This document shows positions 1-64,000 of a stretch of 64,000 bases of DNA, one piece after another. The stretch spans positions 2,604,001 through 2,668,000 of the forward strand of contig JAUFOQ010000016.1 of NCBI GenBank assembly GCA_040285855.1, in the 5' to 3' direction. The notes under the pieces are model-generated. The model ran no database searches. It was given only the letters and a program-made list of their open reading frames with translations, and was not told the DNA's origin. A program made the position numbers and the translations under genes. This DNA is from Eukaryota sp. GEM-RC1. Taxonomy: Eukaryota. Each line of letters starts with the position of its first letter. Within the stretch, counting starts at the first letter, position 1.

Positions 1-896
1 GGGCCTATAGTATCCACGTGTAGGCTCTCAAAGGGTCTTCTAGCAATTAAGTTACCTGTTGTTTGAGCGGTGTTTCTGGCGGACGGCAAGTTGGAGTTCT
101 TTTGACAGCTGGGACAGTGTTGAATGTGGGAGGTTAGGTCTTCTTTGGCAGAAGGCCACCAATAATCGGAGTTCTCGAGGGCCTTTAAACTGGAGGCGAG
201 GGTGGGGTGTCCACAGTGAGGCAGTCCATGGATGTTCATGAGGACGTCTTGTCGTTGGGCCTTGGGCAGAATGATTTTACCTTGGAACAAATATAGGTCA
301 AGAGTTTCTTCGAGCTCAAGAGTTCCTGCTTCAGACAGCTGGTCAATTAAAGCGGCGAACTCAGGGTCTTCGTCTAAACGCTGGGCTTCTCGGAGTTCAG
401 CCATCCAATCGGCCCGTTTGTCTTTGAGAGACATGACGCGATGGGGAGAGAAGAGGTTAGTTGCATAAAACAAGGGGTCGGCAGAACGACGGAGAAGGTT
501 ATCAGCATTGGCTCGGGTCTTTCTAGGATCAACTTTGAGGCCTGGAGCAGAGGTTAAAGGTGTGAAAAATCGTAGAGGTGTTAAGAAATTAGCAGGAGTG
601 TTAGGGGAAAGGGAAAGTTCGGCTTCGGAGTCAGTGGAAGCTGACAACAAGTCGTCAGAGCAATTTACTATCCTAGGGACAAAGGATTTAGCGTGCAGAG
701 CCACTTCTTCTTCGTCAGTGGATATTTCAATATCGTCTGAGGAATCGTCTAGATTAAGATCAGGGCTTGAAGATCGTTTGGGAATTTTGTTTTCTGGAGA
801 GTTGATACACTCAGCAGAAGGAGTCAAGGACTTCAAGAAGTGGGGGCGATCGGAGTCGGTTGAACTCTCAGAGTCGACTATATCTTCGGGGTCCAT
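1..896 (-). CDS. Retroviral-type integrase, partial: Ser/acidic linker, H2C2 zinc-binding domain, start of the DDE core
   Basis: My translation (absent from the ORF track because it has no stop in the window) is open from ATG 896 to position 1 and reads ...GKIILPKAQRQDVLMNIHGLPHCGHPTLASSLKALENSDYWWPSAKEDLTSHIQHCPSCQKN...RRPFESLHVDTIGP. Confidence 0.9.
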   Translation of the reverse strand, partial: MDPEDIVDSESSTDSDRPHFLKSLTPSAECINSPENKIPKRSSSPDLNLDDSSDDIEISTDEEEVALHAKSFVPRIVNCSDDLLSASTDSEAELSLSPNTPANFLTPLRFFTPLTSAPGLKVDPRKTRANADNLLRRSADPLFYATNLFSPHRVMSLKDKRADWMAELREAQRLDEDPEFAALIDQLSEAGTLELEETLDLYLFQGKIILPKAQRQDVLMNIHGLPHCGHPTLASSLKALENSDYWWPSAKEDLTSHIQHCPSCQKNSNLPSARNTAQTTGNLIARRPFESLHVDTIG

Positions 897-920
897 TTGT
901 TCTATATGGCCTTCAATTAA

Positions 921-1361
921 TCATAGGCCTTGCTCATGGAGGAAGGCATGGGGATCTAGTTCAGGATAGTTTTCAGCTTCGCACTGGTTGATGAAGTCTC
1001 GGGTAGCTTCGACAGAGTGGTGTTTGACTCTGTGGAGATCTCGTTTAAATTTAGAAAGAGGTTGTTTAATCATGATCAGACACTCTGGGCATTCAAAGAA
1101 CTTGAGGCCTGAGTGGGAGGTAATCTCTTGGAGAGGGACCTGTTTGTTGGGCGCGTGGGCTAGAAAGTTCGGGTAGCAATCGGAGATAAATTGTAGGCGG
1201 GGAGGTTCCATCTTGAAGCAAAGGTCGTGGATGAGGTTCTTGGCGTTTGCGATCCAGACGTGTGGGTGGACTATCTGGTCTTTGTATGTTTCCATCTTGG
1301 AAACATTAAGTAGGGTTAGGGTTTTCCCTATTCCCTGTGCACGGACCAACAATGATATCAT
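921..1361 (-). CDS. Element ORF with a CxxC-H-H zinc-finger-like motif, in frame with the integrase across a single TGA
   Basis: Contains CPECLIMIKQPLSKFKRDLHRVKHH. The TGA at 921-923 is followed in the same frame by LIEGHIEQMDPED... and then the integrase. Confidence 0.6.
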   Translation of the reverse strand: MISLLVRAQGIGKTLTLLNVSKMETYKDQIVHPHVWIANAKNLIHDLCFKMEPPRLQFISDCYPNFLAHAPNKQVPLQEITSHSGLKFFECPECLIMIKQPLSKFKRDLHRVKHHSVEATRDFINQCEAENYPELDPHAFLHEQGL

Positions 1362-1489
1362 TGTCCCTTTCCGAGGGTTAAGTCGCTGCTTCGGGTTGGC
1401 TTCCCGTTGCTTCTAGTGCTTGAATGTGTCTGGCCAACATCAATTCAAGGCTCTGCCCTTTCTCCTCATTTCACCCTAGATACCGAGAA

Positions 1490-1720
1490 AGTTGTGTTTA
1501 TCCTCTTGTGTCCTGGTTTCTTCTGCTCCACGTTGCTATGAATTCCCCCGTACTTAGTGCTGATGTGTATATCCGCCTATGTGTCTTGCTTCTTCTGCTC
1601 CACGTTGATGTGTTCCTCCGAACTTTGCACTGATGTGTATATCTGCTTATGTTTGTTGTCTATATCTGTCCCACGTTGCTGTGTATATGCCCCCAAACTT
1701 GGCCCTGCTGAACATCTGAT
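1490..1720. repeat. About three degenerate ~70-bp tandem repeats inside the integrase element
   Basis: tgatgtgtatatc occurs at 1561 and 1631, and cttctgctccacgttg occurs at ~1520 and ~1592; a related third unit lies near 1670-1700. Confidence 0.75.
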
Positions 1721-2181
1721 GGTAAAAACGCTCTGCACTCCGAGAATGGAGTTTTGACGGTATCAGGCTGCCGTAGAAGAGCCTTGAGTAGGAGTGAGTT
1801 ATCGGAATCTTCTTTAGTAATGGCATAGGCGGCCATATCTTCGATCCAGGATAGGATGTGTTCGGCATCCAAAGTCTTGAGGAGAGGAACTTTGGTCCTT
1901 ATTCCTTTTCTTCCAAGGGAGGAGTTCAGCAAGGCGACGTTACGGTCGGAGGTTCTTGCATCCTGAACAGTTTCTTCGAGGTCTGTATCCGAGGCATAGT
2001 TCAGCGAACGGAGAGACAGAGGAGCGGCGGCAACTTCTGGGCGGCGGCTCGAATAAAGGTTCGGATGAGAGGAGGCATGGCAGCAGTCCTCATCATCTAC
2101 GGTGACATGAATATGGTCACAATAATTATTGTTGACTATACCGTCAATGAGGAAACTAGTATTAGATGTTTTTGAGAACAT
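1660..2181 (-). CDS. First ORF of the integrase element, unknown function (possibly Gag-like)
   Basis: 173-aa ATG ORF on the same strand and of the same composition as the integrase; no recognisable motif. Confidence 0.45.
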   Translation of the reverse strand: MFSKTSNTSFLIDGIVNNNYCDHIHVTVDDEDCCHASSHPNLYSSRRPEVAAAPLSLRSLNYASDTDLEETVQDARTSDRNVALLNSSLGRKGIRTKVPLLKTLDAEHILSWIEDMAAYAITKEDSDNSLLLKALLRQPDTVKTPFSECRAFLPSDVQQGQVWGHIHSNVGQI

Positions 2182-2578
2182 AAGTGTATTGAACGGAGAT
2201 AAGTGAAATCTATAAAATAAAATATGAAAATAAACAACACCGTAGCCTAAGAAATAGTGATTGCACTGTAGGAAGAGAATTAGTTCCTCAAACCAAGAAG
2301 CATCTGACCTTATGCCACTAGCATATCATTTGTTTTGTTTCATGTGTCGTCTTACTCTTATTCTATCCATCTACTATATTTCATTCTGTCTTATTCTTGT
2401 CTCCCGCATCCTTCTTTTCTCTCATATTCTCAACTCTGATCTTTTTTTCTCTAATATTCTTTTCTCTCCTTTCCAAGACCATCAGGTCTTAGGGACACTT
2501 TTCATGGGTCTTTTGATCCTCAGATTGTGTTCCCGTATTCTTCTCAACTCTCACATCAATCTCCAATTCAAATTGGAT

Positions 2579-2617
2579 CTCACAATACACGGTGATGTGG
2601 AAGCAAACCCCGGGCCT
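2579..2617 (+). other. 2A (StopGo, ribosome-skipping) peptide
   Basis: LTIHGDVEANPGP matches the consensus G-D-(V/I)-E-x-N-P-G|P exactly and ends a ~90-aa hydrophobic leader (ATG 2312). Confidence 0.85.
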
Positions 2618-2750
2618 CCTAAAACTATTGTTGGAGAAAGACACAGATAACGAAACCAACCAGGCTGGTTTTCATTTTTCAACTTGATTACATCCACTCC
2701 TGTGTATTGGATTTGCCCTTCCATTGACCCAAAGTCGTTTCTAGAAAAGT

Positions 2751-4513
2751 ATGGCAAGCAAAAAAAAGAAACTGATGGCCAAAAAGGAAACAGAAGACGC
2801 TGCACGTGAATGGGCGATCAATACTATTCGTCAGTTGAAAAATATCACATATACACGTGATGAGATAAGGGAACTTTTAGAAGTTGACAGCCCTGAGTCC
2901 TATCGAGACACTTTGGATCAACATGTAGCTGTCAGCAGCGCTTCTTATGAACACGAACACAAAACGGCGTTACCAAACATGGAAGTACTGACACGTCTTG
3001 ATCAAAGGAGAATCGTTCCACTTATATCTGAAGTTGAGGTAGATAACTTCTGTGTTGACAGTCAAGCTGAATTGCTGTCAATTTGGAAATCAGGATCATC
3101 AACAGTAGAGCTCACTTCCTTTGATTTTTGGGAAACAATTGTTTCAACAAGGTGGACACAATGTAGATCCTTCAGTATCTAGTTGTGTGGCTGATATACT
3201 GTTCCATTGGTGGATCTCCGAGCAAGAAACGGTATCACAGTACAGTATCGATCATTTCATTTCAAGGCTCAATAAAGATGTGTCGTCCTATTGTAAAACG
3301 TGGATAGATGCTCTTATGCATGAGATCACTTCAAATTGTCGTTTTGGCAAGGATAATCTTGATAAACAACGAAGACTCATGGCTTATGCACCCCAACTTT
3401 CAACTCAAAAGTGGACAATCGAAAAAACGGCTGTATACACCACTACTTTAAGGGTCATTATGGCCGATAAAATAAAAAACCCCCTTGGACATTCTGACTG
3501 TGGTGATAATGAGTTTTTGAATACATCGGTTGTCGAAACACTTGCCGTTCCTCTGTACAAAGTCAAAATAGCTGAAGAATTCTTAGAATGGTACAAGGCA
3601 GGACAACCATGCCGACACATCGGATCCTCAGATGTTCTGCTTATTGGATCATTAGCAGCTATGATAGCCGTTAACTATAAAGAATTGATCTTTGCAGTTG
3701 TCAAGAAGTACTCACGACTAGCACCTGAAACACCATGGTCAAAAATAACTGTAATGACTCCGAACGTCATCTGCCCTTTAACAATGATGTGTATAATCAA
3801 GATTGGATCATTAAGTAATTACATTCGACAAATTTCGTCAATGATTGACTTTAAAGTTCCACAACACATACAGTTCCAGATGGGCTTACCTGGTACGGGT
3901 GGTATGACTGAACGGGGTAAGACGCTAACACCTCAGTCAAACTGTTTAGATGGATTGAACGAATCCCAAAAACCAGCCACTGAAGAAATAAGAAGATTAC
4001 ATGGTACTGATCCTGGTATTTATTGTATTCAAGGAGCTCCAGGTACTGGTAAAACTCGTACCATTGTCAAATTAATAGTCTCTTTAATAAACGATGGTAT
4101 GAAAGTTTGGGTGTGTGCACCTTCTAATAATGCTGTGGAAGTGATATTGTTGAAATTGATTGCTGAACGTGATGTTAGTTGTGATCGACTATTACGAATA
4201 TCAGCACAACTCGAACCGGCAGAAAGTGTACAGGATTTTCTTTTGTCCAATATACTGGCTGAGAAAGAGTCGCAGCATACGACTTCTATGGATTCTCAAT
4301 CACAGGCTCCCCCGACAAAAAAAGTCCAGAAGTGATGATGCTGATGAGGAACAATTGTCAGATCTACAATGGGTAAGAAACAGTTATGATGTACTATTTA
4401 CCACATTAGCTGTTGCTGGTGGGTATCGGTATCAAAACATCTTTGAGCCTGATTTCATAATCATCGATGAAGCAGGTCAATCAACTGAACCTGAAATCAC
4501 GATCTTGCTTTGA
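2751..4513 (+). pseudogene. Upf1/Sen1/DNA2-like superfamily 1 helicase, N-terminal RecA half only, frameshifted
   Basis: Q motif LNESQ, Walker A IQGAPGTGKT (4027-4056), motif Ia VCAPSNNAV, and motif II IIIDEAGQSTEPE (DEAGQ at 4466-4480). Frameshifts near 3120-3170 and at the A-run ~4317-4323. Motifs III-VI are absent. Confidence 0.85.
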
Positions 4514-5640
4514 GTCATTTGTATTTCGCAGATTCCCTTAATGGAAAAATGTTCTTAAATTCAACCAAAGAACATGTAGCATGTGCTAGCAATCTGTTTC
4601 ATCCTCACAATCCAAGTGTACCACAACAAAACAATGACTATGATTGTGGGATTTTTGTTTTATATGTGATTGAAACTTTGTATAAAAGCTTCAATAACCA
4701 GCTTTTGAATCAAGTTGATTTGCAGCATAAACTTCCATTATTGGATGAGAAAGTGCAATCACTGCAAGAATTGATCAATAACAATGACCCAGAAACTCAG
4801 GTAAAGCATTTAGAAAAGGCACAGATTGACTATCAAAATGCCATCAATCAGTTTTACACAGAATACAATCGGTTGTTAGGTTTAAGTCATTGTACCGCAT
4901 TTACCACATGTCAATTCGATTTATCTTATCAAACTTTTGATCCTACAGTATACAGGACTATGTTAAATAATGAAATAAGGAATTACCTAGGGTTACCTAC
5001 TGACGTTCATTCAACCCAATCTCAACAACAAATGAATATATCTGTTGGTACTTCTGAAATATCTGAACCTTCAACACTTATGTCATCTCCTGATGAAATT
5101 CCAGATTCAAATCCCAATGCTCTGACACAAAATGATTCAAAAGAGGTTTCAGAAGCAATCAAGTCTTTGTCACCTGATGGTTGGATTGTGGACGATTGTG
5201 TTAATTGGTACTCTCGACATTTGATGGAGATATATGGAGTTGATTTAAACGCTTTTGTAACTCCTGGATCTGTTCAATCATTTTTAGTTCATGAAAATCA
5301 ATCTCTTCACCAATTTTTCATCAACAAGATTCTTCAGGCAAATTCTAGATATCTGTTTCTTCCTATAAATGACGCATTGATTAACGAAAGTTCTGGTATA
5401 CATTGGGGTTTGATTGTAATCGATACACATGATGAACTTTTCATCTTTCTCGATCCTCTTTATGATGTTGAAGATCACAGACAAGATGTTGGTAATGAAA
5501 TTAATTCGTTTTTGAATCAAGTTATTTCGAAAGTAGATGAAACTCTTCATCAACTCCAGTATCGACTCATTATTGTTCCAGTGACAGAGAAGCAAACACC
5601 AAATGATTGTGGAATTTATGTTCTTGAGTATATGAGTATA
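4510..5640 (+). pseudogene. Two tandem Ulp1/SENP (C48) cysteine protease domains; the second is SENP8/NEDP1-like
   Basis: The first is a C-terminal half only (YFADSL...PQQNNDYDCGIFVL). The second is complete: SLSPDGWIVDDCVNWY...FLPIND...GIHWGLIVID...FLDPL...QTPNDCGIYVL, with the His-Asp-Cys triad. Confidence 0.85.
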
Positions 5641-7263
5641 CTAGAGATGAAGCATTGCATTATATTAATTCTTTTAACTCTACCACTCACCCTGAAAATG
5701 TTAAGTTTATTGATGAAGTTTCCAAAGTTTTTGATGATGATTTCAGTATGTTAATATTTGAACAGATTAATTCTCTCATGGCTGATAAAATTCCAGAATT
5801 ACATCAAACATTTAATATAATATTTCCTGTTTCAATCACTACAAACGACAATGAAACTGTAGACGTCCATAATTTACTTTACACAGTTCAGGAGTATCCA
5901 CTTCATTTTCTCAGAAATTCTCTTCAAATCTCAGATTACTTGGAATCCAAGGGTGCTAAGTTGTATAATGTAATTCCTCTAAGTTTAGAGAATACTCCTT
6001 GTTTTTTCCCAATAGATACTAGAACTCTTTGGGGACTGGCTAAGCACTGTTTTGGGTATAGGAATAATGATAAGAAGATTGGTCCTTTACACTCGAAAGT
6101 GACTAATTATATGAGTAAAGATCAGATCCAAAACATGACCCATTCTCAACAACAAGATTACTGGAAAAGATGGTTTAACTGTGATGACAGAAGTTTTGAC
6201 AAAGCCAATTTTGAATTCAACAACTATGCTGTAACTGATGGAATTTCGATTTGTTTTCAATTTGTGAGAAAGGATTTGAAAGGAATGAAATGTAAACCCG
6301 ATTCAAGTAAAGCTTCAGTAAAGGTACAATATTTCAATGAATGTGATAGGTCTGATTATATTTCGAAACAAATGGTTTATGTGGACATTAGAAAGAGAGA
6401 TATGATACAACTTGCCTCTAAATCAAATAGGGAAACTCAAAATCCTCTAAAGAAATACAACTTCTTACGATTGACATATGCTGAGTGGTCTAGAGTTTCA
6501 CGAAAGCATAAAAGAATCCACCAGTACCTTGTTAGAAGGAGATCAGGTACTACTACCGTGAGAGCAGGTGATGATAATCCAATAACTGTGACAATGAAAA
6601 TTGAGAAATGGAACACTTGGTTAAGTGAAGAACAGGATTCTAAAACTGTTAATTACACTAAATTTAGAAAGTTTATTCTGAATAAATGTATTCACTACAA
6701 TGCAACTAAAGACTTCTATGATTTGCATATATGGAGGATTCACAAAATCCAAAATCATGTCCATAAGCAAAAGACAGAGTCTAAATTGGTTAACAGCATT
6801 GTAAAAACTTTTGGTAGCCGTGACTAAATCGTACTATGTATTAGTGATTTAGGTCAGAAGCCAATGTCCAACTTAAAACACAGTCCACCATCGAGAACTA
6901 AGACTTGGACTTCATTCTTTCAGAGAAATGGTTTTCTAACAGTTATGAATGATGAGAGAAACACTTCGTCCAAGTGTCCAGAATGTCATGAAGATGTTTT
7001 TGAAACTTCTGTTGAGGTTGTCAACCCAAAGCCCAAATCAAGAAAAAAGAGAATGGATTCACCCACATGGCTTACTAGAGTGTAAGAGCAAACATTGTCT
7101 GGGAGAAGTCAAGAAGCGATTGAAGGGGGAAAAGAAAGGGCACACAGTGCCCACTCAAATGTATTGGAATCGAAACAAGATGGCTTGTTTGAACATGATG
7201 AACATGTTCGAACACTGGATGAATGGTAGTGATGAGAGAGTAGAGTATCTGAGTAGAAATTAG
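5641..7263 (+). pseudogene. Fanzor (eukaryotic TnpB-family RNA-guided endonuclease), Fanzor1-like, disrupted
   Basis: YPLHFL...YNVIPL...PIDTRTL; F-x4-VTDGISIC; RuvC-I VDIRKRD (6381-6401); FY-x4-R-x2-K...KQKTESKLVN-x4-FG; RuvC-II NDERNTSSKCPEC (from 6948); NPKP...HGLLEC-x3-C; RuvC-III WNRNKMACLNM (from 7165); C-terminal ERVEYLSR. In-frame TAA at 6825 and a frameshift near 7050. Confidence 0.9.
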
Positions 7264-7319
7264 TTATATTTTTGTTAGCTGGCTGGTGAAACCCGGCCAT
7301 ATTTGGTTAATTCCACCAA
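7200..7319 (+). ncRNA. Candidate Fanzor omegaRNA scaffold (3' part)
   Basis: Two hairpins directly after the Fanzor stop: TGGCTGG-TGAAAC-CCGGCCA (7280-7299) and TTGGT-TAATTCC-ACCAA (7303-7319). TnpB/Fanzor omegaRNAs are encoded at this position. The 5' limit is a guess. Confidence 0.4.
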
Positions 7320-8087
7320 TGTTGAACAATACTATACGATACCTACGCATTGCCTTGTACTACATCTGTTTTCTGCTATTCTTTAATGTATACCCTCTGT
7401 TTTGCCTTCCTCTTTTCCCAATCCTTGGATCTTTACGAGTTTTCCATTATGCAGCAGCCTTCTTTTTTTAAGTACGTTCTCCGAACTGATGTAATTCTAA
7501 TCGGAAAACACAAAGATGACGTTAAACAATTCAATGGGGTCGTCCTATCAAGCCACAAGAGCCATATAGACTTCTTCCTCGGTTTTGCATTTGGAGATGC
7601 TGCTTCTCTTGGACGTATGCTTGTTGCTGCTGCTTGTCCTTTCATGTGGCTTTGTGGCTGGCTATCATCCACCTTTATCGTATTCAATCGCTCCAAGAGC
7701 AAACGCAGCAAACCTCTGCGTGAACGTTTTACAGATGCCATTTCTAAACGTGGTCGTTTGTTGATTTATCCCGAAGGCCACCGTCTGCCCATCAGAGGTA
7801 CTTTATCCCCCTTTAGAACTGGAATTCTGTCTTATTGCTTCCACAATAGAGTTCCTGTTTTTCTTGCACCAGCAGAAGGGGCCCAGGTTGTTCTCAACTA
7901 TGCTACTGGTGCTATTAGAAGAGGATATCCTATTGTGATTAATTGTTGTAATGTTTTATATCCAGATCAATATCAAGACTTGGAGGATTTTATCGCTGAT
8001 GCACAAGAGCAATTTATTGCGGGTTATGAAGATGCAACTGCGGAGTTTGATTCCATAGTATCCAAAAATTCCCAAAGAAGAATTTAA
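7319..8087 (+). CDS. 1-acylglycerol-3-phosphate acyltransferase (PlsC/LPAAT family)
   Basis: HX4D motif SHKSHID and IYPEGHR. The hydrophobic N-terminus MLNNTIRYLRIALYY... (ATG 7319) joins through a frameshift in the T-run at ~7463-7469. Confidence 0.85.
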
Positions 8088-8170
8088 AAATTCTAACAAC
8101 CGATGCGAAAAAGTATCTTGATTATAAAAAATTATCGAAACAAAAAATAAATTAATAAATTTAGCCATTT

Positions 8171-8674
8171 TTAACTGTTAAGAATCGCAGAAAAAAGGGA
8201 CATGAAACATGAGTTGATATTTCTGCCATTAGCTGCAGAGGTTTCAAAGTATCTTAAATTATGTTGGTCACACCATTGAGAGGCTTCTAGTTCAGAGACT
8301 ACTCGGTTGGTTTTATCAATCTTATTTCCACATACAAAAATGGCCATGTTTTTAGGGGCGTTGAATTTGGAGGCCTCAGCTAACCACAAAGAGAGATTAT
8401 CAAAGGAGCAACGGTTCGTTACATCAAAGACGAGGACAGCACCCTGGGTGTCCGAGTAGAACTCGTTGCGGACTTCGAGAAAGTCGTTTGAGCCAGAAAG
8501 GTCAAAGAAGCTTATCTTTAATTCCATTCCTGCAACATTGACTGACTTAATGCCATAGTCAATCCCTATTGTGGCAAGATACTTGGAGATGAAACGATTT
8601 TCACAAAATCGCTTGATGATAGTTGACTTTCCACAAGCTAGGTCGCCCATGGATATGATTTTAAGACGTTTCAT
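8171..8674 (-). CDS. RJL: RJL-family Ras-like GTPase (no J domain)
   Basis: KIISMGD-x2-GKS-x-IIKRFCENRF-x2-YLATIGIDYG, FFDLSG...EVRNEFY, NKID and ETSA. DLSG replaces DTAGQ, as is typical of RJL. Confidence 0.85.
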   Translation of the reverse strand: MKRLKIISMGDLACGKSTIIKRFCENRFISKYLATIGIDYGIKSVNVAGMELKISFFDLSGSNDFLEVRNEFYSDTQGAVLVFDVTNRCSFDNLSLWLAEASKFNAPKNMAIFVCGNKIDKTNRVVSELEASQWCDQHNLRYFETSAANGRNINSCFMSLFSAILNS

Positions 8675-8756
8675 ATAAGACGTTCATAGAACAGGTTCTT
8701 GAAGATGAAACTGGAATTTGTATTTTTCATTCATACTACTACAACAGGTTGAAAAT

Positions 8757-8871
8757 CGTAATCTTTTACCGAGTGGTGGTGAAGTCGTTTGGATTTAATC
8801 TTAGTATTACTTGTTTGTTTTTACAATTCCATAGTTTTGTAGAAAGGTTATTTTATCGGGTACCGAATAAA
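8757..8871 (+). repeat. Short 3'-terminal fragment of a non-LTR retrotransposon, same family as 34523-34636
   Basis: Close match to 34523-34636 (cgtaatcttttaccg.gtggtg.tgaagtcgtttggatttaatcttagtatta...ccgaataaa). Confidence 0.8.
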
Positions 8872-9002
8872 GTGTTGACTACGGAATTGTAAAAACGCCT
8901 TTTATTTACTCTTACAAATACAAACTATCATCAATATTAACAAAATGAGATACAAATACCTCTACATCATTTCAAATTCATGTCTCAATGCAAATAGACG
9001 GT

Positions 9003-9470
9003 TCAAAATTGAATCAAAATACCTAAACAATGCTTTGAAAAGGGAAAACGACAACCATCCTCTCCAGTAACTTTCATTAAAATTCTTTCCATACTGCTTA
9101 CACGATTTGCCCAAATCTGTGAGAAATTGTTGACCGAAGCAACCAAACGTTCTATAAAGAGAAATAGCAAAAAGATGGAAAACAAAAGGAGTGTGTCAGC
9201 GAGAATTCATCTTGGATATTAATTCGCCATAACGACCTAATTTTTTCCTTTCAGCAGTTTCAAGAGCTGAATAGTTTTAGTCTAACATTTCGCTAAAAGA
9301 AGTTGAGTTACAAGGATCAACCGTAGTAAAGTCCATAAAAAAATAATCTGAATTGTTGAAAATATTTGGATACAAGGACAATGGCAAATGACGGAATTGG
9401 AGGGGTCGCGTCGCAATGTTAGCCAAAGGCTTTACTACAGTCATGAAGCCCTTCTCTTTTATAAACAACT
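9003..9470 (-). mobile_element. Degenerate RLE-type non-LTR retrotransposon C-terminal remnant
   Basis: FFMDFTTVDPC...ALETAERKKLGRY...PFVFSIF...WANRV, homologous to the 60798-61400 copy. Confidence 0.65.
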
Positions 9471-10464
9471 TTTCCTTACTTCCAACAATATTTTGACACC
9501 AATAAGTATCAACATTGTTGTTTGTTGTAATTGTAAAGCAGAGAGCGCCTTTTGCAAAGATTCGGGATACGCTTTTTTTTATGAAGGGGACTTTCCAATA
9601 TAAATAATGACCAGCAAATTGTTTTGCATTGAGGGTCTGAAATGAAGTTTCAAAGACATAAGATCATCAGGTGACTTTGGAACATTATAAGTTCCAATGT
9701 ACATATACTCTAGTTACTTCACAGAGTTTCAGAGCACAAAGACCAACTCGATTGGTGAATTGCATGAGTCCAAATATTGGAATATATTGCATAAACAACA
9801 GTCGTACAATAAATATATTTTATTGTACTACTGTATTGGAACAACTACAGTACAATATTTGTTGCCATGTAATGCAATACAATAGCTTTTTGCGATACCT
9901 GACTGGAATGTATCACCAATATGTTGTTACAATGTAAGTTTGAATTAATTAATTCATGTACTGTTTATTGTTTTGTTTCAGATTGCAGGTATGTTGAAAG
10001 AAGAATCGCATCATATTCTCATGTTTTTGAAAACATCAAATCATTCAAAGAAAAAGAAAAACCTTCCTCATCATCATCCAAAGTCTTCCAATCATCCCCA
10101 AATACCTGAAGAACTATCAAATTTGTAAATGTATGTATTTTTTTAAAACAAACACATCAAATTGACGAAGAGTTTCTCCTTCATCAAAGTCACCACATTA
10201 CAGTATTAATTTATTGAAGATGACAAATATTGTAGATTAAAATAAAACCAAACTCATTCCATTGACAAATATAGACTCAAATTTAACGTAGAATGTCAAC
10301 GTTTTGCCCAGTTGATAAAAAAAACAGTAGATAAAAAAAATAAAGTGAACGGCTAGACTCCAATAAATAAAAGAAGGGACCAACAAAAAGCAAAATTACA
10401 AAAAGATAATAAACAAACGTCTCTTTTAAAAAGAGCAAAACAAACTTCTCAACCCCAAAAAACC

Positions 10465-11643
10465 TTACACAGCTCCCTTAATAATAGAATTACTCGTACT
10501 ATCAAACTTATTTAAATATTCCTCCACCAAATCATCATCAAAATCTTCCAAATCCAAATCAGCCAACATTGAATCAGTCATTACTGGTGACGATGGCTCT
10601 GGAACTTTCTCCTTGGCTTCCAAAGACTCATCAAAGGAGTTATCGTTAAACGATTGCGCATCAAATGAAACGTCATAGTAAACGTCATCATGATTGGAGT
10701 GAACACGTTGAGAGGATATCGACAAGGGAGATTCACTTTGGATAAGGTCTTGTTGAGCAGCAGAAGCAGCCAGAAGAGAAGTGACTGGAGAGTCTTTGGA
10801 CACAAATGAAGGATTCTTGAAGAGTAGAGCTTCAATCTTTTTGATGTACTGGTCACGTTGAGAGAGTTTTTCAGTCAGTTCTTTGTTTTTGCTCACGAGG
10901 TAGGCAACTCTTCTTGCTGCACCAATCAACTGTGATTGAAGTTTGCTGAGCTCTTTTTGATGTGTAGATCTTGTTTTGGCAAGTGCGTTTCTGAGAGTCG
11001 AAAGTGATTGATCTTTCTCTGTTAAAGTCCTTGTCAGAGTTTTTTGTTCATCCAGCAACTTTTTCACACGAACTTGAAGCCCGGAATTAACAGATCGATC
11101 TGGTTTGGGAAGAGAGGAAGACTGAAAAGAAGTAGAAGGACGGCTCTCGTGGAGAACTTCATTGGTGAGTTCTTTATACACACGGTCTTGACGCTTTTTT
11201 CGTTCTGATCGAGGTTTTGGAACGGCTACAGACGATAGAAGTCCTGATCTAAGGTTTCCAATGGTGTCTTCGAGATTATTGATACGTTCTGAGGCAGAGG
11301 AGAGAGCTTTGCGGGACTGAGAGAGTTCTGTTGATAGTTGGTTGTTGATGTCAAAGGAATCTTGTAGAGACGAAGCCAATTTACGGATTTTTTCACTGGC
11401 AGAGATTGATTGTTTAGAGAAATCATCACGAACTTGTTGGATTTTTGAAAGAGAGTTCAGCGTTTTTCGATTCGAAGATTTGGTTGACCCGCTGTGCTTT
11501 TTTTCAAAGAGCGTTGTAGTGTACGGATGTCTGAAGATATCGAAGGAGATGGAGGAGCAGACATTTAAGGATGGAAGAGCATTACAAACGAAAAAATTGC
11601 AATGCAAATCTAGATTCTGATCAAAATTAGTTCTGCATTTCAT
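10465..11643 (-). CDS. Coiled-coil protein of unknown function
   Basis: 392-aa ORF with heptad-rich segments and an acidic tail; true start uncertain. Confidence 0.7.
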   Translation of the reverse strand: MKCRTNFDQNLDLHCNFFVCNALPSLNVCSSISFDIFRHPYTTTLFEKKHSGSTKSSNRKTLNSLSKIQQVRDDFSKQSISASEKIRKLASSLQDSFDINNQLSTELSQSRKALSSASERINNLEDTIGNLRSGLLSSVAVPKPRSERKKRQDRVYKELTNEVLHESRPSTSFQSSSLPKPDRSVNSGLQVRVKKLLDEQKTLTRTLTEKDQSLSTLRNALAKTRSTHQKELSKLQSQLIGAARRVAYLVSKNKELTEKLSQRDQYIKKIEALLFKNPSFVSKDSPVTSLLAASAAQQDLIQSESPLSISSQRVHSNHDDVYYDVSFDAQSFNDNSFDESLEAKEKVPEPSSPVMTDSMLADLDLEDFDDDLVEEYLNKFDSTSNSIIKGAV

Positions 11644-12478
11644 TGAATTCCCCTTGAGACATCTGGAGGTTTATATATCAAAAACATCTATGAACTAAAA
11701 CAAACTGATTGCTTTGAATAAGTCAATTGTTCTTCAATTTTTGTTCCCTTAACATATGGCAACTAAGACCAGATGATATTAGGCATATAAATATTTTCAA
11801 GTTTAATTCGAGTACCAAAGAAATATACTGTACCCTGCCATCGTTAAACGAAAACACATTCATATTATTTTGATTTTAGTCATCTATATAGTGTTTTATA
11901 AACGAAATAATTGAGAAAAATAGACATCCTGCTATTCAAAAAAAACTTAAACGAGAAAAAAACGAACGAACATCATTCTTATAAACAACATTCAACAAGT
12001 AATTAGTATCACTCTAATTGAACAGCAGACCAGCAATCGAAGTCATCTCCTGATCTTTCGAAAACATATCAGATAAAAATTTGTACAAAACACAGAGCTC
12101 TTGATCCTCAAGACAAAAAATGTATGACAATTTGAAAAAACAAGTGTTATGTAGAGGAATGTACGTTGATGCATACATTTTCGAATATCTGTTCAAAACA
12201 ATATATTCTAACAATTCCGACGTCTGTGTTGATCATAACATTATAACCCACATTCTTTTTGTTTCTTCCATGATTAATAGACACGAACAACAGTTCTTCA
12301 TATAATGATAAAAGCTGACATTCAAAACTATTCATATATTGAGAATGCATATGATAAATGAAATTACAACAGTCAGTTTATCCTAAACGTACAATATACT
12401 GGCAATAATTCAATTAATTCAAAACTACTCAAGAAAACCAAAAAATTCCTCAATAAAATAACAATGTAAACCAAACTA

Positions 12479-14275
12479 CTATAAATTAAAACCTCTACAA
12501 AAATTTCGAAGCAACGACAATCTCAGGGGTAATAATCCTGTGTCCTCTCCAGAATCCATTAGTTCCAAGCAATGAAGCTTAGATACAAGTCTGAGAGTAG
12601 ATTCAGGGGACAGGAGACAATCTTCTTGTTCTAATAAAGATGTACTCAAATAAAGCACATCTTCAACATGAGTCAAACCAATTTCATGAATATTTAAAAA
12701 TTCAGTGAGTGCGTCAGCTGCGTTCTGTAGCTGACCCTCATCAATTAGTGATTTGATTGATTGCAGTTGTGAGAGCTCTTCTGATTCCAATGCGTACGAA
12801 TTAGGAAACTGTACTAATGTTGACTCAATTCCTAAATTTTGAAATACATTCGATGCTTTAATCGGATGATGTCCTAATTTAAATAAAACTCCACCCGACG
12901 ACTGTAGACCTTGATCCATGCAAAACCCACCAAAATTTTGAAATATTTGATCTCCCGCCGTCGCATCAACCTCTCTGGCCATTGCAGCTACATTAACACA
13001 ACTCTTCAAGTCAGAAACATCTCCACGTTGAGAATACTTTAACAAAAACCTTGCTAGATTAGTCCTGAAACAAGATCCTGGAAAGTCTAAAAAAGCCTTC
13101 AGTAGTGATGGCCTCCCGTCGTTAACTAAAGGTAAAAGGCTCGATGCGTAGTTGTAGACGAAGTGATTAAAAACTGATTGGGGATATAGAGAAGGATATA
13201 CTAAATGAATGAAACCAGAGAAAAACAAACAAAAGAACTCACTAAATTCAAAATTAGTGATAGCTAATAGTAGACCCGCCGCGTCTAAGTCAATTGCACT
13301 AACAAACACATCGTGTTGTTCTTTAGGGACTGATTCAGCAGAGTAATGTTCAGAAAAGGCGTCAATACGGAAGAATGACTCAAGAAGTCTCGAGACTTCA
13401 AACACGTAAACGTCTGAATCATTATGAATCACAAAGGTAGAAAATGCCGTCATCCATTGGGTTTGATTGAGCTCAATCAAAAACTTTGTTATGATCTCAG
13501 GATCACATAACAGCAAACCAACAATCTCAACCAAAAACGATGACTCATCAACATGAACATTCTCATCCAACAAAGTACGAAAGTTCTCCATATCCTGAAC
13601 CCACTTCCCAAACTCACTTTTACTTTTAGATTTGATACTTGACCGTAGAGATAACAAGTAGCTTAGACCCTCCCAAAGCTCGGTGGTGGGACTGTCCACT
13701 CCACGTAGGGCTATGCTGATCACGACAGAAGCGTCAGAGAAACGACCAGTAATGAGTAGGGTTTTGAGAACGTCTTCAAAGTAAGGTAAGTCAAGATCAA
13801 GGGATTCGTGTGAGGTGGGTATAGGAGGAAGTTCTGCCTGGAGCCATAGGGAGAGGTCTTGGGCAATAGAATGAGAGGATGGGTTGAGAAGAAAGATCTC
13901 TGACCAATACCAGATGGAAAGCAACATTCGTAGAGAGAGGAATGAGCGTTGTTGGTCATCGTCAAGTGAATCTGGGTTTAATCGGGAAAGCTCAGATGCA
14001 ATAATGGCACGGATCGCTTCTGATCGTTTTAGAACGGTTAATCGATTGATGGCTTGTTCTGAACAAGAAGAAGACATTGAAGATACTAGAGACTTGAATT
14101 GAGCTATGGATTCATATATTAAGATGGGATGTTCGAGGTGTTTGGGGGTACTTAAAGAAACGTAACCTTCTATTTGATTAGAGGAAGTAAGATGAATAAA
14201 TCCTGATGCATCTGGTATAAGTAATGGCGGACATGCATCATCAAAGGAGACGTTGTATTGGGTCGGTTCAACCAT
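12479..14275 (-). CDS. Alpha-solenoid protein, Nup85-like nucleoporin
   Basis: 598 aa. IWYWSEIFLL...LSLWLQ...LLITGRFSDA resembles conserved Nup85 blocks. Confidence 0.55.
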   Translation of the reverse strand: MVEPTQYNVSFDDACPPLLIPDASGFIHLTSSNQIEGYVSLSTPKHLEHPILIYESIAQFKSLVSSMSSSCSEQAINRLTVLKRSEAIRAIIASELSRLNPDSLDDDQQRSFLSLRMLLSIWYWSEIFLLNPSSHSIAQDLSLWLQAELPPIPTSHESLDLDLPYFEDVLKTLLITGRFSDASVVISIALRGVDSPTTELWEGLSYLLSLRSSIKSKSKSEFGKWVQDMENFRTLLDENVHVDESSFLVEIVGLLLCDPEIITKFLIELNQTQWMTAFSTFVIHNDSDVYVFEVSRLLESFFRIDAFSEHYSAESVPKEQHDVFVSAIDLDAAGLLLAITNFEFSEFFCLFFSGFIHLVYPSLYPQSVFNHFVYNYASSLLPLVNDGRPSLLKAFLDFPGSCFRTNLARFLLKYSQRGDVSDLKSCVNVAAMAREVDATAGDQIFQNFGGFCMDQGLQSSGGVLFKLGHHPIKASNVFQNLGIESTLVQFPNSYALESEELSQLQSIKSLIDEGQLQNAADALTEFLNIHEIGLTHVEDVLYLSTSLLEQEDCLLSPESTLRLVSKLHCLELMDSGEDTGLLPLRLSLLRNFCRGFNL

Positions 14276-14743
14276 CCTAGGAATTTGCAGTTAGAATTTC
14301 TTCTTCATTGTTGGTACATCATCTTTCACTTCATTTGAAACAAGATCTAGTTTTTTCTCAGGAGAAATCGCGCTTCAACATTGACAGAATCTTCGTATCT
14401 CTTCTTCAGTAAACTCAATCTCTGTCCATTGCAATGCAATGAGTTGTGTAGGGACCTTCACAACTTTTCCTCTCAGTAGATGATGAATCTACCCAAAACA
14501 AATACTTCAATTTCGATCTGAGTATGAAAACACTCATTCTTTATTCTGTATTGATTCTACCATCAGCCAGTTTGAGCCTATACTGGATATTTACGAGTTA
14601 TCTCGGTAAGTTATGAGTTGTATAAGTTGTTTTGTTGGTACTAGTACTAGGACATCCTGTCTATAGGATGTGAAGATGGTTTGAGTTTTTCTCTTTTCTA
14701 CACAGATTTATTCAAAATTTAAATTTAGCAGAAGTAAGGTTTA

Positions 14744-15223
14744 TTACTCGTTCTTTCGACTCGATCCACTCAAATTGAAAAATTTAATTTTTTGATAACT
14801 TTTGAACAACTGTTTCAGGCAGTTCATTGTGATTATCAACCAGACTGTCATTTGAATCACACACGCTATTCTCTGAAATAGAACTGAAATCGGCAACACT
14901 CTAGACCTTTGTTGAGTTTTCATCAATAAAATAAGAAAGAAGTTGAAGAACAATAGTGATGGTATAATAGTTGTCAGAGCAACAAATGTATCGAATACAA
15001 ACCAAGTATCATTGACTGGAATTTTCCAATGTCTTAGAGGTCTTGTTTTGATTTTGTAAGTGGATCTGCAGATTTCACAGTTTTTGGCGTTCTTTTGGAC
15101 CATCCATTTCTTAAGACATTCTGTATGCATCAACTGCAGTGAGCCATCACATTCACAGAATCTATGCAGAGAATCTATGAGATCATCGTCAAAGCAGATT
15201 CTACATTCACGTGACATTGACAT
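14744..15223 (-). CDS. MARCH-type RING-CH (RINGv) membrane E3 ubiquitin ligase
   Basis: CRIC...CECDGSLQLMHTECLKKW...CEIC followed by two hydrophobic helices. Confidence 0.9.
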   Translation of the reverse strand: MSMSRECRICFDDDLIDSLHRFCECDGSLQLMHTECLKKWMVQKNAKNCEICRSTYKIKTRPLRHWKIPVNDTWFVFDTFVALTTIIPSLLFFNFFLILLMKTQQRSRVLPISVLFQRIACVIQMTVWLIITMNCLKQLFKSYQKIKFFNLSGSSRKNE

Positions 15224-15636
15224 AATAAAAAGAGATAATAAAATGGTTTTACTAATTTAACGATTGTACTAGCCTTGAGTTAGTATTCTTCGTATCTTAT
15301 TCGCAAAGTTCGTAGTATTTGAAAGTTCCTGTTCGCCAATAAATTTCCAAGTGATAGATCACAACTAAAACGCAGTTCATGACCACTTTGTTGTGAGCAA
15401 CATGTTAAAACCCTTCTTGATGAGCCGGGATTTACAAAAAGATTTAGCAAATTCTTTATGTTTTGAATCAGTTTTTAAAAAATCAATCTTCGGAGGATAA
15501 ACAACTACACTGTACTGCTCTTCTCAAACAAAATGTATTAGTACATAACAAGTCTCAATACAAAATTAGATTGAATGTTAATTAATAATTATCAACAAAA
15601 ATATTATCTCCTTGTAAATCCTCTTCCAATTCTCTC

Positions 15637-16218
15637 ATGTTCAACGACACCCCTCGTTTCCGTGAAGCACTCAGTATTATTGACAAATGTTCCACTTCTA
15701 AACTTCACCGTTTTCTTTCTCTTATAGTGGAAATTGTTACAAAGAAGCGCTCTTCTCTAACACCAGAAGAACTTTCTGAGTTTCCAGAAGCTCTGCGTGT
15801 TTCGGAAGAAGAGTTCTCGACTCTACATTCAGCTTGTTACTATATTCTGGAGCAATGTATTTATATCGATCCTTCAGTTGAAGACCTCTCATCAGAACTT
15901 TCTTCGCTTGGACTGTCTCAAAAGAAACTCAATGCACTTCTGGACATTTGGACCAACAACTCTGAACAACTTCTTTTGACCGCCAGAGATCGCCATTTGG
16001 CTGGAAGACAATATCTTGCCAACTCGAGTTGGAAACTTTCAGGAACTGTTGCTCACACTGACCAATCTTCTACTTTCATTCCCAATGTTCTTCTTAATCT
16101 AGAGTTGACTGATGGAAGGAGTTCTGTGGAGTCTCATTCGTTACAGTTCAATAAGGAACAGCTTGAGTCTTTATTCCAAAACATTGAAGACATTGCAGCT
16201 AAAGTTGATAGTCTATAA
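15637..16218 (+). CDS. COMMD10: COMM domain-containing protein 10
   Basis: N-terminus FNDTPRFREALSII, plus a C-terminal COMM domain (WKL...PNVLLNLEL...LQFNKEQLESLFQNIEDI). Confidence 0.8.
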   Translation: MFNDTPRFREALSIIDKCSTSKLHRFLSLIVEIVTKKRSSLTPEELSEFPEALRVSEEEFSTLHSACYYILEQCIYIDPSVEDLSSELSSLGLSQKKLNALLDIWTNNSEQLLLTARDRHLAGRQYLANSSWKLSGTVAHTDQSSTFIPNVLLNLELTDGRSSVESHSLQFNKEQLESLFQNIEDIAAKVDSL

Positions 16219-16291
16219 GTTATTTCATGTACATTGTTGTTGTTGGTAAGATAAATATCGTCTGGCTTTCTTATTCAAACAACAGGGTTTA

Positions 16292-16665
16292 CTAACTAGA
16301 TACTGAGCGATTCAGAATCTCTTCCAGAAGAAGTTCAGACACTTTTTCCATGTTTGTCATGGCTTCTTCTTCCATTTCCGCAATAAACTTGTCCGTTTTC
16401 TCATCCAGATCAGTTTTAAACGAACTTATACCTCCAAGTTTCTGAAATAAGAAGTCTGTAAAGAAGATACTTCTTTGGCGTAATTATCAATCTCTTGATC
16501 CTTTTCAAGTTGAAGTTGTTGGATAGTTTGTTCAGCTTCTCGTTTGGAATCTAAAAGTTTTTGATTCCGCATTTGTCGGGCTTCTTCTATCATTTTAGCA
16601 GCTTCAGTTTCTGCTTGTAGTAATTGGTCGATGCCAGAGCGGTCAAAGACAGGGTTTGAAGTCAT
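16292..16665 (-). CDS. ATP6V1G: V-type ATPase subunit G, 2 exons
   Basis: GIDQLLQAETEA...AR...KLLDSKREA. Removing intron 16442-16470 gives YAKE|KLGGISSFKTDL...LLEEILNRSVSS*. Confidence 0.9.
16442..16470 (-). other. 29-nt spliceosomal intron
   Basis: GTATCT...CTTAT-TTCAG; splicing restores the V-ATPase G frame. Confidence 0.85.
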
Positions 16666-16757
16666 AAGGTTTGACTGAATTGACTTAGATGTTTTCTTGT
16701 TGTGTGTTTTTCTCCACACTTAAATCCGCTTTTGTATTTTTGGACTACTAGAACATT

Positions 16758-18116
16758 ATGCGGCTCCTCGTCTCCCTCCTTTTCATTATCATTGTAACTG
16801 CTCACACTGCGAGAGAATGGCAGGCTAGATCCATTTACCAAATCATTACCGATCGATTTGCTGTCAATCCCCATACAACTCCTCATAAATGCACTAATCT
16901 GTGGAATTATTGTGGTGGAACATTCAAGGGCATCACATCCAAACTATCCTACATCAAAAGTCTCGGCTACGACGCTATCTGGATCTCTCCCATCCCTGAG
17001 AACTACAAGGATTCCTATCATGGATATGCCACTACAAATTTCTACAACATTAACCCTTTCTTTGGATCACAACAGGACCTACGCCAGCTCATTGCCTCTG
17101 CACATAACCTGGACATTTGGGTGATGCTCGATGTAGTGGCAAACCATGTAGCTCCTGTGGAAGACGATTTTGACTATTCCTCTATATATCCATTTAATCA
17201 AACCAGTCATTATCATCCCGTCTGCCAAGTGGTCGATTATACCAATCAAACTGAGGTTGAAGTGTGTCGTGTTTTTAACCTGCCTGATTTGGACCAATCA
17301 AACCCTTTTGTCAGAGCTAAATTGATTGACTGGGTCAAAAGTGTTGTTAATTATTTTAAATTTGATGGAATCCGGATCGACACCGTCCCCCACGTTCCCT
17401 TTAATTTCTGGAAAGAGTACACGTCAGCAGCCGGTGTTTTCAGTACTGGAGAGGTGTTCAACGGCAACCCCGAATACGTTGGCCACTACCAAGGCGCAAT
17501 GGATTCCCTCCTAAACTATCCTCTTTATTTCACTTTAAAGAATGTGTTTGGAAAAGGAGAAACAATGTGGTGGTTTAGACTTCACTATGAAGGAATTGAG
17601 AAGTACTTCTCCGATCCAAACTCTTTAGTTAATTTCATTGATAACCACGACAACCCAAGGTTCCTAAGTGAATTCCCCTCTCTCAGCAGCTACAAGGCAG
17701 CTCTCTCCTTTGTTTTCTTCTCTACAGGAATCCCTGTTGGATACTACGGTTCTGAACAGCTGTATGATGGTGGTAGTGATCCTGAGAATAGGGAACCATT
17801 GTGGAGGTCGGGATATCAGTGGACCGAAATGAGTGAGTTTTTCTTGAAGTTGAATAAGTTTAGGAGAGAAGCTCGGTTGTTTGAGCTGGAACAAGAGGAG
17901 TTGTATGTTGATGATGAGGTTTATGTATTTGGAAGAGGAAATTATGTGTTTGCGTTTACTAATTCTGATGAAGATCAGTTTAGGCAGGTGGACAATCATC
18001 CGTTTGATGAAGGACAGGTTGTATGTAACTATTTTTGGCCCTCTGATTGTGTCGAGATTACTGACGGTCAGCTGCCTCTCGTTTTGGAAGGTGGGGAAGT
18101 GAAAGTGTTTTTCTAG
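16758..18116 (+). CDS. Secreted alpha-amylase (GH13, Taka-amylase-like)
   Basis: Signal peptide; SIYQIITDRF, GYDAIWISP, DVVANH, catalytic GIRIDTVPHV, GEV and FIDNHD. Confidence 0.95.
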   Translation: MRLLVSLLFIIIVTAHTAREWQARSIYQIITDRFAVNPHTTPHKCTNLWNYCGGTFKGITSKLSYIKSLGYDAIWISPIPENYKDSYHGYATTNFYNINPFFGSQQDLRQLIASAHNLDIWVMLDVVANHVAPVEDDFDYSSIYPFNQTSHYHPVCQVVDYTNQTEVEVCRVFNLPDLDQSNPFVRAKLIDWVKSVVNYFKFDGIRIDTVPHVPFNFWKEYTSAAGVFSTGEVFNGNPEYVGHYQGAMDSLLNYPLYFTLKNVFGKGETMWWFRLHYEGIEKYFSDPNSLVNFIDNHDNPRFLSEFPSLSSYKAALSFVFFSTGIPVGYYGSEQLYDGGSDPENREPLWRSGYQWTEMSEFFLKLNKFRREARLFELEQEELYVDDEVYVFGRGNYVFAFTNSDEDQFRQVDNHPFDEGQVVCNYFWPSDCVEITDGQLPLVLEGGEVKVFF

Positions 18117-18504
18117 TATAAGACGTGTAGTATGTTCTTATTTTTTCTGTCCAATGTATTATTTATGTATGTTCATATCTGTACAGAATGTTCTTTGAAA
18201 TATCTTGATGTGTTTGTTGTTGCTAGTTCATCGTTTTTAGACCATAGTCGTTGTAAGTATTACTTATTAATACTTCGTAGTATATTGGTAATGGTGAAAC
18301 AATGTTAGAAACATAAGAATCTGTGTAGCATATCCTCCTTTCTGGAGCTCTAAGTTCTCAAGAACTTTGGAGAGTTACATTAAGACATAACAATAAAATT
18401 ATTGGGTCTGGATTCGTTGTTGGAAGTAAGTGATTTTGAAGGATAGATTGCCAAGTCAAGTGCAATGTTGAGTAATTCTCTCATCAGGATTAGATTGGAT
18501 CTCA

Positions 18505-19749
18505 ATGCTATTCCGCCGGAGTCTAAGGCTAAGACTCCGTAGAAGAAGTCGTGCTACTCGGTTATTAGTCTCTCTGCTGTTTTGCATATCTCTGGCAACC
18601 TTCCTCTTCGTCTTCGTCTTTTCCTCTTCTGATAGTGAACATTATGCTAATCACTCCCCTCATTCTTCTTATCCTACATACTCCCCTATCAAAACTCCTG
18701 AGAATGCCACACGCCATGTCCACACTTCTCCTGAATCTTCCTCACTACCCCCGGGCAAGCTCCCCTACAAAGGCGGTACCATTGACGCTGTTGTCACTTT
18801 TGTCAATGGATCAGATCCAGCGTGGCAAGCTGCACGCAGAGAACGCCTAAAGTCCATGGGCCGTACTTACACTGAGGAATTCCAATGGAAGGACAACAAT
18901 GAACTTGTCTACTGCCTTCGCGGTCTATGGCACAACGTTCCTCAACTACGTCATGTTTGGCTGGTCATTGCTTCACCAACTCAGATTCCAACTTGGCTGG
19001 ACATGAATAATCCATATATTTCAGTTGTTTATCATGACGAGATCTTTCCAAATCCTGAGCACCTACCATCTTTCAGTAGTTATGCCATTGAGAGTAACTT
19101 ATGGAGAATTCCCCACTTATCAGATGATTTCATCTATCTTAATGATGACTTCTTCATTGTCAATGAGCTCCCTGATGCTCTAGTTAGAGACTTAGAAGGG
19201 TACATGCAGATACACGTTGACCATCACAAGATCAATAGGCCTACTAATCAGTTTAGAAGAGGTTTAATCAATGCAGGGAGGATTCTGACAAGGAGGTTTG
19301 GTAGACCAAAAGGTTTGAAGACGTGGTATTCATTGGCTCACACGTTTTACGTTTGTAATAAGCCAATCATGAAAGAAACGTCGGAGGTTTTCTCTCATGC
19401 TTATTTGGAACTTAACAAGAATCCTTTCAGAACTGTTTCAGGTCTTCCTCATTTCATTTTCTTAGCTGGTCATTATTACGTACAGAGGACTATTGAAACT
19501 AAACATTCTGGGGAGTACAAGGCGAGGTACCATAAGTGCTTTGAGGATGAGTATGTGTACTGGAATTGGAGCGATACTAGTTATAAGAAGAACGATCGGT
19601 ATATTGCGTTAGTTAAGAAATTGCGTCCAGTTTCTGTGTGTATTAATGATGATCAAGCAACGAGGACACCTTCAATGCATAGTTACTTTTTGGACACGGT
19701 TAATGGCATGTTTCCTGAAGCTGCAGGGTGGGAAAAGAAGTCAGTTTAA
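18505..19749 (+). CDS. Stealth-family hexose-1-phosphate transferase (GNPTAB-like), type II membrane protein
   Basis: N-terminal TM helix; CR1 IDAVVTFVNGSDPAW; CR2 FSSYAIESNLWRIPHLSDDFIYLNDDFF; CR4 VCINDD. Confidence 0.9.
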   Translation: MLFRRSLRLRLRRRSRATRLLVSLLFCISLATFLFVFVFSSSDSEHYANHSPHSSYPTYSPIKTPENATRHVHTSPESSSLPPGKLPYKGGTIDAVVTFVNGSDPAWQAARRERLKSMGRTYTEEFQWKDNNELVYCLRGLWHNVPQLRHVWLVIASPTQIPTWLDMNNPYISVVYHDEIFPNPEHLPSFSSYAIESNLWRIPHLSDDFIYLNDDFFIVNELPDALVRDLEGYMQIHVDHHKINRPTNQFRRGLINAGRILTRRFGRPKGLKTWYSLAHTFYVCNKPIMKETSEVFSHAYLELNKNPFRTVSGLPHFIFLAGHYYVQRTIETKHSGEYKARYHKCFEDEYVYWNWSDTSYKKNDRYIALVKKLRPVSVCINDDQATRTPSMHSYFLDTVNGMFPEAAGWEKKSV

Positions 19750-20637
19750 CCCTGGTTTGTTTAGTGTGGTTTTGTATATTATTAGTTTTTTTGTCTATAT
19801 ATGTCGAATTTTAATCGATTTAACGGTGTCAATTAGTTAATCAGTTGAAAAGATCGAAGATTGTGAGTTTGGGATGAGTGACTATGTTAGAGCTTGCTCG
19901 TTGACTGTAGTATTGACTCAATGTTGAATTGTAGCAGATTATTTGGAAAAATAATTAAAAATAATAATTATAAAATAATAATAATTAAAACACTTTAAAA
20001 AAAATGAAGGATGTACTTTCTTTGAATGTATGATATCTACACATCTTACGTGAACACAGCCAGTATTCGGTGGCATTCTGAATTTTAATAAAAAATTCAA
20101 ATATATTAGTGGGCCAATTACAAACATAGTAAAAAGAAATGCTTGTATTGTAATTATTGTTTCATACAATTTGTTGGGAATAGTTTGATTCGCGGTCAAA
20201 TTATTTAAATTATTTAACACAAAGACCATACGTTAATTTGTCATTATTCACTTACCAATAGAAAATGCGGATTCATGTGCTGCTGAAAAATGACAACCAG
20301 AAACTAAATATAAATAAAGTCTATTAAATCAAACTATCTAATGGACCATCCATCATCGAAAAGTAGTTACCACCAAACAAGATGGCCAAAATAGAATCAA
20401 CACATCACTTAAAACACGAAAAAGCAAATTTCTCATTCAGACACCGAATAGAAGTTAATTTTTCAAAAATTGGTCATTTTCCTTTTCTTTATCGACTCTG
20501 ACTGTGTCATTTGCCAATATTCCTTTTAAGAACACGATTACTGAAATTACAATCGAGATTAAAGAATTCCACAATTCATTTTGAAGTATTTTCCACCAAA
20601 TAGGCTTAAACCTCTCTTTTGACGAAAACCATTCTTA

Positions 20638-22116
20638 ATGATCAGTCCTGTAAGGTTGCCTTCAGCAACTCTACCACCACCCAGCACTTCCTCTCTTTCT
20701 TCACATCAACGTTCGTCATCTCAACCCTCTAAATCTCGCTTCAATTCTCCTTCCAGTCAGACTTCTGCTCCTGCTTCTGTTCTCCAAGGTACTATCTCCA
20801 AACTTAAAGAAAGTAATCGCATTCTTCTCAATGACTTGCAACGTGAACGAGAACAGTTCCGAATTTCTCATGACAGTCCTCAAACCGTAGCAGCTGTAAG
20901 GAAGAAGTACGAACAAGTTGTCTTCTCTGTCCGTTCTCAACTTGATTCAGCTAAGGCTCAAGTCACTTCTTTTCAAAAGCAAATCTCTCAACTTGAAACT
21001 GATAAACTAGATCTCCGTCGTCAACTTGACTCTTCAAGACAAGCTGAGTCAAAAAGTAGACTGCGCATTGCCAAGTTAGAACACGTGTTAAATCGTGCTC
21101 GAACCACACTTGGTACCACGATGACGTCCAATGAGCTCCTCAATCAAATCAAATTGGACCTGGAGGATGAACAGATTGGATTGTTAGCAGAGAGTAACAA
21201 GTATGCTGAACTGGCTCATTTAAGAGGATTAGAGGTGCAGAAGTTGAAAGCGGAAAACCAAGGTTTAAGAAAACAATTAGAAGCGGCTAATTCAGAAATG
21301 GCACTTCAAACTCAACAATTTTTAAGAGAAAAAGATTCCTGGAATCTTGAAGTGTCTGAACTTCGACGTCATGTCCACGGTGACTCTGTCATATCAGAAC
21401 TTAGAATCGGCAGCGAGTCTAAAAGAAAAGGTTTGTCCACCTTAATTAAGAATCTACAGGACAAGGGTAAGAATCAGTCGTCAATGTTGGAAGATTTTCT
21501 GGGGAGAGTGATGGGGGAAGATCTTGATTCCGGTCTGATGGATTATATATCAGAGCTGCTTTCTGAACAAAAGTCGTTAAAGATATCACTTGCACAGTCT
21601 AGGAAAGAGCTCACTCAGCTAAAAGGTGGGTCACTTGAATCTGGGTGTGTCAGGTCTGTGTCGCTTCACTTGGAGGAGAAGTTGGCGGAAGTGGAGGAGC
21701 AGTTAAAGGAAGTTAGTTTGGAGAGAGATCGGTTGTTGAAGAGAATGAACGGATATAGTCACGCGGTTGAGTCGATTCATGCTAGACTTTTAAATTTTCT
21801 GGGAATGGATAATAGTTTGCAGGAGTCAAATGCTCCTGCTGATCAGATTTTAAATGACCTTGATGCAAAACTGACGGTGATTCTCAGTTCTACATCAGCT
21901 CAAAACAAGCGGTCAAAAATCATTTCGTCGCTTCAATCAAATTTGATTAGACGACCGTCAACTTCTAGTAGAAACGTGACTCCTACTGAGGTTGCTAGTG
22001 CTGCAATGAATCTCCCCAGTGCAGATCTATATGATGGAGATGGGCCATTGGAGAGAAGTCAGCTTAAGAGTCTTTCATTGGCTTTTATAAAGAAAAAAGA
22101 GGGAGAGAAGAGGTGA
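20638..22116 (+). CDS. Coiled-coil protein of unknown function
   Basis: 492-aa ORF with a Ser/Pro-rich N-terminus and long heptad repeats. Confidence 0.75.
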   Translation: MISPVRLPSATLPPPSTSSLSSHQRSSSQPSKSRFNSPSSQTSAPASVLQGTISKLKESNRILLNDLQREREQFRISHDSPQTVAAVRKKYEQVVFSVRSQLDSAKAQVTSFQKQISQLETDKLDLRRQLDSSRQAESKSRLRIAKLEHVLNRARTTLGTTMTSNELLNQIKLDLEDEQIGLLAESNKYAELAHLRGLEVQKLKAENQGLRKQLEAANSEMALQTQQFLREKDSWNLEVSELRRHVHGDSVISELRIGSESKRKGLSTLIKNLQDKGKNQSSMLEDFLGRVMGEDLDSGLMDYISELLSEQKSLKISLAQSRKELTQLKGGSLESGCVRSVSLHLEEKLAEVEEQLKEVSLERDRLLKRMNGYSHAVESIHARLLNFLGMDNSLQESNAPADQILNDLDAKLTVILSSTSAQNKRSKIISSLQSNLIRRPSTSSRNVTPTEVASAAMNLPSADLYDGDGPLERSQLKSLSLAFIKKKEGEKR

Positions 22117-23072
22117 AGAATTGAATTATTTTAATTTTTTTAGGTTTTAGTTTGGTATAGTTTGCCAATCTTTTTAATTGTACTTTAGTTGCAATATTGT
22201 ATTTTTATGTTTTTCTTTCTAACATGTTTTCTGTATGTTGAGTCCGACTATGTGGTTCTATTTTTTCCGAATATATTTAAATTATTGAATTGCTGACTTT
22301 TGTTAAATAGAAAACTCCTCTTTTTTCTTGTAGTTGCCAGTGTTGTATCAATTTAATCCTGAATTCGAAATCTCATGAATAGGAATTCTTTTGAATTTTC
22401 CAATATACAATTAAATACAGCTTCTTTTTGAAGGAAGAGGCTAACAAATAAGGGCTGTGTTTCAGTTAGAGAAAGTAGAAAAGTTGGGTGTTGTGCAAAA
22501 TTGAACGACAATATATGAACTTTGAACAATTGACCAAAAGATGAAAGCTAGCCTTATGTTTGTTTTTACAGATACACACGCTGTTCTGTTACAAATTAAA
22601 TGGCCAAAAACCTAAACGAAGTCTCATGTTAACAAGCCATCCATGATTTTTTAGATTAAAATAAATCTCCCTGACACTTAAGTGATGAAAGTAGGTGCTG
22701 AGTCACTACTGATCTTGTAAAAATGAACAGAAAGCGGGACTTTTAACTGTAGCCAAGCTAATGCAGTTAGTATAGTCCAAGCTCTCAGTAAAAGATACAA
22801 ATACAAATAAATAGCTCAGATTCTTCAATATAACTCTATTGATCCCGAGATCAAACAAAGCAACGTCAAGATTTCGATTGGTCGTATGCTGATTCTTCGA
22901 TGTTTATTCTTTGACGATACTTGAACTCTTTCTGTTGAGTGTTGTTTAACAGAAAAATTGTCTTACTGGATGAATTCCTGCTTTTCTCTAAAATGAACAT
23001 TTAAGAACAAAAACCTTATTTATCAATAAACTATACACAACAAAAACAAATCTAAATGAAAAAGAAATTGAA

Positions 23073-24990
23073 TTAATCAATGTCTTCAACAGAAACGTTT
23101 CCGGGTGTTGGAGCTGCAGTTGGTGCTGGACCACCAGTACTTGGCACACCACCAGCTTGTTGGTAAGCCTTCATCATCACAGGTTGCACCTTTTCTTCAA
23201 ATTCCTTCTTCTTAGATTCATATGCATCTTTAGTAGCCTCTGAGTTGTTCTCAAGCCACTTCAGAACTTCATTAACTTCAGCTTCCACTGTGCTCTTGTC
23301 ATCGTTTGTAAACTTGTCCTTCATTTGATCATCATTGAGAGTGTTCCTGATAGAGAATGCATAGTTTTCCAATTCATTCTTAGCAGTGATAGTTGCACGA
23401 ACCTCTTCATCTTGTTCTTTAAACTTTTCAGCTTCTTGGACCATTCTGTCAATTTCTTCTTTGGATAATCGTCCCTTATCATTTTTGATTGTGATTTGGT
23501 TCTTCTTTCCAGTACCTTTTTCTTCAGCGGACACTTCCAGAATACCGTTAGCATTCAGTTCAAAAGAGACTTCAATCTTGGGAACACCTCTGGGAGCAGG
23601 AGGAATATCCTTAAGGTCAAATGTGCCCAAAAGGTTGTTGTCACGAGTTCTGGCACGTTCACCTTCAAAAACTTGTACCACAACAGAAGTTTGGTTATCA
23701 GAATATGTAGAGAACATTTCAGACTTCTTACATGGAATGGTAGTGTTCCTAGGAATCAGTGTAGTCATTTGACCACCAGCAGTTTCAACACCTAGAGATA
23801 GAGGGGTAACATCAATGAGGAGGAGATCCTTGGTCTTTTCAGAAGTGTTTCCAGTTAGGATTGAGGCTTGGACAGTAGCACCATAGGCAACAGCTTCATC
23901 AGGGTTGATTGTTTTGCAGGGTTCTTTTCCATTGAAGAAGTTTTTAATTAATTCTTGAATTTTTGGAATTCTAGTGGATCCACCAACCAGTACCACTTCA
24001 TGTACTTGATGCTTGTCGATCTTGGAGTCACGTAGAACACGTTCAACAGGGTCCAAACATCCACGGAAGAGATCCATGCAGAGTTCTTCGAAACGAGCAC
24101 GAGTAATGGTAACAAAGAAGTCAATTCCTTCATAAAGAGAGTCAATTTCAATGGTAGTTTGAGCAGAAGATGATAAAGTTCTCTTAGCACGTTCACAAGC
24201 AGTTCGAAGTCGTCTCATTGAACGAGCAGAAGATCTCAAGTCCATTCTGTGTTTCTTTTGGAACTCATCACAACACCATTTGACAAGACGATCGTCGAAG
24301 TCCTCTCCACCAAGATGAGTGTCTCCAGCAGTAGCCTTGACTTCAAAAACTCCATCTTCAATGGTAAGAAGAGAGACATCAAAAGTACCACCACCAAGAT
24401 CAAACACGAGAATATTCTGTTCCTCTTCAGCTTTGTTGTTCAAGCCATAAGCAATAGCAGCAGCAGTGGGTTCGTTGATGATTCGGAGCACCTCGAGTCC
24501 AGCAATTTGACCAGCATCCTTGGTGGCTTGACGTTGAGAGTCATTAAAGTAGGCAGGGCACGTGATAACAGCTTGAGTGACGGTTTCTCCAAGGTATTGT
24601 TCTGCGATATCTTTGATTTTTGTCAAAACCATAGCAGAAATTTCTTCAGCTTGAAATTGCTTCTTCTCACCCCTTCCAGGTGACTTCAATCATAGGCTTA
24701 TCATTAGGACCAGTGACAATCTTGAATGGCCAGTGTTTGGCGTCGGCTTGGACAATTTGATCAGTGAAACGGCGACCAATGAGGCGTTTTGCATCGAAAA
24801 CTGTGTTAGTGGGATTGCGGGCAGATTGATTCTTAGCAGCATCACCAACAAGACGTTCAGTATCAGTGAAGGCAACAACAGAAGGAGTAGTTCTGTTTCC
24901 TTGATCATTGGCAATGATTTCAACGTTGTTGTTGATAAAGGCTCCAACACAGGAGAAGGTAGTTCCTAAGTCAATTCCAATAGCAGGCAT
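23073..24990 (-). CDS. HSP70: Cytosolic Hsp70 with an apparent +1 G homopolymer frameshift near 24670-24673
   Basis: [15 protein letters not shown]...; [24 protein letters not shown]-terminal VEDID. Removing one G gives IEVTWKGEKKQF. Confidence 0.97.
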
Positions 24991-25231
24991 GAGAGCAAAG
25001 CGATGAAAAATGTGCTCATTCTGGAGTTCCAACAAAGAAGAATGATTGATGACAAATAGTGAGTTGGAAATTGCTGAGTTGTGTCCACGTGTCAACTCCC
25101 AACCACTTCAACTACTCTCTGAGACAGCACTGCCATGTTCAGATTCATATGTTCTCTGAGGGACGATCTATGTTCAATAAAACTGCTCTTAAACAACATT
25201 GAATGTATACACAACACATCACAAAACAAGA

Positions 25232-26249
25232 CTAAGTCAGATTAAATCGTTTCGCTATTCTGTACCAGCGATATCGGCATTGGATATCTGTACGTCCCTT
25301 TACACAGTCACTAATCTTCTTCCAGTTCTTTGTACCATATTGCTGAACTAGTCCAGCCAGAATCTGGTCTTCCTCTACGCTCCATGTTCCCTTCCTAATG
25401 TTGGGATTCAACACACGATGCCAACGTTGTGAACAGGAATCAGCTGAGGTGAGATTTCAAGCATATGGTCATACCAGTTCTTCCAGGCAGAAGTTTGGAG
25501 ACTTCTTTCCATCCTTTCCATCCAGCTGAACTATATGTTTCAACTGCTTTCATTAATGTACAATCTTCTTCTGCTGACCAGTGGTTAGCTTTACGCCGTG
25601 AATTCTGCGCAGATGAGCGTCGTCCTTTCTTTACTTTTGGTTGTGGAGATGGAGATTCAAATACAGGTCGATAACTTAGATCTGAGTAGTCAGTACCATC
25701 GGTTTCAGCAGATGGAGTAGGAACCAAGGAAATTGTCTCAATTGGCACAAAACCCGTATCAATAAACGGACCGGGAACATAGGAACATTGCGAATGAGGC
25801 GATGACGATTCAACAATTTGGTGGAGAATTTCAGTACAACCCCGTTTTTTCATTATTTGGGATAGCGTTGAAACAGTTCGTGGATCAAGAACAACTAGCA
25901 GCTGAGCGATCATATTTGAGGCAACTAGTGATGAGCCGTCTACAATGTTTGATAGTATTGTCATGATAGTGTGAATACTTTCCGTCGGCATGCTTCTACA
26001 TAGATTTTCCACCAGTTGCGATGGGTCTACATCGGACTCCGACATAGACGACGACAGATCTCTTCGATCATCCATCGGGGTTGACCGCTGGGACTGTGTT
26101 GGGCTGTCTAATGAAAACTGATCGTGGGAAACACTCTCAAGAAGGCCAGAGTTTGGAGTAGACAATGCAAATTCGTCGACCATGTGCAGATCGGAAGAAA
26201 ATGAGTTGGAGAAATCGTATCCAGAACTGCTTATAAGTGGGCTGAACAT
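25232..26249 (-). CDS. Two-repeat Myb transcription factor, 2 exons
   Basis: WSAEED...WKEVSKLLPGRT|ADSCSQRWHRVLNPNIRKGTWSVEED...GRTDIQCRYRW after removing intron 25444-25474. Confidence 0.9.
25444..25474 (-). other. 31-nt spliceosomal intron
   Basis: GTATGA...CTCAC-CTCAG; splicing restores the Myb repeat. Confidence 0.9.
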
Positions 26250-27299
26250 TTGAGAGTTCTGTGGAAATTACGCTGGTAATTGAAGAACTGAGATGCTTGG
26301 AGGAGATGTAGCCCAGATATTCCCCCAGGATTTCATTATGATTGATTGACATCTGACATATGGAGACATGACAACACATCATTGACCATCTCAATAGAGG
26401 AGAACATCATAGAAGGATCAGTCTGTTGCTATCTGTAGTTTTGTTTTGAGGAAAAGAGGAGGGATATTCAACAGTGACCAATATATTGCGTTATCTTTGA
26501 CAACTGTACAGTAAATGTCAGCTGAAAAGACTTAAATCAGAGGTTATCCGCTATGCTCAGTTACAGGGCTACAAAACAATGACAATGATGGCCAATTTGA
26601 GACACCTGGATTGTGGCACACCAGTACATTTTTGTCAAAATTTCGTAACGCATCCGGGTTTTATACCAAGAAAATTTAACCCTAAACTGTTAAAAGTTTT
26701 CTAATGTTTGTGAATATTAAGCCGGTTTTCTCTTTTCAAATCTAAATGCTACAAATTTTGGAGTGCTTAGTCTGACTTGTACAAATACTATGTTGTTAAT
26801 GGAATGATTTATTTTCTGATTCAGCAGAACAAGAGCAGTCACTTTAGTAATCCAAACTGATCTTGTTGTTCCTTGTTTAACCATGACACTGTTGATGGTT
26901 GCAAACAAACTTAATTCTGTTTAACATTAGTCTGATCAGTATTAACGCCATACTGAGATAAGGAAAATGAATAATGAAAAAGAAATTGCAATTTACGAGT
27001 TCATTCATCGAAGTCAGGGCTAATCTTACCGAAAAAATGTTTAAAATACATGGCATGGAAAGATCAAATTCCAACGTGACGTCAACTTCATCTTTGTGTT
27101 GTAAGATATACTTTACTTTCATCCGCAGTAACTAAACACCAAAATTGTAAATTTTTGCCACCAAACGAGAGAGACAAGTAAATTGTATCAACAATAACGC
27201 TAAATCCTACTTGTATCGTATCTAATAATCGATATGCTCAAAGTCCAAATTTGATGTTTGCAAATTTTCGCCAACATTATCTTCATAATACCTTTTAAG

Positions 27300-27600
27300 A
27301 GAAGGTATTCACGTAAAGCGTTACAGAAGTCACCATATCTTAAAAAACAGCAAACACAATTCTTTTTTGGCAAAATTTAGGATCAAAAGTCCTAGCAGTT
27401 TATTCGTATACAATCTTCACAAAGGATTCAAGTAATGATGTTGCAGATTCACCTGAAGAACCGTAAAACGAAAAAACAAACAGGTATAACAAGTAATTTG
27501 AGTGTGAAACCGAATTCAATACTTTCAATCTTGCGCAATATTTTTTCATTTTAAATTTATCATCAAAAAGAGCATCATACATGTACTATCATATTTTTGT
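27300..27600 (-). mobile_element. Degenerate RLE-type non-LTR retrotransposon C-terminal remnant
   Basis: KMKKY...FVFSFYGSSGESATSLL...FDPKFCQKRIVFAVF, homologous to the other remnants. Confidence 0.6.
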
Positions 27601-27729
27601 AATGGAAAACCCAATCTGTTTTTTTGAATTCCAGCCTTCTTACTCTTCATCTCTCAACGCAGCTCATCAAAATCACAGAAAATTTGTTCACCTGCAGTAT
27701 TAACTAATCCAAATACAATGAAAGACAAT

Positions 27730-27870
27730 TTCCCTACTATAATACTGGTAGTCTATTAGCTCTCAGTATTTCTATGAAGAAAAAGCTGATGTGAGTTTCA
27801 ATAACAATGAATGTCGATTTAATGATATTGAGTTCTAGTTTTTGTTCCTATCTCACTGTTTTTGTTCTAT
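27730..27870 (+). repeat. 3' fragment of the same retrotransposon family as 46250-46400
   Basis: agctctcagtat..ctatgaaga.a.agct.atgtgagt...gaatgt...tttaatgata.tgagttc is shared with 46280-46360. Confidence 0.7.
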
Positions 27871-27978
27871 TAATTAAAGCTTATTTGGAAAAATACTACT
27901 AGTAGCATGAGATTAAACAATAATTCTGGAAAGTAAATTGTCTTCATTTGAAGGTTAAATCAACCAACTCCTTTGGAC

Positions 27979-28437
27979 TAGAGTTGTACAAGACTCGAGT
28001 CAGACTGATCTATTGTAAGTCTGAGTCTGAGTCTGAGCTTGAGTCTCACATCATAAACATTCTTTATTATAAACAATCTGTATTTAGTAAAATACAACAT
28101 GTACTTGGACATGTAGTACGGGGGTTGTGAATTGATTTAGTAAATTCATCATCCCTGAAGTGTCGAGATTTCTGTCGACATCCGGAAGATTACATTGAGT
28201 TATGAAGGACATTGAGTTATGTAGGACAGTTACTAGTAAGTTGTTGATGAAAGAACAGTGAAACTCTAAAACAGCAGACTTGAAGCTTACGATATTTTAG
28301 AGTTTATGAAGTGATATGATTTACTATTGTTAAGATAATTTATTATAAAACATCCAAGCCCGAGTCCGAGTTGGGGGTTGTGAGCCCGAGTCTGAGTCCT
28401 ACAGTAACTGTTTTAGTCGAGTTTTTGTACACCACTA
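27979..28437. mobile_element. Non-autonomous hAT-type MITE
   Basis: Imperfect TIRs (TAGAGTTGTACAAGACTCGA / TCGAGTTTTTGTACACCACTA), subterminal GAGTC(T/C) repeats, and an 8-bp TSD ctttggac / cttcggac (7 of 8). Confidence 0.85.
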
Positions 28438-28596
28438 CTTCGGACTCAGATCAGATAGAAATGTGATATATTTAATAGTCCTTCTCCATACAATGTTCTG
28501 TATTTTGTGTGTTGTTATTTGTTTGTCCAGATGGCATCTAAAACATAATGCAAACATTATTGTTAATTAATTACTGTATATACAAGTGCATACTGA

Positions 28597-29679
28597 TTAC
28601 TTATCAAAGTGAATACATTTGATACCTTCACCAGCAAAAATTGGACGGAAACAACCAGAACAATTAACACATCTAGCCATGGTATCTCCATCTAACTTCC
28701 ACTTCTTATTAACTAAATCAGGTTCAGAAATCAAAGGGCGACCTAGAGAAACCATGTCAACCCCTGCTTCAAGACACCTAGCTGCTCCAGGTACTGATCT
28801 GATACCGCCAACTACAGCAACAACAACGTCATCACCAACAGCTTGCTTGATTTCGACAGCATCATCAAGATGATAAGCTTCTGTTTCCTCCTTGAACTTT
28901 CCTTTTCGAATTGGGAGGGTTTTAGCAGGGGAAATTCCAGTACCACCAGATACTTCAATGAAGTCACAACCAGCAGCCTTGTACAACTTCACCAACTCTA
29001 CTGAATCTTCGATAGTATTGCATTCAACTTTAAGGTTATCATGAGCAGATAGCTTGATTCCAATAGGGCAAGAAACGGCTTCCTTAACGGCTGTTAGAAC
29101 TTCAATTGGGAAACGAGCACGATTTTCAAGAGAACCTCCGTATTCGTCAGTTCTGTGGTTGAAAGCCTTACTCATGAATTGATTTAACAGATATCCATGA
29201 GCAAAGTGAAGCTGGATAAGATCAACTCCGGCAGCTTCTGCACGTTTGGCAGCAGCAACGAAATCAGCGAGGATTGACTTCATTTCTTCATGAGTAAGTT
29301 CTTCACATGCAGGGGCTTTTTCAATTTCCACGTTAGAAGGACCAACAGGGCGGACAACTGAGAAGCGGCCAGCATGGGCTAATTGAATAGCAGCCTTAGC
29401 ACCATTTTGATGAATTGCATCAACAAGAGAGCGGATACCGTCAATATGGTCATCGGAGTAGAGAGATACTTGTCCAGGACCTAGAGGACCATCGGAAGAA
29501 ACAGAAGTGGCACTGATGGTGATTAATCCTGTACCTCCTTGACCAAGGTTTTGATAGATTTCGAGGAGCTTAGGAGTAACTTTGCCAGATTCATCAGTGA
29601 GACCTTCCCAGACGGCTGATTTCATTACCCTGTTAGGAATAATAACATTCTTGATGGAGATGGGTTCAAAAAGACTCAT
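28597..29679 (-). CDS. NADH:flavin oxidoreductase (Old Yellow Enzyme family)
   Basis: MSLFEPISI...NRVMKSA; IQLAHAGR; QLHFAHGYLLNQF...NHRTDEYGGSLENRARF; GRPLISEPDL; C-terminal CVNCSGC-x11-C. Confidence 0.93.
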   Translation of the reverse strand: MSLFEPISIKNVIIPNRVMKSAVWEGLTDESGKVTPKLLEIYQNLGQGGTGLITISATSVSSDGPLGPGQVSLYSDDHIDGIRSLVDAIHQNGAKAAIQLAHAGRFSVVRPVGPSNVEIEKAPACEELTHEEMKSILADFVAAAKRAEAAGVDLIQLHFAHGYLLNQFMSKAFNHRTDEYGGSLENRARFPIEVLTAVKEAVSCPIGIKLSAHDNLKVECNTIEDSVELVKLYKAAGCDFIEVSGGTGISPAKTLPIRKGKFKEETEAYHLDDAVEIKQAVGDDVVVAVVGGIRSVPGAARCLEAGVDMVSLGRPLISEPDLVNKKWKLDGDTMARCVNCSGCFRPIFAGEGIKCIHFDK

Positions 29680-30461
29680 TGATATATTGATAAGGGAATT
29701 GAATTGAGTTAAATTACTCAACACTTCACAAGATGACACGTCAAGACACGTCTACATGCAGGTTAGTCAGTTTGAATTTCAACAAAGTGTGATTATTTTA
29801 CTACTTTAGTGAAAGCGGCTTGACGCATTCTTTGTAATAATGTCATGAGAATGTGATTGAATGAGCTAACAAGAGTACAACATTTATAAAAATACTCAAC
29901 TCATCAGAGATCAGAAATTAACAGATTTGCATCATACTCTTTCTTGAACTTCAACAGAAGCTTTTTTTTCTAATTCACATATTTATGGAACAAAATCAAC
30001 AGAATCAGAAGGACGTTCAAAGATTAGAAAACTTTTGATCAGATTCAATACAACGAAGTCCATATCTGATTGTGGTTCCGTCATTTGTTAAAATGATTGA
30101 GTGATCGCAGAAATATTGAAAATGTTCGTAATCCAAGTCTAAAGGTTGTAAAGAAGATCCATTTTTTCAAGAACGGATTACTTAAATGGACTTTGATGGA
30201 GTGACATGTATTGAACACTTGAAATAAACTGCGTTAGGTGCCACAATGCCAAAACGCCATACGTGTATGGCATTTTCTTTGATATGTCTGTGAAGGTCAT
30301 CTTCATCCCCAAAATTTTGAACCAATCATTCGATATCATTCAAAAAAAGTATATATAGTAATACATCTAAGATCTGGTGGTTTTGGCCATCTGATAGAAG
30401 ATTTAATTACGAGGCAAGATGATTACACAACAACAGACTATCAAACTGTATTCAAAAATGT

Positions 30462-32196
30462 CTACAATTCATCAAAGTCAAAAGGACCAACAATTTTCAT
30501 TTGATCAAGACCCCACACAGTCTTATCATTGCACTTAGCAACAACCTTGAACACAAGCAAGTCGTTCCTTGAAAGTCCTTCAATCTGTTCAACAGCTCTA
30601 CAAACAGTTTGTGTGTCGAATTTCAATGCAAGATCTGTCTTTTGAGCAGACGTGCTCTTCTTACAATCGTTTTCGTTCCTTGGATATCTACCAGAAGGAA
30701 GATAAGGCTTGGCACGTGTGTTTTCGTAAGACCAGCGAAGTAATGCAGAAGGATCAACGGCAATCCATCCAGAATGTTGCTCAACGAGATACTCGACAGT
30801 TGGATTGTCTTGTGGATCCACGGCAGTTACGGAAAGAGAAACAGAACCTGGAAGTGGGGTACATCCCAAACGTTGTTCAATACTCTCCAAATCTAAAATT
30901 GCAGCTGGAAGAACTCCTCTACTTCTACAATTCAATGGATTAGGACAAGAAGTGGGTCTGAGATCAAATGCAATCTGCTTGTCTATTGGGTCAACGGGAT
31001 CAACGGGATCAACTGGATCATCATCTTTAATAGGGCATTCAGGAGGGTCAACAGGGTCAGGATGAATGGCACATCTGCATTTGTAGTTGTGTGCACATTC
31101 CTTGAAGTCTCGCAGACATTGTGTGTGATGATGGTGACAGAACAACCTCAAAAACCAATCGGGGCACTTATCAGGGTTTCCTTCAACACATTGCCAGTTA
31201 ACTTCATACAAATCATGCTGCCTGACAAGACGGATGATCATTTGAGCCAAATGAGAACTGGTTTCTGGGAAAGCGAACTCAGTACAGTGTAACCAGAGTT
31301 GTCTGAGTGCGGTCAAGGTGTTTTCAGGACACACTGGAAATTCTGTTCCCAAGGGATTATCTAAAGTGAGAAGAACACAATGAAAACACACTGTCCAAAT
31401 AGAGATCTTGAAGAGCATCCATTTGACAAACCTTCCTTGTCACAGGTGTTGAAAAGTGGTTGTGAGATAGACGTAAATGCATCAAATTGCTCATTCCAAA
31501 GATTGAATGGGGGAACTCAAACAGATCATTGTTCTCAACAGCAAGAGTTTTGAGATGTCTCAGACAACCAATACCAGGATGTATAACACCTTTCAATCCG
31601 TTATTCTTCAAGTCAATGTGGCGAATGGTATGTCTGAATTCTCCTTCAGTAGAGATGCCAAACCACCAGTGGAGAGCAAATGAAGTAAACCACTTGTCTG
31701 TACGCTTCCAGTCGGTTAAGGAAGCAGCCCATTTGAAGGCACGGAGGATTTCATGTTGGGATTGATGACAAGTGGGACAGACTAATGGTTCAGGAGTTAC
31801 AAACACAGCTTCAATGGATAATTCCTTACGAGGAAGACAAACAGTGGATCTCTCGGAAATGATCTTAGAGTTCTTGTAATCGCAAACAATTCCAATTGGT
31901 ACCTTCACTACGTCTCGTTGCTTGGCTTCAAACGTCCAAAGAGTGGTTCCATCCTCTTGTATGATGAACTGTCCAGGGGCGGAATCAAGAACTCTAGCAC
32001 ATGGAGTGAAGATGATTTGATAAATGACTTTGGCGGATGAGTCACAAGAAGGACCAAAGGAGAACTCAACAACTGAGGCTGTTTCAGGCTGTGATGGCCA
32101 GTAGATTTGTGGATCAGACGGGGGTTTGATTTGCAACTGACACTCATGGGCGAGAACCAGCGCAGCCGTTAGTACCAACACTATCAAGAGTCTCAT
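30462..32196 (-). CDS. Secreted Cys-rich LRR protein with a prokaryote-like C-terminal domain, 2 exons
   Basis: Signal peptide, LRR N-cap and LRRs (IDLKNNGLKG, LAVENNDL, LRLSHNHF, LYLD|NNPL after splicing 31361-31391), DPV repeats, then DLRPTSCPNPLNCRSRGVLPAAIL. Confidence 0.8.
31361..31391 (-). other. 31-nt spliceosomal intron
   Basis: GTGTGT...CTCAC-TTTAG; splicing restores LxLxxNxL. Confidence 0.85.
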
Positions 32197-32624
32197 TAGT
32201 GATGAAAACTTAACATGTGAGGAGCATTGTTAAAGTTGAATTGTACTGTAGATATTGATTTACAGCCACCAGGTGTTCATGTTTGAGCACCTAAATGAAC
32301 TGCATGTGTCGATTTCTCGAATGTTTAAATACGAAGGCTTAGAGTGAGTATTTCAAAGTCTGATTACGATTAAAACTCACAGTCCTGAACTGTTCATTGA
32401 AACTAATTGCAAGGACTTAAAAAACAATGGATTCAGCATCAAGAACGATTATCATTTTGATTTCCTTTAGAACAATAGCGTGGAATATAACGAAGATTCA
32501 TCCAAAGATAATCGGCAAAGAAGAAGCAAAAGCTTTATGTACAAACAGAAACGATTCAACAACCAGTCTAAACTGAGTTAAACATATAATCTCAAGATAT
32601 AACAAATAGTATTAAACCAAAACA

Positions 32625-33967
32625 CTAAACCAACAATAAACACTCCGCCAAAAACACGCCTGCATCACGATCAGACCAATACTTGATGTGGGCTTTGACA
32701 CCAGATAAAAGTGATACAGAAGAACCTTTAGCATCAATAACGTAATCATATCTTGCACCAAAACAAACTTCTGAAACTTGGTCAAACTTTGGTTGGACTA
32801 ATACTTTCGGAGAAGCTGTCGTTGGAGGTTTGTCTTGAAAGTCGGAAATTCCCAAATCAAGAGCTGCAGCATAATCAATTTCTTCTTCTTCTGAAGACAT
32901 TAGCAGCTCGTCAACAGTCTCAGCATCTTGTAGGGCGTCATTAGCATCAGAAAGGTCAAGTGAAACCAACTCTTCCTGAACAGAACTCTTTCTAAAGAAA
33001 CCTCTTGTACGCTGTCGGAGGGAATTTAGTCTGGTAACGGTTTTAAAGCACTGAACTGGCATAGATTCGAAAAAACTACGGTGAAAAGTAGGTTCAATTC
33101 TATAAGCAAGGACATCGAGAGCGTTGCAAAGGCAAAACCAATTACGGGTAAGTGGAATTCGTAGAGACTTTCCCGGTACAAGATCTCCTTCTAAATGAAG
33201 CATCACACTGAGTGCAGAGCCACAAGTAAAGAAAGTATCAACAGGAAAAGATAACTGTGGTACATGAATCGGGTCTTCTTTAGAGGAAGGCTTAATAACC
33301 GGCGTGACACCATCAGAAAGGAGTTGCTCTACAAGAGCATAGACGTTCCCGTTCATTGGTACTAGGTCAGTTATGGGAGTAGTCAGATTTCCCTGCCTAG
33401 AGAGAATGTAATGTGAAATGATGGCTCCAAGAGAGTGGCCGAATAATGACACAGAACCAGAAAACTTGGGGAAGGTGTGTAAAAAGGAGGTGTATTCAGT
33501 CATTAGCTGAAGGCAAACATGGGAGACGATACGTTGTCGGAACTCCTTGGTTTGCCACAATACTACATCGAGTGCTTGGTTCTCAGAGATATTCCTCCAG
33601 AATAAGATGTTCTTGGGAGGATTTGAGAGAGGAACTCTAAGAGGTTTCAGCGTGGCTTCTAGATCATTACGGACAGAAGTATGCCATGGAATAGGAATAA
33701 CATGTACAAGAGTATCAGAATATTTCTGAAAATGGGATTGAATAGCAGCATTGATGTTGTCTGCCAAAAGTTTCGAGTTTTTGGTATGATTACCTTCACC
33801 TATACCGAAGACAACAAAAGAAGATGAGTGGGTGTTTGATCCGTGGAAGATGCAGATCTGGTTTTTTCCGGAGTGGTAGCTAATCCAGAGAAGTCATCTT
33901 CAAGAGCCAAACCAAAATCATTGGCATTGTTTTTGTTCTTATTGTTGCGGAAGAAAAATCGTGACAT
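32625..33967 (-). CDS. DDHD-domain phospholipase A1 (PA-PLA1-like) with a 1-nt homopolymer frameshift near 33817
   Basis: THLLFVVFGIG (reconstructed), lipase GHSLG, FFTCGSAL, DVLAYRIEP, RYDYV, HIKYW. Confidence 0.88.
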
Positions 33968-34289
33968 TCAATGTCAAATGATGAAGAAAATTGATTCACA
34001 ACCTAGACTTCCGAATCGAAACTACAGGTATGGTCGCATCACCTTATGTGCGAGGTCCAACTTTTGTGATGCAACATTTTTTTTTTATTTTTTATTTGAG
34101 TTAACCTCCTCCACAAAAGTATTGTCACAATAAAATAATGGCCCTTCTTTCTCACGCATTCCTAGACTTCACCAATGTTTTTGGTCGATTAATTTTTGCT
34201 GGATAAAAGAAACTGGACTTTCACCAAATTTCAATTTTTCAAAAATCTCATGAATCCATCATTTTTTCTGAACTCAAGTTCTGTCACTA

Positions 34290-34650
34290 AAAACCAAATT
34301 TGTGTTTCAACCTTTTGCTGTTTCTCTTTTGGATCTATTAGTCCTGCTGGTGATCAATTTTTCAAGGATTTCGAAGAATTGTGTAAAGAAAAGAAGCGTC
34401 AGTTTAGAATGGCTGAATGGAAAAACCGTATAGTGTTTTCCATATATCGGAATATGCCTTTCTATTTCTCTAGATTAATTGAGAAATTGAACAAGTTTGG
34501 TGTGAAGGTTAATGTTGATAAACGTAATCTTTTACCGGGTGGTGATGAAGTCGTTTGGATTTAATCTTAGTATTATTGGTTTGTTTTTACAATTTCATAG
34601 TTTGTTGGAAGGTTACCTTATTGGATGCCGAATAAACATATATATATCTA
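34290..34650 (+). mobile_element. RLE-type non-LTR retrotransposon 3' end with AATAAA and (TA)n tail
   Basis: FGSISPAGDQFFKDFEELCK...WKNRIVFSIYR...*, 3'UTR shared with 8757-8871, then aataaa and (ta)n. Confidence 0.7.
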
Positions 34651-35045
34651 AAAACCAGCTTAATGTTCATTATTTTCATGAAGAATAAAAACATACTATT
34701 CAAATTAATAGATATTTTTTTGTCATTGCAAAGCTCGCTATTATTTTTTGGCGCCGCATTTTTGCGTCACGTTTATTTGAGCCAATATTTTGCAGAAGAG
34801 GTTAGTGTGCTATTCGTATACTCGATTCTTTCACAGTAAGTTAGCCTTTATCACAAAAATAAGTTAAAATCATGAAAGCGGAACCTAGAAAAAATAGATG
34901 TACATGAATGGTTTCCAAATTCGTTGGATTAATGCTTTACAGAACGAACACATTATATCGAACAAGAAAGCAGTCATAGTCATGTCTATTTTCCATTGAA
35001 TTGATCAGACAGAAGATTTCAAGTGTTGGTATGATAAACATGGAG

Positions 35046-35441
35046 TCAGCAATCCGCTCCAGCAACAGAATCATCCGAAAAGAACTGAGAGACAGCTTTA
35101 GTACCCTCTGCAACTGCGAATCTACTGAGCATTCCTGGAAACAACAGTCTAACAGCTGTTTGAATCTCCTTACTAGTTAAAGTATTTGTGCCACTAGCTC
35201 TGGCAATTCGACACGCCTCAGTAGTAACACGCTCAAAGATATCGTGAATTATAAAATCCATGATACCCATGGCTTTAACGGAGATACCTAGGTCGGGATG
35301 TACTTGTTTTAAAGTTCTCCAAATGGAAGGACACCACCTGCCATCAGATAAAGGATCATCTGGTGAAACAGACAACTCTTCAAGTTCAGCAGATAAGGAA
35401 GTTGGCTCTGAAGTATCTGATGACAAAGGTATTTGATTCAT
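35046..35441 (-). CDS. H2B: Divergent histone H2B variant with acidic tails
   Basis: [23 protein letters not shown]...DIFERV...[17 protein letters not shown]...AVAEGTKAV. Confidence 0.9.
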
Positions 35442-35837
35442 TCAGAAGAAGAAAAAACGAAATGTCAATCTGATAGGACTTTGTCAATTGGGCTCGACTT
35501 ATGGAAAATAAACTCTATCTATCTCGAACTTCTATATGTCGAAAATGAATCAATCCAAGTGTATCTAAATACAAGCAAACAACGGTGTTTAGTTTTTGTC
35601 CAGAGTTTTATGTTTACTTTACCACACTCCAAGTGTATTTCCGCACATTCTAACCCCAATCGCCAAAAGTATCTTTATTGTCAAGCTCTTTTTAAAATTT
35701 AAAACAGCTACATGTTTTCCATTACAGAACATCATTAACAAGGAGAAAACCAAACCTCCTGTTCCTCTCATACTCATGTTAGAATCAAAAATACAAAAAC
35801 TGACAATAATTAAAAAATCACAGGTTTTCTGTACAAG

Positions 35838-35904
35838 TGCCAGCTTACCCTTTACCACGGTTCTATTGGAAAATCAGATAAAGCTGACTTTCACACTGCT
35901 GGCA
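35838..35904. ncRNA. Candidate structured RNA, copy 1 (stem plus TTACCCTTTACCACG)
   Basis: Stem TGCCAGC/GCTGGCA closes a loop that starts with a 15-mer identical to 44953-44967. Confidence 0.45.
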
Positions 35905-36460
35905 TTATAGGTGAAAATGAGAACGATTCATTGTGTTGAGATTGATTTGTACAACTACTTTTTCCAGCATTTACATTCATATCGTGTATTGCTCACATAA
36001 CAGATTCACAAACAACCTAATGCAACATCTGATTTCCAATACACATGTTAAAAGAGAAATTGTATGATGACCTCAGACTTTATTATCTTTTGGAAGATGT
36101 TGTGAATATAAACTAGTTGAAAATAGTTGAAAACTAATTTTGTACCTTGCGAATATTGAGTATTAGATGCATTTGCCCTATAGTGTTGTTCATAACTTTA
36201 ATACAGTTGTCCCTATAAGATCGTGTAATTAAAGAAAGCACAGCACATAGTTAGGTACCTCTCTCAAAAAGCAATACAAGTATCCTCAAAGTCTCTTATG
36301 TTGTTAATAAATACTTCAATAAACGCCTTTTAAATACACACTGATATTGATCAATTTCTAATGAATTAGTAACACAAACAGTTATAGATTTGATAGAAAG
36401 TAAAGCCAACAAAGCGTGTTACAACAAAAAATTTATATAACAAATTCTAAAATTTCCAGA

Positions 36461-38637
36461 CTAAACAAGTAGACTATTCTTAGTCCACTGCACATTTGGA
36501 TTTCTCAAATCGGTCATAGCAGTGGGTTCCGTATCTTCCAAAACATATACTGGAACAGGTTTGCCAAAATACATAAATATACCAACAAACACCCCAGTAC
36601 ATAACAAAATAGCAAAGAAAGGATGCAGACCCATGGCAGTGGGGGCATGGCCTAAGAAACAAACTACTCCAGCTACAACAAATCCATAAGGAGTCTGAGT
36701 TTTCACATGCTCAACTAGCTCACATCTAGCAGAAGAACTAGCAAGAATAGTTGTATCACCCAGAATACTCAAATGCTGTGATTAATTAATAATGAGAACA
36801 AACATTTCCTAACACCGATCCACCTAGAACAACAGCAATCATGGACAACAAAACTCGTTCATTATCAGGGGCAGCTGAGTGGGCCAGTGGAACAGCTAAA
36901 GGAATAATCAAGGAGAGAGTACCCCAAGCAGTCCCCGTGGAGTAAGAAATAGCAGATGAAATGATAAAGATGACCACGATTAACACAACCGGTGGAAAAC
37001 CTTCTGGAATTAGTGACATTAACCAACGTGCTGTTCCAATGTCTCTAGCTGCACTACTCAAAGCCCATACCAGTATCAAAATCAAAGCACTAGAAACAAG
37101 TGACTTAAACCCTCCTAAGACAGCCTCAATGTTCTGTTTCAAGCTGGCAATCTTTTGGAAGAGATTGAGTAGGATAGAAACAATGAGAGCAATAGTAGTA
37201 CCATTCAGTAAAGCATCAAAGACTTCAGCTCTACCAAAAATAGAAGTAGCAGAATAATCAAGTAAGGCTAATTCCTCTTCAATCTCAGCAATCATTACAG
37301 TGTCATTAATAGCTTTATAGACTTTCAACTGCCGTTCGAGTCCATTCATTTCGTCAGATACTTCATTAACTCCGCTCAGAATCATAAGACCAAGGACAGA
37401 GACAACGGTGAGTAGAATTGGAACAAGAGCATTGTAAACACGACATGGTTTGGTGGGATCTGGTTTCATTGAGGGTTCTTCAAAGTTATCCTCATCATCT
37501 CCTTCTTCTACTTCACTGTAAGTACTGTTGGGTCCACGGTAGGCCATTTCAGCGGTGTACATGGGTCCAAAGTCACGCTTTAAAAAAGATGTTGAGGAGA
37601 ACAAAGATGATGGTCATTAGTGGGTAGAAGGTATATGGAATTGAACGCACAAACAATAGGAAAGGTTCGTAGTCGAGTTCAAGGAGGTCAATCTCGTTTC
37701 TGAGTAAGGAGACTTGGAATCCAATCCAACTTGAGATGACAGCAATGGAGGAGATGGGAGAAGCTAAAGCATCAAGAAGATAAGCTATTTTAGCAGGGGA
37801 AACACGGAGTTTTGCGAGTACAGGGCGGATGGCAAGACCCTGGGGTTAGAAAGAAAGAGAGTGGGCAAACAGTTAGTAGGATGGAGTTAAATTCGTCGAT
37901 AAAGACCGTACAGATACAGCAGAGTAGACCTACCATAGCTTTGGTTGAGGAAGTGGCGAGCTTACCTATAAAGTTGGTCAAACCTTGACTTCCCCCCTGA
38001 TCGAGATACAGTTCCAATGAGACCGCCCTGAGATGAGAATAAGAGTAGATTTCATACGAGGACAACGAAGAAGATGGTAAGTTTGGCATGACCAGGATCA
38101 ATGATGGCAACAATACAGTAATGACTGATTGTTTTGAAAATACCATTGATTGGGTTGAAGTTCCAAATGAAGGTGGATGCTAGAACAATTCCAATGAACA
38201 AAGAAGGTATGACTTGCTTAGTGATGATGGCTAGCGAGATAATGAGTATCTGAGGTAGGATGGTGAGTATTCCAGGGATAGTGTTGATAGAGAACAAAGC
38301 AGGAGGAGTTTCAGTGGATAGACATTCTACTTGCAAAGTGTGACGTCCCATAGATTCAATAACAACATCATTCAATACAAGAGAGTGGTAAAGCGACTCA
38401 TCTAGAGTGATGTTATGAAGAGAAGAGACGACTTTATCATTGTGAGTAATGTAGAATTGGACTACTTCACCAACGTAATGGAAAAAGTCAGGAGAATCTA
38501 AAGTAAAAGTGATACCGACAGAGAACGAAACTGAAGAAGTAGCAACAGGAGGAACATCAAGATCGTCATAAATGATGTTAGGGAAGACACTGAGCGAGAA
38601 CCACTATGGCTAAAAGGAGAAGGAATGATCCATTCAT
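36461..38637 (-). CDS. NhaC-family Na+/H+ antiporter-like transporter with a signal peptide; 3 introns and ~3 homopolymer indels
   Basis: FIDEFNS...|GLAIRP...VSPAKIAYLLD...SPISSI; RDFGPM; ISYSTGTAWGT; GN|HLSILGDTTILASS...HVKTQTPY. Confidence 0.85.
36776..36803 (-). other. 28-nt spliceosomal intron
   Basis: GTTTGT...TTAAT-CACAG; splicing restores GNHLS-x2-DTT. Confidence 0.85.
37840..37870 (-). other. 31-nt spliceosomal intron
   Basis: GTTTGC...CTAAC-CCCAG; splicing restores the frame. Confidence 0.88.
38028..38057 (-). other. 30-nt spliceosomal intron
   Basis: GTATGA...CTCAT-CTCAG; contains an in-frame TGA, and splicing gives VL|GGLIGTVSRSGG. Confidence 0.85.
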
Positions 38638-39004
38638 CCTTCTGTTTGGACTGTTTCAAGAAGAAGCAATTGAGCGAATCCAAAGATTCAATAATGCTAC
38701 AGATTCAATAATGCTACAGATTCACTGTAGTAAATAAAGGCTATGACTATGACAAATAGTTGAGTCTAACTCCTAGACCCCGCTTCAAATGATGCTCCAC
38801 AACAGGAGTGTGTATCGATAAAATCATATTGTTCGATAACAATATAATATCGGAGAGCAGATGTTGTTGTCCCTTCTTCTTCAGACAAATTGTTTGTTGT
38901 TGATGTAGTGTCGGTTGATGTTTGTAAAAAGACATCTTTAAAGAACGCTTCATCTGAAACTTCTCCTTTAGACATTTCTGAACAGGCCAAACAGGATAAG
39001 TACA

Positions 39005-39380
39005 TAAAACCATTGATGGCTTTAAAACATGTAAAACATGTTGAGTACGAATTATGTCCTTTGCCGTTTCAATTTACGGACGTTTAGGAAAAGTGCATTG
39101 AATTTTTTAAACGATTTCGGAAAAATCGTAAAAAATAGGATGAACAAACGTTTTGATCATACGTTATGGTTGAATCGGATCGTTTTTACTGTTTTTAAAA
39201 CAGTTCCCCTAATCATCTCCAAAGCTTTATTAGCAGTGAGTGCCTTTTATGAGGACAAAGCTGTTGTAAGGTTTGATAGCGACGGGTCTTGTTTTAATGA
39301 CATCAAATTTTAGTTGTTTGATCTATTACATTTATAATAAACTTTAATCCCTCAAAAAAAATATAATATATATATAGATA
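39005..39380 (+). mobile_element. RLE-type non-LTR retrotransposon 3' fragment
   Basis: KHVEY...FDHTLWLNRIVFTVFKTVPLIISKAL...CFNDIKF*, then aataaa and an A/TA-rich tail; homologous to 46100-46400. Confidence 0.75.
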
Positions 39381-40461
39381 TCTACTTATCGACCCGACAA
39401 TTCTGAAAGATATATTTATCGACTGTCTCCAACGAGTGATTTCTCTGAAACATGTCACATTCACTGGTCACATATCGGTATTAGTCTCACTTAGACTCAT
39501 TTCTTGTGAGAGTAATAGCAATTATTTCGCACTTGTACTAGACATCCCACATTTTTAGGAACCAATAAGTAATTACCACACAAGGTGACAGTATACTTTC
39601 AGACTAAGAAAGACGTATTGTCAGTTTATTTCTTAAGGAATTGGAAGAATATTTAATATTCCCAAAAAAGAGAGTTACTCACAATAACTGATTAACACAT
39701 CATTATTCAAAAAGTACACGAAAACAGATTCTCCCTACAATTTTGGAAACATATCGCTCCAGGCATAGCCTTAACCCAAGATCACGTAAACTCACACAAC
39801 ATATTACACATTTTTCAAGAACTTCAAAGTCGGTGAATGTATTGGCATGCGGATCGTGCTCCAACGGAAACAAAAACAAACAAAAGCAGAGACAAACACA
39901 CATTATTAAACCAAAAATACTATGAAAACAAACGATCTATTGAAGCCCCCAATTCCGAAAAGTCGTTACCACCAAATAATTTGGCCAAAATAGAATCAAG
40001 ATATCTATATAAAGTTGTAGTATTTTTAACGTTGTAAAAAAGGTACACATCTAAAGACAGTTCTATCATTTAATATACTAATTGAAGATGGATAGATACA
40101 TTCTCTGCTATAATGATATCAAGTTAGATGCTGATTAATTGCCACAAATAAAATCTTCCTTTTAGTTTTATACTGGTGGGTATTAGATTAATAATGAAAT
40201 ATTTATTACCATTGTAATAAAATATAATGGCATAAAAAGTACAAAAAATATAATGTCGTTTTTCCTAAAGCAGTCCAAAATCCACAGTACTAAGAACATG
40301 GTAATTCCCAGTGTCAGTTAATTAGTAAAGATGTTGAGCAAAAGCAATTCAGTTCTTATGGAATAATTCTGTTCTTAAAAGAAAAATGTTTATGTACAGC
40401 AAAGAAAACATCAGAAGTGGTACTAGCAATACCGTATGTGATTGTCAAAATGAACAAAGCC

Positions 40462-43046
40462 TTACAAACGTGTCGTTGCTTCATCACGGTACAACGACTC
40501 ATGAGATCTATTTAAATGAACAAAATCATTCAACTTTTCGAGATTAAAAACAGCTGTAGTAAACGAAAGATTAAGATCTTCCAAGTTAAGAAACGAATCC
40601 AAGACATTACAACTGAAGTATTTCAACCCCTTCAGATTCAACTTCTTTAAACAAGTAAATTGTTCGAAATATTTCAAATAATTAATATCTGAGTCGGAAA
40701 GATCTAATTCCAAATTCATACCATCCCATGTGACACGTGGCGTGGAAAAGAACAAACTGAAGCTTTAAGTAGATTCAAACCAAACTGTAAATCACTGGAT
40801 ACTGACGGGAACGTAGCTTTTGAACAGTCAAACACTTTGATTGACCGAGAAACTAATATTTCAATCATATTTAAAGGGAATGAATAACCAAAACTTCCAG
40901 CAAATCCAAGTAATCCACTGCTTACATCTAACCGATAGGGCTGTAAAGTGATATCAATGTGGCTGATTAGATTGATGTTATCATAAAAAAGTAGAAAGAC
41001 ATCAAAACTGAATGTTGGATTACTAAAAACGATAGTCTTAATGAATTCATTTGTTCTTAGTCTGGAGATAAATGATGTAAAACTTGATTGATCATAAAAG
41101 GAACAATCAGTAAATTTAACCTCAGTTAAAAACTGGTCAGATTTATCATAAAGGATCAACAATTGATTAAACACTTCTACATCTTCTTGATCAAAACGAC
41201 CGTCAACGACATCAATGGTCCTCAACACTTTTACTCGCTTCCTTTGTTCCGAAGCCTCTATCATTGCTGTGTGCCCAGTGATTGAGTAAGGATTGTGTTT
41301 TAGGTTGAGTAACCGAAGGGAACCGAACTGGAGTACAAAACTAGCCAGAATTTGAATCTCTCTATCTTTAAGATTACAGTGAGAAAGATTTAACAGGACT
41401 AGCGATGTTGAAAGAAGTACAGATGCAAAAACGTCATTTACCAATCGACGGAGAGAGATATAGGAGAGATCTAGTTCTTGGAGATTAGGACATTTAACAA
41501 AAACAGTGTCACACATAAAGTAATTGAGGTCATTTACATAACCAGATCGTAAACTCAAATATTTTAAATTATTTGGTCGTATTATCATGGGCTCTCGGTA
41601 GCCTCCTTCGGCAGATGCATGGCTGTACATGTCGATGTGTAAATGTTTCAAGTTCTTTTGACACATTAACCATGAAAGCAGACTTGCAAACTGCAAAATC
41701 GTTCCTCCCTTACAGAAATACAGATCAATACGTTCTAAACGACTTGAATGCATACCCGATTCTAAAGACTCGTTTATATGTTGGATAGTAGTTCTGGATG
41801 CCTCGAACTTCAAGGAAAGTCTTGATAAGGAGAGATTTCGTCTAAACACATTGTGTATGGGATTAACTTCATCATAGTCGAACCCAAGAGGAAATTCCCA
41901 ATCAAGATAAGTCACAGATGTGTTCCATGACAGTCCTTCAATCACTGACGTGATCCCTGCCTGACTGAGATGACATTCTTTAATTGAAAGCTTTTTAAGT
42001 CTAGTGTTGGTAGCAAGATAGTTAGTAAGAAACGTAGATACGTCACCATTGAAGGAACAATTAACAAAAGACAAGTCGGTCAAAAATGATTCATGGTCAC
42101 CAACAGAAGATTCCTGAATAGAAATATTATAGAGCGCTAGGTTAAGACCAAAGGCTGAAAGATCCATTGGAACAGCTTCAGTGATAGATTGGCCACGGAT
42201 TGGAGGTTTAGTAGAACCACGGACTTCAAGACGACATAGATTACGACAGAAGCAGGGATCGTGAGGAGTCAGAAAGTCGAACTTAGCAGTGTGTGGAAGT
42301 GATAGAGATTTAATTCGAGGGAGTAGATGAGAAGGAAAGCTGGAAACCGAACACAAAGTAGCATCAAAGAACATGTTCAAAAATATTGTATCGAAGGGAA
42401 GACTCAGTACAGGGCATAGTGGATTCTGGCGCAGATGGAGGATCGTAGTAAGAATTGGAACATTTGTTGAGTTTGATGATGAAACAGAAACTGTTCTGTT
42501 ATAACAGAATATTTCAACCGTTTGCTGGAAAAGACGAAGAAATCTCTTGCTGACACGTCCTAAGTAAGAAACATTGTCCAATAGAGCAGGAAGACGAGAG
42601 AGATGGAAAGATTCTGTGTCTTTTGCTACTCGATTGAAGACATTGTTGATACAAATGAGCATAACTTGTTTGATTGTGTCATATGGCAGTTTGGGAGGAC
42701 CATATTCAGCCGTGTTGGATTTATCCATGAACTCATTAGGTCGTCGTATCTGAAATACTTCCAGTTCTGTTGGAACATCACAATAGTCTGAGGGAGTTTG
42801 TGGAACATGAGACACATCTGTTGTGTCAAGATCTTCAGAGATAAAAGCAGAACGAGTTTGCTCATCGGCTTCTGATACTGCTGACCAATCCAGTAGTTCC
42901 TCACATTTAGGACACAACATGAATTCAACCACCCAACTTTCCCAACATGTTTGAGAACAGAACTTATGATTGCAGCATCCAATAGTTACATTTTCTGCTT
43001 CAACTAAGCTAGTGGAGCAATGACAACAATTAGAAGAACTGGCCAT
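40462..43046 (-). CDS. RING-finger plus RNI-like LRR protein, frameshifted near the C-terminus
   Basis: N-terminal CCHC...CCNHKFCSQTC...CPKC; LRRs such as LKKLSIKECHL, LQELDLSY, LLNLSHCNL and LLNLKHNPY. A 5-bp duplication at 40736-40745 shifts the frame. Confidence 0.8.
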
Positions 43047-43488
43047 ATTCGAGTCGAAGTCACAGAATTTGGAAATCTCTATTTCGAATTCTGTAACTTT
43101 TTGTCAGTTCAAGATTGTACTATCAGACCAGTAGAGGTCCACCTCCACCAACAGCACCAACAAGAATGTATATATTTAAAAATTTAAACCCCATTCATAC
43201 GCCTAAATGACTTAATCAATTTGTCTAGTGATGTATCCTTCAGTCTTTACATCACTATTGTGTGGTGGTCTTACTCGTGTACGATTGCATAATTGACAGT
43301 TTCTCAACTGTTCAGCCCTCAGCAAGTTCTCCTTAAGCTCAGTCCAAATTCGGAAAAAAGACTGTAATTACAAACAAAAATTATAGATTAAAGTACATTT
43401 TAGATGACTTAAACGGGCAGAAAAACAAAATATAATACAATTAAAATTACACAACACAAAAAAACCGTGGAATAAACATATAGATAAT

Positions 43489-44813
43489 CTATTTCACATA
43501 ATTCAATCGTGTCTTATATTTCTCCGCCTCAACAGTCACCAAACTAATTTTAGAATTCAGCTCTTCATTTACACTTTCCAGCATTAACATATTCTCTTTT
43601 AAACTTTCTAATTCCGTCTTGAGAGACTCTCGTTCAGTATGAGAACGCTTTAACTTCTTAGTCAGAATATCTTTTCCTTTTAGAATAATCTCGCTTTCCT
43701 GTAATTGTTGATTGAGATCAAGCACTTTTAGATCAGTTTGAACACTAGTTACTGAGTTGTTATTGACTCGTTCATAGAAAGACTGGTATTTGAACATTTT
43801 GGTTTTGAAATCCCGTCTTTCGGCTGAAATCTGAGATTGTAAGTGATTGTAATCACTATTGAGCTGATCAATCAGTTTGAGACTTTCTTGATGCTTCACA
43901 GTCAACACCTTAAAATCACGTGTCTTTTCTTCCAATTTCCTCTTGACTTTCACAAACTCAACTAATTCTGAACTAGTCTCCCTCAATCTTTTCCGAAGCT
44001 CACTCAGTTCAGTCATTAACAACACCTTGGAGGCTTCTTCATTGCGTACCTTAATTTCCAACTTTTCTGTGGCATCACAAACCTTCAACAACTCCGACCG
44101 AAGGTTCTCTCCGCTGCTTGTCTTCATAAGTTTAGCAGATCGGGGGTAGGGTTTCCCTTGGCCGGGGGACCGGAGGGGGGTAGACCTGGGGTATTAAGAG
44201 AGGGAGTGGACATTGGAGATAATGCTTCGGGAGTAGTGGATTTATATAGAGAAAGTTCCTGTGTTTGAAGAGAGAGCTGATGTTGTAGAGTAAGTTGATC
44301 TTGTTTCAGAGCTGTTATTTCCTGATGAGCTTCTGTTAGAGAGGATAGGAGTGAGGAGACTTTCCCTACCAGTTTGAGTTCATTGTCATTATCAGAGAAA
44401 GGGGGGTAATCAGGACTTTGTTGGAGGAGGAGATAGACTAGACAGGTGAGTGAGGAAATGACAGGGGGAGGGAAAAAAGGCTGGTGTGGTTCGGATGAAT
44501 TAGAATCTATAATTGGATGGTAGTGAGATAGATGGGAAGAGATTGTACTGGAGATTTGAGATCGTTGTACAGATGTAAGGACTGGATTGTGATGAAATAG
44601 TAGAGAGTAGGAGGAATCATAGGAGAGGCTGACATCCGGCGGTTGGAGATGATCTAGAAGTGCAGATATGAGGGGTTTGAGACATTGTCTTTCAAAGGAA
44701 GTCAGACGATGGGTGTAATGAGACAGTGCATCAGAACTATTATAGTACAAGGAAATGAACGATGCAGAGAAGTCTCTGATGAAAGGAGGTGAGAGATGTT
44801 GATATATGGACAT
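43489..44813 (-). CDS. Coiled-coil protein (two ORFs joined by a homopolymer frameshift near 44142-44146)
   Basis: Adding one C gives PTP|RSAKLMKTSSGE; long C-terminal heptads. Confidence 0.7.
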
Positions 44814-44929
44814 CAGCTAATAGATTAGAAATGTCAAATAGGTAAGGGTAACCTTTTGTTGAGGAGTCAATTTGGAAAGAACCAATCTAGAATCTAGAAT
44901 CTAGAATGTACAAACACTACATATAACGC

Positions 44930-45006
44930 ATCGTCGAGGTCCCAATACAAGCTTACCCTTTACCACGCTTGCATCGAAACCTTGCTTGTATTGGGACCTC
45001 GACGAT
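44930..45006. ncRNA. Candidate structured RNA, copy 2: perfect 23-bp hairpin with the same 15-nt loop motif
   Basis: ATCGTCGAGGTCCCAATACAAGC / GCTTGTATTGGGACCTCGACGAT with a 31-nt loop starting TTACCCTTTACCACG; imperfect pairing extends ~20 nt further out. Confidence 0.55.
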
Positions 45007-45039
45007 ATTGTATGTGTGTTTAGTGACCGGCTTTCTTCA

Positions 45040-46400
45040 TTATCAGACGATCACTTATAATCTGCTTATACTGTTTCAATAAACCATTTCATGGGCAAAT
45101 CATTTTTTTGTGTAAATCTCAGATTGCTACAATGTTTCTCCAATGTACACCAACATTAGTAAGATGCTGTTAGAGATCAAATTCATGCCATGTGTAAGTC
45201 CTTCAAAATTGAATCATTCGTTGAGCCATTATTGAGATCACTGGAAATCAATAATTTAAAAAATAGTGATTTTGGTAAGACTTTTGGTAAAAGAAGAGCT
45301 GATGTCAATTAATAAGTTTCGGTTTGTACAAGAACTCTGGTGTCGTTCAACAGACAATGTCGGTGTTTAGTATCACTCACTTTATATGTGTATTTGTTTG
45401 AGGTGAAGAAGAGCAGTAAAGGCTGCAAGGGCAATTTTCATAAATATGACTTGAACTTTTTCTGATTATGCCAATAGCAACTCTTTAAGTGTTAATCTAG
45501 TATACTAATCAATGCAAGCCCTTAGAAGTGCCATGCAATGGATCGAAAATGAAACAGGAAAAAAATATTTGGTTAATCCACCAACCCACGGCAGCTTACT
45601 AGTATAACGATATGTACAATTCCAAATATTATTGGCATTGAATGCTGATATCAAAAAGTGATTTATAAAAAAACATGTAAATCATGTGTGTAAAAACATG
45701 TGATCTTTTCAGAAGTGTTAGTCTATTTCTTCAACGATACCGCTATAACGGTGTGATCCACAACTTCGACAATTATGGAAAATTGGCTGTTAAATTCTCC
45801 ATTCATGTAACTCATAACGCACCTGCTTATGCTCTTCTCAATCAGAATGCGGATTTATTTTTTGGTTGAACAATACTTCAGCATAGGAAAGCCGCTAGCA
45901 ATGAAAGTGTTTTCAATAAAAAAAGAGCAGATGTCAATATTCCATCAATGATGAACTTACGGTTATTGATGTGATTACAGTTATTTTTTGTAGAAAAAGT
46001 TCATTTAAAGATATTAAAAATGAAGTTTCTCCCCTTGACATCTCAGAGAAATTTAAGTCAAATTTCTCCGATACCCCTGACAGCTCTCAAACATACAAGG
46101 CATGTTGAGTACAAACTACTAATTTCAATTGATGGTCGATGATACTTTTTGTCTTCTCTCACATTTTGAAAGATTGTCAAATAAGGAATGAACATGAAAT
46201 TTGATTTTAAGTGTTGGCTGAATCGTATTGTCTTTACAATTTTTAAAACAATTCCCGTTATGATTTCTAAAGCACTATCAGCTCTCAGTATTATCTATGA
46301 AGAAAGAGCTAATGTGAGTGTCAATGGCAACGAATGTTGCTTTAATGATACTGAGTTCAGTTCTAGTGTTTGTTCTTTTCTCACCGTTTCCAAATAGTTG
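45040..46400 (+). mobile_element. Cluster of degenerate RLE-type non-LTR retrotransposon fragments
   Basis: DAVRDQIHAMCKSFKIESFVEPLL...GKRRADV; a second KRADV; WLNRIVFTIFKTIPVMISKAL. Confidence 0.75.
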
Positions 46401-46641
46401 TCATCAACCAGAACATGATCTAAATCATTAGTCAGTCAACATTTTTGAAGTCAGTTGTAACAGTATGAACAACAGTGTTGAACCAAACGCTGAATCCAAC
46501 TTGCTACGTTAACGAAAGTTCTTTTCGTATACACGAAATGAAGATATGTTTATCAAAAAGTGCTTAACATTGTGACCTCACTTTGTAAAAGGAGTTTCGA
46601 ATTCAAATAAAAATTGAATTTTAACATTTCCCTACACTACT

Positions 46642-49600
46642 ATGAACGGAACAGTTTCTGTTTTCGTTCTTTTGAAGTCCGCCCATGGTCCTTTCTGTCT
46701 CAAAGGATCCTTTAATCGTTGGTCGAGTCCAGTTGAGCTGACCCAATTAGGACATGGGTGCTGCTGGCTAGCTTTACTCGAGAGACGACCATTCGCCTAC
46801 AAATATTACTCCACAAGGAAAGCAGAGTCACGACCTAATCGCTTCTATGATGGTGAGCATTCAATTATTGTCGACCATCGTTTTGCTTGTACCACAGACT
46901 TTTCTGCTTGTGAATTGCTGATTGCTCTCGCCGATGTTCTTCTTAATGGCATTCAGTACATTAATGATCCTGCTTTTCTCTGTCGTGCCGTAAAACTGAT
47001 ATTTAAGACGATTATTAATGAGGTGTTTGTGTCAGATTCTTCTTCACAAGAACTCTATGATGGGATTCAGTATGCCATTAGAGTTCTTACATATTACAAG
47101 CAGCTACCTCTCCTCATTGATTGTTTAGCTAGGTTCACATGTCTTCGGAACAACGTCTCAAAAGAGTCTCTTGCTTTGATTTTTAAGCATCCACAGTTTT
47201 GGTCGAATCCCAAGTCATTTCTTATATCCCATCATGTTCTGAGACATCACTCCGATCCTTCTTTCTTATTTCCAGTGTTCTCTGTTCTGTCTGACAATTC
47301 TTCCCTTTATCCAAATTTTCGATCTCTTTCTCAACATGAACATTTGCTCAGTCAAAGCCTCCGTTCTTTCAAAGATCAATCTCTTCCTTGCTTCCTCCGT
47401 CTCGCTTCTTCTCCTTTTCCCAAAGAGCTTTCCCACCAATTATGTACTCAACTAATTGATGTTCTCCCCGTAGCTACCTCTCTCTCAAGGTTCATGACTC
47501 TCTTCACGAACCAATGCTAAATCGGCTTCAGCGTAATAACAATTCGCTACTCCTCGCTAAGTTCCTCTTCAGGAACTGGAAAGATGACTTACTTTCCTCC
47601 GACAACTTCGTTAAGTCCGTTGGCTTGATCATTCAACACAATCCTCATGCTTTAGCGTTTGTAGCCACACATCTCAATAACAATGCTCAGTTTTGGGACC
47701 ATTTAAAGAAGTTTAAATCCACTGAGTCTGTTGTACAAGCTATTCCAGTCATTGTTGAATTTTTCGAACTAGACTCTAAAACTCAAAAAGTTTTGATTGT
47801 AATCCTGACAGAATTTGTACAAAAACTTCTGTTCCTAATGTGTTCCAAACTCTTGTTTTAGGTCTTCCCAAGATCTTTAATGGATGGTCAGAAACTCCAG
47901 AAATTCTACGATATTTGTGCCAACAGTTCCCCAACCTTTCCCCTGTTTGTCTAGAAAGCTTTATTGAACAACCATTACGTGAAGCTTATGTCGTTCTAGA
48001 ACACGACATTAAGAAAACTCCTTTGAGTCAAGCAGTTAGTTATTGCAAGAAGATATACGAAAGCGTTGAAGAAACTTGTGTCGTTGGAGATATTCTTATA
48101 TTAAAAGAAGGAACTAACTTTGAAAAGTTCATTGCTAATTTTGCTCCTTTTCATTTATTACAAGACCAAGGAAGTTCTGAAGTTGATAATGTTGAATCTT
48201 CTCTTCGCACTAGATTTACTGAATTATTTACTGAAATGGAACTCTTCCAACACAAAATAAGAGATTTTATTACCATTGCAGAATCCTTTGAACTTTCAGA
48301 TGAAGTAAACGTGATCCAACAGTTCAAAGATTCCCTTCCCCTTCTAATGAGAAGTTATCTAATGTATTGGCTAATCCAATTTCTACTGTGGTTACTCAGA
48401 TTGTTTCCACCTTTTTAGATGACGTTCAGTTCGATGAGAAGTTCCGTCCTGAAACTGTTGTTGCAAAGATCTCTTCTACGGCTCTATTTCGTCATTTCTA
48501 TACCAGCTATGTAAATAACGTTCCGCCCAGTGATCACGAACAAGTAGTAGTAGATGGGAATGAAGAGGGGGAGAATGTGCCTGAAGAAGAACCTGAAGAA
48601 GATGATATTGTTGAAGAAGATCATGAAGCTAGTTCTGAAGAAGATCAAGATGATAATGTCCCTGCAGGACTTGATCCTGTATCAGCTGCTACTACAATTT
48701 CTCAACAAATTCTACAGTTCATTTTCCAACTGCTTGAACCTGATGTCAAGGCTTCTCATTTGGAGTCTATTTATAGTAGTTTTAATGAAGAAGAAATGTC
48801 TAATGAAATGGAAATTATCTCTCTTATTGATTCCTCTGGAAAACTTCAGAAAGACGTGCTTTTCAATATCAAATCATGGGTCAATCGTCACGTGTGGGAT
48901 CCAATCATTGCATGTTTCCAGAATGTTTCTGGATTATTTAGTTCAATCAAAGTTTCAGCATCCAATTCTGATAAAGAAATTCCTTCTGTTGAAGAACTTT
49001 CTTCAGAATCTCTATTATCTGACTTTGGATCTTACTCCAAGAAGTTCAGCTCAATGGTTGATTGTAGTCATTGCAATCGTACGTCACCGCCACTGTATTT
49101 ACAAATCTTCCAACTTCTGAACAATGCGGATGACTTACTTTCAATTCTGAACAAATACTCTACTTTAACACCGGAAGAACTTTCATCAAAGCTATATGGT
49201 AACTTTGCCGCCTCTTATACTGTTAATAGCTCTGTGGCTCAGTTTTTTATCAGTATGTTGGATGATCCGAAATCTCTTTGGAATTCTGTATTAAAGCCAG
49301 TATTTGATGCTGTTCATTTTGATGATGAAATTGTCAACGTTGACATTCTACAGTTATTAGACACACTTCATACATGGATGAACGAAAATTGTCACTCTCC
49401 TCAACGCGTTGCTGCCGATTGTAAGTCAATCAATCAATTAAAGAGTGCAATCAAGGCAATTGATGAATTGTTAGGCAGTGATGGCGATCAATCTGCATTG
49501 ATTAATATCATTTCTAAGTGTAATTTCCAAAAGGAACGCTTCTTTTTAATCTTGAAACCATTACTGTCGGTCTGCAACTTCCTACTGGAGAAGGCACTCA

Positions 49601-52600
49601 AATAGATGTCCCTGAAGAGGAGTTTCATAGAGCTCGAGCTGAAGGAATTATTTTACAAGCAGAATCTATTGAGAATAGTGAGGAACAAGTTGATCGTAAG
49701 TCTGGAGTTGATGATGAAAAAAGAGATCAATTTTTAAATATGTGCCAGCTAGTTGATGAAACTCTTTTCATTTTGAGACAATTAGTAGATTGTGGTTTTC
49801 CCATCAAATCTAATGAGGCTGAACTTATTGTCATGATTGAAGAACAAAACTCTGGTATTGAAGAACAAGTCGAGACTTTACGAGAATTACGTGATACTTG
49901 GATGACTCTCTTGGAACAAGCTCAAAATGGCTGGTTTCGAGGAATGCATCCGAAAGAAATTTCCAATTTTTTCTTGAATCGTCAAGTGTCTGATATAGTG
50001 AGATACTTTCATCTGTCCGGGTTGGACTGTAATTCAATCCAATCAAGGAAAAATGTTCAATCTGGAATTGATGCTTGTCCCTCTGTTAGTGACACACTGC
50101 AGGAAGTTTTGAATTTTAGGGAACCATCATCTGTTGAAATCAAAGGTCAATCAATTACGTACTTTCAATCAGATTCTCTATCAAATCTGTTTAGTGATGC
50201 TTTGAAAGTAGCAGTTCATAGAGAGATTGAATTAAACATTCGAAATGTTTTAATTTGTAATTGGGAAACTTCGTTCAGTTCTTTAGTTGCAGTTATGTCT
50301 GACTCACTAGTATCTGAACGATTAATTATTGGTTTTGATCAATTGAAATTTTCTGTTAGGGAACAGCTCTATACCTACATGAAGGATAAGAACGAGGAAA
50401 ATTTTAAAATTTCTGTAGTTGGGTGTGGTACAGATTTCCTTGACAATACCCACTCTGTACTTGGTACCCTTCCTTCGGAAGTTGACTTATCTTCAGTATT
50501 AGAAAGTTGTTCTGTAGGTGCAATTTACACGTCAGCAGTACCTGGTCAAGGTAAAACTACAAGATGTTTAAGAGAATGCGTTCCTGAAGGTTTGGTTGAA
50601 ACTCATCCGAAAACATTTAATATTTCTGGAAAAGTCAATATCTCTGAATTTATTGAAAAATATCTTCGTGATGATAAGATATTTTGGGCAAATCGAAATA
50701 TTCATTTAGATATTCGAGAGCCGTTGGATGTTTTAAAAAGAACCTTCACTCGGGAACACTGGACAACGTCATCCAAATTGACTTCCCAAGACTTCTACAA
50801 TACAGGTTACATTTTGTTTTCCTTGTCTTTTCTCTCAGGTCTTCGTCACAATGGTTCTATTTTTAGACTTGGAAGAAAAGATGTATATTGAGTTTGCTTC
50901 ATATTCCAAAGCCAGTTTAACTCCATTCAATTGGTATAATTCTCTTATTGATTCTTTATATCCAAACAAAGATGGTCTTGTCAATGAACTTACTTTTGAT
51001 TTTTCCCATGTTAAATTCACTTCTGAAGAAATGAAAGTTTACGTTGCCAAAATTATTTCCTCTCTTTCCTCTCTTCTCAATTCTTCTGCTTCGTTAGAGC
51101 CTCTTTTTACTAATACTTTTGCAGATCTACCTCCTCCTCATCAAAGTCAATGGTCATTTAGACTTCTTACTGATATTGTTTCTTTATTGGGATCTCAATT
51201 GAATTATTTTGATCAAGCCGTTGCCTTTTCTCCTGAGATTATGGCTCTAAATGGGTATAATACTAGTCTAATTCAAGCCATTCGCCGTGATGTCATTGAT
51301 TTGCTGTGTGGTTTTTCCCGTCAGACCGTCCTCATGTCAGTTCCTACTACAAATGTGGATAGAAAGGAAGTTGTGGTCAATTGGAATGATATGAATCATG
51401 TTATGTTCATGTTAACTCGTGATTCTCCTTCATTTACAGTTCCAAGAGGAAGCAGAGTTCCAAATGCTCTTAAATCGTATATTAGGGATAATACATCTTC
51501 AACAGATTCTCCTGAAATTCCAGCCACTGATGAAGGTAAAATTTCAAAAATTCGAGCATTTACTTTTGATGTTCCGGTACCACCTAAATTATGGAAAGAA
51601 CGTTTCGGAAACTATGCCCTCACTGGTGATGCTTACCTTAAACAGACCTTAATTGCTCTCAGATTTTCTGCTAATTTGCCTACCATTCTTCGAGGTGCTA
51701 GTGGTGTTGGAAAAACTCATTTACTGGAATGTTTAAGTTTTATTTTATTTTGGAATGGATCTGCTGAAACTTCCAATTTATGGGAAGAATTATTTGTTAA
51801 TGTTACTGTAAATGCTGGTACAGAACTTCACGAAGTAGAAGATACTATTAAAAGGGTCAATGATCTCGCCATACTACTTCCTCCTGAAAGTCCTCTCTTT
51901 CCAATTCTATTTTTAGATGAATGTAATGCTTCTGATTTCTTAGGACTCGTGTCTTGTTTAATTACCAACAGAAAGCTTGGAACTCTAACTTTACATCCAA
52001 AAGTCCGCTTAATTGCTGCTATCAATCCATATCAAAAAGGTGATGGTGATAAGCTTTTGTATAATGTTCACCCAGAACCTTCATGTTTAATCCCTCTCAT
52101 GATGGACTTTGGTAAGTTGTCGGAAAAGGATGAAGAAGAATATGTTATTAAAATTGCCGAAAGAGCAGATTTGTTATCTGAAGGCATTTGCTCACCTTCA
52201 GACGTTCTTTTATTAGCTACAATTCTGTCTCACATCCACAGATGTTTGAACGATCCAAAAGTTGCTGCTAATATTCCTTGGATGATCTCTCTTCGAGATG
52301 CAGTTAGAGCAACACGAATTTTAAAGTTTTTAATTGAATTTAAAACAAATCTTGCCCCGGATCTCATGTTCTTCTCTGAGTCCACTTTTTCACATTTACT
52401 TCTCTTAACTGTTTACGTGTGCTACATTCTCAGACTACCTACTAAAGTTGGCCAGGATGCTCTCCTTTTAAGAATCTGTAATGTCCTGGGCACTGTACCG
52501 TTTACTGCTAGACAACGAATCAATACAACTTTGTCTCAATTTGTAGACTTGGGAACTCTTCCTGAAGGTGTTCGTAAAACTACCTACTTTTTGGAAAATA

Positions 52601-55600
52601 CTTTTGCAATGTTTCTTGCCTTAATTTCTAGAACTCCAATTATGGTTATTGGTGCTCCAGGAACTTCAAAGTCTCTTTCACTTACTGTTTTACTTACTTT
52701 TCTTTCCTCAATTAATACTTCTGAGTCGGGTTTTCATCGTATTTTCCCTCATCATTTCCAAGGAAGTCACGCGGCAACTACTAAATCAGTAATGACTGTG
52801 GTAGATAGAGTCAAGAAAAGTGCAGTAGAGGATACCAACGTTCGACATGCTTTAATTATGGATGAAATTTCTTTACTTTTAGATGCTCCTGCAAACCCTC
52901 TAAAGTGTTTACATTCTGTCCTGGAACCTCGAGAAGAAAAAGTACCTCTGTTTGCCTTCATTGGAATCTCTAATTCAGACTTTGATGCCGCTCCTTCTAG
53001 TCGTGCTATCGTCATCCATCGTCAGGAGCCCTCTGATGCTGAACTCACTGCTTTACTGAAGGAAATTGGCCAGTATAATGATGACAGAATTCCTAGGCAG
53101 CTGACGGAGTTTCATAAGCGTATGAAGTATTTGGCCAGCCAACTTCATCCATCTCACGGTATTAATTTCTTTGGAATGAGAGACTGTTATCAGCTCACAA
53201 AGTGGTTAAGTACAGTAGATTTTTCCAGAACAAATCACCGTCGTAATTTTTTAAGAGCCTATGGAGGTTTAAGTTTGAAGAATGATGCTGTTTTTGATAC
53301 TGTTTCCAAAATCTTTACCTCGCAAGTTCCTCAAGGTGCTGTAAAATACTGGAAATTCTGGCGACCTGTCCGCAACCAGGCGATTTCACCCAGTTATCGA
53401 TTACAACTTGAACATGAATCATTTAAAGCGTGTTGTTACTCAGTGCACGATCATACTCCTGAATCAAGGCACATTCTCTTTATAGGTTCACTTCGGCATT
53501 CATTGTATATTATCAGAAGATCTCGAAAAGATGTTGATATTGTTGTGGTTCAAGGTTCAAGGTTTGAGAAAGATGCTTATAATGACGTGTCCTACAATCA
53601 CCTATCAAAAGTGATTACTGCTGTAAAGTTAGGTAAAGTAATTGTTCTTTCTGGTACTGAACACATTATTGGAGCTTTGTTCGATTTAATCAATAAGAAT
53701 TACCTTAGAAAAGATACTAAAACCCGTGATGCTCTTTGTAGAGTGGCTTTAGGACCTGTTTCTAACTCTTTGTGCCACGTCAATGAAAAAACTAAAATTA
53801 TTTTGGTAGTTTCAGAGGAAAATTTAAAATCTACACCTCCCGCTCTCTTGAACAGAATGGAAAAGTTTGTTTTATCAGACTTAGCTCCTTCTGAGGAGTC
53901 CAGTGATGTTATTGAAAGCCTGTTTGATGATTTAGGTGTTTTAAAATCTCTACCAAAATGTTCAATTACTGATTCTCAAATTCGTCAAAACTTCCTATCT
54001 GAGTTGCAACTTGTTGATAATCTTCGTCTTGAACGTCTTCATTTCCTTGCAAATCCTGCTCGTGTTATTTCATCTAACAGTCACTCCTATGATGGCCCTT
54101 TTCTTACTCTTACCCATGCCCTTGGCCACCTTTCTAGTCTTGATGTACTTCAACATCCACTTAAGGTCGTAGCTCTGTCTAAAGTGTTTGGACAATCATT
54201 TGACTCATTGCCTGGATATGAGTCAATTAAAATCACCAACGTATCTAGTGTTTCTGAATCTAGTGATTTAAAAACATTATTGAAAAATACTGGTATTGAA
54301 ATAATCCAAAAATTACTTGACGAAGATGCAGCAGAAACCGCCAAATCTTTGTTGGTTATTAGAATTGAAGGTGATGTGGCTAAACATTATGATTTCATTG
54401 AAGAGTTTAATATTCACGAAGTGTTAAACAAATACTTCAGCCAACACGCAGATCCCCAAGTGTTTTCAAAGTATCTCTTAAATTTGGATATTGTAATCAC
54501 CATGATTAATGGTGAAGGTCTACAGCTCTCTCCACTTTCTTCTTTTATTGCTGTCTATTGTGACTCAATTAACTATGTTTCTATAGTTGGTTACACTGTT
54601 TCTAATATTTCTGAATTATTGAATTTTTCTGTATCTGATAATCAACATGACCATTTATTACCACTGTATGGATCACTCCTAGTTCCTGCCCTAATGAAAC
54701 TGTCCCTTCCTCCTGCCAAAATTCGACCTTGCTATCAAATGGTCACGTCATTAGGAGATGCTTTTGTTGAATTTTTCCACGAGGTCCTTCCTATTCGTCA
54801 AGAATCTGACAGAATTCCAGCTTCTCCAAATATTCGGTTCAATGTTTCTACCAATGAAACTAAATGTTTATTGGAACAACTTGATTTATTTGTTAAAGAT
54901 CATTTGCTTTCTCAATTACAGGGGTTTTTCTCTATCTTAATTGATTGGAATTTGATTATTCCTTATCATGTAGGTGATGGTGCCATGTCTAGTAAATTGT
55001 ACCTTCACTGTGTTAGTTGGATTCTGACAAAATTACCACAGTGGAATTCAGCATCTAATTCTTTTGAAATCTCAAATTTTGATAGGCTTCCATTTATTTA
55101 CTTTTTTTGTGCTTTAATTGAACACCATCGTAATAACAATTCCGAACTTGCAGTCTTTTTGGAACTCATTGAAGAAATGTCAGACCGTCATATTTTGCTT
55201 CACAATTACAATTGCGAATTTGGAGAAAACAATATCACCTCAATTGTTCAACCAATATTTGAATATTTCCAGGTTTCAGATTTCCTTGTCGATTCTTTCG
55301 TTCAAAATACTCCTGAATGTTCCTCAATCGTTGATATTTTTGCTGAGCTTTACATTTTCTTGACAAACAATCAACTTTATCACCAATCACTTGTTATTGC
55401 TCATCTGCAATCACTCAACCAGCCAATCCATGGGGATCAATCAACGACAGCTCTGGGTTTCCAGCTCATTAATTCTCTCCAACCTGAAGCTAAAGAAGCT
55501 GTGTCATCTCATCTTTCTTTAGAGATTGAGGATAGTTCTTTAGGCAGAATATGTACTTCTTGGTTAAAGTTGGCATATGTTCATGATTGTTCTGACGAAC

Positions 55601-58576
55601 TTGCTTCTGAGAATTTAATTACTAGCGAACAAGGTGTTTTAGACACTATTAAATTCTTCTTGTCAGATCCAACACCTAATCGGTTACGTGTCATTGGAGC
55701 TCTTTGTGATCATTTTGATCCTGAGTTGTTGTTACAGTCTAATCTTTTTGAGCTTGTTAGTGATCCTTCTGTTATTGGTGACGTGACTCCTTTAATATTT
55801 GAAAAATTGTTTGAAAAATTGAAATTGAATCCGAACAACCAAAACTTATGGTCATTTATTGAATCAACCCCCACCTGTCTTGAATCTCTTCTCTTAATGT
55901 ACCGTGATTCTGAATCTTTTCTATGGTTTTTGGCTTCCTTGTCTCAGTCTTTTGCTTCATGTCTGTCTAAGCTTGGATTCCAATTACCAACTCTGTCTGA
56001 AGTACTGGCTAAGTTACGTGAAGCCTCACAACTAATTCTAATTACTCTTTATAGTAAGTTATTTTCTATCTTGGTTACAGATCTTATTGACAAAAACCAA
56101 CCACTTCCTATCGAAGTTTTGAACTTCTCACTTGACCAATCAGAACAGACAAAATCACATTTGATTGGAACAAAGACTTTCCTTATTCGTTTACTTTTAT
56201 CACGTGGAACTGAGGGTGAAGCTATGGAAGCACTTGTGAGACTTGTCAAAGATTCTAATGGAAATGCAAAACAAAAGGAACAGTTACTTGCCCCATTGAT
56301 TACAAATGATGACGATTTTAATGCTCTAGCAGGTGATACTGACTATAAGAGTAATCCTGCAATCATTGAAGAAGTCCAACGACTTCAAAGCGGAACTATT
56401 GACCTATCTGAAATCACAGGACATAAGGTTTCTGCTATTTTAATTTCTAAGAATAAGAATATACCTGACTCAAATTTTAAACAACTTTTCAATGTTTTTG
56501 AAAATTTTCTTTCCTGTATACTCACACTTGGTGAAATTTTAAATTCTGATGCTTGTCAAGTCTTTACTAATTCCTCTATTGAAACTGCTTTTATTCCCTT
56601 CAATTTCCCAAATAGTTGTTTTTCAAGAATTGATATAAGTAGGTATGAGGTTCATAGCTACTACTGTTTAACTTGTGGTCACACTCAAATCATTGGTGAG
56701 TGTGGTAATTCAGGAGTTGAAGAACATGGTAATAATCCTGATGTTTGGACTGGCCCAGATCAACACAAGTGTCCAAAATGTTCTGCAGTCAATTGGTCAC
56801 CAATGGATTCTTCACCTGAAGTTCCTTTCAAACACTTTTCCTCCAATCCTCAATGGCAACCTGGACTACAACCTGGTCGTTACGATGTATTTACTAATGG
56901 AACTCTAGAACCTTGTATGAAGGGTTTATTCCGCTATTCAAATCTAAGATCTTGGTTACTTGGATCAAGTATCTTTCTATACATGGTCTTAGCTCGTGCT
57001 TGTGTTACTAATGGTATTGGAGACCAGTATGCTAGAATGTATGACGTTGAACATGGATTGGCTCAACTTCGTGATACATTAATTGAATGTTTAGAAGTTT
57101 TGGCCAACATTCTGCGTGTAACTAGACCTCAAGTGTCTTTAATCATTGCACACGTAATTCGAAAGATTTCTACTGAAATTCCAAATTTTGTATGTGCAAC
57201 AATTGAGGAAAAGTTTGAAGCTGAAGCTCGTATCATGACCATTCTTGATTCAATTGAACTTGATCCACTTCCCAAGTCTGATGTAACTGCTCTTACTTTG
57301 AGCTCTAGAATTGAGGGAGTTTCAATAGACGAATTGGGTAGTGATGTTGCTGCGTTGTCATCTTTGGTTGCGTCGTCACCGATTGTTAGTGAAATTCCTG
57401 ATACTTCGTCACCTCTTTTAGGTGACATTGACCTTAAAAAATCAAAGACCTTTATGAGTGTCACAAAAGATCTCCCTGAATTCCTTACACTATTGAAATT
57501 TGTTCGTGATAATACTGTTTCAATGCTCAAACACAAAGCTATTGCAACCACAACAAAATCAATTCTGACTGATCAACCACGTAAAAGGATGTTCGACAAA
57601 GCTCGTTTTAATTTCAAAAACATTATGTCTGAATTGAAACCAAGATCGGGAAATTTAACTGTTGGTTGTAACTCTCTCATTGTTCCAAACGAAATTTCTG
57701 ATTCTCATTGCCTTGGATTATTCACTCTTGACGATTCTGGTGATTCATTGCCTATTCGAACTCTAATTGAAGAGGAATTTGTCAATACTCATAATACTCT
57801 TGTTGGAAATTATTCATTGGGATCGATTGATTTCTTTTCAATCAATTCTGATTCCTTTGTTCAAATCAAGTGTGATCGTCGCGGAATCACCCTTGATCCT
57901 TTCACTCTGCCGTTTACGTGTTGTAGATCACGTTTATGACGGTTACATTCTTTCTGGATTGATTAAACATAAAATTGAACCAATAGAATCTCCTGAGTTC
58001 CTCCTTTCTAAAACCAAGGACTTATATGACTTAGAAGACCTTCTATTTAAAGAAGGTTTTACTGTTGATGATAATGTTGATTGTCCATCTTCTATTTTTG
58101 ATGATGATTACCTACCTCTGTATAATGAAATTATTATTGTCACTAGAACTATCGCTACAGAACCTCCAAATGACCGATCTATTAGCTTAAAGACATTTCT
58201 TGAGGATAGAAGACTTGATGACTTTTGCCAAAATATTGGACTCCATTTTGAAAATGAATCCGTCGAACATATTTTGACAATATTGAATTTGGTTGAGCAG
58301 AATTTCCCATACGAGCTCCTCGAAGAATTGGCTCAGCTTCAATTCAAGTGCAAGCTTCCCACTAAGAAGGAAGAATATTTACTCAAGCTTAAAAGAAGTC
58401 CTTATGTCGGAACTTATATCAGTTTATTAAAGAAGTTTGTTTTGAGAGTTGGAATTCATCCCATGGATTCTCAAGACTGTGAAGTTTGTTATTACAATGA
58501 AGATTTAGAATTTTTGAAAGATTCTCAATTGCTAGTGTCTCAGATATTCTACGGTTTGTCGAAATTGTCCATGTAG
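46642..58576 (+). CDS. RNF213: RNF213/mysterin-like giant AAA+ ATPase with RZ finger (~3,900 aa; about 7 frameshifts, probably assembly errors)
   Basis: N-terminal CBM20-like segment (GSFNRW...FAYKY); GQGKT; LRGASGVGKT/FLDECN/AAINPY/DFGKL/ISLRD; VIGAPGTSKS/MDEISL/NPLKCLH/FIGISN; FFGMRD; GSRFEKD; LFDLINKNY; CRVALG; PPALLNRMEK; RZ finger CLTCGH-x3-IGECG...CPKC. Confidence 0.88.
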
Positions 58577-59131
58577 CTTTGTAAATATAGGAATACATTG
58601 ATATACTCTTTTTTCTACACAATGTAGGTACATTAAATGGTTTAATTAGACATAGACTATTCGTGGATTTAAGCTTTCTGGCCCAGAGGATTCCATACAA
58701 ATAAAATTTGAAATTTGAAATTTTAATGAAACGCAAAATCATAGATGTCTCGTTAGCATGTAAGAGCATGTTCTTACTTTGTTTTTCACAGATACCTTTT
58801 TGTGCCTTATTGTGTGATTGTTTAGCGCCCAATGGTGTTTAGACTATTTAAACGAATTCAAAACAATCATAAAAAAAGGGTGTGCAAACCATACTTGCAG
58901 AATACAAATTCTAAATATTGCTACATTTTCTAGTTTTTGTATATTGTACGGTACGTAACACACGATCACACTGTGTTTTTGTTGTTTTTGTTTTTTCATC
59001 CATACTTTTTAACTTTAAAAGACAACTGTATATCTAGAAAAAATACCATTCTACTTTGCACATTTCAAAACGTATTTAGGAAATGCAGACACACTGTCCT
59101 GTATTAATATATCTGTTTCCTGACATTGAAC

Positions 59132-60160
59132 CAGTGTTCGAAATTTCTCACGTGTTTTTTAAAAGACACGCGTGTCCACACGGTGTCTTTGATGCAGGCT
59201 TGTCACTTGATAAAAAACGTTTAAAACGTATTTTGAAAAAACGACGTTTTTTATTCTTGTCAACGTTTTTTATATTCTAGATTGACACAAACAGCACGAC
59301 TTTCTACTCCACTGTTGTCTTAATATGACAGTTGTTACTTTATGTATGTTGTTTCTGACCAAGCAAGACTGAAACAAGGCTAGAGTATTTGTTGGTGACA
59401 CTACTGGTACAGTATATGCTCTTTGGTTCTGAATCTGAGTGAAGAGACCTTCAGGTGCACTCGAACAGTGTTTTTGTTACATATACCCCGTTATCTTCCC
59501 GTCCTGACCACGTGATCATCGTTAGATGAGCACTTATGTTATACTTCCAATCTCAAAAGAACATAGCTGCAATGATCGAACTATGGAAGATTTGTTTGAT
59601 GAAAATGAAGTGAGAAAAAGTGAAAAGTTGAAAAAGTTGATCTGCCCTTTTTGAACGTTTTTTATTAAATTCGAAAAAAACGTAAAAAACGATAAAAAAC
59701 GTCGTTTTTTATTTTTGATCAACATTTTTTACAAGCCTGCTTTGATGTGTCTTTTGGGTGTTTTTGCGTGTTTTTTTGAAAAAAATTCTGATTCATAATG
59801 CACAGTTTGACTATCAAAACATTCTTTTGGGCCAATTCTTGCCTTTATCTGACATCATATCACTGAATCTCGGCTTCTGTGGTTCTGTTGAGTTGAATTG
59901 GTGTTCTAGGTTTTTTTGACAGCGCATCATGTCATTTTTCTGCCACTATTTGTTGGCATCGTAGTCTACTGTGGTATAACATATAGAAAAACATTCAAGT
60001 CGAACAATATCGAGGGAAATAGAAATGTACTTTCGAGGTTTTCTAGGATTTTTGGCAGAGAAACACGTACACACGCGGTGTCTTTTTGCGTGTTTTTCAA
60101 AAGACACCGTGTCCGTGTCCAAACGTTTCTGAACGTGTCCACGCGTGTCTTCGAACACTG
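59132..60160. mobile_element. hAT-type MITE (outer element)
   Basis: TIR CAGTGTTCGAA / TTCGAACACTG, perfect 8-bp TSD CATTGAAC (59124-59131 and 60161-60168), subterminal GACAC/GTGTC repeats. Confidence 0.92.
59195..59739. mobile_element. hAT-type MITE (inner element, nested)
   Basis: TIR CAGGCTTGT / ACAAGCCTG, perfect 8-bp TSD CTTTGATG (59187-59194 and 59740-59747), subterminal AAAACG/CGTTTT repeats. Confidence 0.92.
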
Positions 60161-60797
60161 CATTGAACTGAATACTGTATTTTTGTATTTTGTATTTTGT
60201 ATTTTGAGTATCTTATGTATTTTGTATATATTCTTCATAAGAATAAGGGGCGGGCTAAAAAGGTGAATGAATTTATTGAAATGGTCAAATTTTTCGTCTC
60301 AATTTCATTTCACTTACTAGTAACTTGGTGAAAATAGAGCTGAGCAATTGATAGTCAATCAGAACTCTAAATGTGTAGGGACATCACTTCTACTTTACTG
60401 TTGCATCTCATCTCCAGTACAATCATGTGCTTAAGCTGTTCAAATCGATGTTTTAATCCAGATCACCTTGATTGTAATTTTGTTGCAGGTAAAGGACCTT
60501 CATTGTTATACATCAGGTCTCTTAAAGACAGCAAGCTCCTGTTCTATAGAGACAACGAAAAGAACAGATGCAGATGCAGGTGGGTTAGAAGAACTATAAT
60601 AGCTAGGATGACAGTTCTTGCTCTCAGACCCTGAGAAATGGTCTACACATCACTATCATTCAAAATAGACCAATAAAGGAATCATTTTCAATAACACATT
60701 GCTGACAACCAAAAACAATAAGAAGTAAGGTAAATAACACGTTTCCATAAATCTTACCAATGACCCAATGAGAGTTACTTGACTGTTTAGTAATAGT

Positions 60798-61400
60798 TTA
60801 AAACTTTAGTATAGCTGAACGCAAGCTAAAAATACATCGACCTTCTATTAAGCCAGTCAGTCTTGACAACCAGCTGTTCCTACACGAGCACCTCCAAACA
60901 AAATCAACATATGAATACATAGACCTAAAAATCGAAAAAGCAAATTTACTCTTCCAGTACGATCTGTTAAACTTCTTGCCAAATTCTGAACACAAATTTT
61001 CAAATAAATTAAAAAACTCCTTGGTAGAAGAACCGAAAATTCCGTACAATGAAACTGCAAAAGGCTAAAAGACGATATTATTGTGTCTTCGTGAATTCAA
61101 TGCAGCAATTTGATGTCCGTACTTAGACACTTTGGCGTTCTCAGCGTCTTTCAGCGGATCATTTGAAGTATTAACAATGTTGGCAATAGCTGAAGCTTTG
61201 CAATGATCAACGGTCGTAAAATCAACAACAATTTCTTGGCATGACAACCAAGGGCCAATAAAATCACCACGTAGAGAATATTATAGAGTCATTCCAAATT
61301 CCTTAAAACAAAGACCGCAACTACGCAGAAAGTGATTTACAACATAAAAAACATCTCATTGACATTTGTTGAGTTCTTTATTGATATAGATTTACATTCA
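60798..61400 (-). mobile_element. RLE-type non-LTR retrotransposon remnant (restriction-like endonuclease domain)
   Basis: RGDFIGPWL...VVDFTTVD...PLKDAENAKVSKY...*PFAVSLYGIFG...FNRSYWKSKFAFSIFR. Confidence 0.75.
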
Positions 61401-62123
61401 TTTTTGTGACTGTGTTTGTTACATTTTCTTCAAAATTGGAAACGTCAACACGGCTTCCTAATATTAGTACAACCAACAGTACATCTGTAATTGAGCAGAC
61501 CTACATTTCTATCCATTTTTCAATCAAGAAGTTCATTAAGATTAAGGACTGGTATGAAGGAAGATGTGTTTTTTCAGTGCTTTCAGACTCAATAGGTTTA
61601 CCGAAAAATAAATATTGCAATTCTTCAACCAATATTGCAATATTTCAATATTGCAACTATATGAATCATATTATGTATTTGTTACAAAAAACCCACATAT
61701 TCTATTGTTGATCATCATCAGAAAAACCTATTTTTTGTGATGTAAACACGTTCCCACTGTTGCGTAGTCCATCAACAAGCCAAAACAGATGTAACACATA
61801 ACAGAAGAACGATGATGGGAAATAATGTCGTTGTTTTGGCCGAGATTTGTGCCAGAAAACCGATCTATTCGGTCCAACATTTTTTCGGAACACGTTGGAC
61901 AAAGGATGATGATGTGATTTTATGGTACGAAGCGGCAGAAACGGTATACGCCGATTCAGGTAAATTTTTTGTGAAAAGTGACCTTAATTTTAGAGCGGTA
62001 AACGGTATGATAGTTTGGTGTTTGTATTTAATACTATTGCTGTGAAGTTCCAAGGTAAGATACTAATCCATATAAACGACAACATGTTGTTTTCTACCTT
62101 ACAAAAAATGTTTATAGCATCAT

Positions 62124-64000
62124 TTACAAAGGACTAAACAATTTGGCTAAACCATCAAAAATTTCGGACACTTTCAATTTTGATTCCGCCAAGAATTCTA
62201 AATCTTCATTGTAATAGCGAACTTCGCAATCTTGAGAATCCATGGGATGAAGTCCGACTCTCAAAACAAACTTCTTTAATAATCTACGATGATTTCTAAT
62301 AGATGTCCTTTTGTCAGTTTCTGTAATGAATTTGCTTTGCTAGTAGTGAGTTTCTTTTTAAACTCAGGCTGAACTAATTCTTGTAGGAGCTCGATTGGGA
62401 AAGTCTGCTCAACTAAATTTAATATAGTTAAAATCTCTTTAACTGGTTCATTTGCAAAATGGAGTCCAATATTTTGGCAAAAATCGTCAAGTCTTTTCTG
62501 TTTCAGAAATGCCTTTAAGCTCATAGATCTGTCATTTGGAAGATCTGTAGCAATAGTTCTAGTGACAATAATAATTTCATTATACAAAGGTTGGTATTCA
62601 TCATCAAAAATGGAAGGTGGACAGACAACATTATCATCAACAGTAAAACCTTGTTCCAAAAGAACATCCTCTAAATCCCACAAGTCTTTGGTTTTTGACA
62701 ACAAAAACTCTGGTGATTCTATTGGTTCAATTTTGTGCTTAATCAATCCAGAAAGAATGTAACCGTCATAAACGTGATCTACAACTCGTAAACTGCAAGT
62801 GAAAGGATCAAGGGTAATACCACGACTGTCATAATTGATTTGAACAAAGGAATCAGAATTGATTGAAAAGAGATCAATCGATCCCAATGAATAATTTCCA
62901 ACAAGAGTATTATGAGTATTGACAAATTCCTCTTCAATTAGAGTTCGAATAGGTAATGCATCCTCAGAATCGTCAAGAGTGAATAATCCAAGGCAAGAAG
63001 AATCAGAAATTTTGTTTGGAACAGAAAGAGAAGTGCAACCAACAGTTACATTTCCTGTTCTCAGAGAAGTCCGTAAATCAGACAAAATACCACTATAAGT
63101 ATCACGAGCATCTACAAAAGGCTTCTACTTCCAGTACTGGTCAATATTTTTTTGGTTGGAGTTGCAATAGCTTTGAATTTGAACATTAAAGCGGTCTTTT
63201 CACGAACAAACTTCACCAGTTTTACAAATGCAGGGAGGTGTTCGGCAACGCTCATAAAAATACAAGCTTTAGAAATATCAACATTATTTAAAAATGGTGA
63301 TGACTTGTCAGGAATATCGTTAACAATTGGTGACGATGCAACCAAAGATGACAACGCAGCAACATCACTACCTAATTCCTCTATTGAAACTCCCTCAATT
63401 CTAGAGCTTAAAGTTAGAGCAGTCACATCAGACTTGGGAAGTGGATCAAGTTCAATTGAATTAAGAATGGTCATGATACGATCTTCAGCTTGAAATTTTT
63501 CCTCTATTGATGCACATACAAAATTTGGAATTTCATTAGAAATCTTTCGAATTACGTGCGCAAGGATTAAAGAGACTTGAGGTCTAGTAACACGCAGAAT
63601 GTTGGCCAAAACATTTAAACATTCAATCAATGTATCACGAAGTTGAGCCAATCCATGTTCAACGTCATACATTCTAGCATACTGGTCTCCAATACCATTA
63701 GTAACACAAGCACGAGCTAAGACCATGTACAAAAAGACACATGATCCAAGTAACCAAGATCTTAGATTTGAATAGCGGAATAAACCCTTCATACAAGGTT
63801 CTAAAGTTCCATTAGTAAATACATCGTAACGACCAGGTTGTAGTCCAGGTTGCCATTGAGGATTGGAGGAAAAGTGTTTGAAAGGAACTTCAGGTGAAGA
63901 ATCCATTTGTGACCAATTGATAGCAGAACATTTTGGACACTTGTGTTGATCTGGGCCAGTCCAAACATTAGGCCCACTACCACGATCACTAACTCCTGAG
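62124..64000 (-). CDS. RNF213: C-terminal part of a second RNF213-like paralog (convergent with the first; 5' part outside the window)
   Basis: Near-identical to 56710-58570 (MDSSPEVPFKHFSSNPQWQPG...; HPMDSQDCEV). Frameshifts near 63115 and 62300. Confidence 0.9.

What the first reader, a model, noticed from the sequence alone, without database searches (positions are those of the whole stretch)
2312..7319. Fanzor encoded at the end of a 2A-helicase-deneddylase-like polyprotein: a candidate new architecture for eukaryotic RNA-guided systems
Seen: on one strand, without intergenic gaps, the order is a hydrophobic leader, GDVEANPGP, a Upf1/Sen1-type SF1 helicase, two Ulp1/SENP-type proteases, a Fanzor with RuvC-I/II/III and a CxxC...C-x3-C zinc finger, and then 3' hairpins. 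Established: Fanzors are TnpB-derived, omegaRNA-guided nucleases carried by DNA transposons and giant viruses, normally as stand-alone ORFs or beside a transposase. Inference: the ancestral element made one virus-like polyprotein split by 2A, coupling RNA-guided DNA cleavage to a helicase and to removal of host SUMO/NEDD8. I do not know of this combination being described. This copy is decayed.
Basis: partly seen in the sequence, partly recalled or inferred. Interest (0 to 1): 0.95.

Follow-up and report, generated by a model that had tools for sequence, protein, structure and literature searches.

The report
Exonuclease-fused Fanzor in 2A polyproteins
This is a broken, internally deleted copy of a protist mobile element whose relatives' predicted proteins fuse a Fanzor nuclease directly to a DNA-proofreading-type exonuclease, behind virus-style 2A motifs and SUMO/NEDD8-type proteases, so the intact element likely makes a natural RNA-guided enzyme that would both cut DNA and trim the cut ends.

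Summary
All named pieces are real: 2A-like motif, half an Upf1-type helicase, one partial and one catalytically complete Ulp1 protease, and a Fanzor1. But the order seen here is not the ancestral reading frame: the joins at ~4500 and ~5643 are deletions. Close siblings (up to 95% identical) and relatives in three protist genomes show what was lost: a second 2A, a PolB-type DEDDy 3'-5' exonuclease with intact catalytic residues, and the Fanzor N-terminus. The exonuclease-Fanzor junction has the same spacing in 8 of 8 subfamily representatives and is absent from 126 other Fanzor1 hits. The clade is monophyletic and uses a D-E-N RuvC triad, which is active in GtFz1. Ulp1 and 2A modules share a predicted protein with the exonuclease or Fanzor in relatives, so the polyprotein idea largely holds. 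The SF1 helicase link rests on this copy alone, although one relative carries an unrelated DEAH helicase. I found no such fusion in print. No intact DNA copy, ends, transposase or omegaRNA could be examined.

The parts
2312..2590 (+). Pyrimidine-rich leader frame before the 2A motif; true start and left end of the element not determined
   Evidence: hydrophobic leaders also precede 2A in P0018 and P0239
2591..2617 (+). 2A-like motif GDVEANPGP (Asp at -13, three Leu in -19..-10); in-frame stop follows at 2648-2650
   Evidence: related motifs in 9 of 69 clade proteins
2618..3950 (+). Helicase N-terminal region in three frames (frameshift in an A-run near 2760-2767 and another within 3109-3182); the part from 3109 resembles the ZNFX1 domain (lead only)
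   Evidence: Atlas feature score 0.94, PF25396 on 58% of members
3951..4500 (+). Upf1-like SF1B helicase RecA1 half: Walker A at 4033, Walker B at 4466; frameshift in an A-run near 4317-4323; second RecA domain missing
4501..4720 (+). C-terminal remnant of Ulp1 protease 1 (Asp 4531, Cys 4645; His absent); begins at the first deletion junction
   Evidence: the deletion is inferred from the missing halves of both domains
5110..5642 (+). Ulp1/SENP8-like protease 2 with His 5401, Asp 5452, Cys 5608; cut just after the Cys helix by the second deletion
   Evidence: 63-68% identical to the P0018 family
5643..7263 (+). N-terminally truncated Fanzor1: RuvC-I D 6384, RuvC-II E 6954, C4 zinc finger, RuvC-III N 7174; in-frame stop at 6825, frameshift in an A-run near 7041-7050
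7264..7318 (+). Putative right end / omegaRNA scaffold with a GC-rich hairpin at 7280-7299; bounded by the ATG of a host acyltransferase gene at 7319
   Evidence: position by analogy with SpuFz1 (PMC10432273, passages); not shown to be an RNA

Best explanation
The window holds a non-functional, twice-deleted copy of a multi-copy mobile element whose intact form likely encodes a long 2A-punctuated reading frame ending in an exonuclease-Fanzor1 fusion, predicted to cut DNA at RNA-guided sites and likely to trim the 3' ends of its own breaks. Shown: the domains and deletions here; in relatives, a PolB-type DEDDy exonuclease fused without linker or 2A to a Fanzor1 with a D-E-N triad, and upstream 2A, Ulp1 and (once) helicase modules that differ between subfamilies. 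Inferred: ribosomal skipping at 2A releases upstream modules (Ulp1 proteases, probably the helicase) from the nuclease at fixed stoichiometry. An omegaRNA from the right end guides cutting of the empty site. The exonuclease chews the ends so that they cannot simply re-ligate, which would favour repair from the element-bearing copy or destruction of the target. The proteases would remove SUMO/NEDD8 marks from host silencing or repair proteins. The transposase is unknown and probably supplied in trans or lost in the deletions.
For: Sibling cluster of 18 proteins, top hit 95% identical. P0007 reads 2A-exo-Fanzor. Exo I D-x-E and Exo II D are present in 13 of 13 aligned exonucleases, Exo III D in 11 of 13 (the other two end or shift frame earlier). 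Exo III-to-WED spacing is gap-free in 8 of 8 subfamily representatives; exo and Fanzor identities correlate (Mantel r 0.70, 40 of 5040 permutations, 7 sequences). AF2 model of P0227: pLDDT 81, pTM 0.72. It matches SpuFz1 (E 9e-29, target TM 0.82) and Pol delta (E 2e-6); VIA gives GtFz Z 21.2 over residues 384-1083 and PolB exonucleases Z 15-17.5. The clade of 15 has support 1.0, with RuvC-III N in 14 of 15 versus 3 of 121 outside. D-E-N is active in GtFz1, and SpuFz1 D606N is more active than wild type (PMC11423790 section 7). 0 of 126 other Fanzor1 hits carry the exonuclease or a 2A motif. 4 of 6 relatives' 2A motifs have Trp at -16 and 4 of 6 Asp at -13, residues enriched in viral 2As (PMC13405545 section 13).
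Against: No intact DNA copy was seen; relatives are automated gene models that may splice over frameshifts (P0239 lacks Exo I). The window's helicase matches 0 of 69 clade proteins. Its Ulp1 #2 is only 63-68% identical to the nearest family, while its Fanzor belongs to another subfamily, so the deletion could have joined two separate units. [quoted passage not shown] A 3'-5' exonuclease would shorten the 3' tails that homologous recombination needs (established knowledge), which fits target destruction better than homing. No terminal repeats or target duplication found; the omegaRNA fold is weak. No activity was tested.
Confidence: 0.6

Rival explanations
1. Same exonuclease-Fanzor fusion, but this copy is a chimera: the deletions joined two or three neighbouring units (a 2A-helicase ORF, a Ulp1-Ulp1 ORF and a 2A-exo-Fanzor ORF) of a cluster or larger composite element, so the helicase was never in the Fanzor reading frame.
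For: Both joins are frameshifted deletions. No helicase sibling among 69 proteins. Different subfamilies sit close together in the named GEM-RC1 record: 3 of 5 Ulp1-family genes lie within 21 locus tags of a Fanzor-family gene (p about 7e-4 under uniform placement, ignoring general repeat clustering).
Against: All pieces are co-oriented and start behind a family-typical 2A. The nearest subfamily with more upstream sequence reads Ulp1-2A-exo-Fanzor in one model (P0236/P0233). P0226 has a DEAH helicase ahead of exo-Fanzor. Shorter helicase siblings (<715 aa) were not searched.
Confidence: 0.4
2. The exonuclease does not act on the Fanzor cut: it trims the 3' tail of read-through transcripts to set omegaRNA guide length, or trims element ends during transposition.
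For: DEDD folds include RNases and CRISPR prespacer-trimming Cas2-DEDDh among the structural matches (Z about 11). DEDD nucleases are accessory genes of P and piggyBac elements (PMC3627910, passage) and of Terminons, where 3'-end processing was proposed (PMC6431247, passages).
Against: The best matches are DNA-polymerase proofreading domains (Z 14-17.5 versus about 11-12 for RNases; PF03104). Other Fanzor1s work without it (0 of 126).
Confidence: 0.3
3. The locus is a remnant of an endogenous virus or Polinton-like element whose PolB gene was invaded by a Fanzor, with the exonuclease a passenger.
For: PolB exonuclease, SF1 helicase, clan-CE protease and 2A are a virus-like kit (established knowledge). 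The exonuclease matches phage and herpesvirus polymerases.
Against: Catalytic residues are kept across subfamilies at 30-58% identity with one fixed junction. No polymerase, capsid, integrase or RT family in 45 of 69 clade proteins scanned in Pfam. No relatives in viral contigs. This may still be how the fusion first arose.
Confidence: 0.1

Closest known systems
Fanzor1 nucleases SpuFz1 (PDB 8GKH, 9CEU-9CEZ), PpFz1 and GtFz1 (9CER)
   Same: Fold (target TM 0.82 to SpuFz1), RuvC-I and RuvC-II motifs, zinc finger, position at the 3' end of the element; D-E-N triad as in GtFz1.
   Different: N-terminal DEDDy exonuclease fused to the WED domain; part of a 2A/Ulp1 polyprotein; long-branch clade (branch 0.84); no inverted repeats found.
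Fanzor1-carrying DNA transposons (Helitron, Mariner, hAT, Sola, MuDR, Crypton; PMC3627910, PMC10530073, PMC10711439)
   Same: Multi-copy, internally deleted derivative, Fanzor at the right end.
   Different: No transposase family seen in 45 scanned clade proteins; the passages and supplements searched mention no exonuclease, Ulp1 or AAA_11 fusion.
2A-bearing non-LTR retrotransposon ORF2 proteins (L2/CR1/Crack/Ingi; Dualen/RandI with Josephin or OTU deubiquitinases; PMC3708506, PMC13405545)
   Same: 2A-like motif near the N-terminus and deubiquitinase-type proteases in a mobile-element polyprotein.
   Different: No APE endonuclease or RT seen; the polyprotein ends in exonuclease-Fanzor.
Terminons of bdelloid rotifers (PMC6431247)
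   Same: Co-oriented accessory ORFs including DEDDy exonucleases; clustered arrays.
   Different: RT-based; exonucleases are separate ORFs; no Fanzor.
Engineered Cas9/Cas12-exonuclease fusions such as Cas9-TREX2 (recalled, no call)
   Same: RNA-guided cut coupled to 3'-5' end trimming.
   Different: Here the fusion is natural and its activity untested.

Membership tests
Fanzor1 | Sequence and fold homology to solved Fanzor1 | tested here: met
   P0233 vs SpuFz1 E 1.6e-14; models of P0011 and P0227 rank seven Fanzor1 chains first; window piece up to 95% identical to siblings
Fanzor1 | RuvC triad D, E in DExxTS, and D (or N as in GtFz1), with C4 zinc finger | tested here: met
   D 6384, E 6954, N 7174; N in 14 of 15 clade members. 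The literal 2013 motif ends in RD, but GtFz1 has an active N
Fanzor1 | omegaRNA at the right end of the element | tested here: inconclusive
   One hairpin, z -2.45; longer folds not significant; no Rfam match; no sibling DNA for covariation
Fanzor1 | TAM-dependent RNA-guided dsDNA cleavage | not testable with these tools
   Needs an assay; this copy lacks the N-terminal WED/REC part and cannot be active
PolB-type DEDDy 3'-5' exonuclease (relatives; deleted in the window) | Exo I D-x-E, Exo II D, Exo III Y-x3-D and DnaQ-like fold | tested here: met
   PF03104 down to E 1e-17; no trace in the window's six frames
2A ribosomal-skipping peptides | GD(V/I)ExNPGP core | tested here: met
   Window motif exact; 5 of 9 clade motifs keep the Glu
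2A ribosomal-skipping peptides | Actual skipping, which depends on upstream context | not testable with these tools
   Context resembles active or viral 2As but needs a reporter
Ulp1/SENP (C48) proteases | His-Asp-Cys triad with oxyanion Gln | tested here: met
   Met for domain 2 (5401, 5452, 5608); domain 1 has lost its His
SENP8-type deneddylase | NEDD8 specificity | not testable with these tools
   SENP8 is the best PDB hit, E 1.2e-7; similarity only
Upf1-like SF1B helicases | RecA1 with Walker A/B plus RecA2 (AAA_12) | tested here: inconclusive
   RecA1 present; RecA2 absent at the deletion junction; no intact sibling found
Known autonomous TE superfamily (Helitron, Polinton, DDE, non-LTR) | Rep-Hel, pPolB plus integrase, DDE transposase or RT; characteristic ends | tested here: inconclusive
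   None in 45 of 69 clade proteins scanned; no ends found; flanking genes of siblings could not be read

The most novel reading that the evidence does not exclude
A distinct class of virus-like mobile elements in metamonad protists, built as modular 2A polyproteins (swappable helicases and Ulp1 proteases) around one conserved engine: a natural RNA-guided cut-and-resect enzyme (DEDDy exonuclease-Fanzor1). It would spread by RNA-guided breakage and host repair without a classical transposase, while its proteases switch off host SUMO/NEDD8 control.
Probability: 0.25. Interest if true: 0.92.

Novelty: new variant of a known kind. Interest (0 to 1): 0.76.

Why it matters
Fanzors are known as stand-alone nucleases whose role in their transposons is an open question. 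A lineage that has kept a catalytically intact exonuclease fused to Fanzor1 across three species and about eight subfamilies gives a direct handle on what happens to the DNA ends after an RNA-guided cut: wild type versus exonuclease-dead is a simple comparison. It would be a natural counterpart of engineered nuclease-exonuclease editors, and near-complete natural ORFs are on record (P0227, P0077, P0233). It would also extend 2A polyprotein design and Ulp1 cargo from viruses and LINEs to RNA-guided elements, and it adds a whole clade that uses the D-E-N active site.

Tried and rejected
No genome is held for this window and sequencing runs could not be consulted, so no sibling DNA, ends, TSDs or read support were available. 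Contig scans found no relatives: viral contigs with the clade alignment (38 pattern hits, 0 confirmed) and with the helicase (8, 0); metagenomes with the alignment (276, 0) and with P0233 (589, 0). The helicase search among 715-2040 aa proteins gave 53 hits, at most 49% identical over at most 34% of the query; the named ones are cellular SF1B helicases. My first idea that RuvC-III N means a dead nuclease was rejected after reading PMC11423790. A hint of a third Ulp1 fragment right after the 2A was not supported by a clade HMM. Repeat search over 1900-7700 showed no terminal inverted repeats or target duplication. No second copy of the 3' hairpin in the window. The Gypsy-like element on the left is on the opposite strand and is treated as a neighbour or nested insertion; its LTR boundary was not resolved. 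The first AF2 model (P0011, pLDDT 59) was too weak for the exonuclease. Earlier scan findings held nothing on this genome or these sequences.
Full report
Observation. The + strand from 2312 to 7263 carries, in order, a pyrimidine-rich leader, GDVEANPGP (2591-2617), a helicase fragment, two Ulp1 pieces and a Fanzor. The 2A core is the only one in the window's six frames and arose 0 times in 200 base-shuffled windows. Pfam gives AAA_11 (E 2.6e-17 and 3.5e-9) but no AAA_12, Peptidase_C48 (E 5.4e-17, two stretches), and only a weak TNB hit (E 0.024) for the Fanzor. PDB sequence hits are SMUBP-2 for the helicase and SENP8 for the proteases. The frame is broken by in-frame stops at 2648 and 6825, by frameshifts near 2760, 3109-3182, 4320 and 7045 (three in A-runs), and by two junctions near 4500 and 5643. 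A host gene next door also has a homopolymer frameshift (7461-7469), so some single-base shifts may be assembly errors; the stops and deletions look like real decay (inference).

Siblings change the picture. A search with the Fanzor piece among 700-2000 aa proteins gave 1 hit in 1176 candidates, 95% identical, with a PolB exonuclease domain in front. Its cluster has 18 members in the named record Eukaryota sp. GEM-RC1, 15 listed. All 10 listed siblings that extend upstream stop matching the window at 5640-5646. P0007 begins with a second 2A-like motif, then the exonuclease, then the Fanzor. So at least ~575 aa are missing at 5643, including the WED/REC part, and this copy cannot be active. The junction near 4500 likewise joins helicase motif II to the Asp strand of a Ulp1, losing the second RecA domain and the protease's His (inferred from the missing halves).

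The clade. A phmmer search of P0011 against 1.84 billion representatives gave 758 hits, the best 150 listed. Nine of the ten looked up belong to two further named records, TZLM1-RC and TZLM3-RCL. GEM-RC and TZLM3-RCL are free-living metamonads (skoliomonads) with nanopore-based assemblies and AUGUSTUS gene models (PMC11316075, passages); the passages I saw do not name TZLM1-RC. The window itself is unnamed. Of 160 proteins examined, 136 spanned enough of the nuclease half to be kept for a tree; 15 formed one clade with support 1.0 on a long branch inside the Fanzor1-like hits (FastTree, midpoint root, no reference sequences included). RuvC-III is N in 14 of 15 (the other is frameshifted), against 113 D, 3 N, 4 gaps and 1 I in the 121 others; one short clade fragment not in the tree, P0229, has D. 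I first read this as inactivation, but GtFz1 cuts with N at this position and SpuFz1 D606N is more active than wild type (PMC11423790 section 7).

The exonuclease fusion. Thirteen clade exonucleases keep Exo I D-x-E and Exo II D; 11 show Exo III D. The stretch from Exo III to the first WED strand is gap-free in 8 of 8 subfamily representatives, which are only 30-58% identical in the exonuclease, and exonuclease and Fanzor distances correlate (r 0.70, 40 of 5040 permutations). This points to one ancestral fusion kept under selection (inference) and is hard to explain as a gene-model artefact. An AF2 model of P0227 (pLDDT 81, pTM 0.72) matches SpuFz1 at target TM 0.82 and replicative polymerase exonuclease domains over residues ~123-380. 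No polymerase domain follows. None of 126 other hits has the exonuclease or a 2A motif; I assigned clade membership of the 69 proteins by cluster and similarity, and some outgroup proteins are fragments.

Upstream modules vary. Nine of 69 clade proteins carry a 2A-like motif, four of them without the conserved Glu. Five have Ulp1 sequence in the same model as the exonuclease or Fanzor: P0016, P0018 (leader-2A-Ulp1-Ulp1-exo, continued by the overlapping P0085), P0167 (by motifs and BLAST to P0239; no Pfam call), P0236 (Ulp1 tail-2A-exo) and P0239 (2A-Ulp1-partial exo-complete Fanzor; Ulp1 E 0.0018, below the curated cut-off). P0226, 1 of 4 in its cluster, puts a DEAH helicase in front, while cluster-mates P0077 and P0225 have another N-terminus. 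The window's SF1 helicase matches none of the 69, and the search for long homologues found only distant helicases (shorter proteins not searched). Its N-terminal part resembles the ZNFX1 domain, a lead only. Locus tags show that different subfamilies cluster, which leaves open that the window's deletions joined neighbouring units.

Ends. The element's right side stops before the ATG of an acyltransferase gene at 7319, leaving 55 bases after the Fanzor stop, with one notable hairpin. This is where Fanzor1 omegaRNAs lie (PMC10432273, passages), but it is not demonstrated. On the left, a Gypsy-like element runs on the other strand (integrase zinc domain E 4e-10). No terminal repeats were found. 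No transposase, RT or polymerase family appeared in the 45 clade proteins scanned.

Mechanism. Most likely the intact frame is split at 2A into accessory modules and an exonuclease-Fanzor. The latter would be guided by a right-end RNA, cut the empty site, and trim 3' ends so that the break is not simply re-ligated (about 0.6 overall; every functional step is inferred). Rivals are a chimeric origin of this copy's helicase join (0.4, compatible with the exonuclease fusion), a role of the exonuclease in omegaRNA or element-end trimming (0.3), and a passive viral remnant (0.1).

Literature. Ten full-text searches found no description of an exonuclease-, Ulp1- or 2A-linked Fanzor. I saw search listings for most papers; passages of PMC6338049, PMC10432273, PMC10530073, PMC10711439, PMC11316075, PMC3708506, PMC3627910, PMC6431247 and PMC10288648; passages and section 7 of PMC11423790; abstract and sections 13-14 of PMC13405545. 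Term searches of the held supplements of PMC10530073 (2 files) and PMC10711439 (1 file) gave 0 hits. Supplements of PMC13405545 and PMC10432273 were not seen and could list these sequences; subscription papers and Repbase entries are outside the library. Each accessory piece has precedent in other transposons (2A and deubiquitinases in LINEs; DEDD nucleases in P, piggyBac and Terminons), but not fused to a Fanzor.

Verdict. The best-supported novelty is a conserved exonuclease-Fanzor1 fusion with a D-E-N triad inside modular 2A/Ulp1 polyproteins: a new variant of a known kind, interest 0.76.

Noticed in passing
window 1-2100 (-): Gypsy-like retroelement remnant: gag-like frames followed by an integrase zinc-binding domain (PF17921, E 4e-10) with no RT seen between them; runs off the window, head-to-head with the Fanzor element.
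   Followed up: partly
window 7319-8087 (+): Host acyltransferase gene (PF01553) whose likely ATG lies about 55 bases after the Fanzor stop; a T-run at 7461-7469 shifts its frame, suggesting homopolymer errors in the assembly.
   Followed up: partly
window 8171-8683 (-): Ras-family GTPase (E 1e-40).
   Followed up: no
window 8748-8844 and 34514-34610; 27771, 39246 and 46294; 20292 and 39891: Short dispersed repeat families (97 nt at 90%; 65 nt in three copies; 115 nt at 73%), possibly small non-autonomous elements.
   Followed up: no
window 44919-45017 and 35831-35871: 34-nt inverted repeat with a 31-nt loop; a related 41-nt stretch occurs 9 kb upstream.
   Followed up: no
window 47780-58576 (+) and 62138-63999 (-): Very large multi-ORF gene with several P-loop-like motifs (resembles RNF213/mysterin, recalled, not searched); its 3' part is duplicated in inverted orientation at 81-91% identity.
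   Followed up: no
P0226 residues 144-556: DEAH/RHA-type SF2 helicase ahead of exonuclease-Fanzor in one gene model, a second, unrelated helicase type in this clade.
   Followed up: partly
locus tags: Clade genes cluster, several with spacings of 15-31 gene models, hinting at tandem arrays or a much larger composite element.
   Followed up: partly
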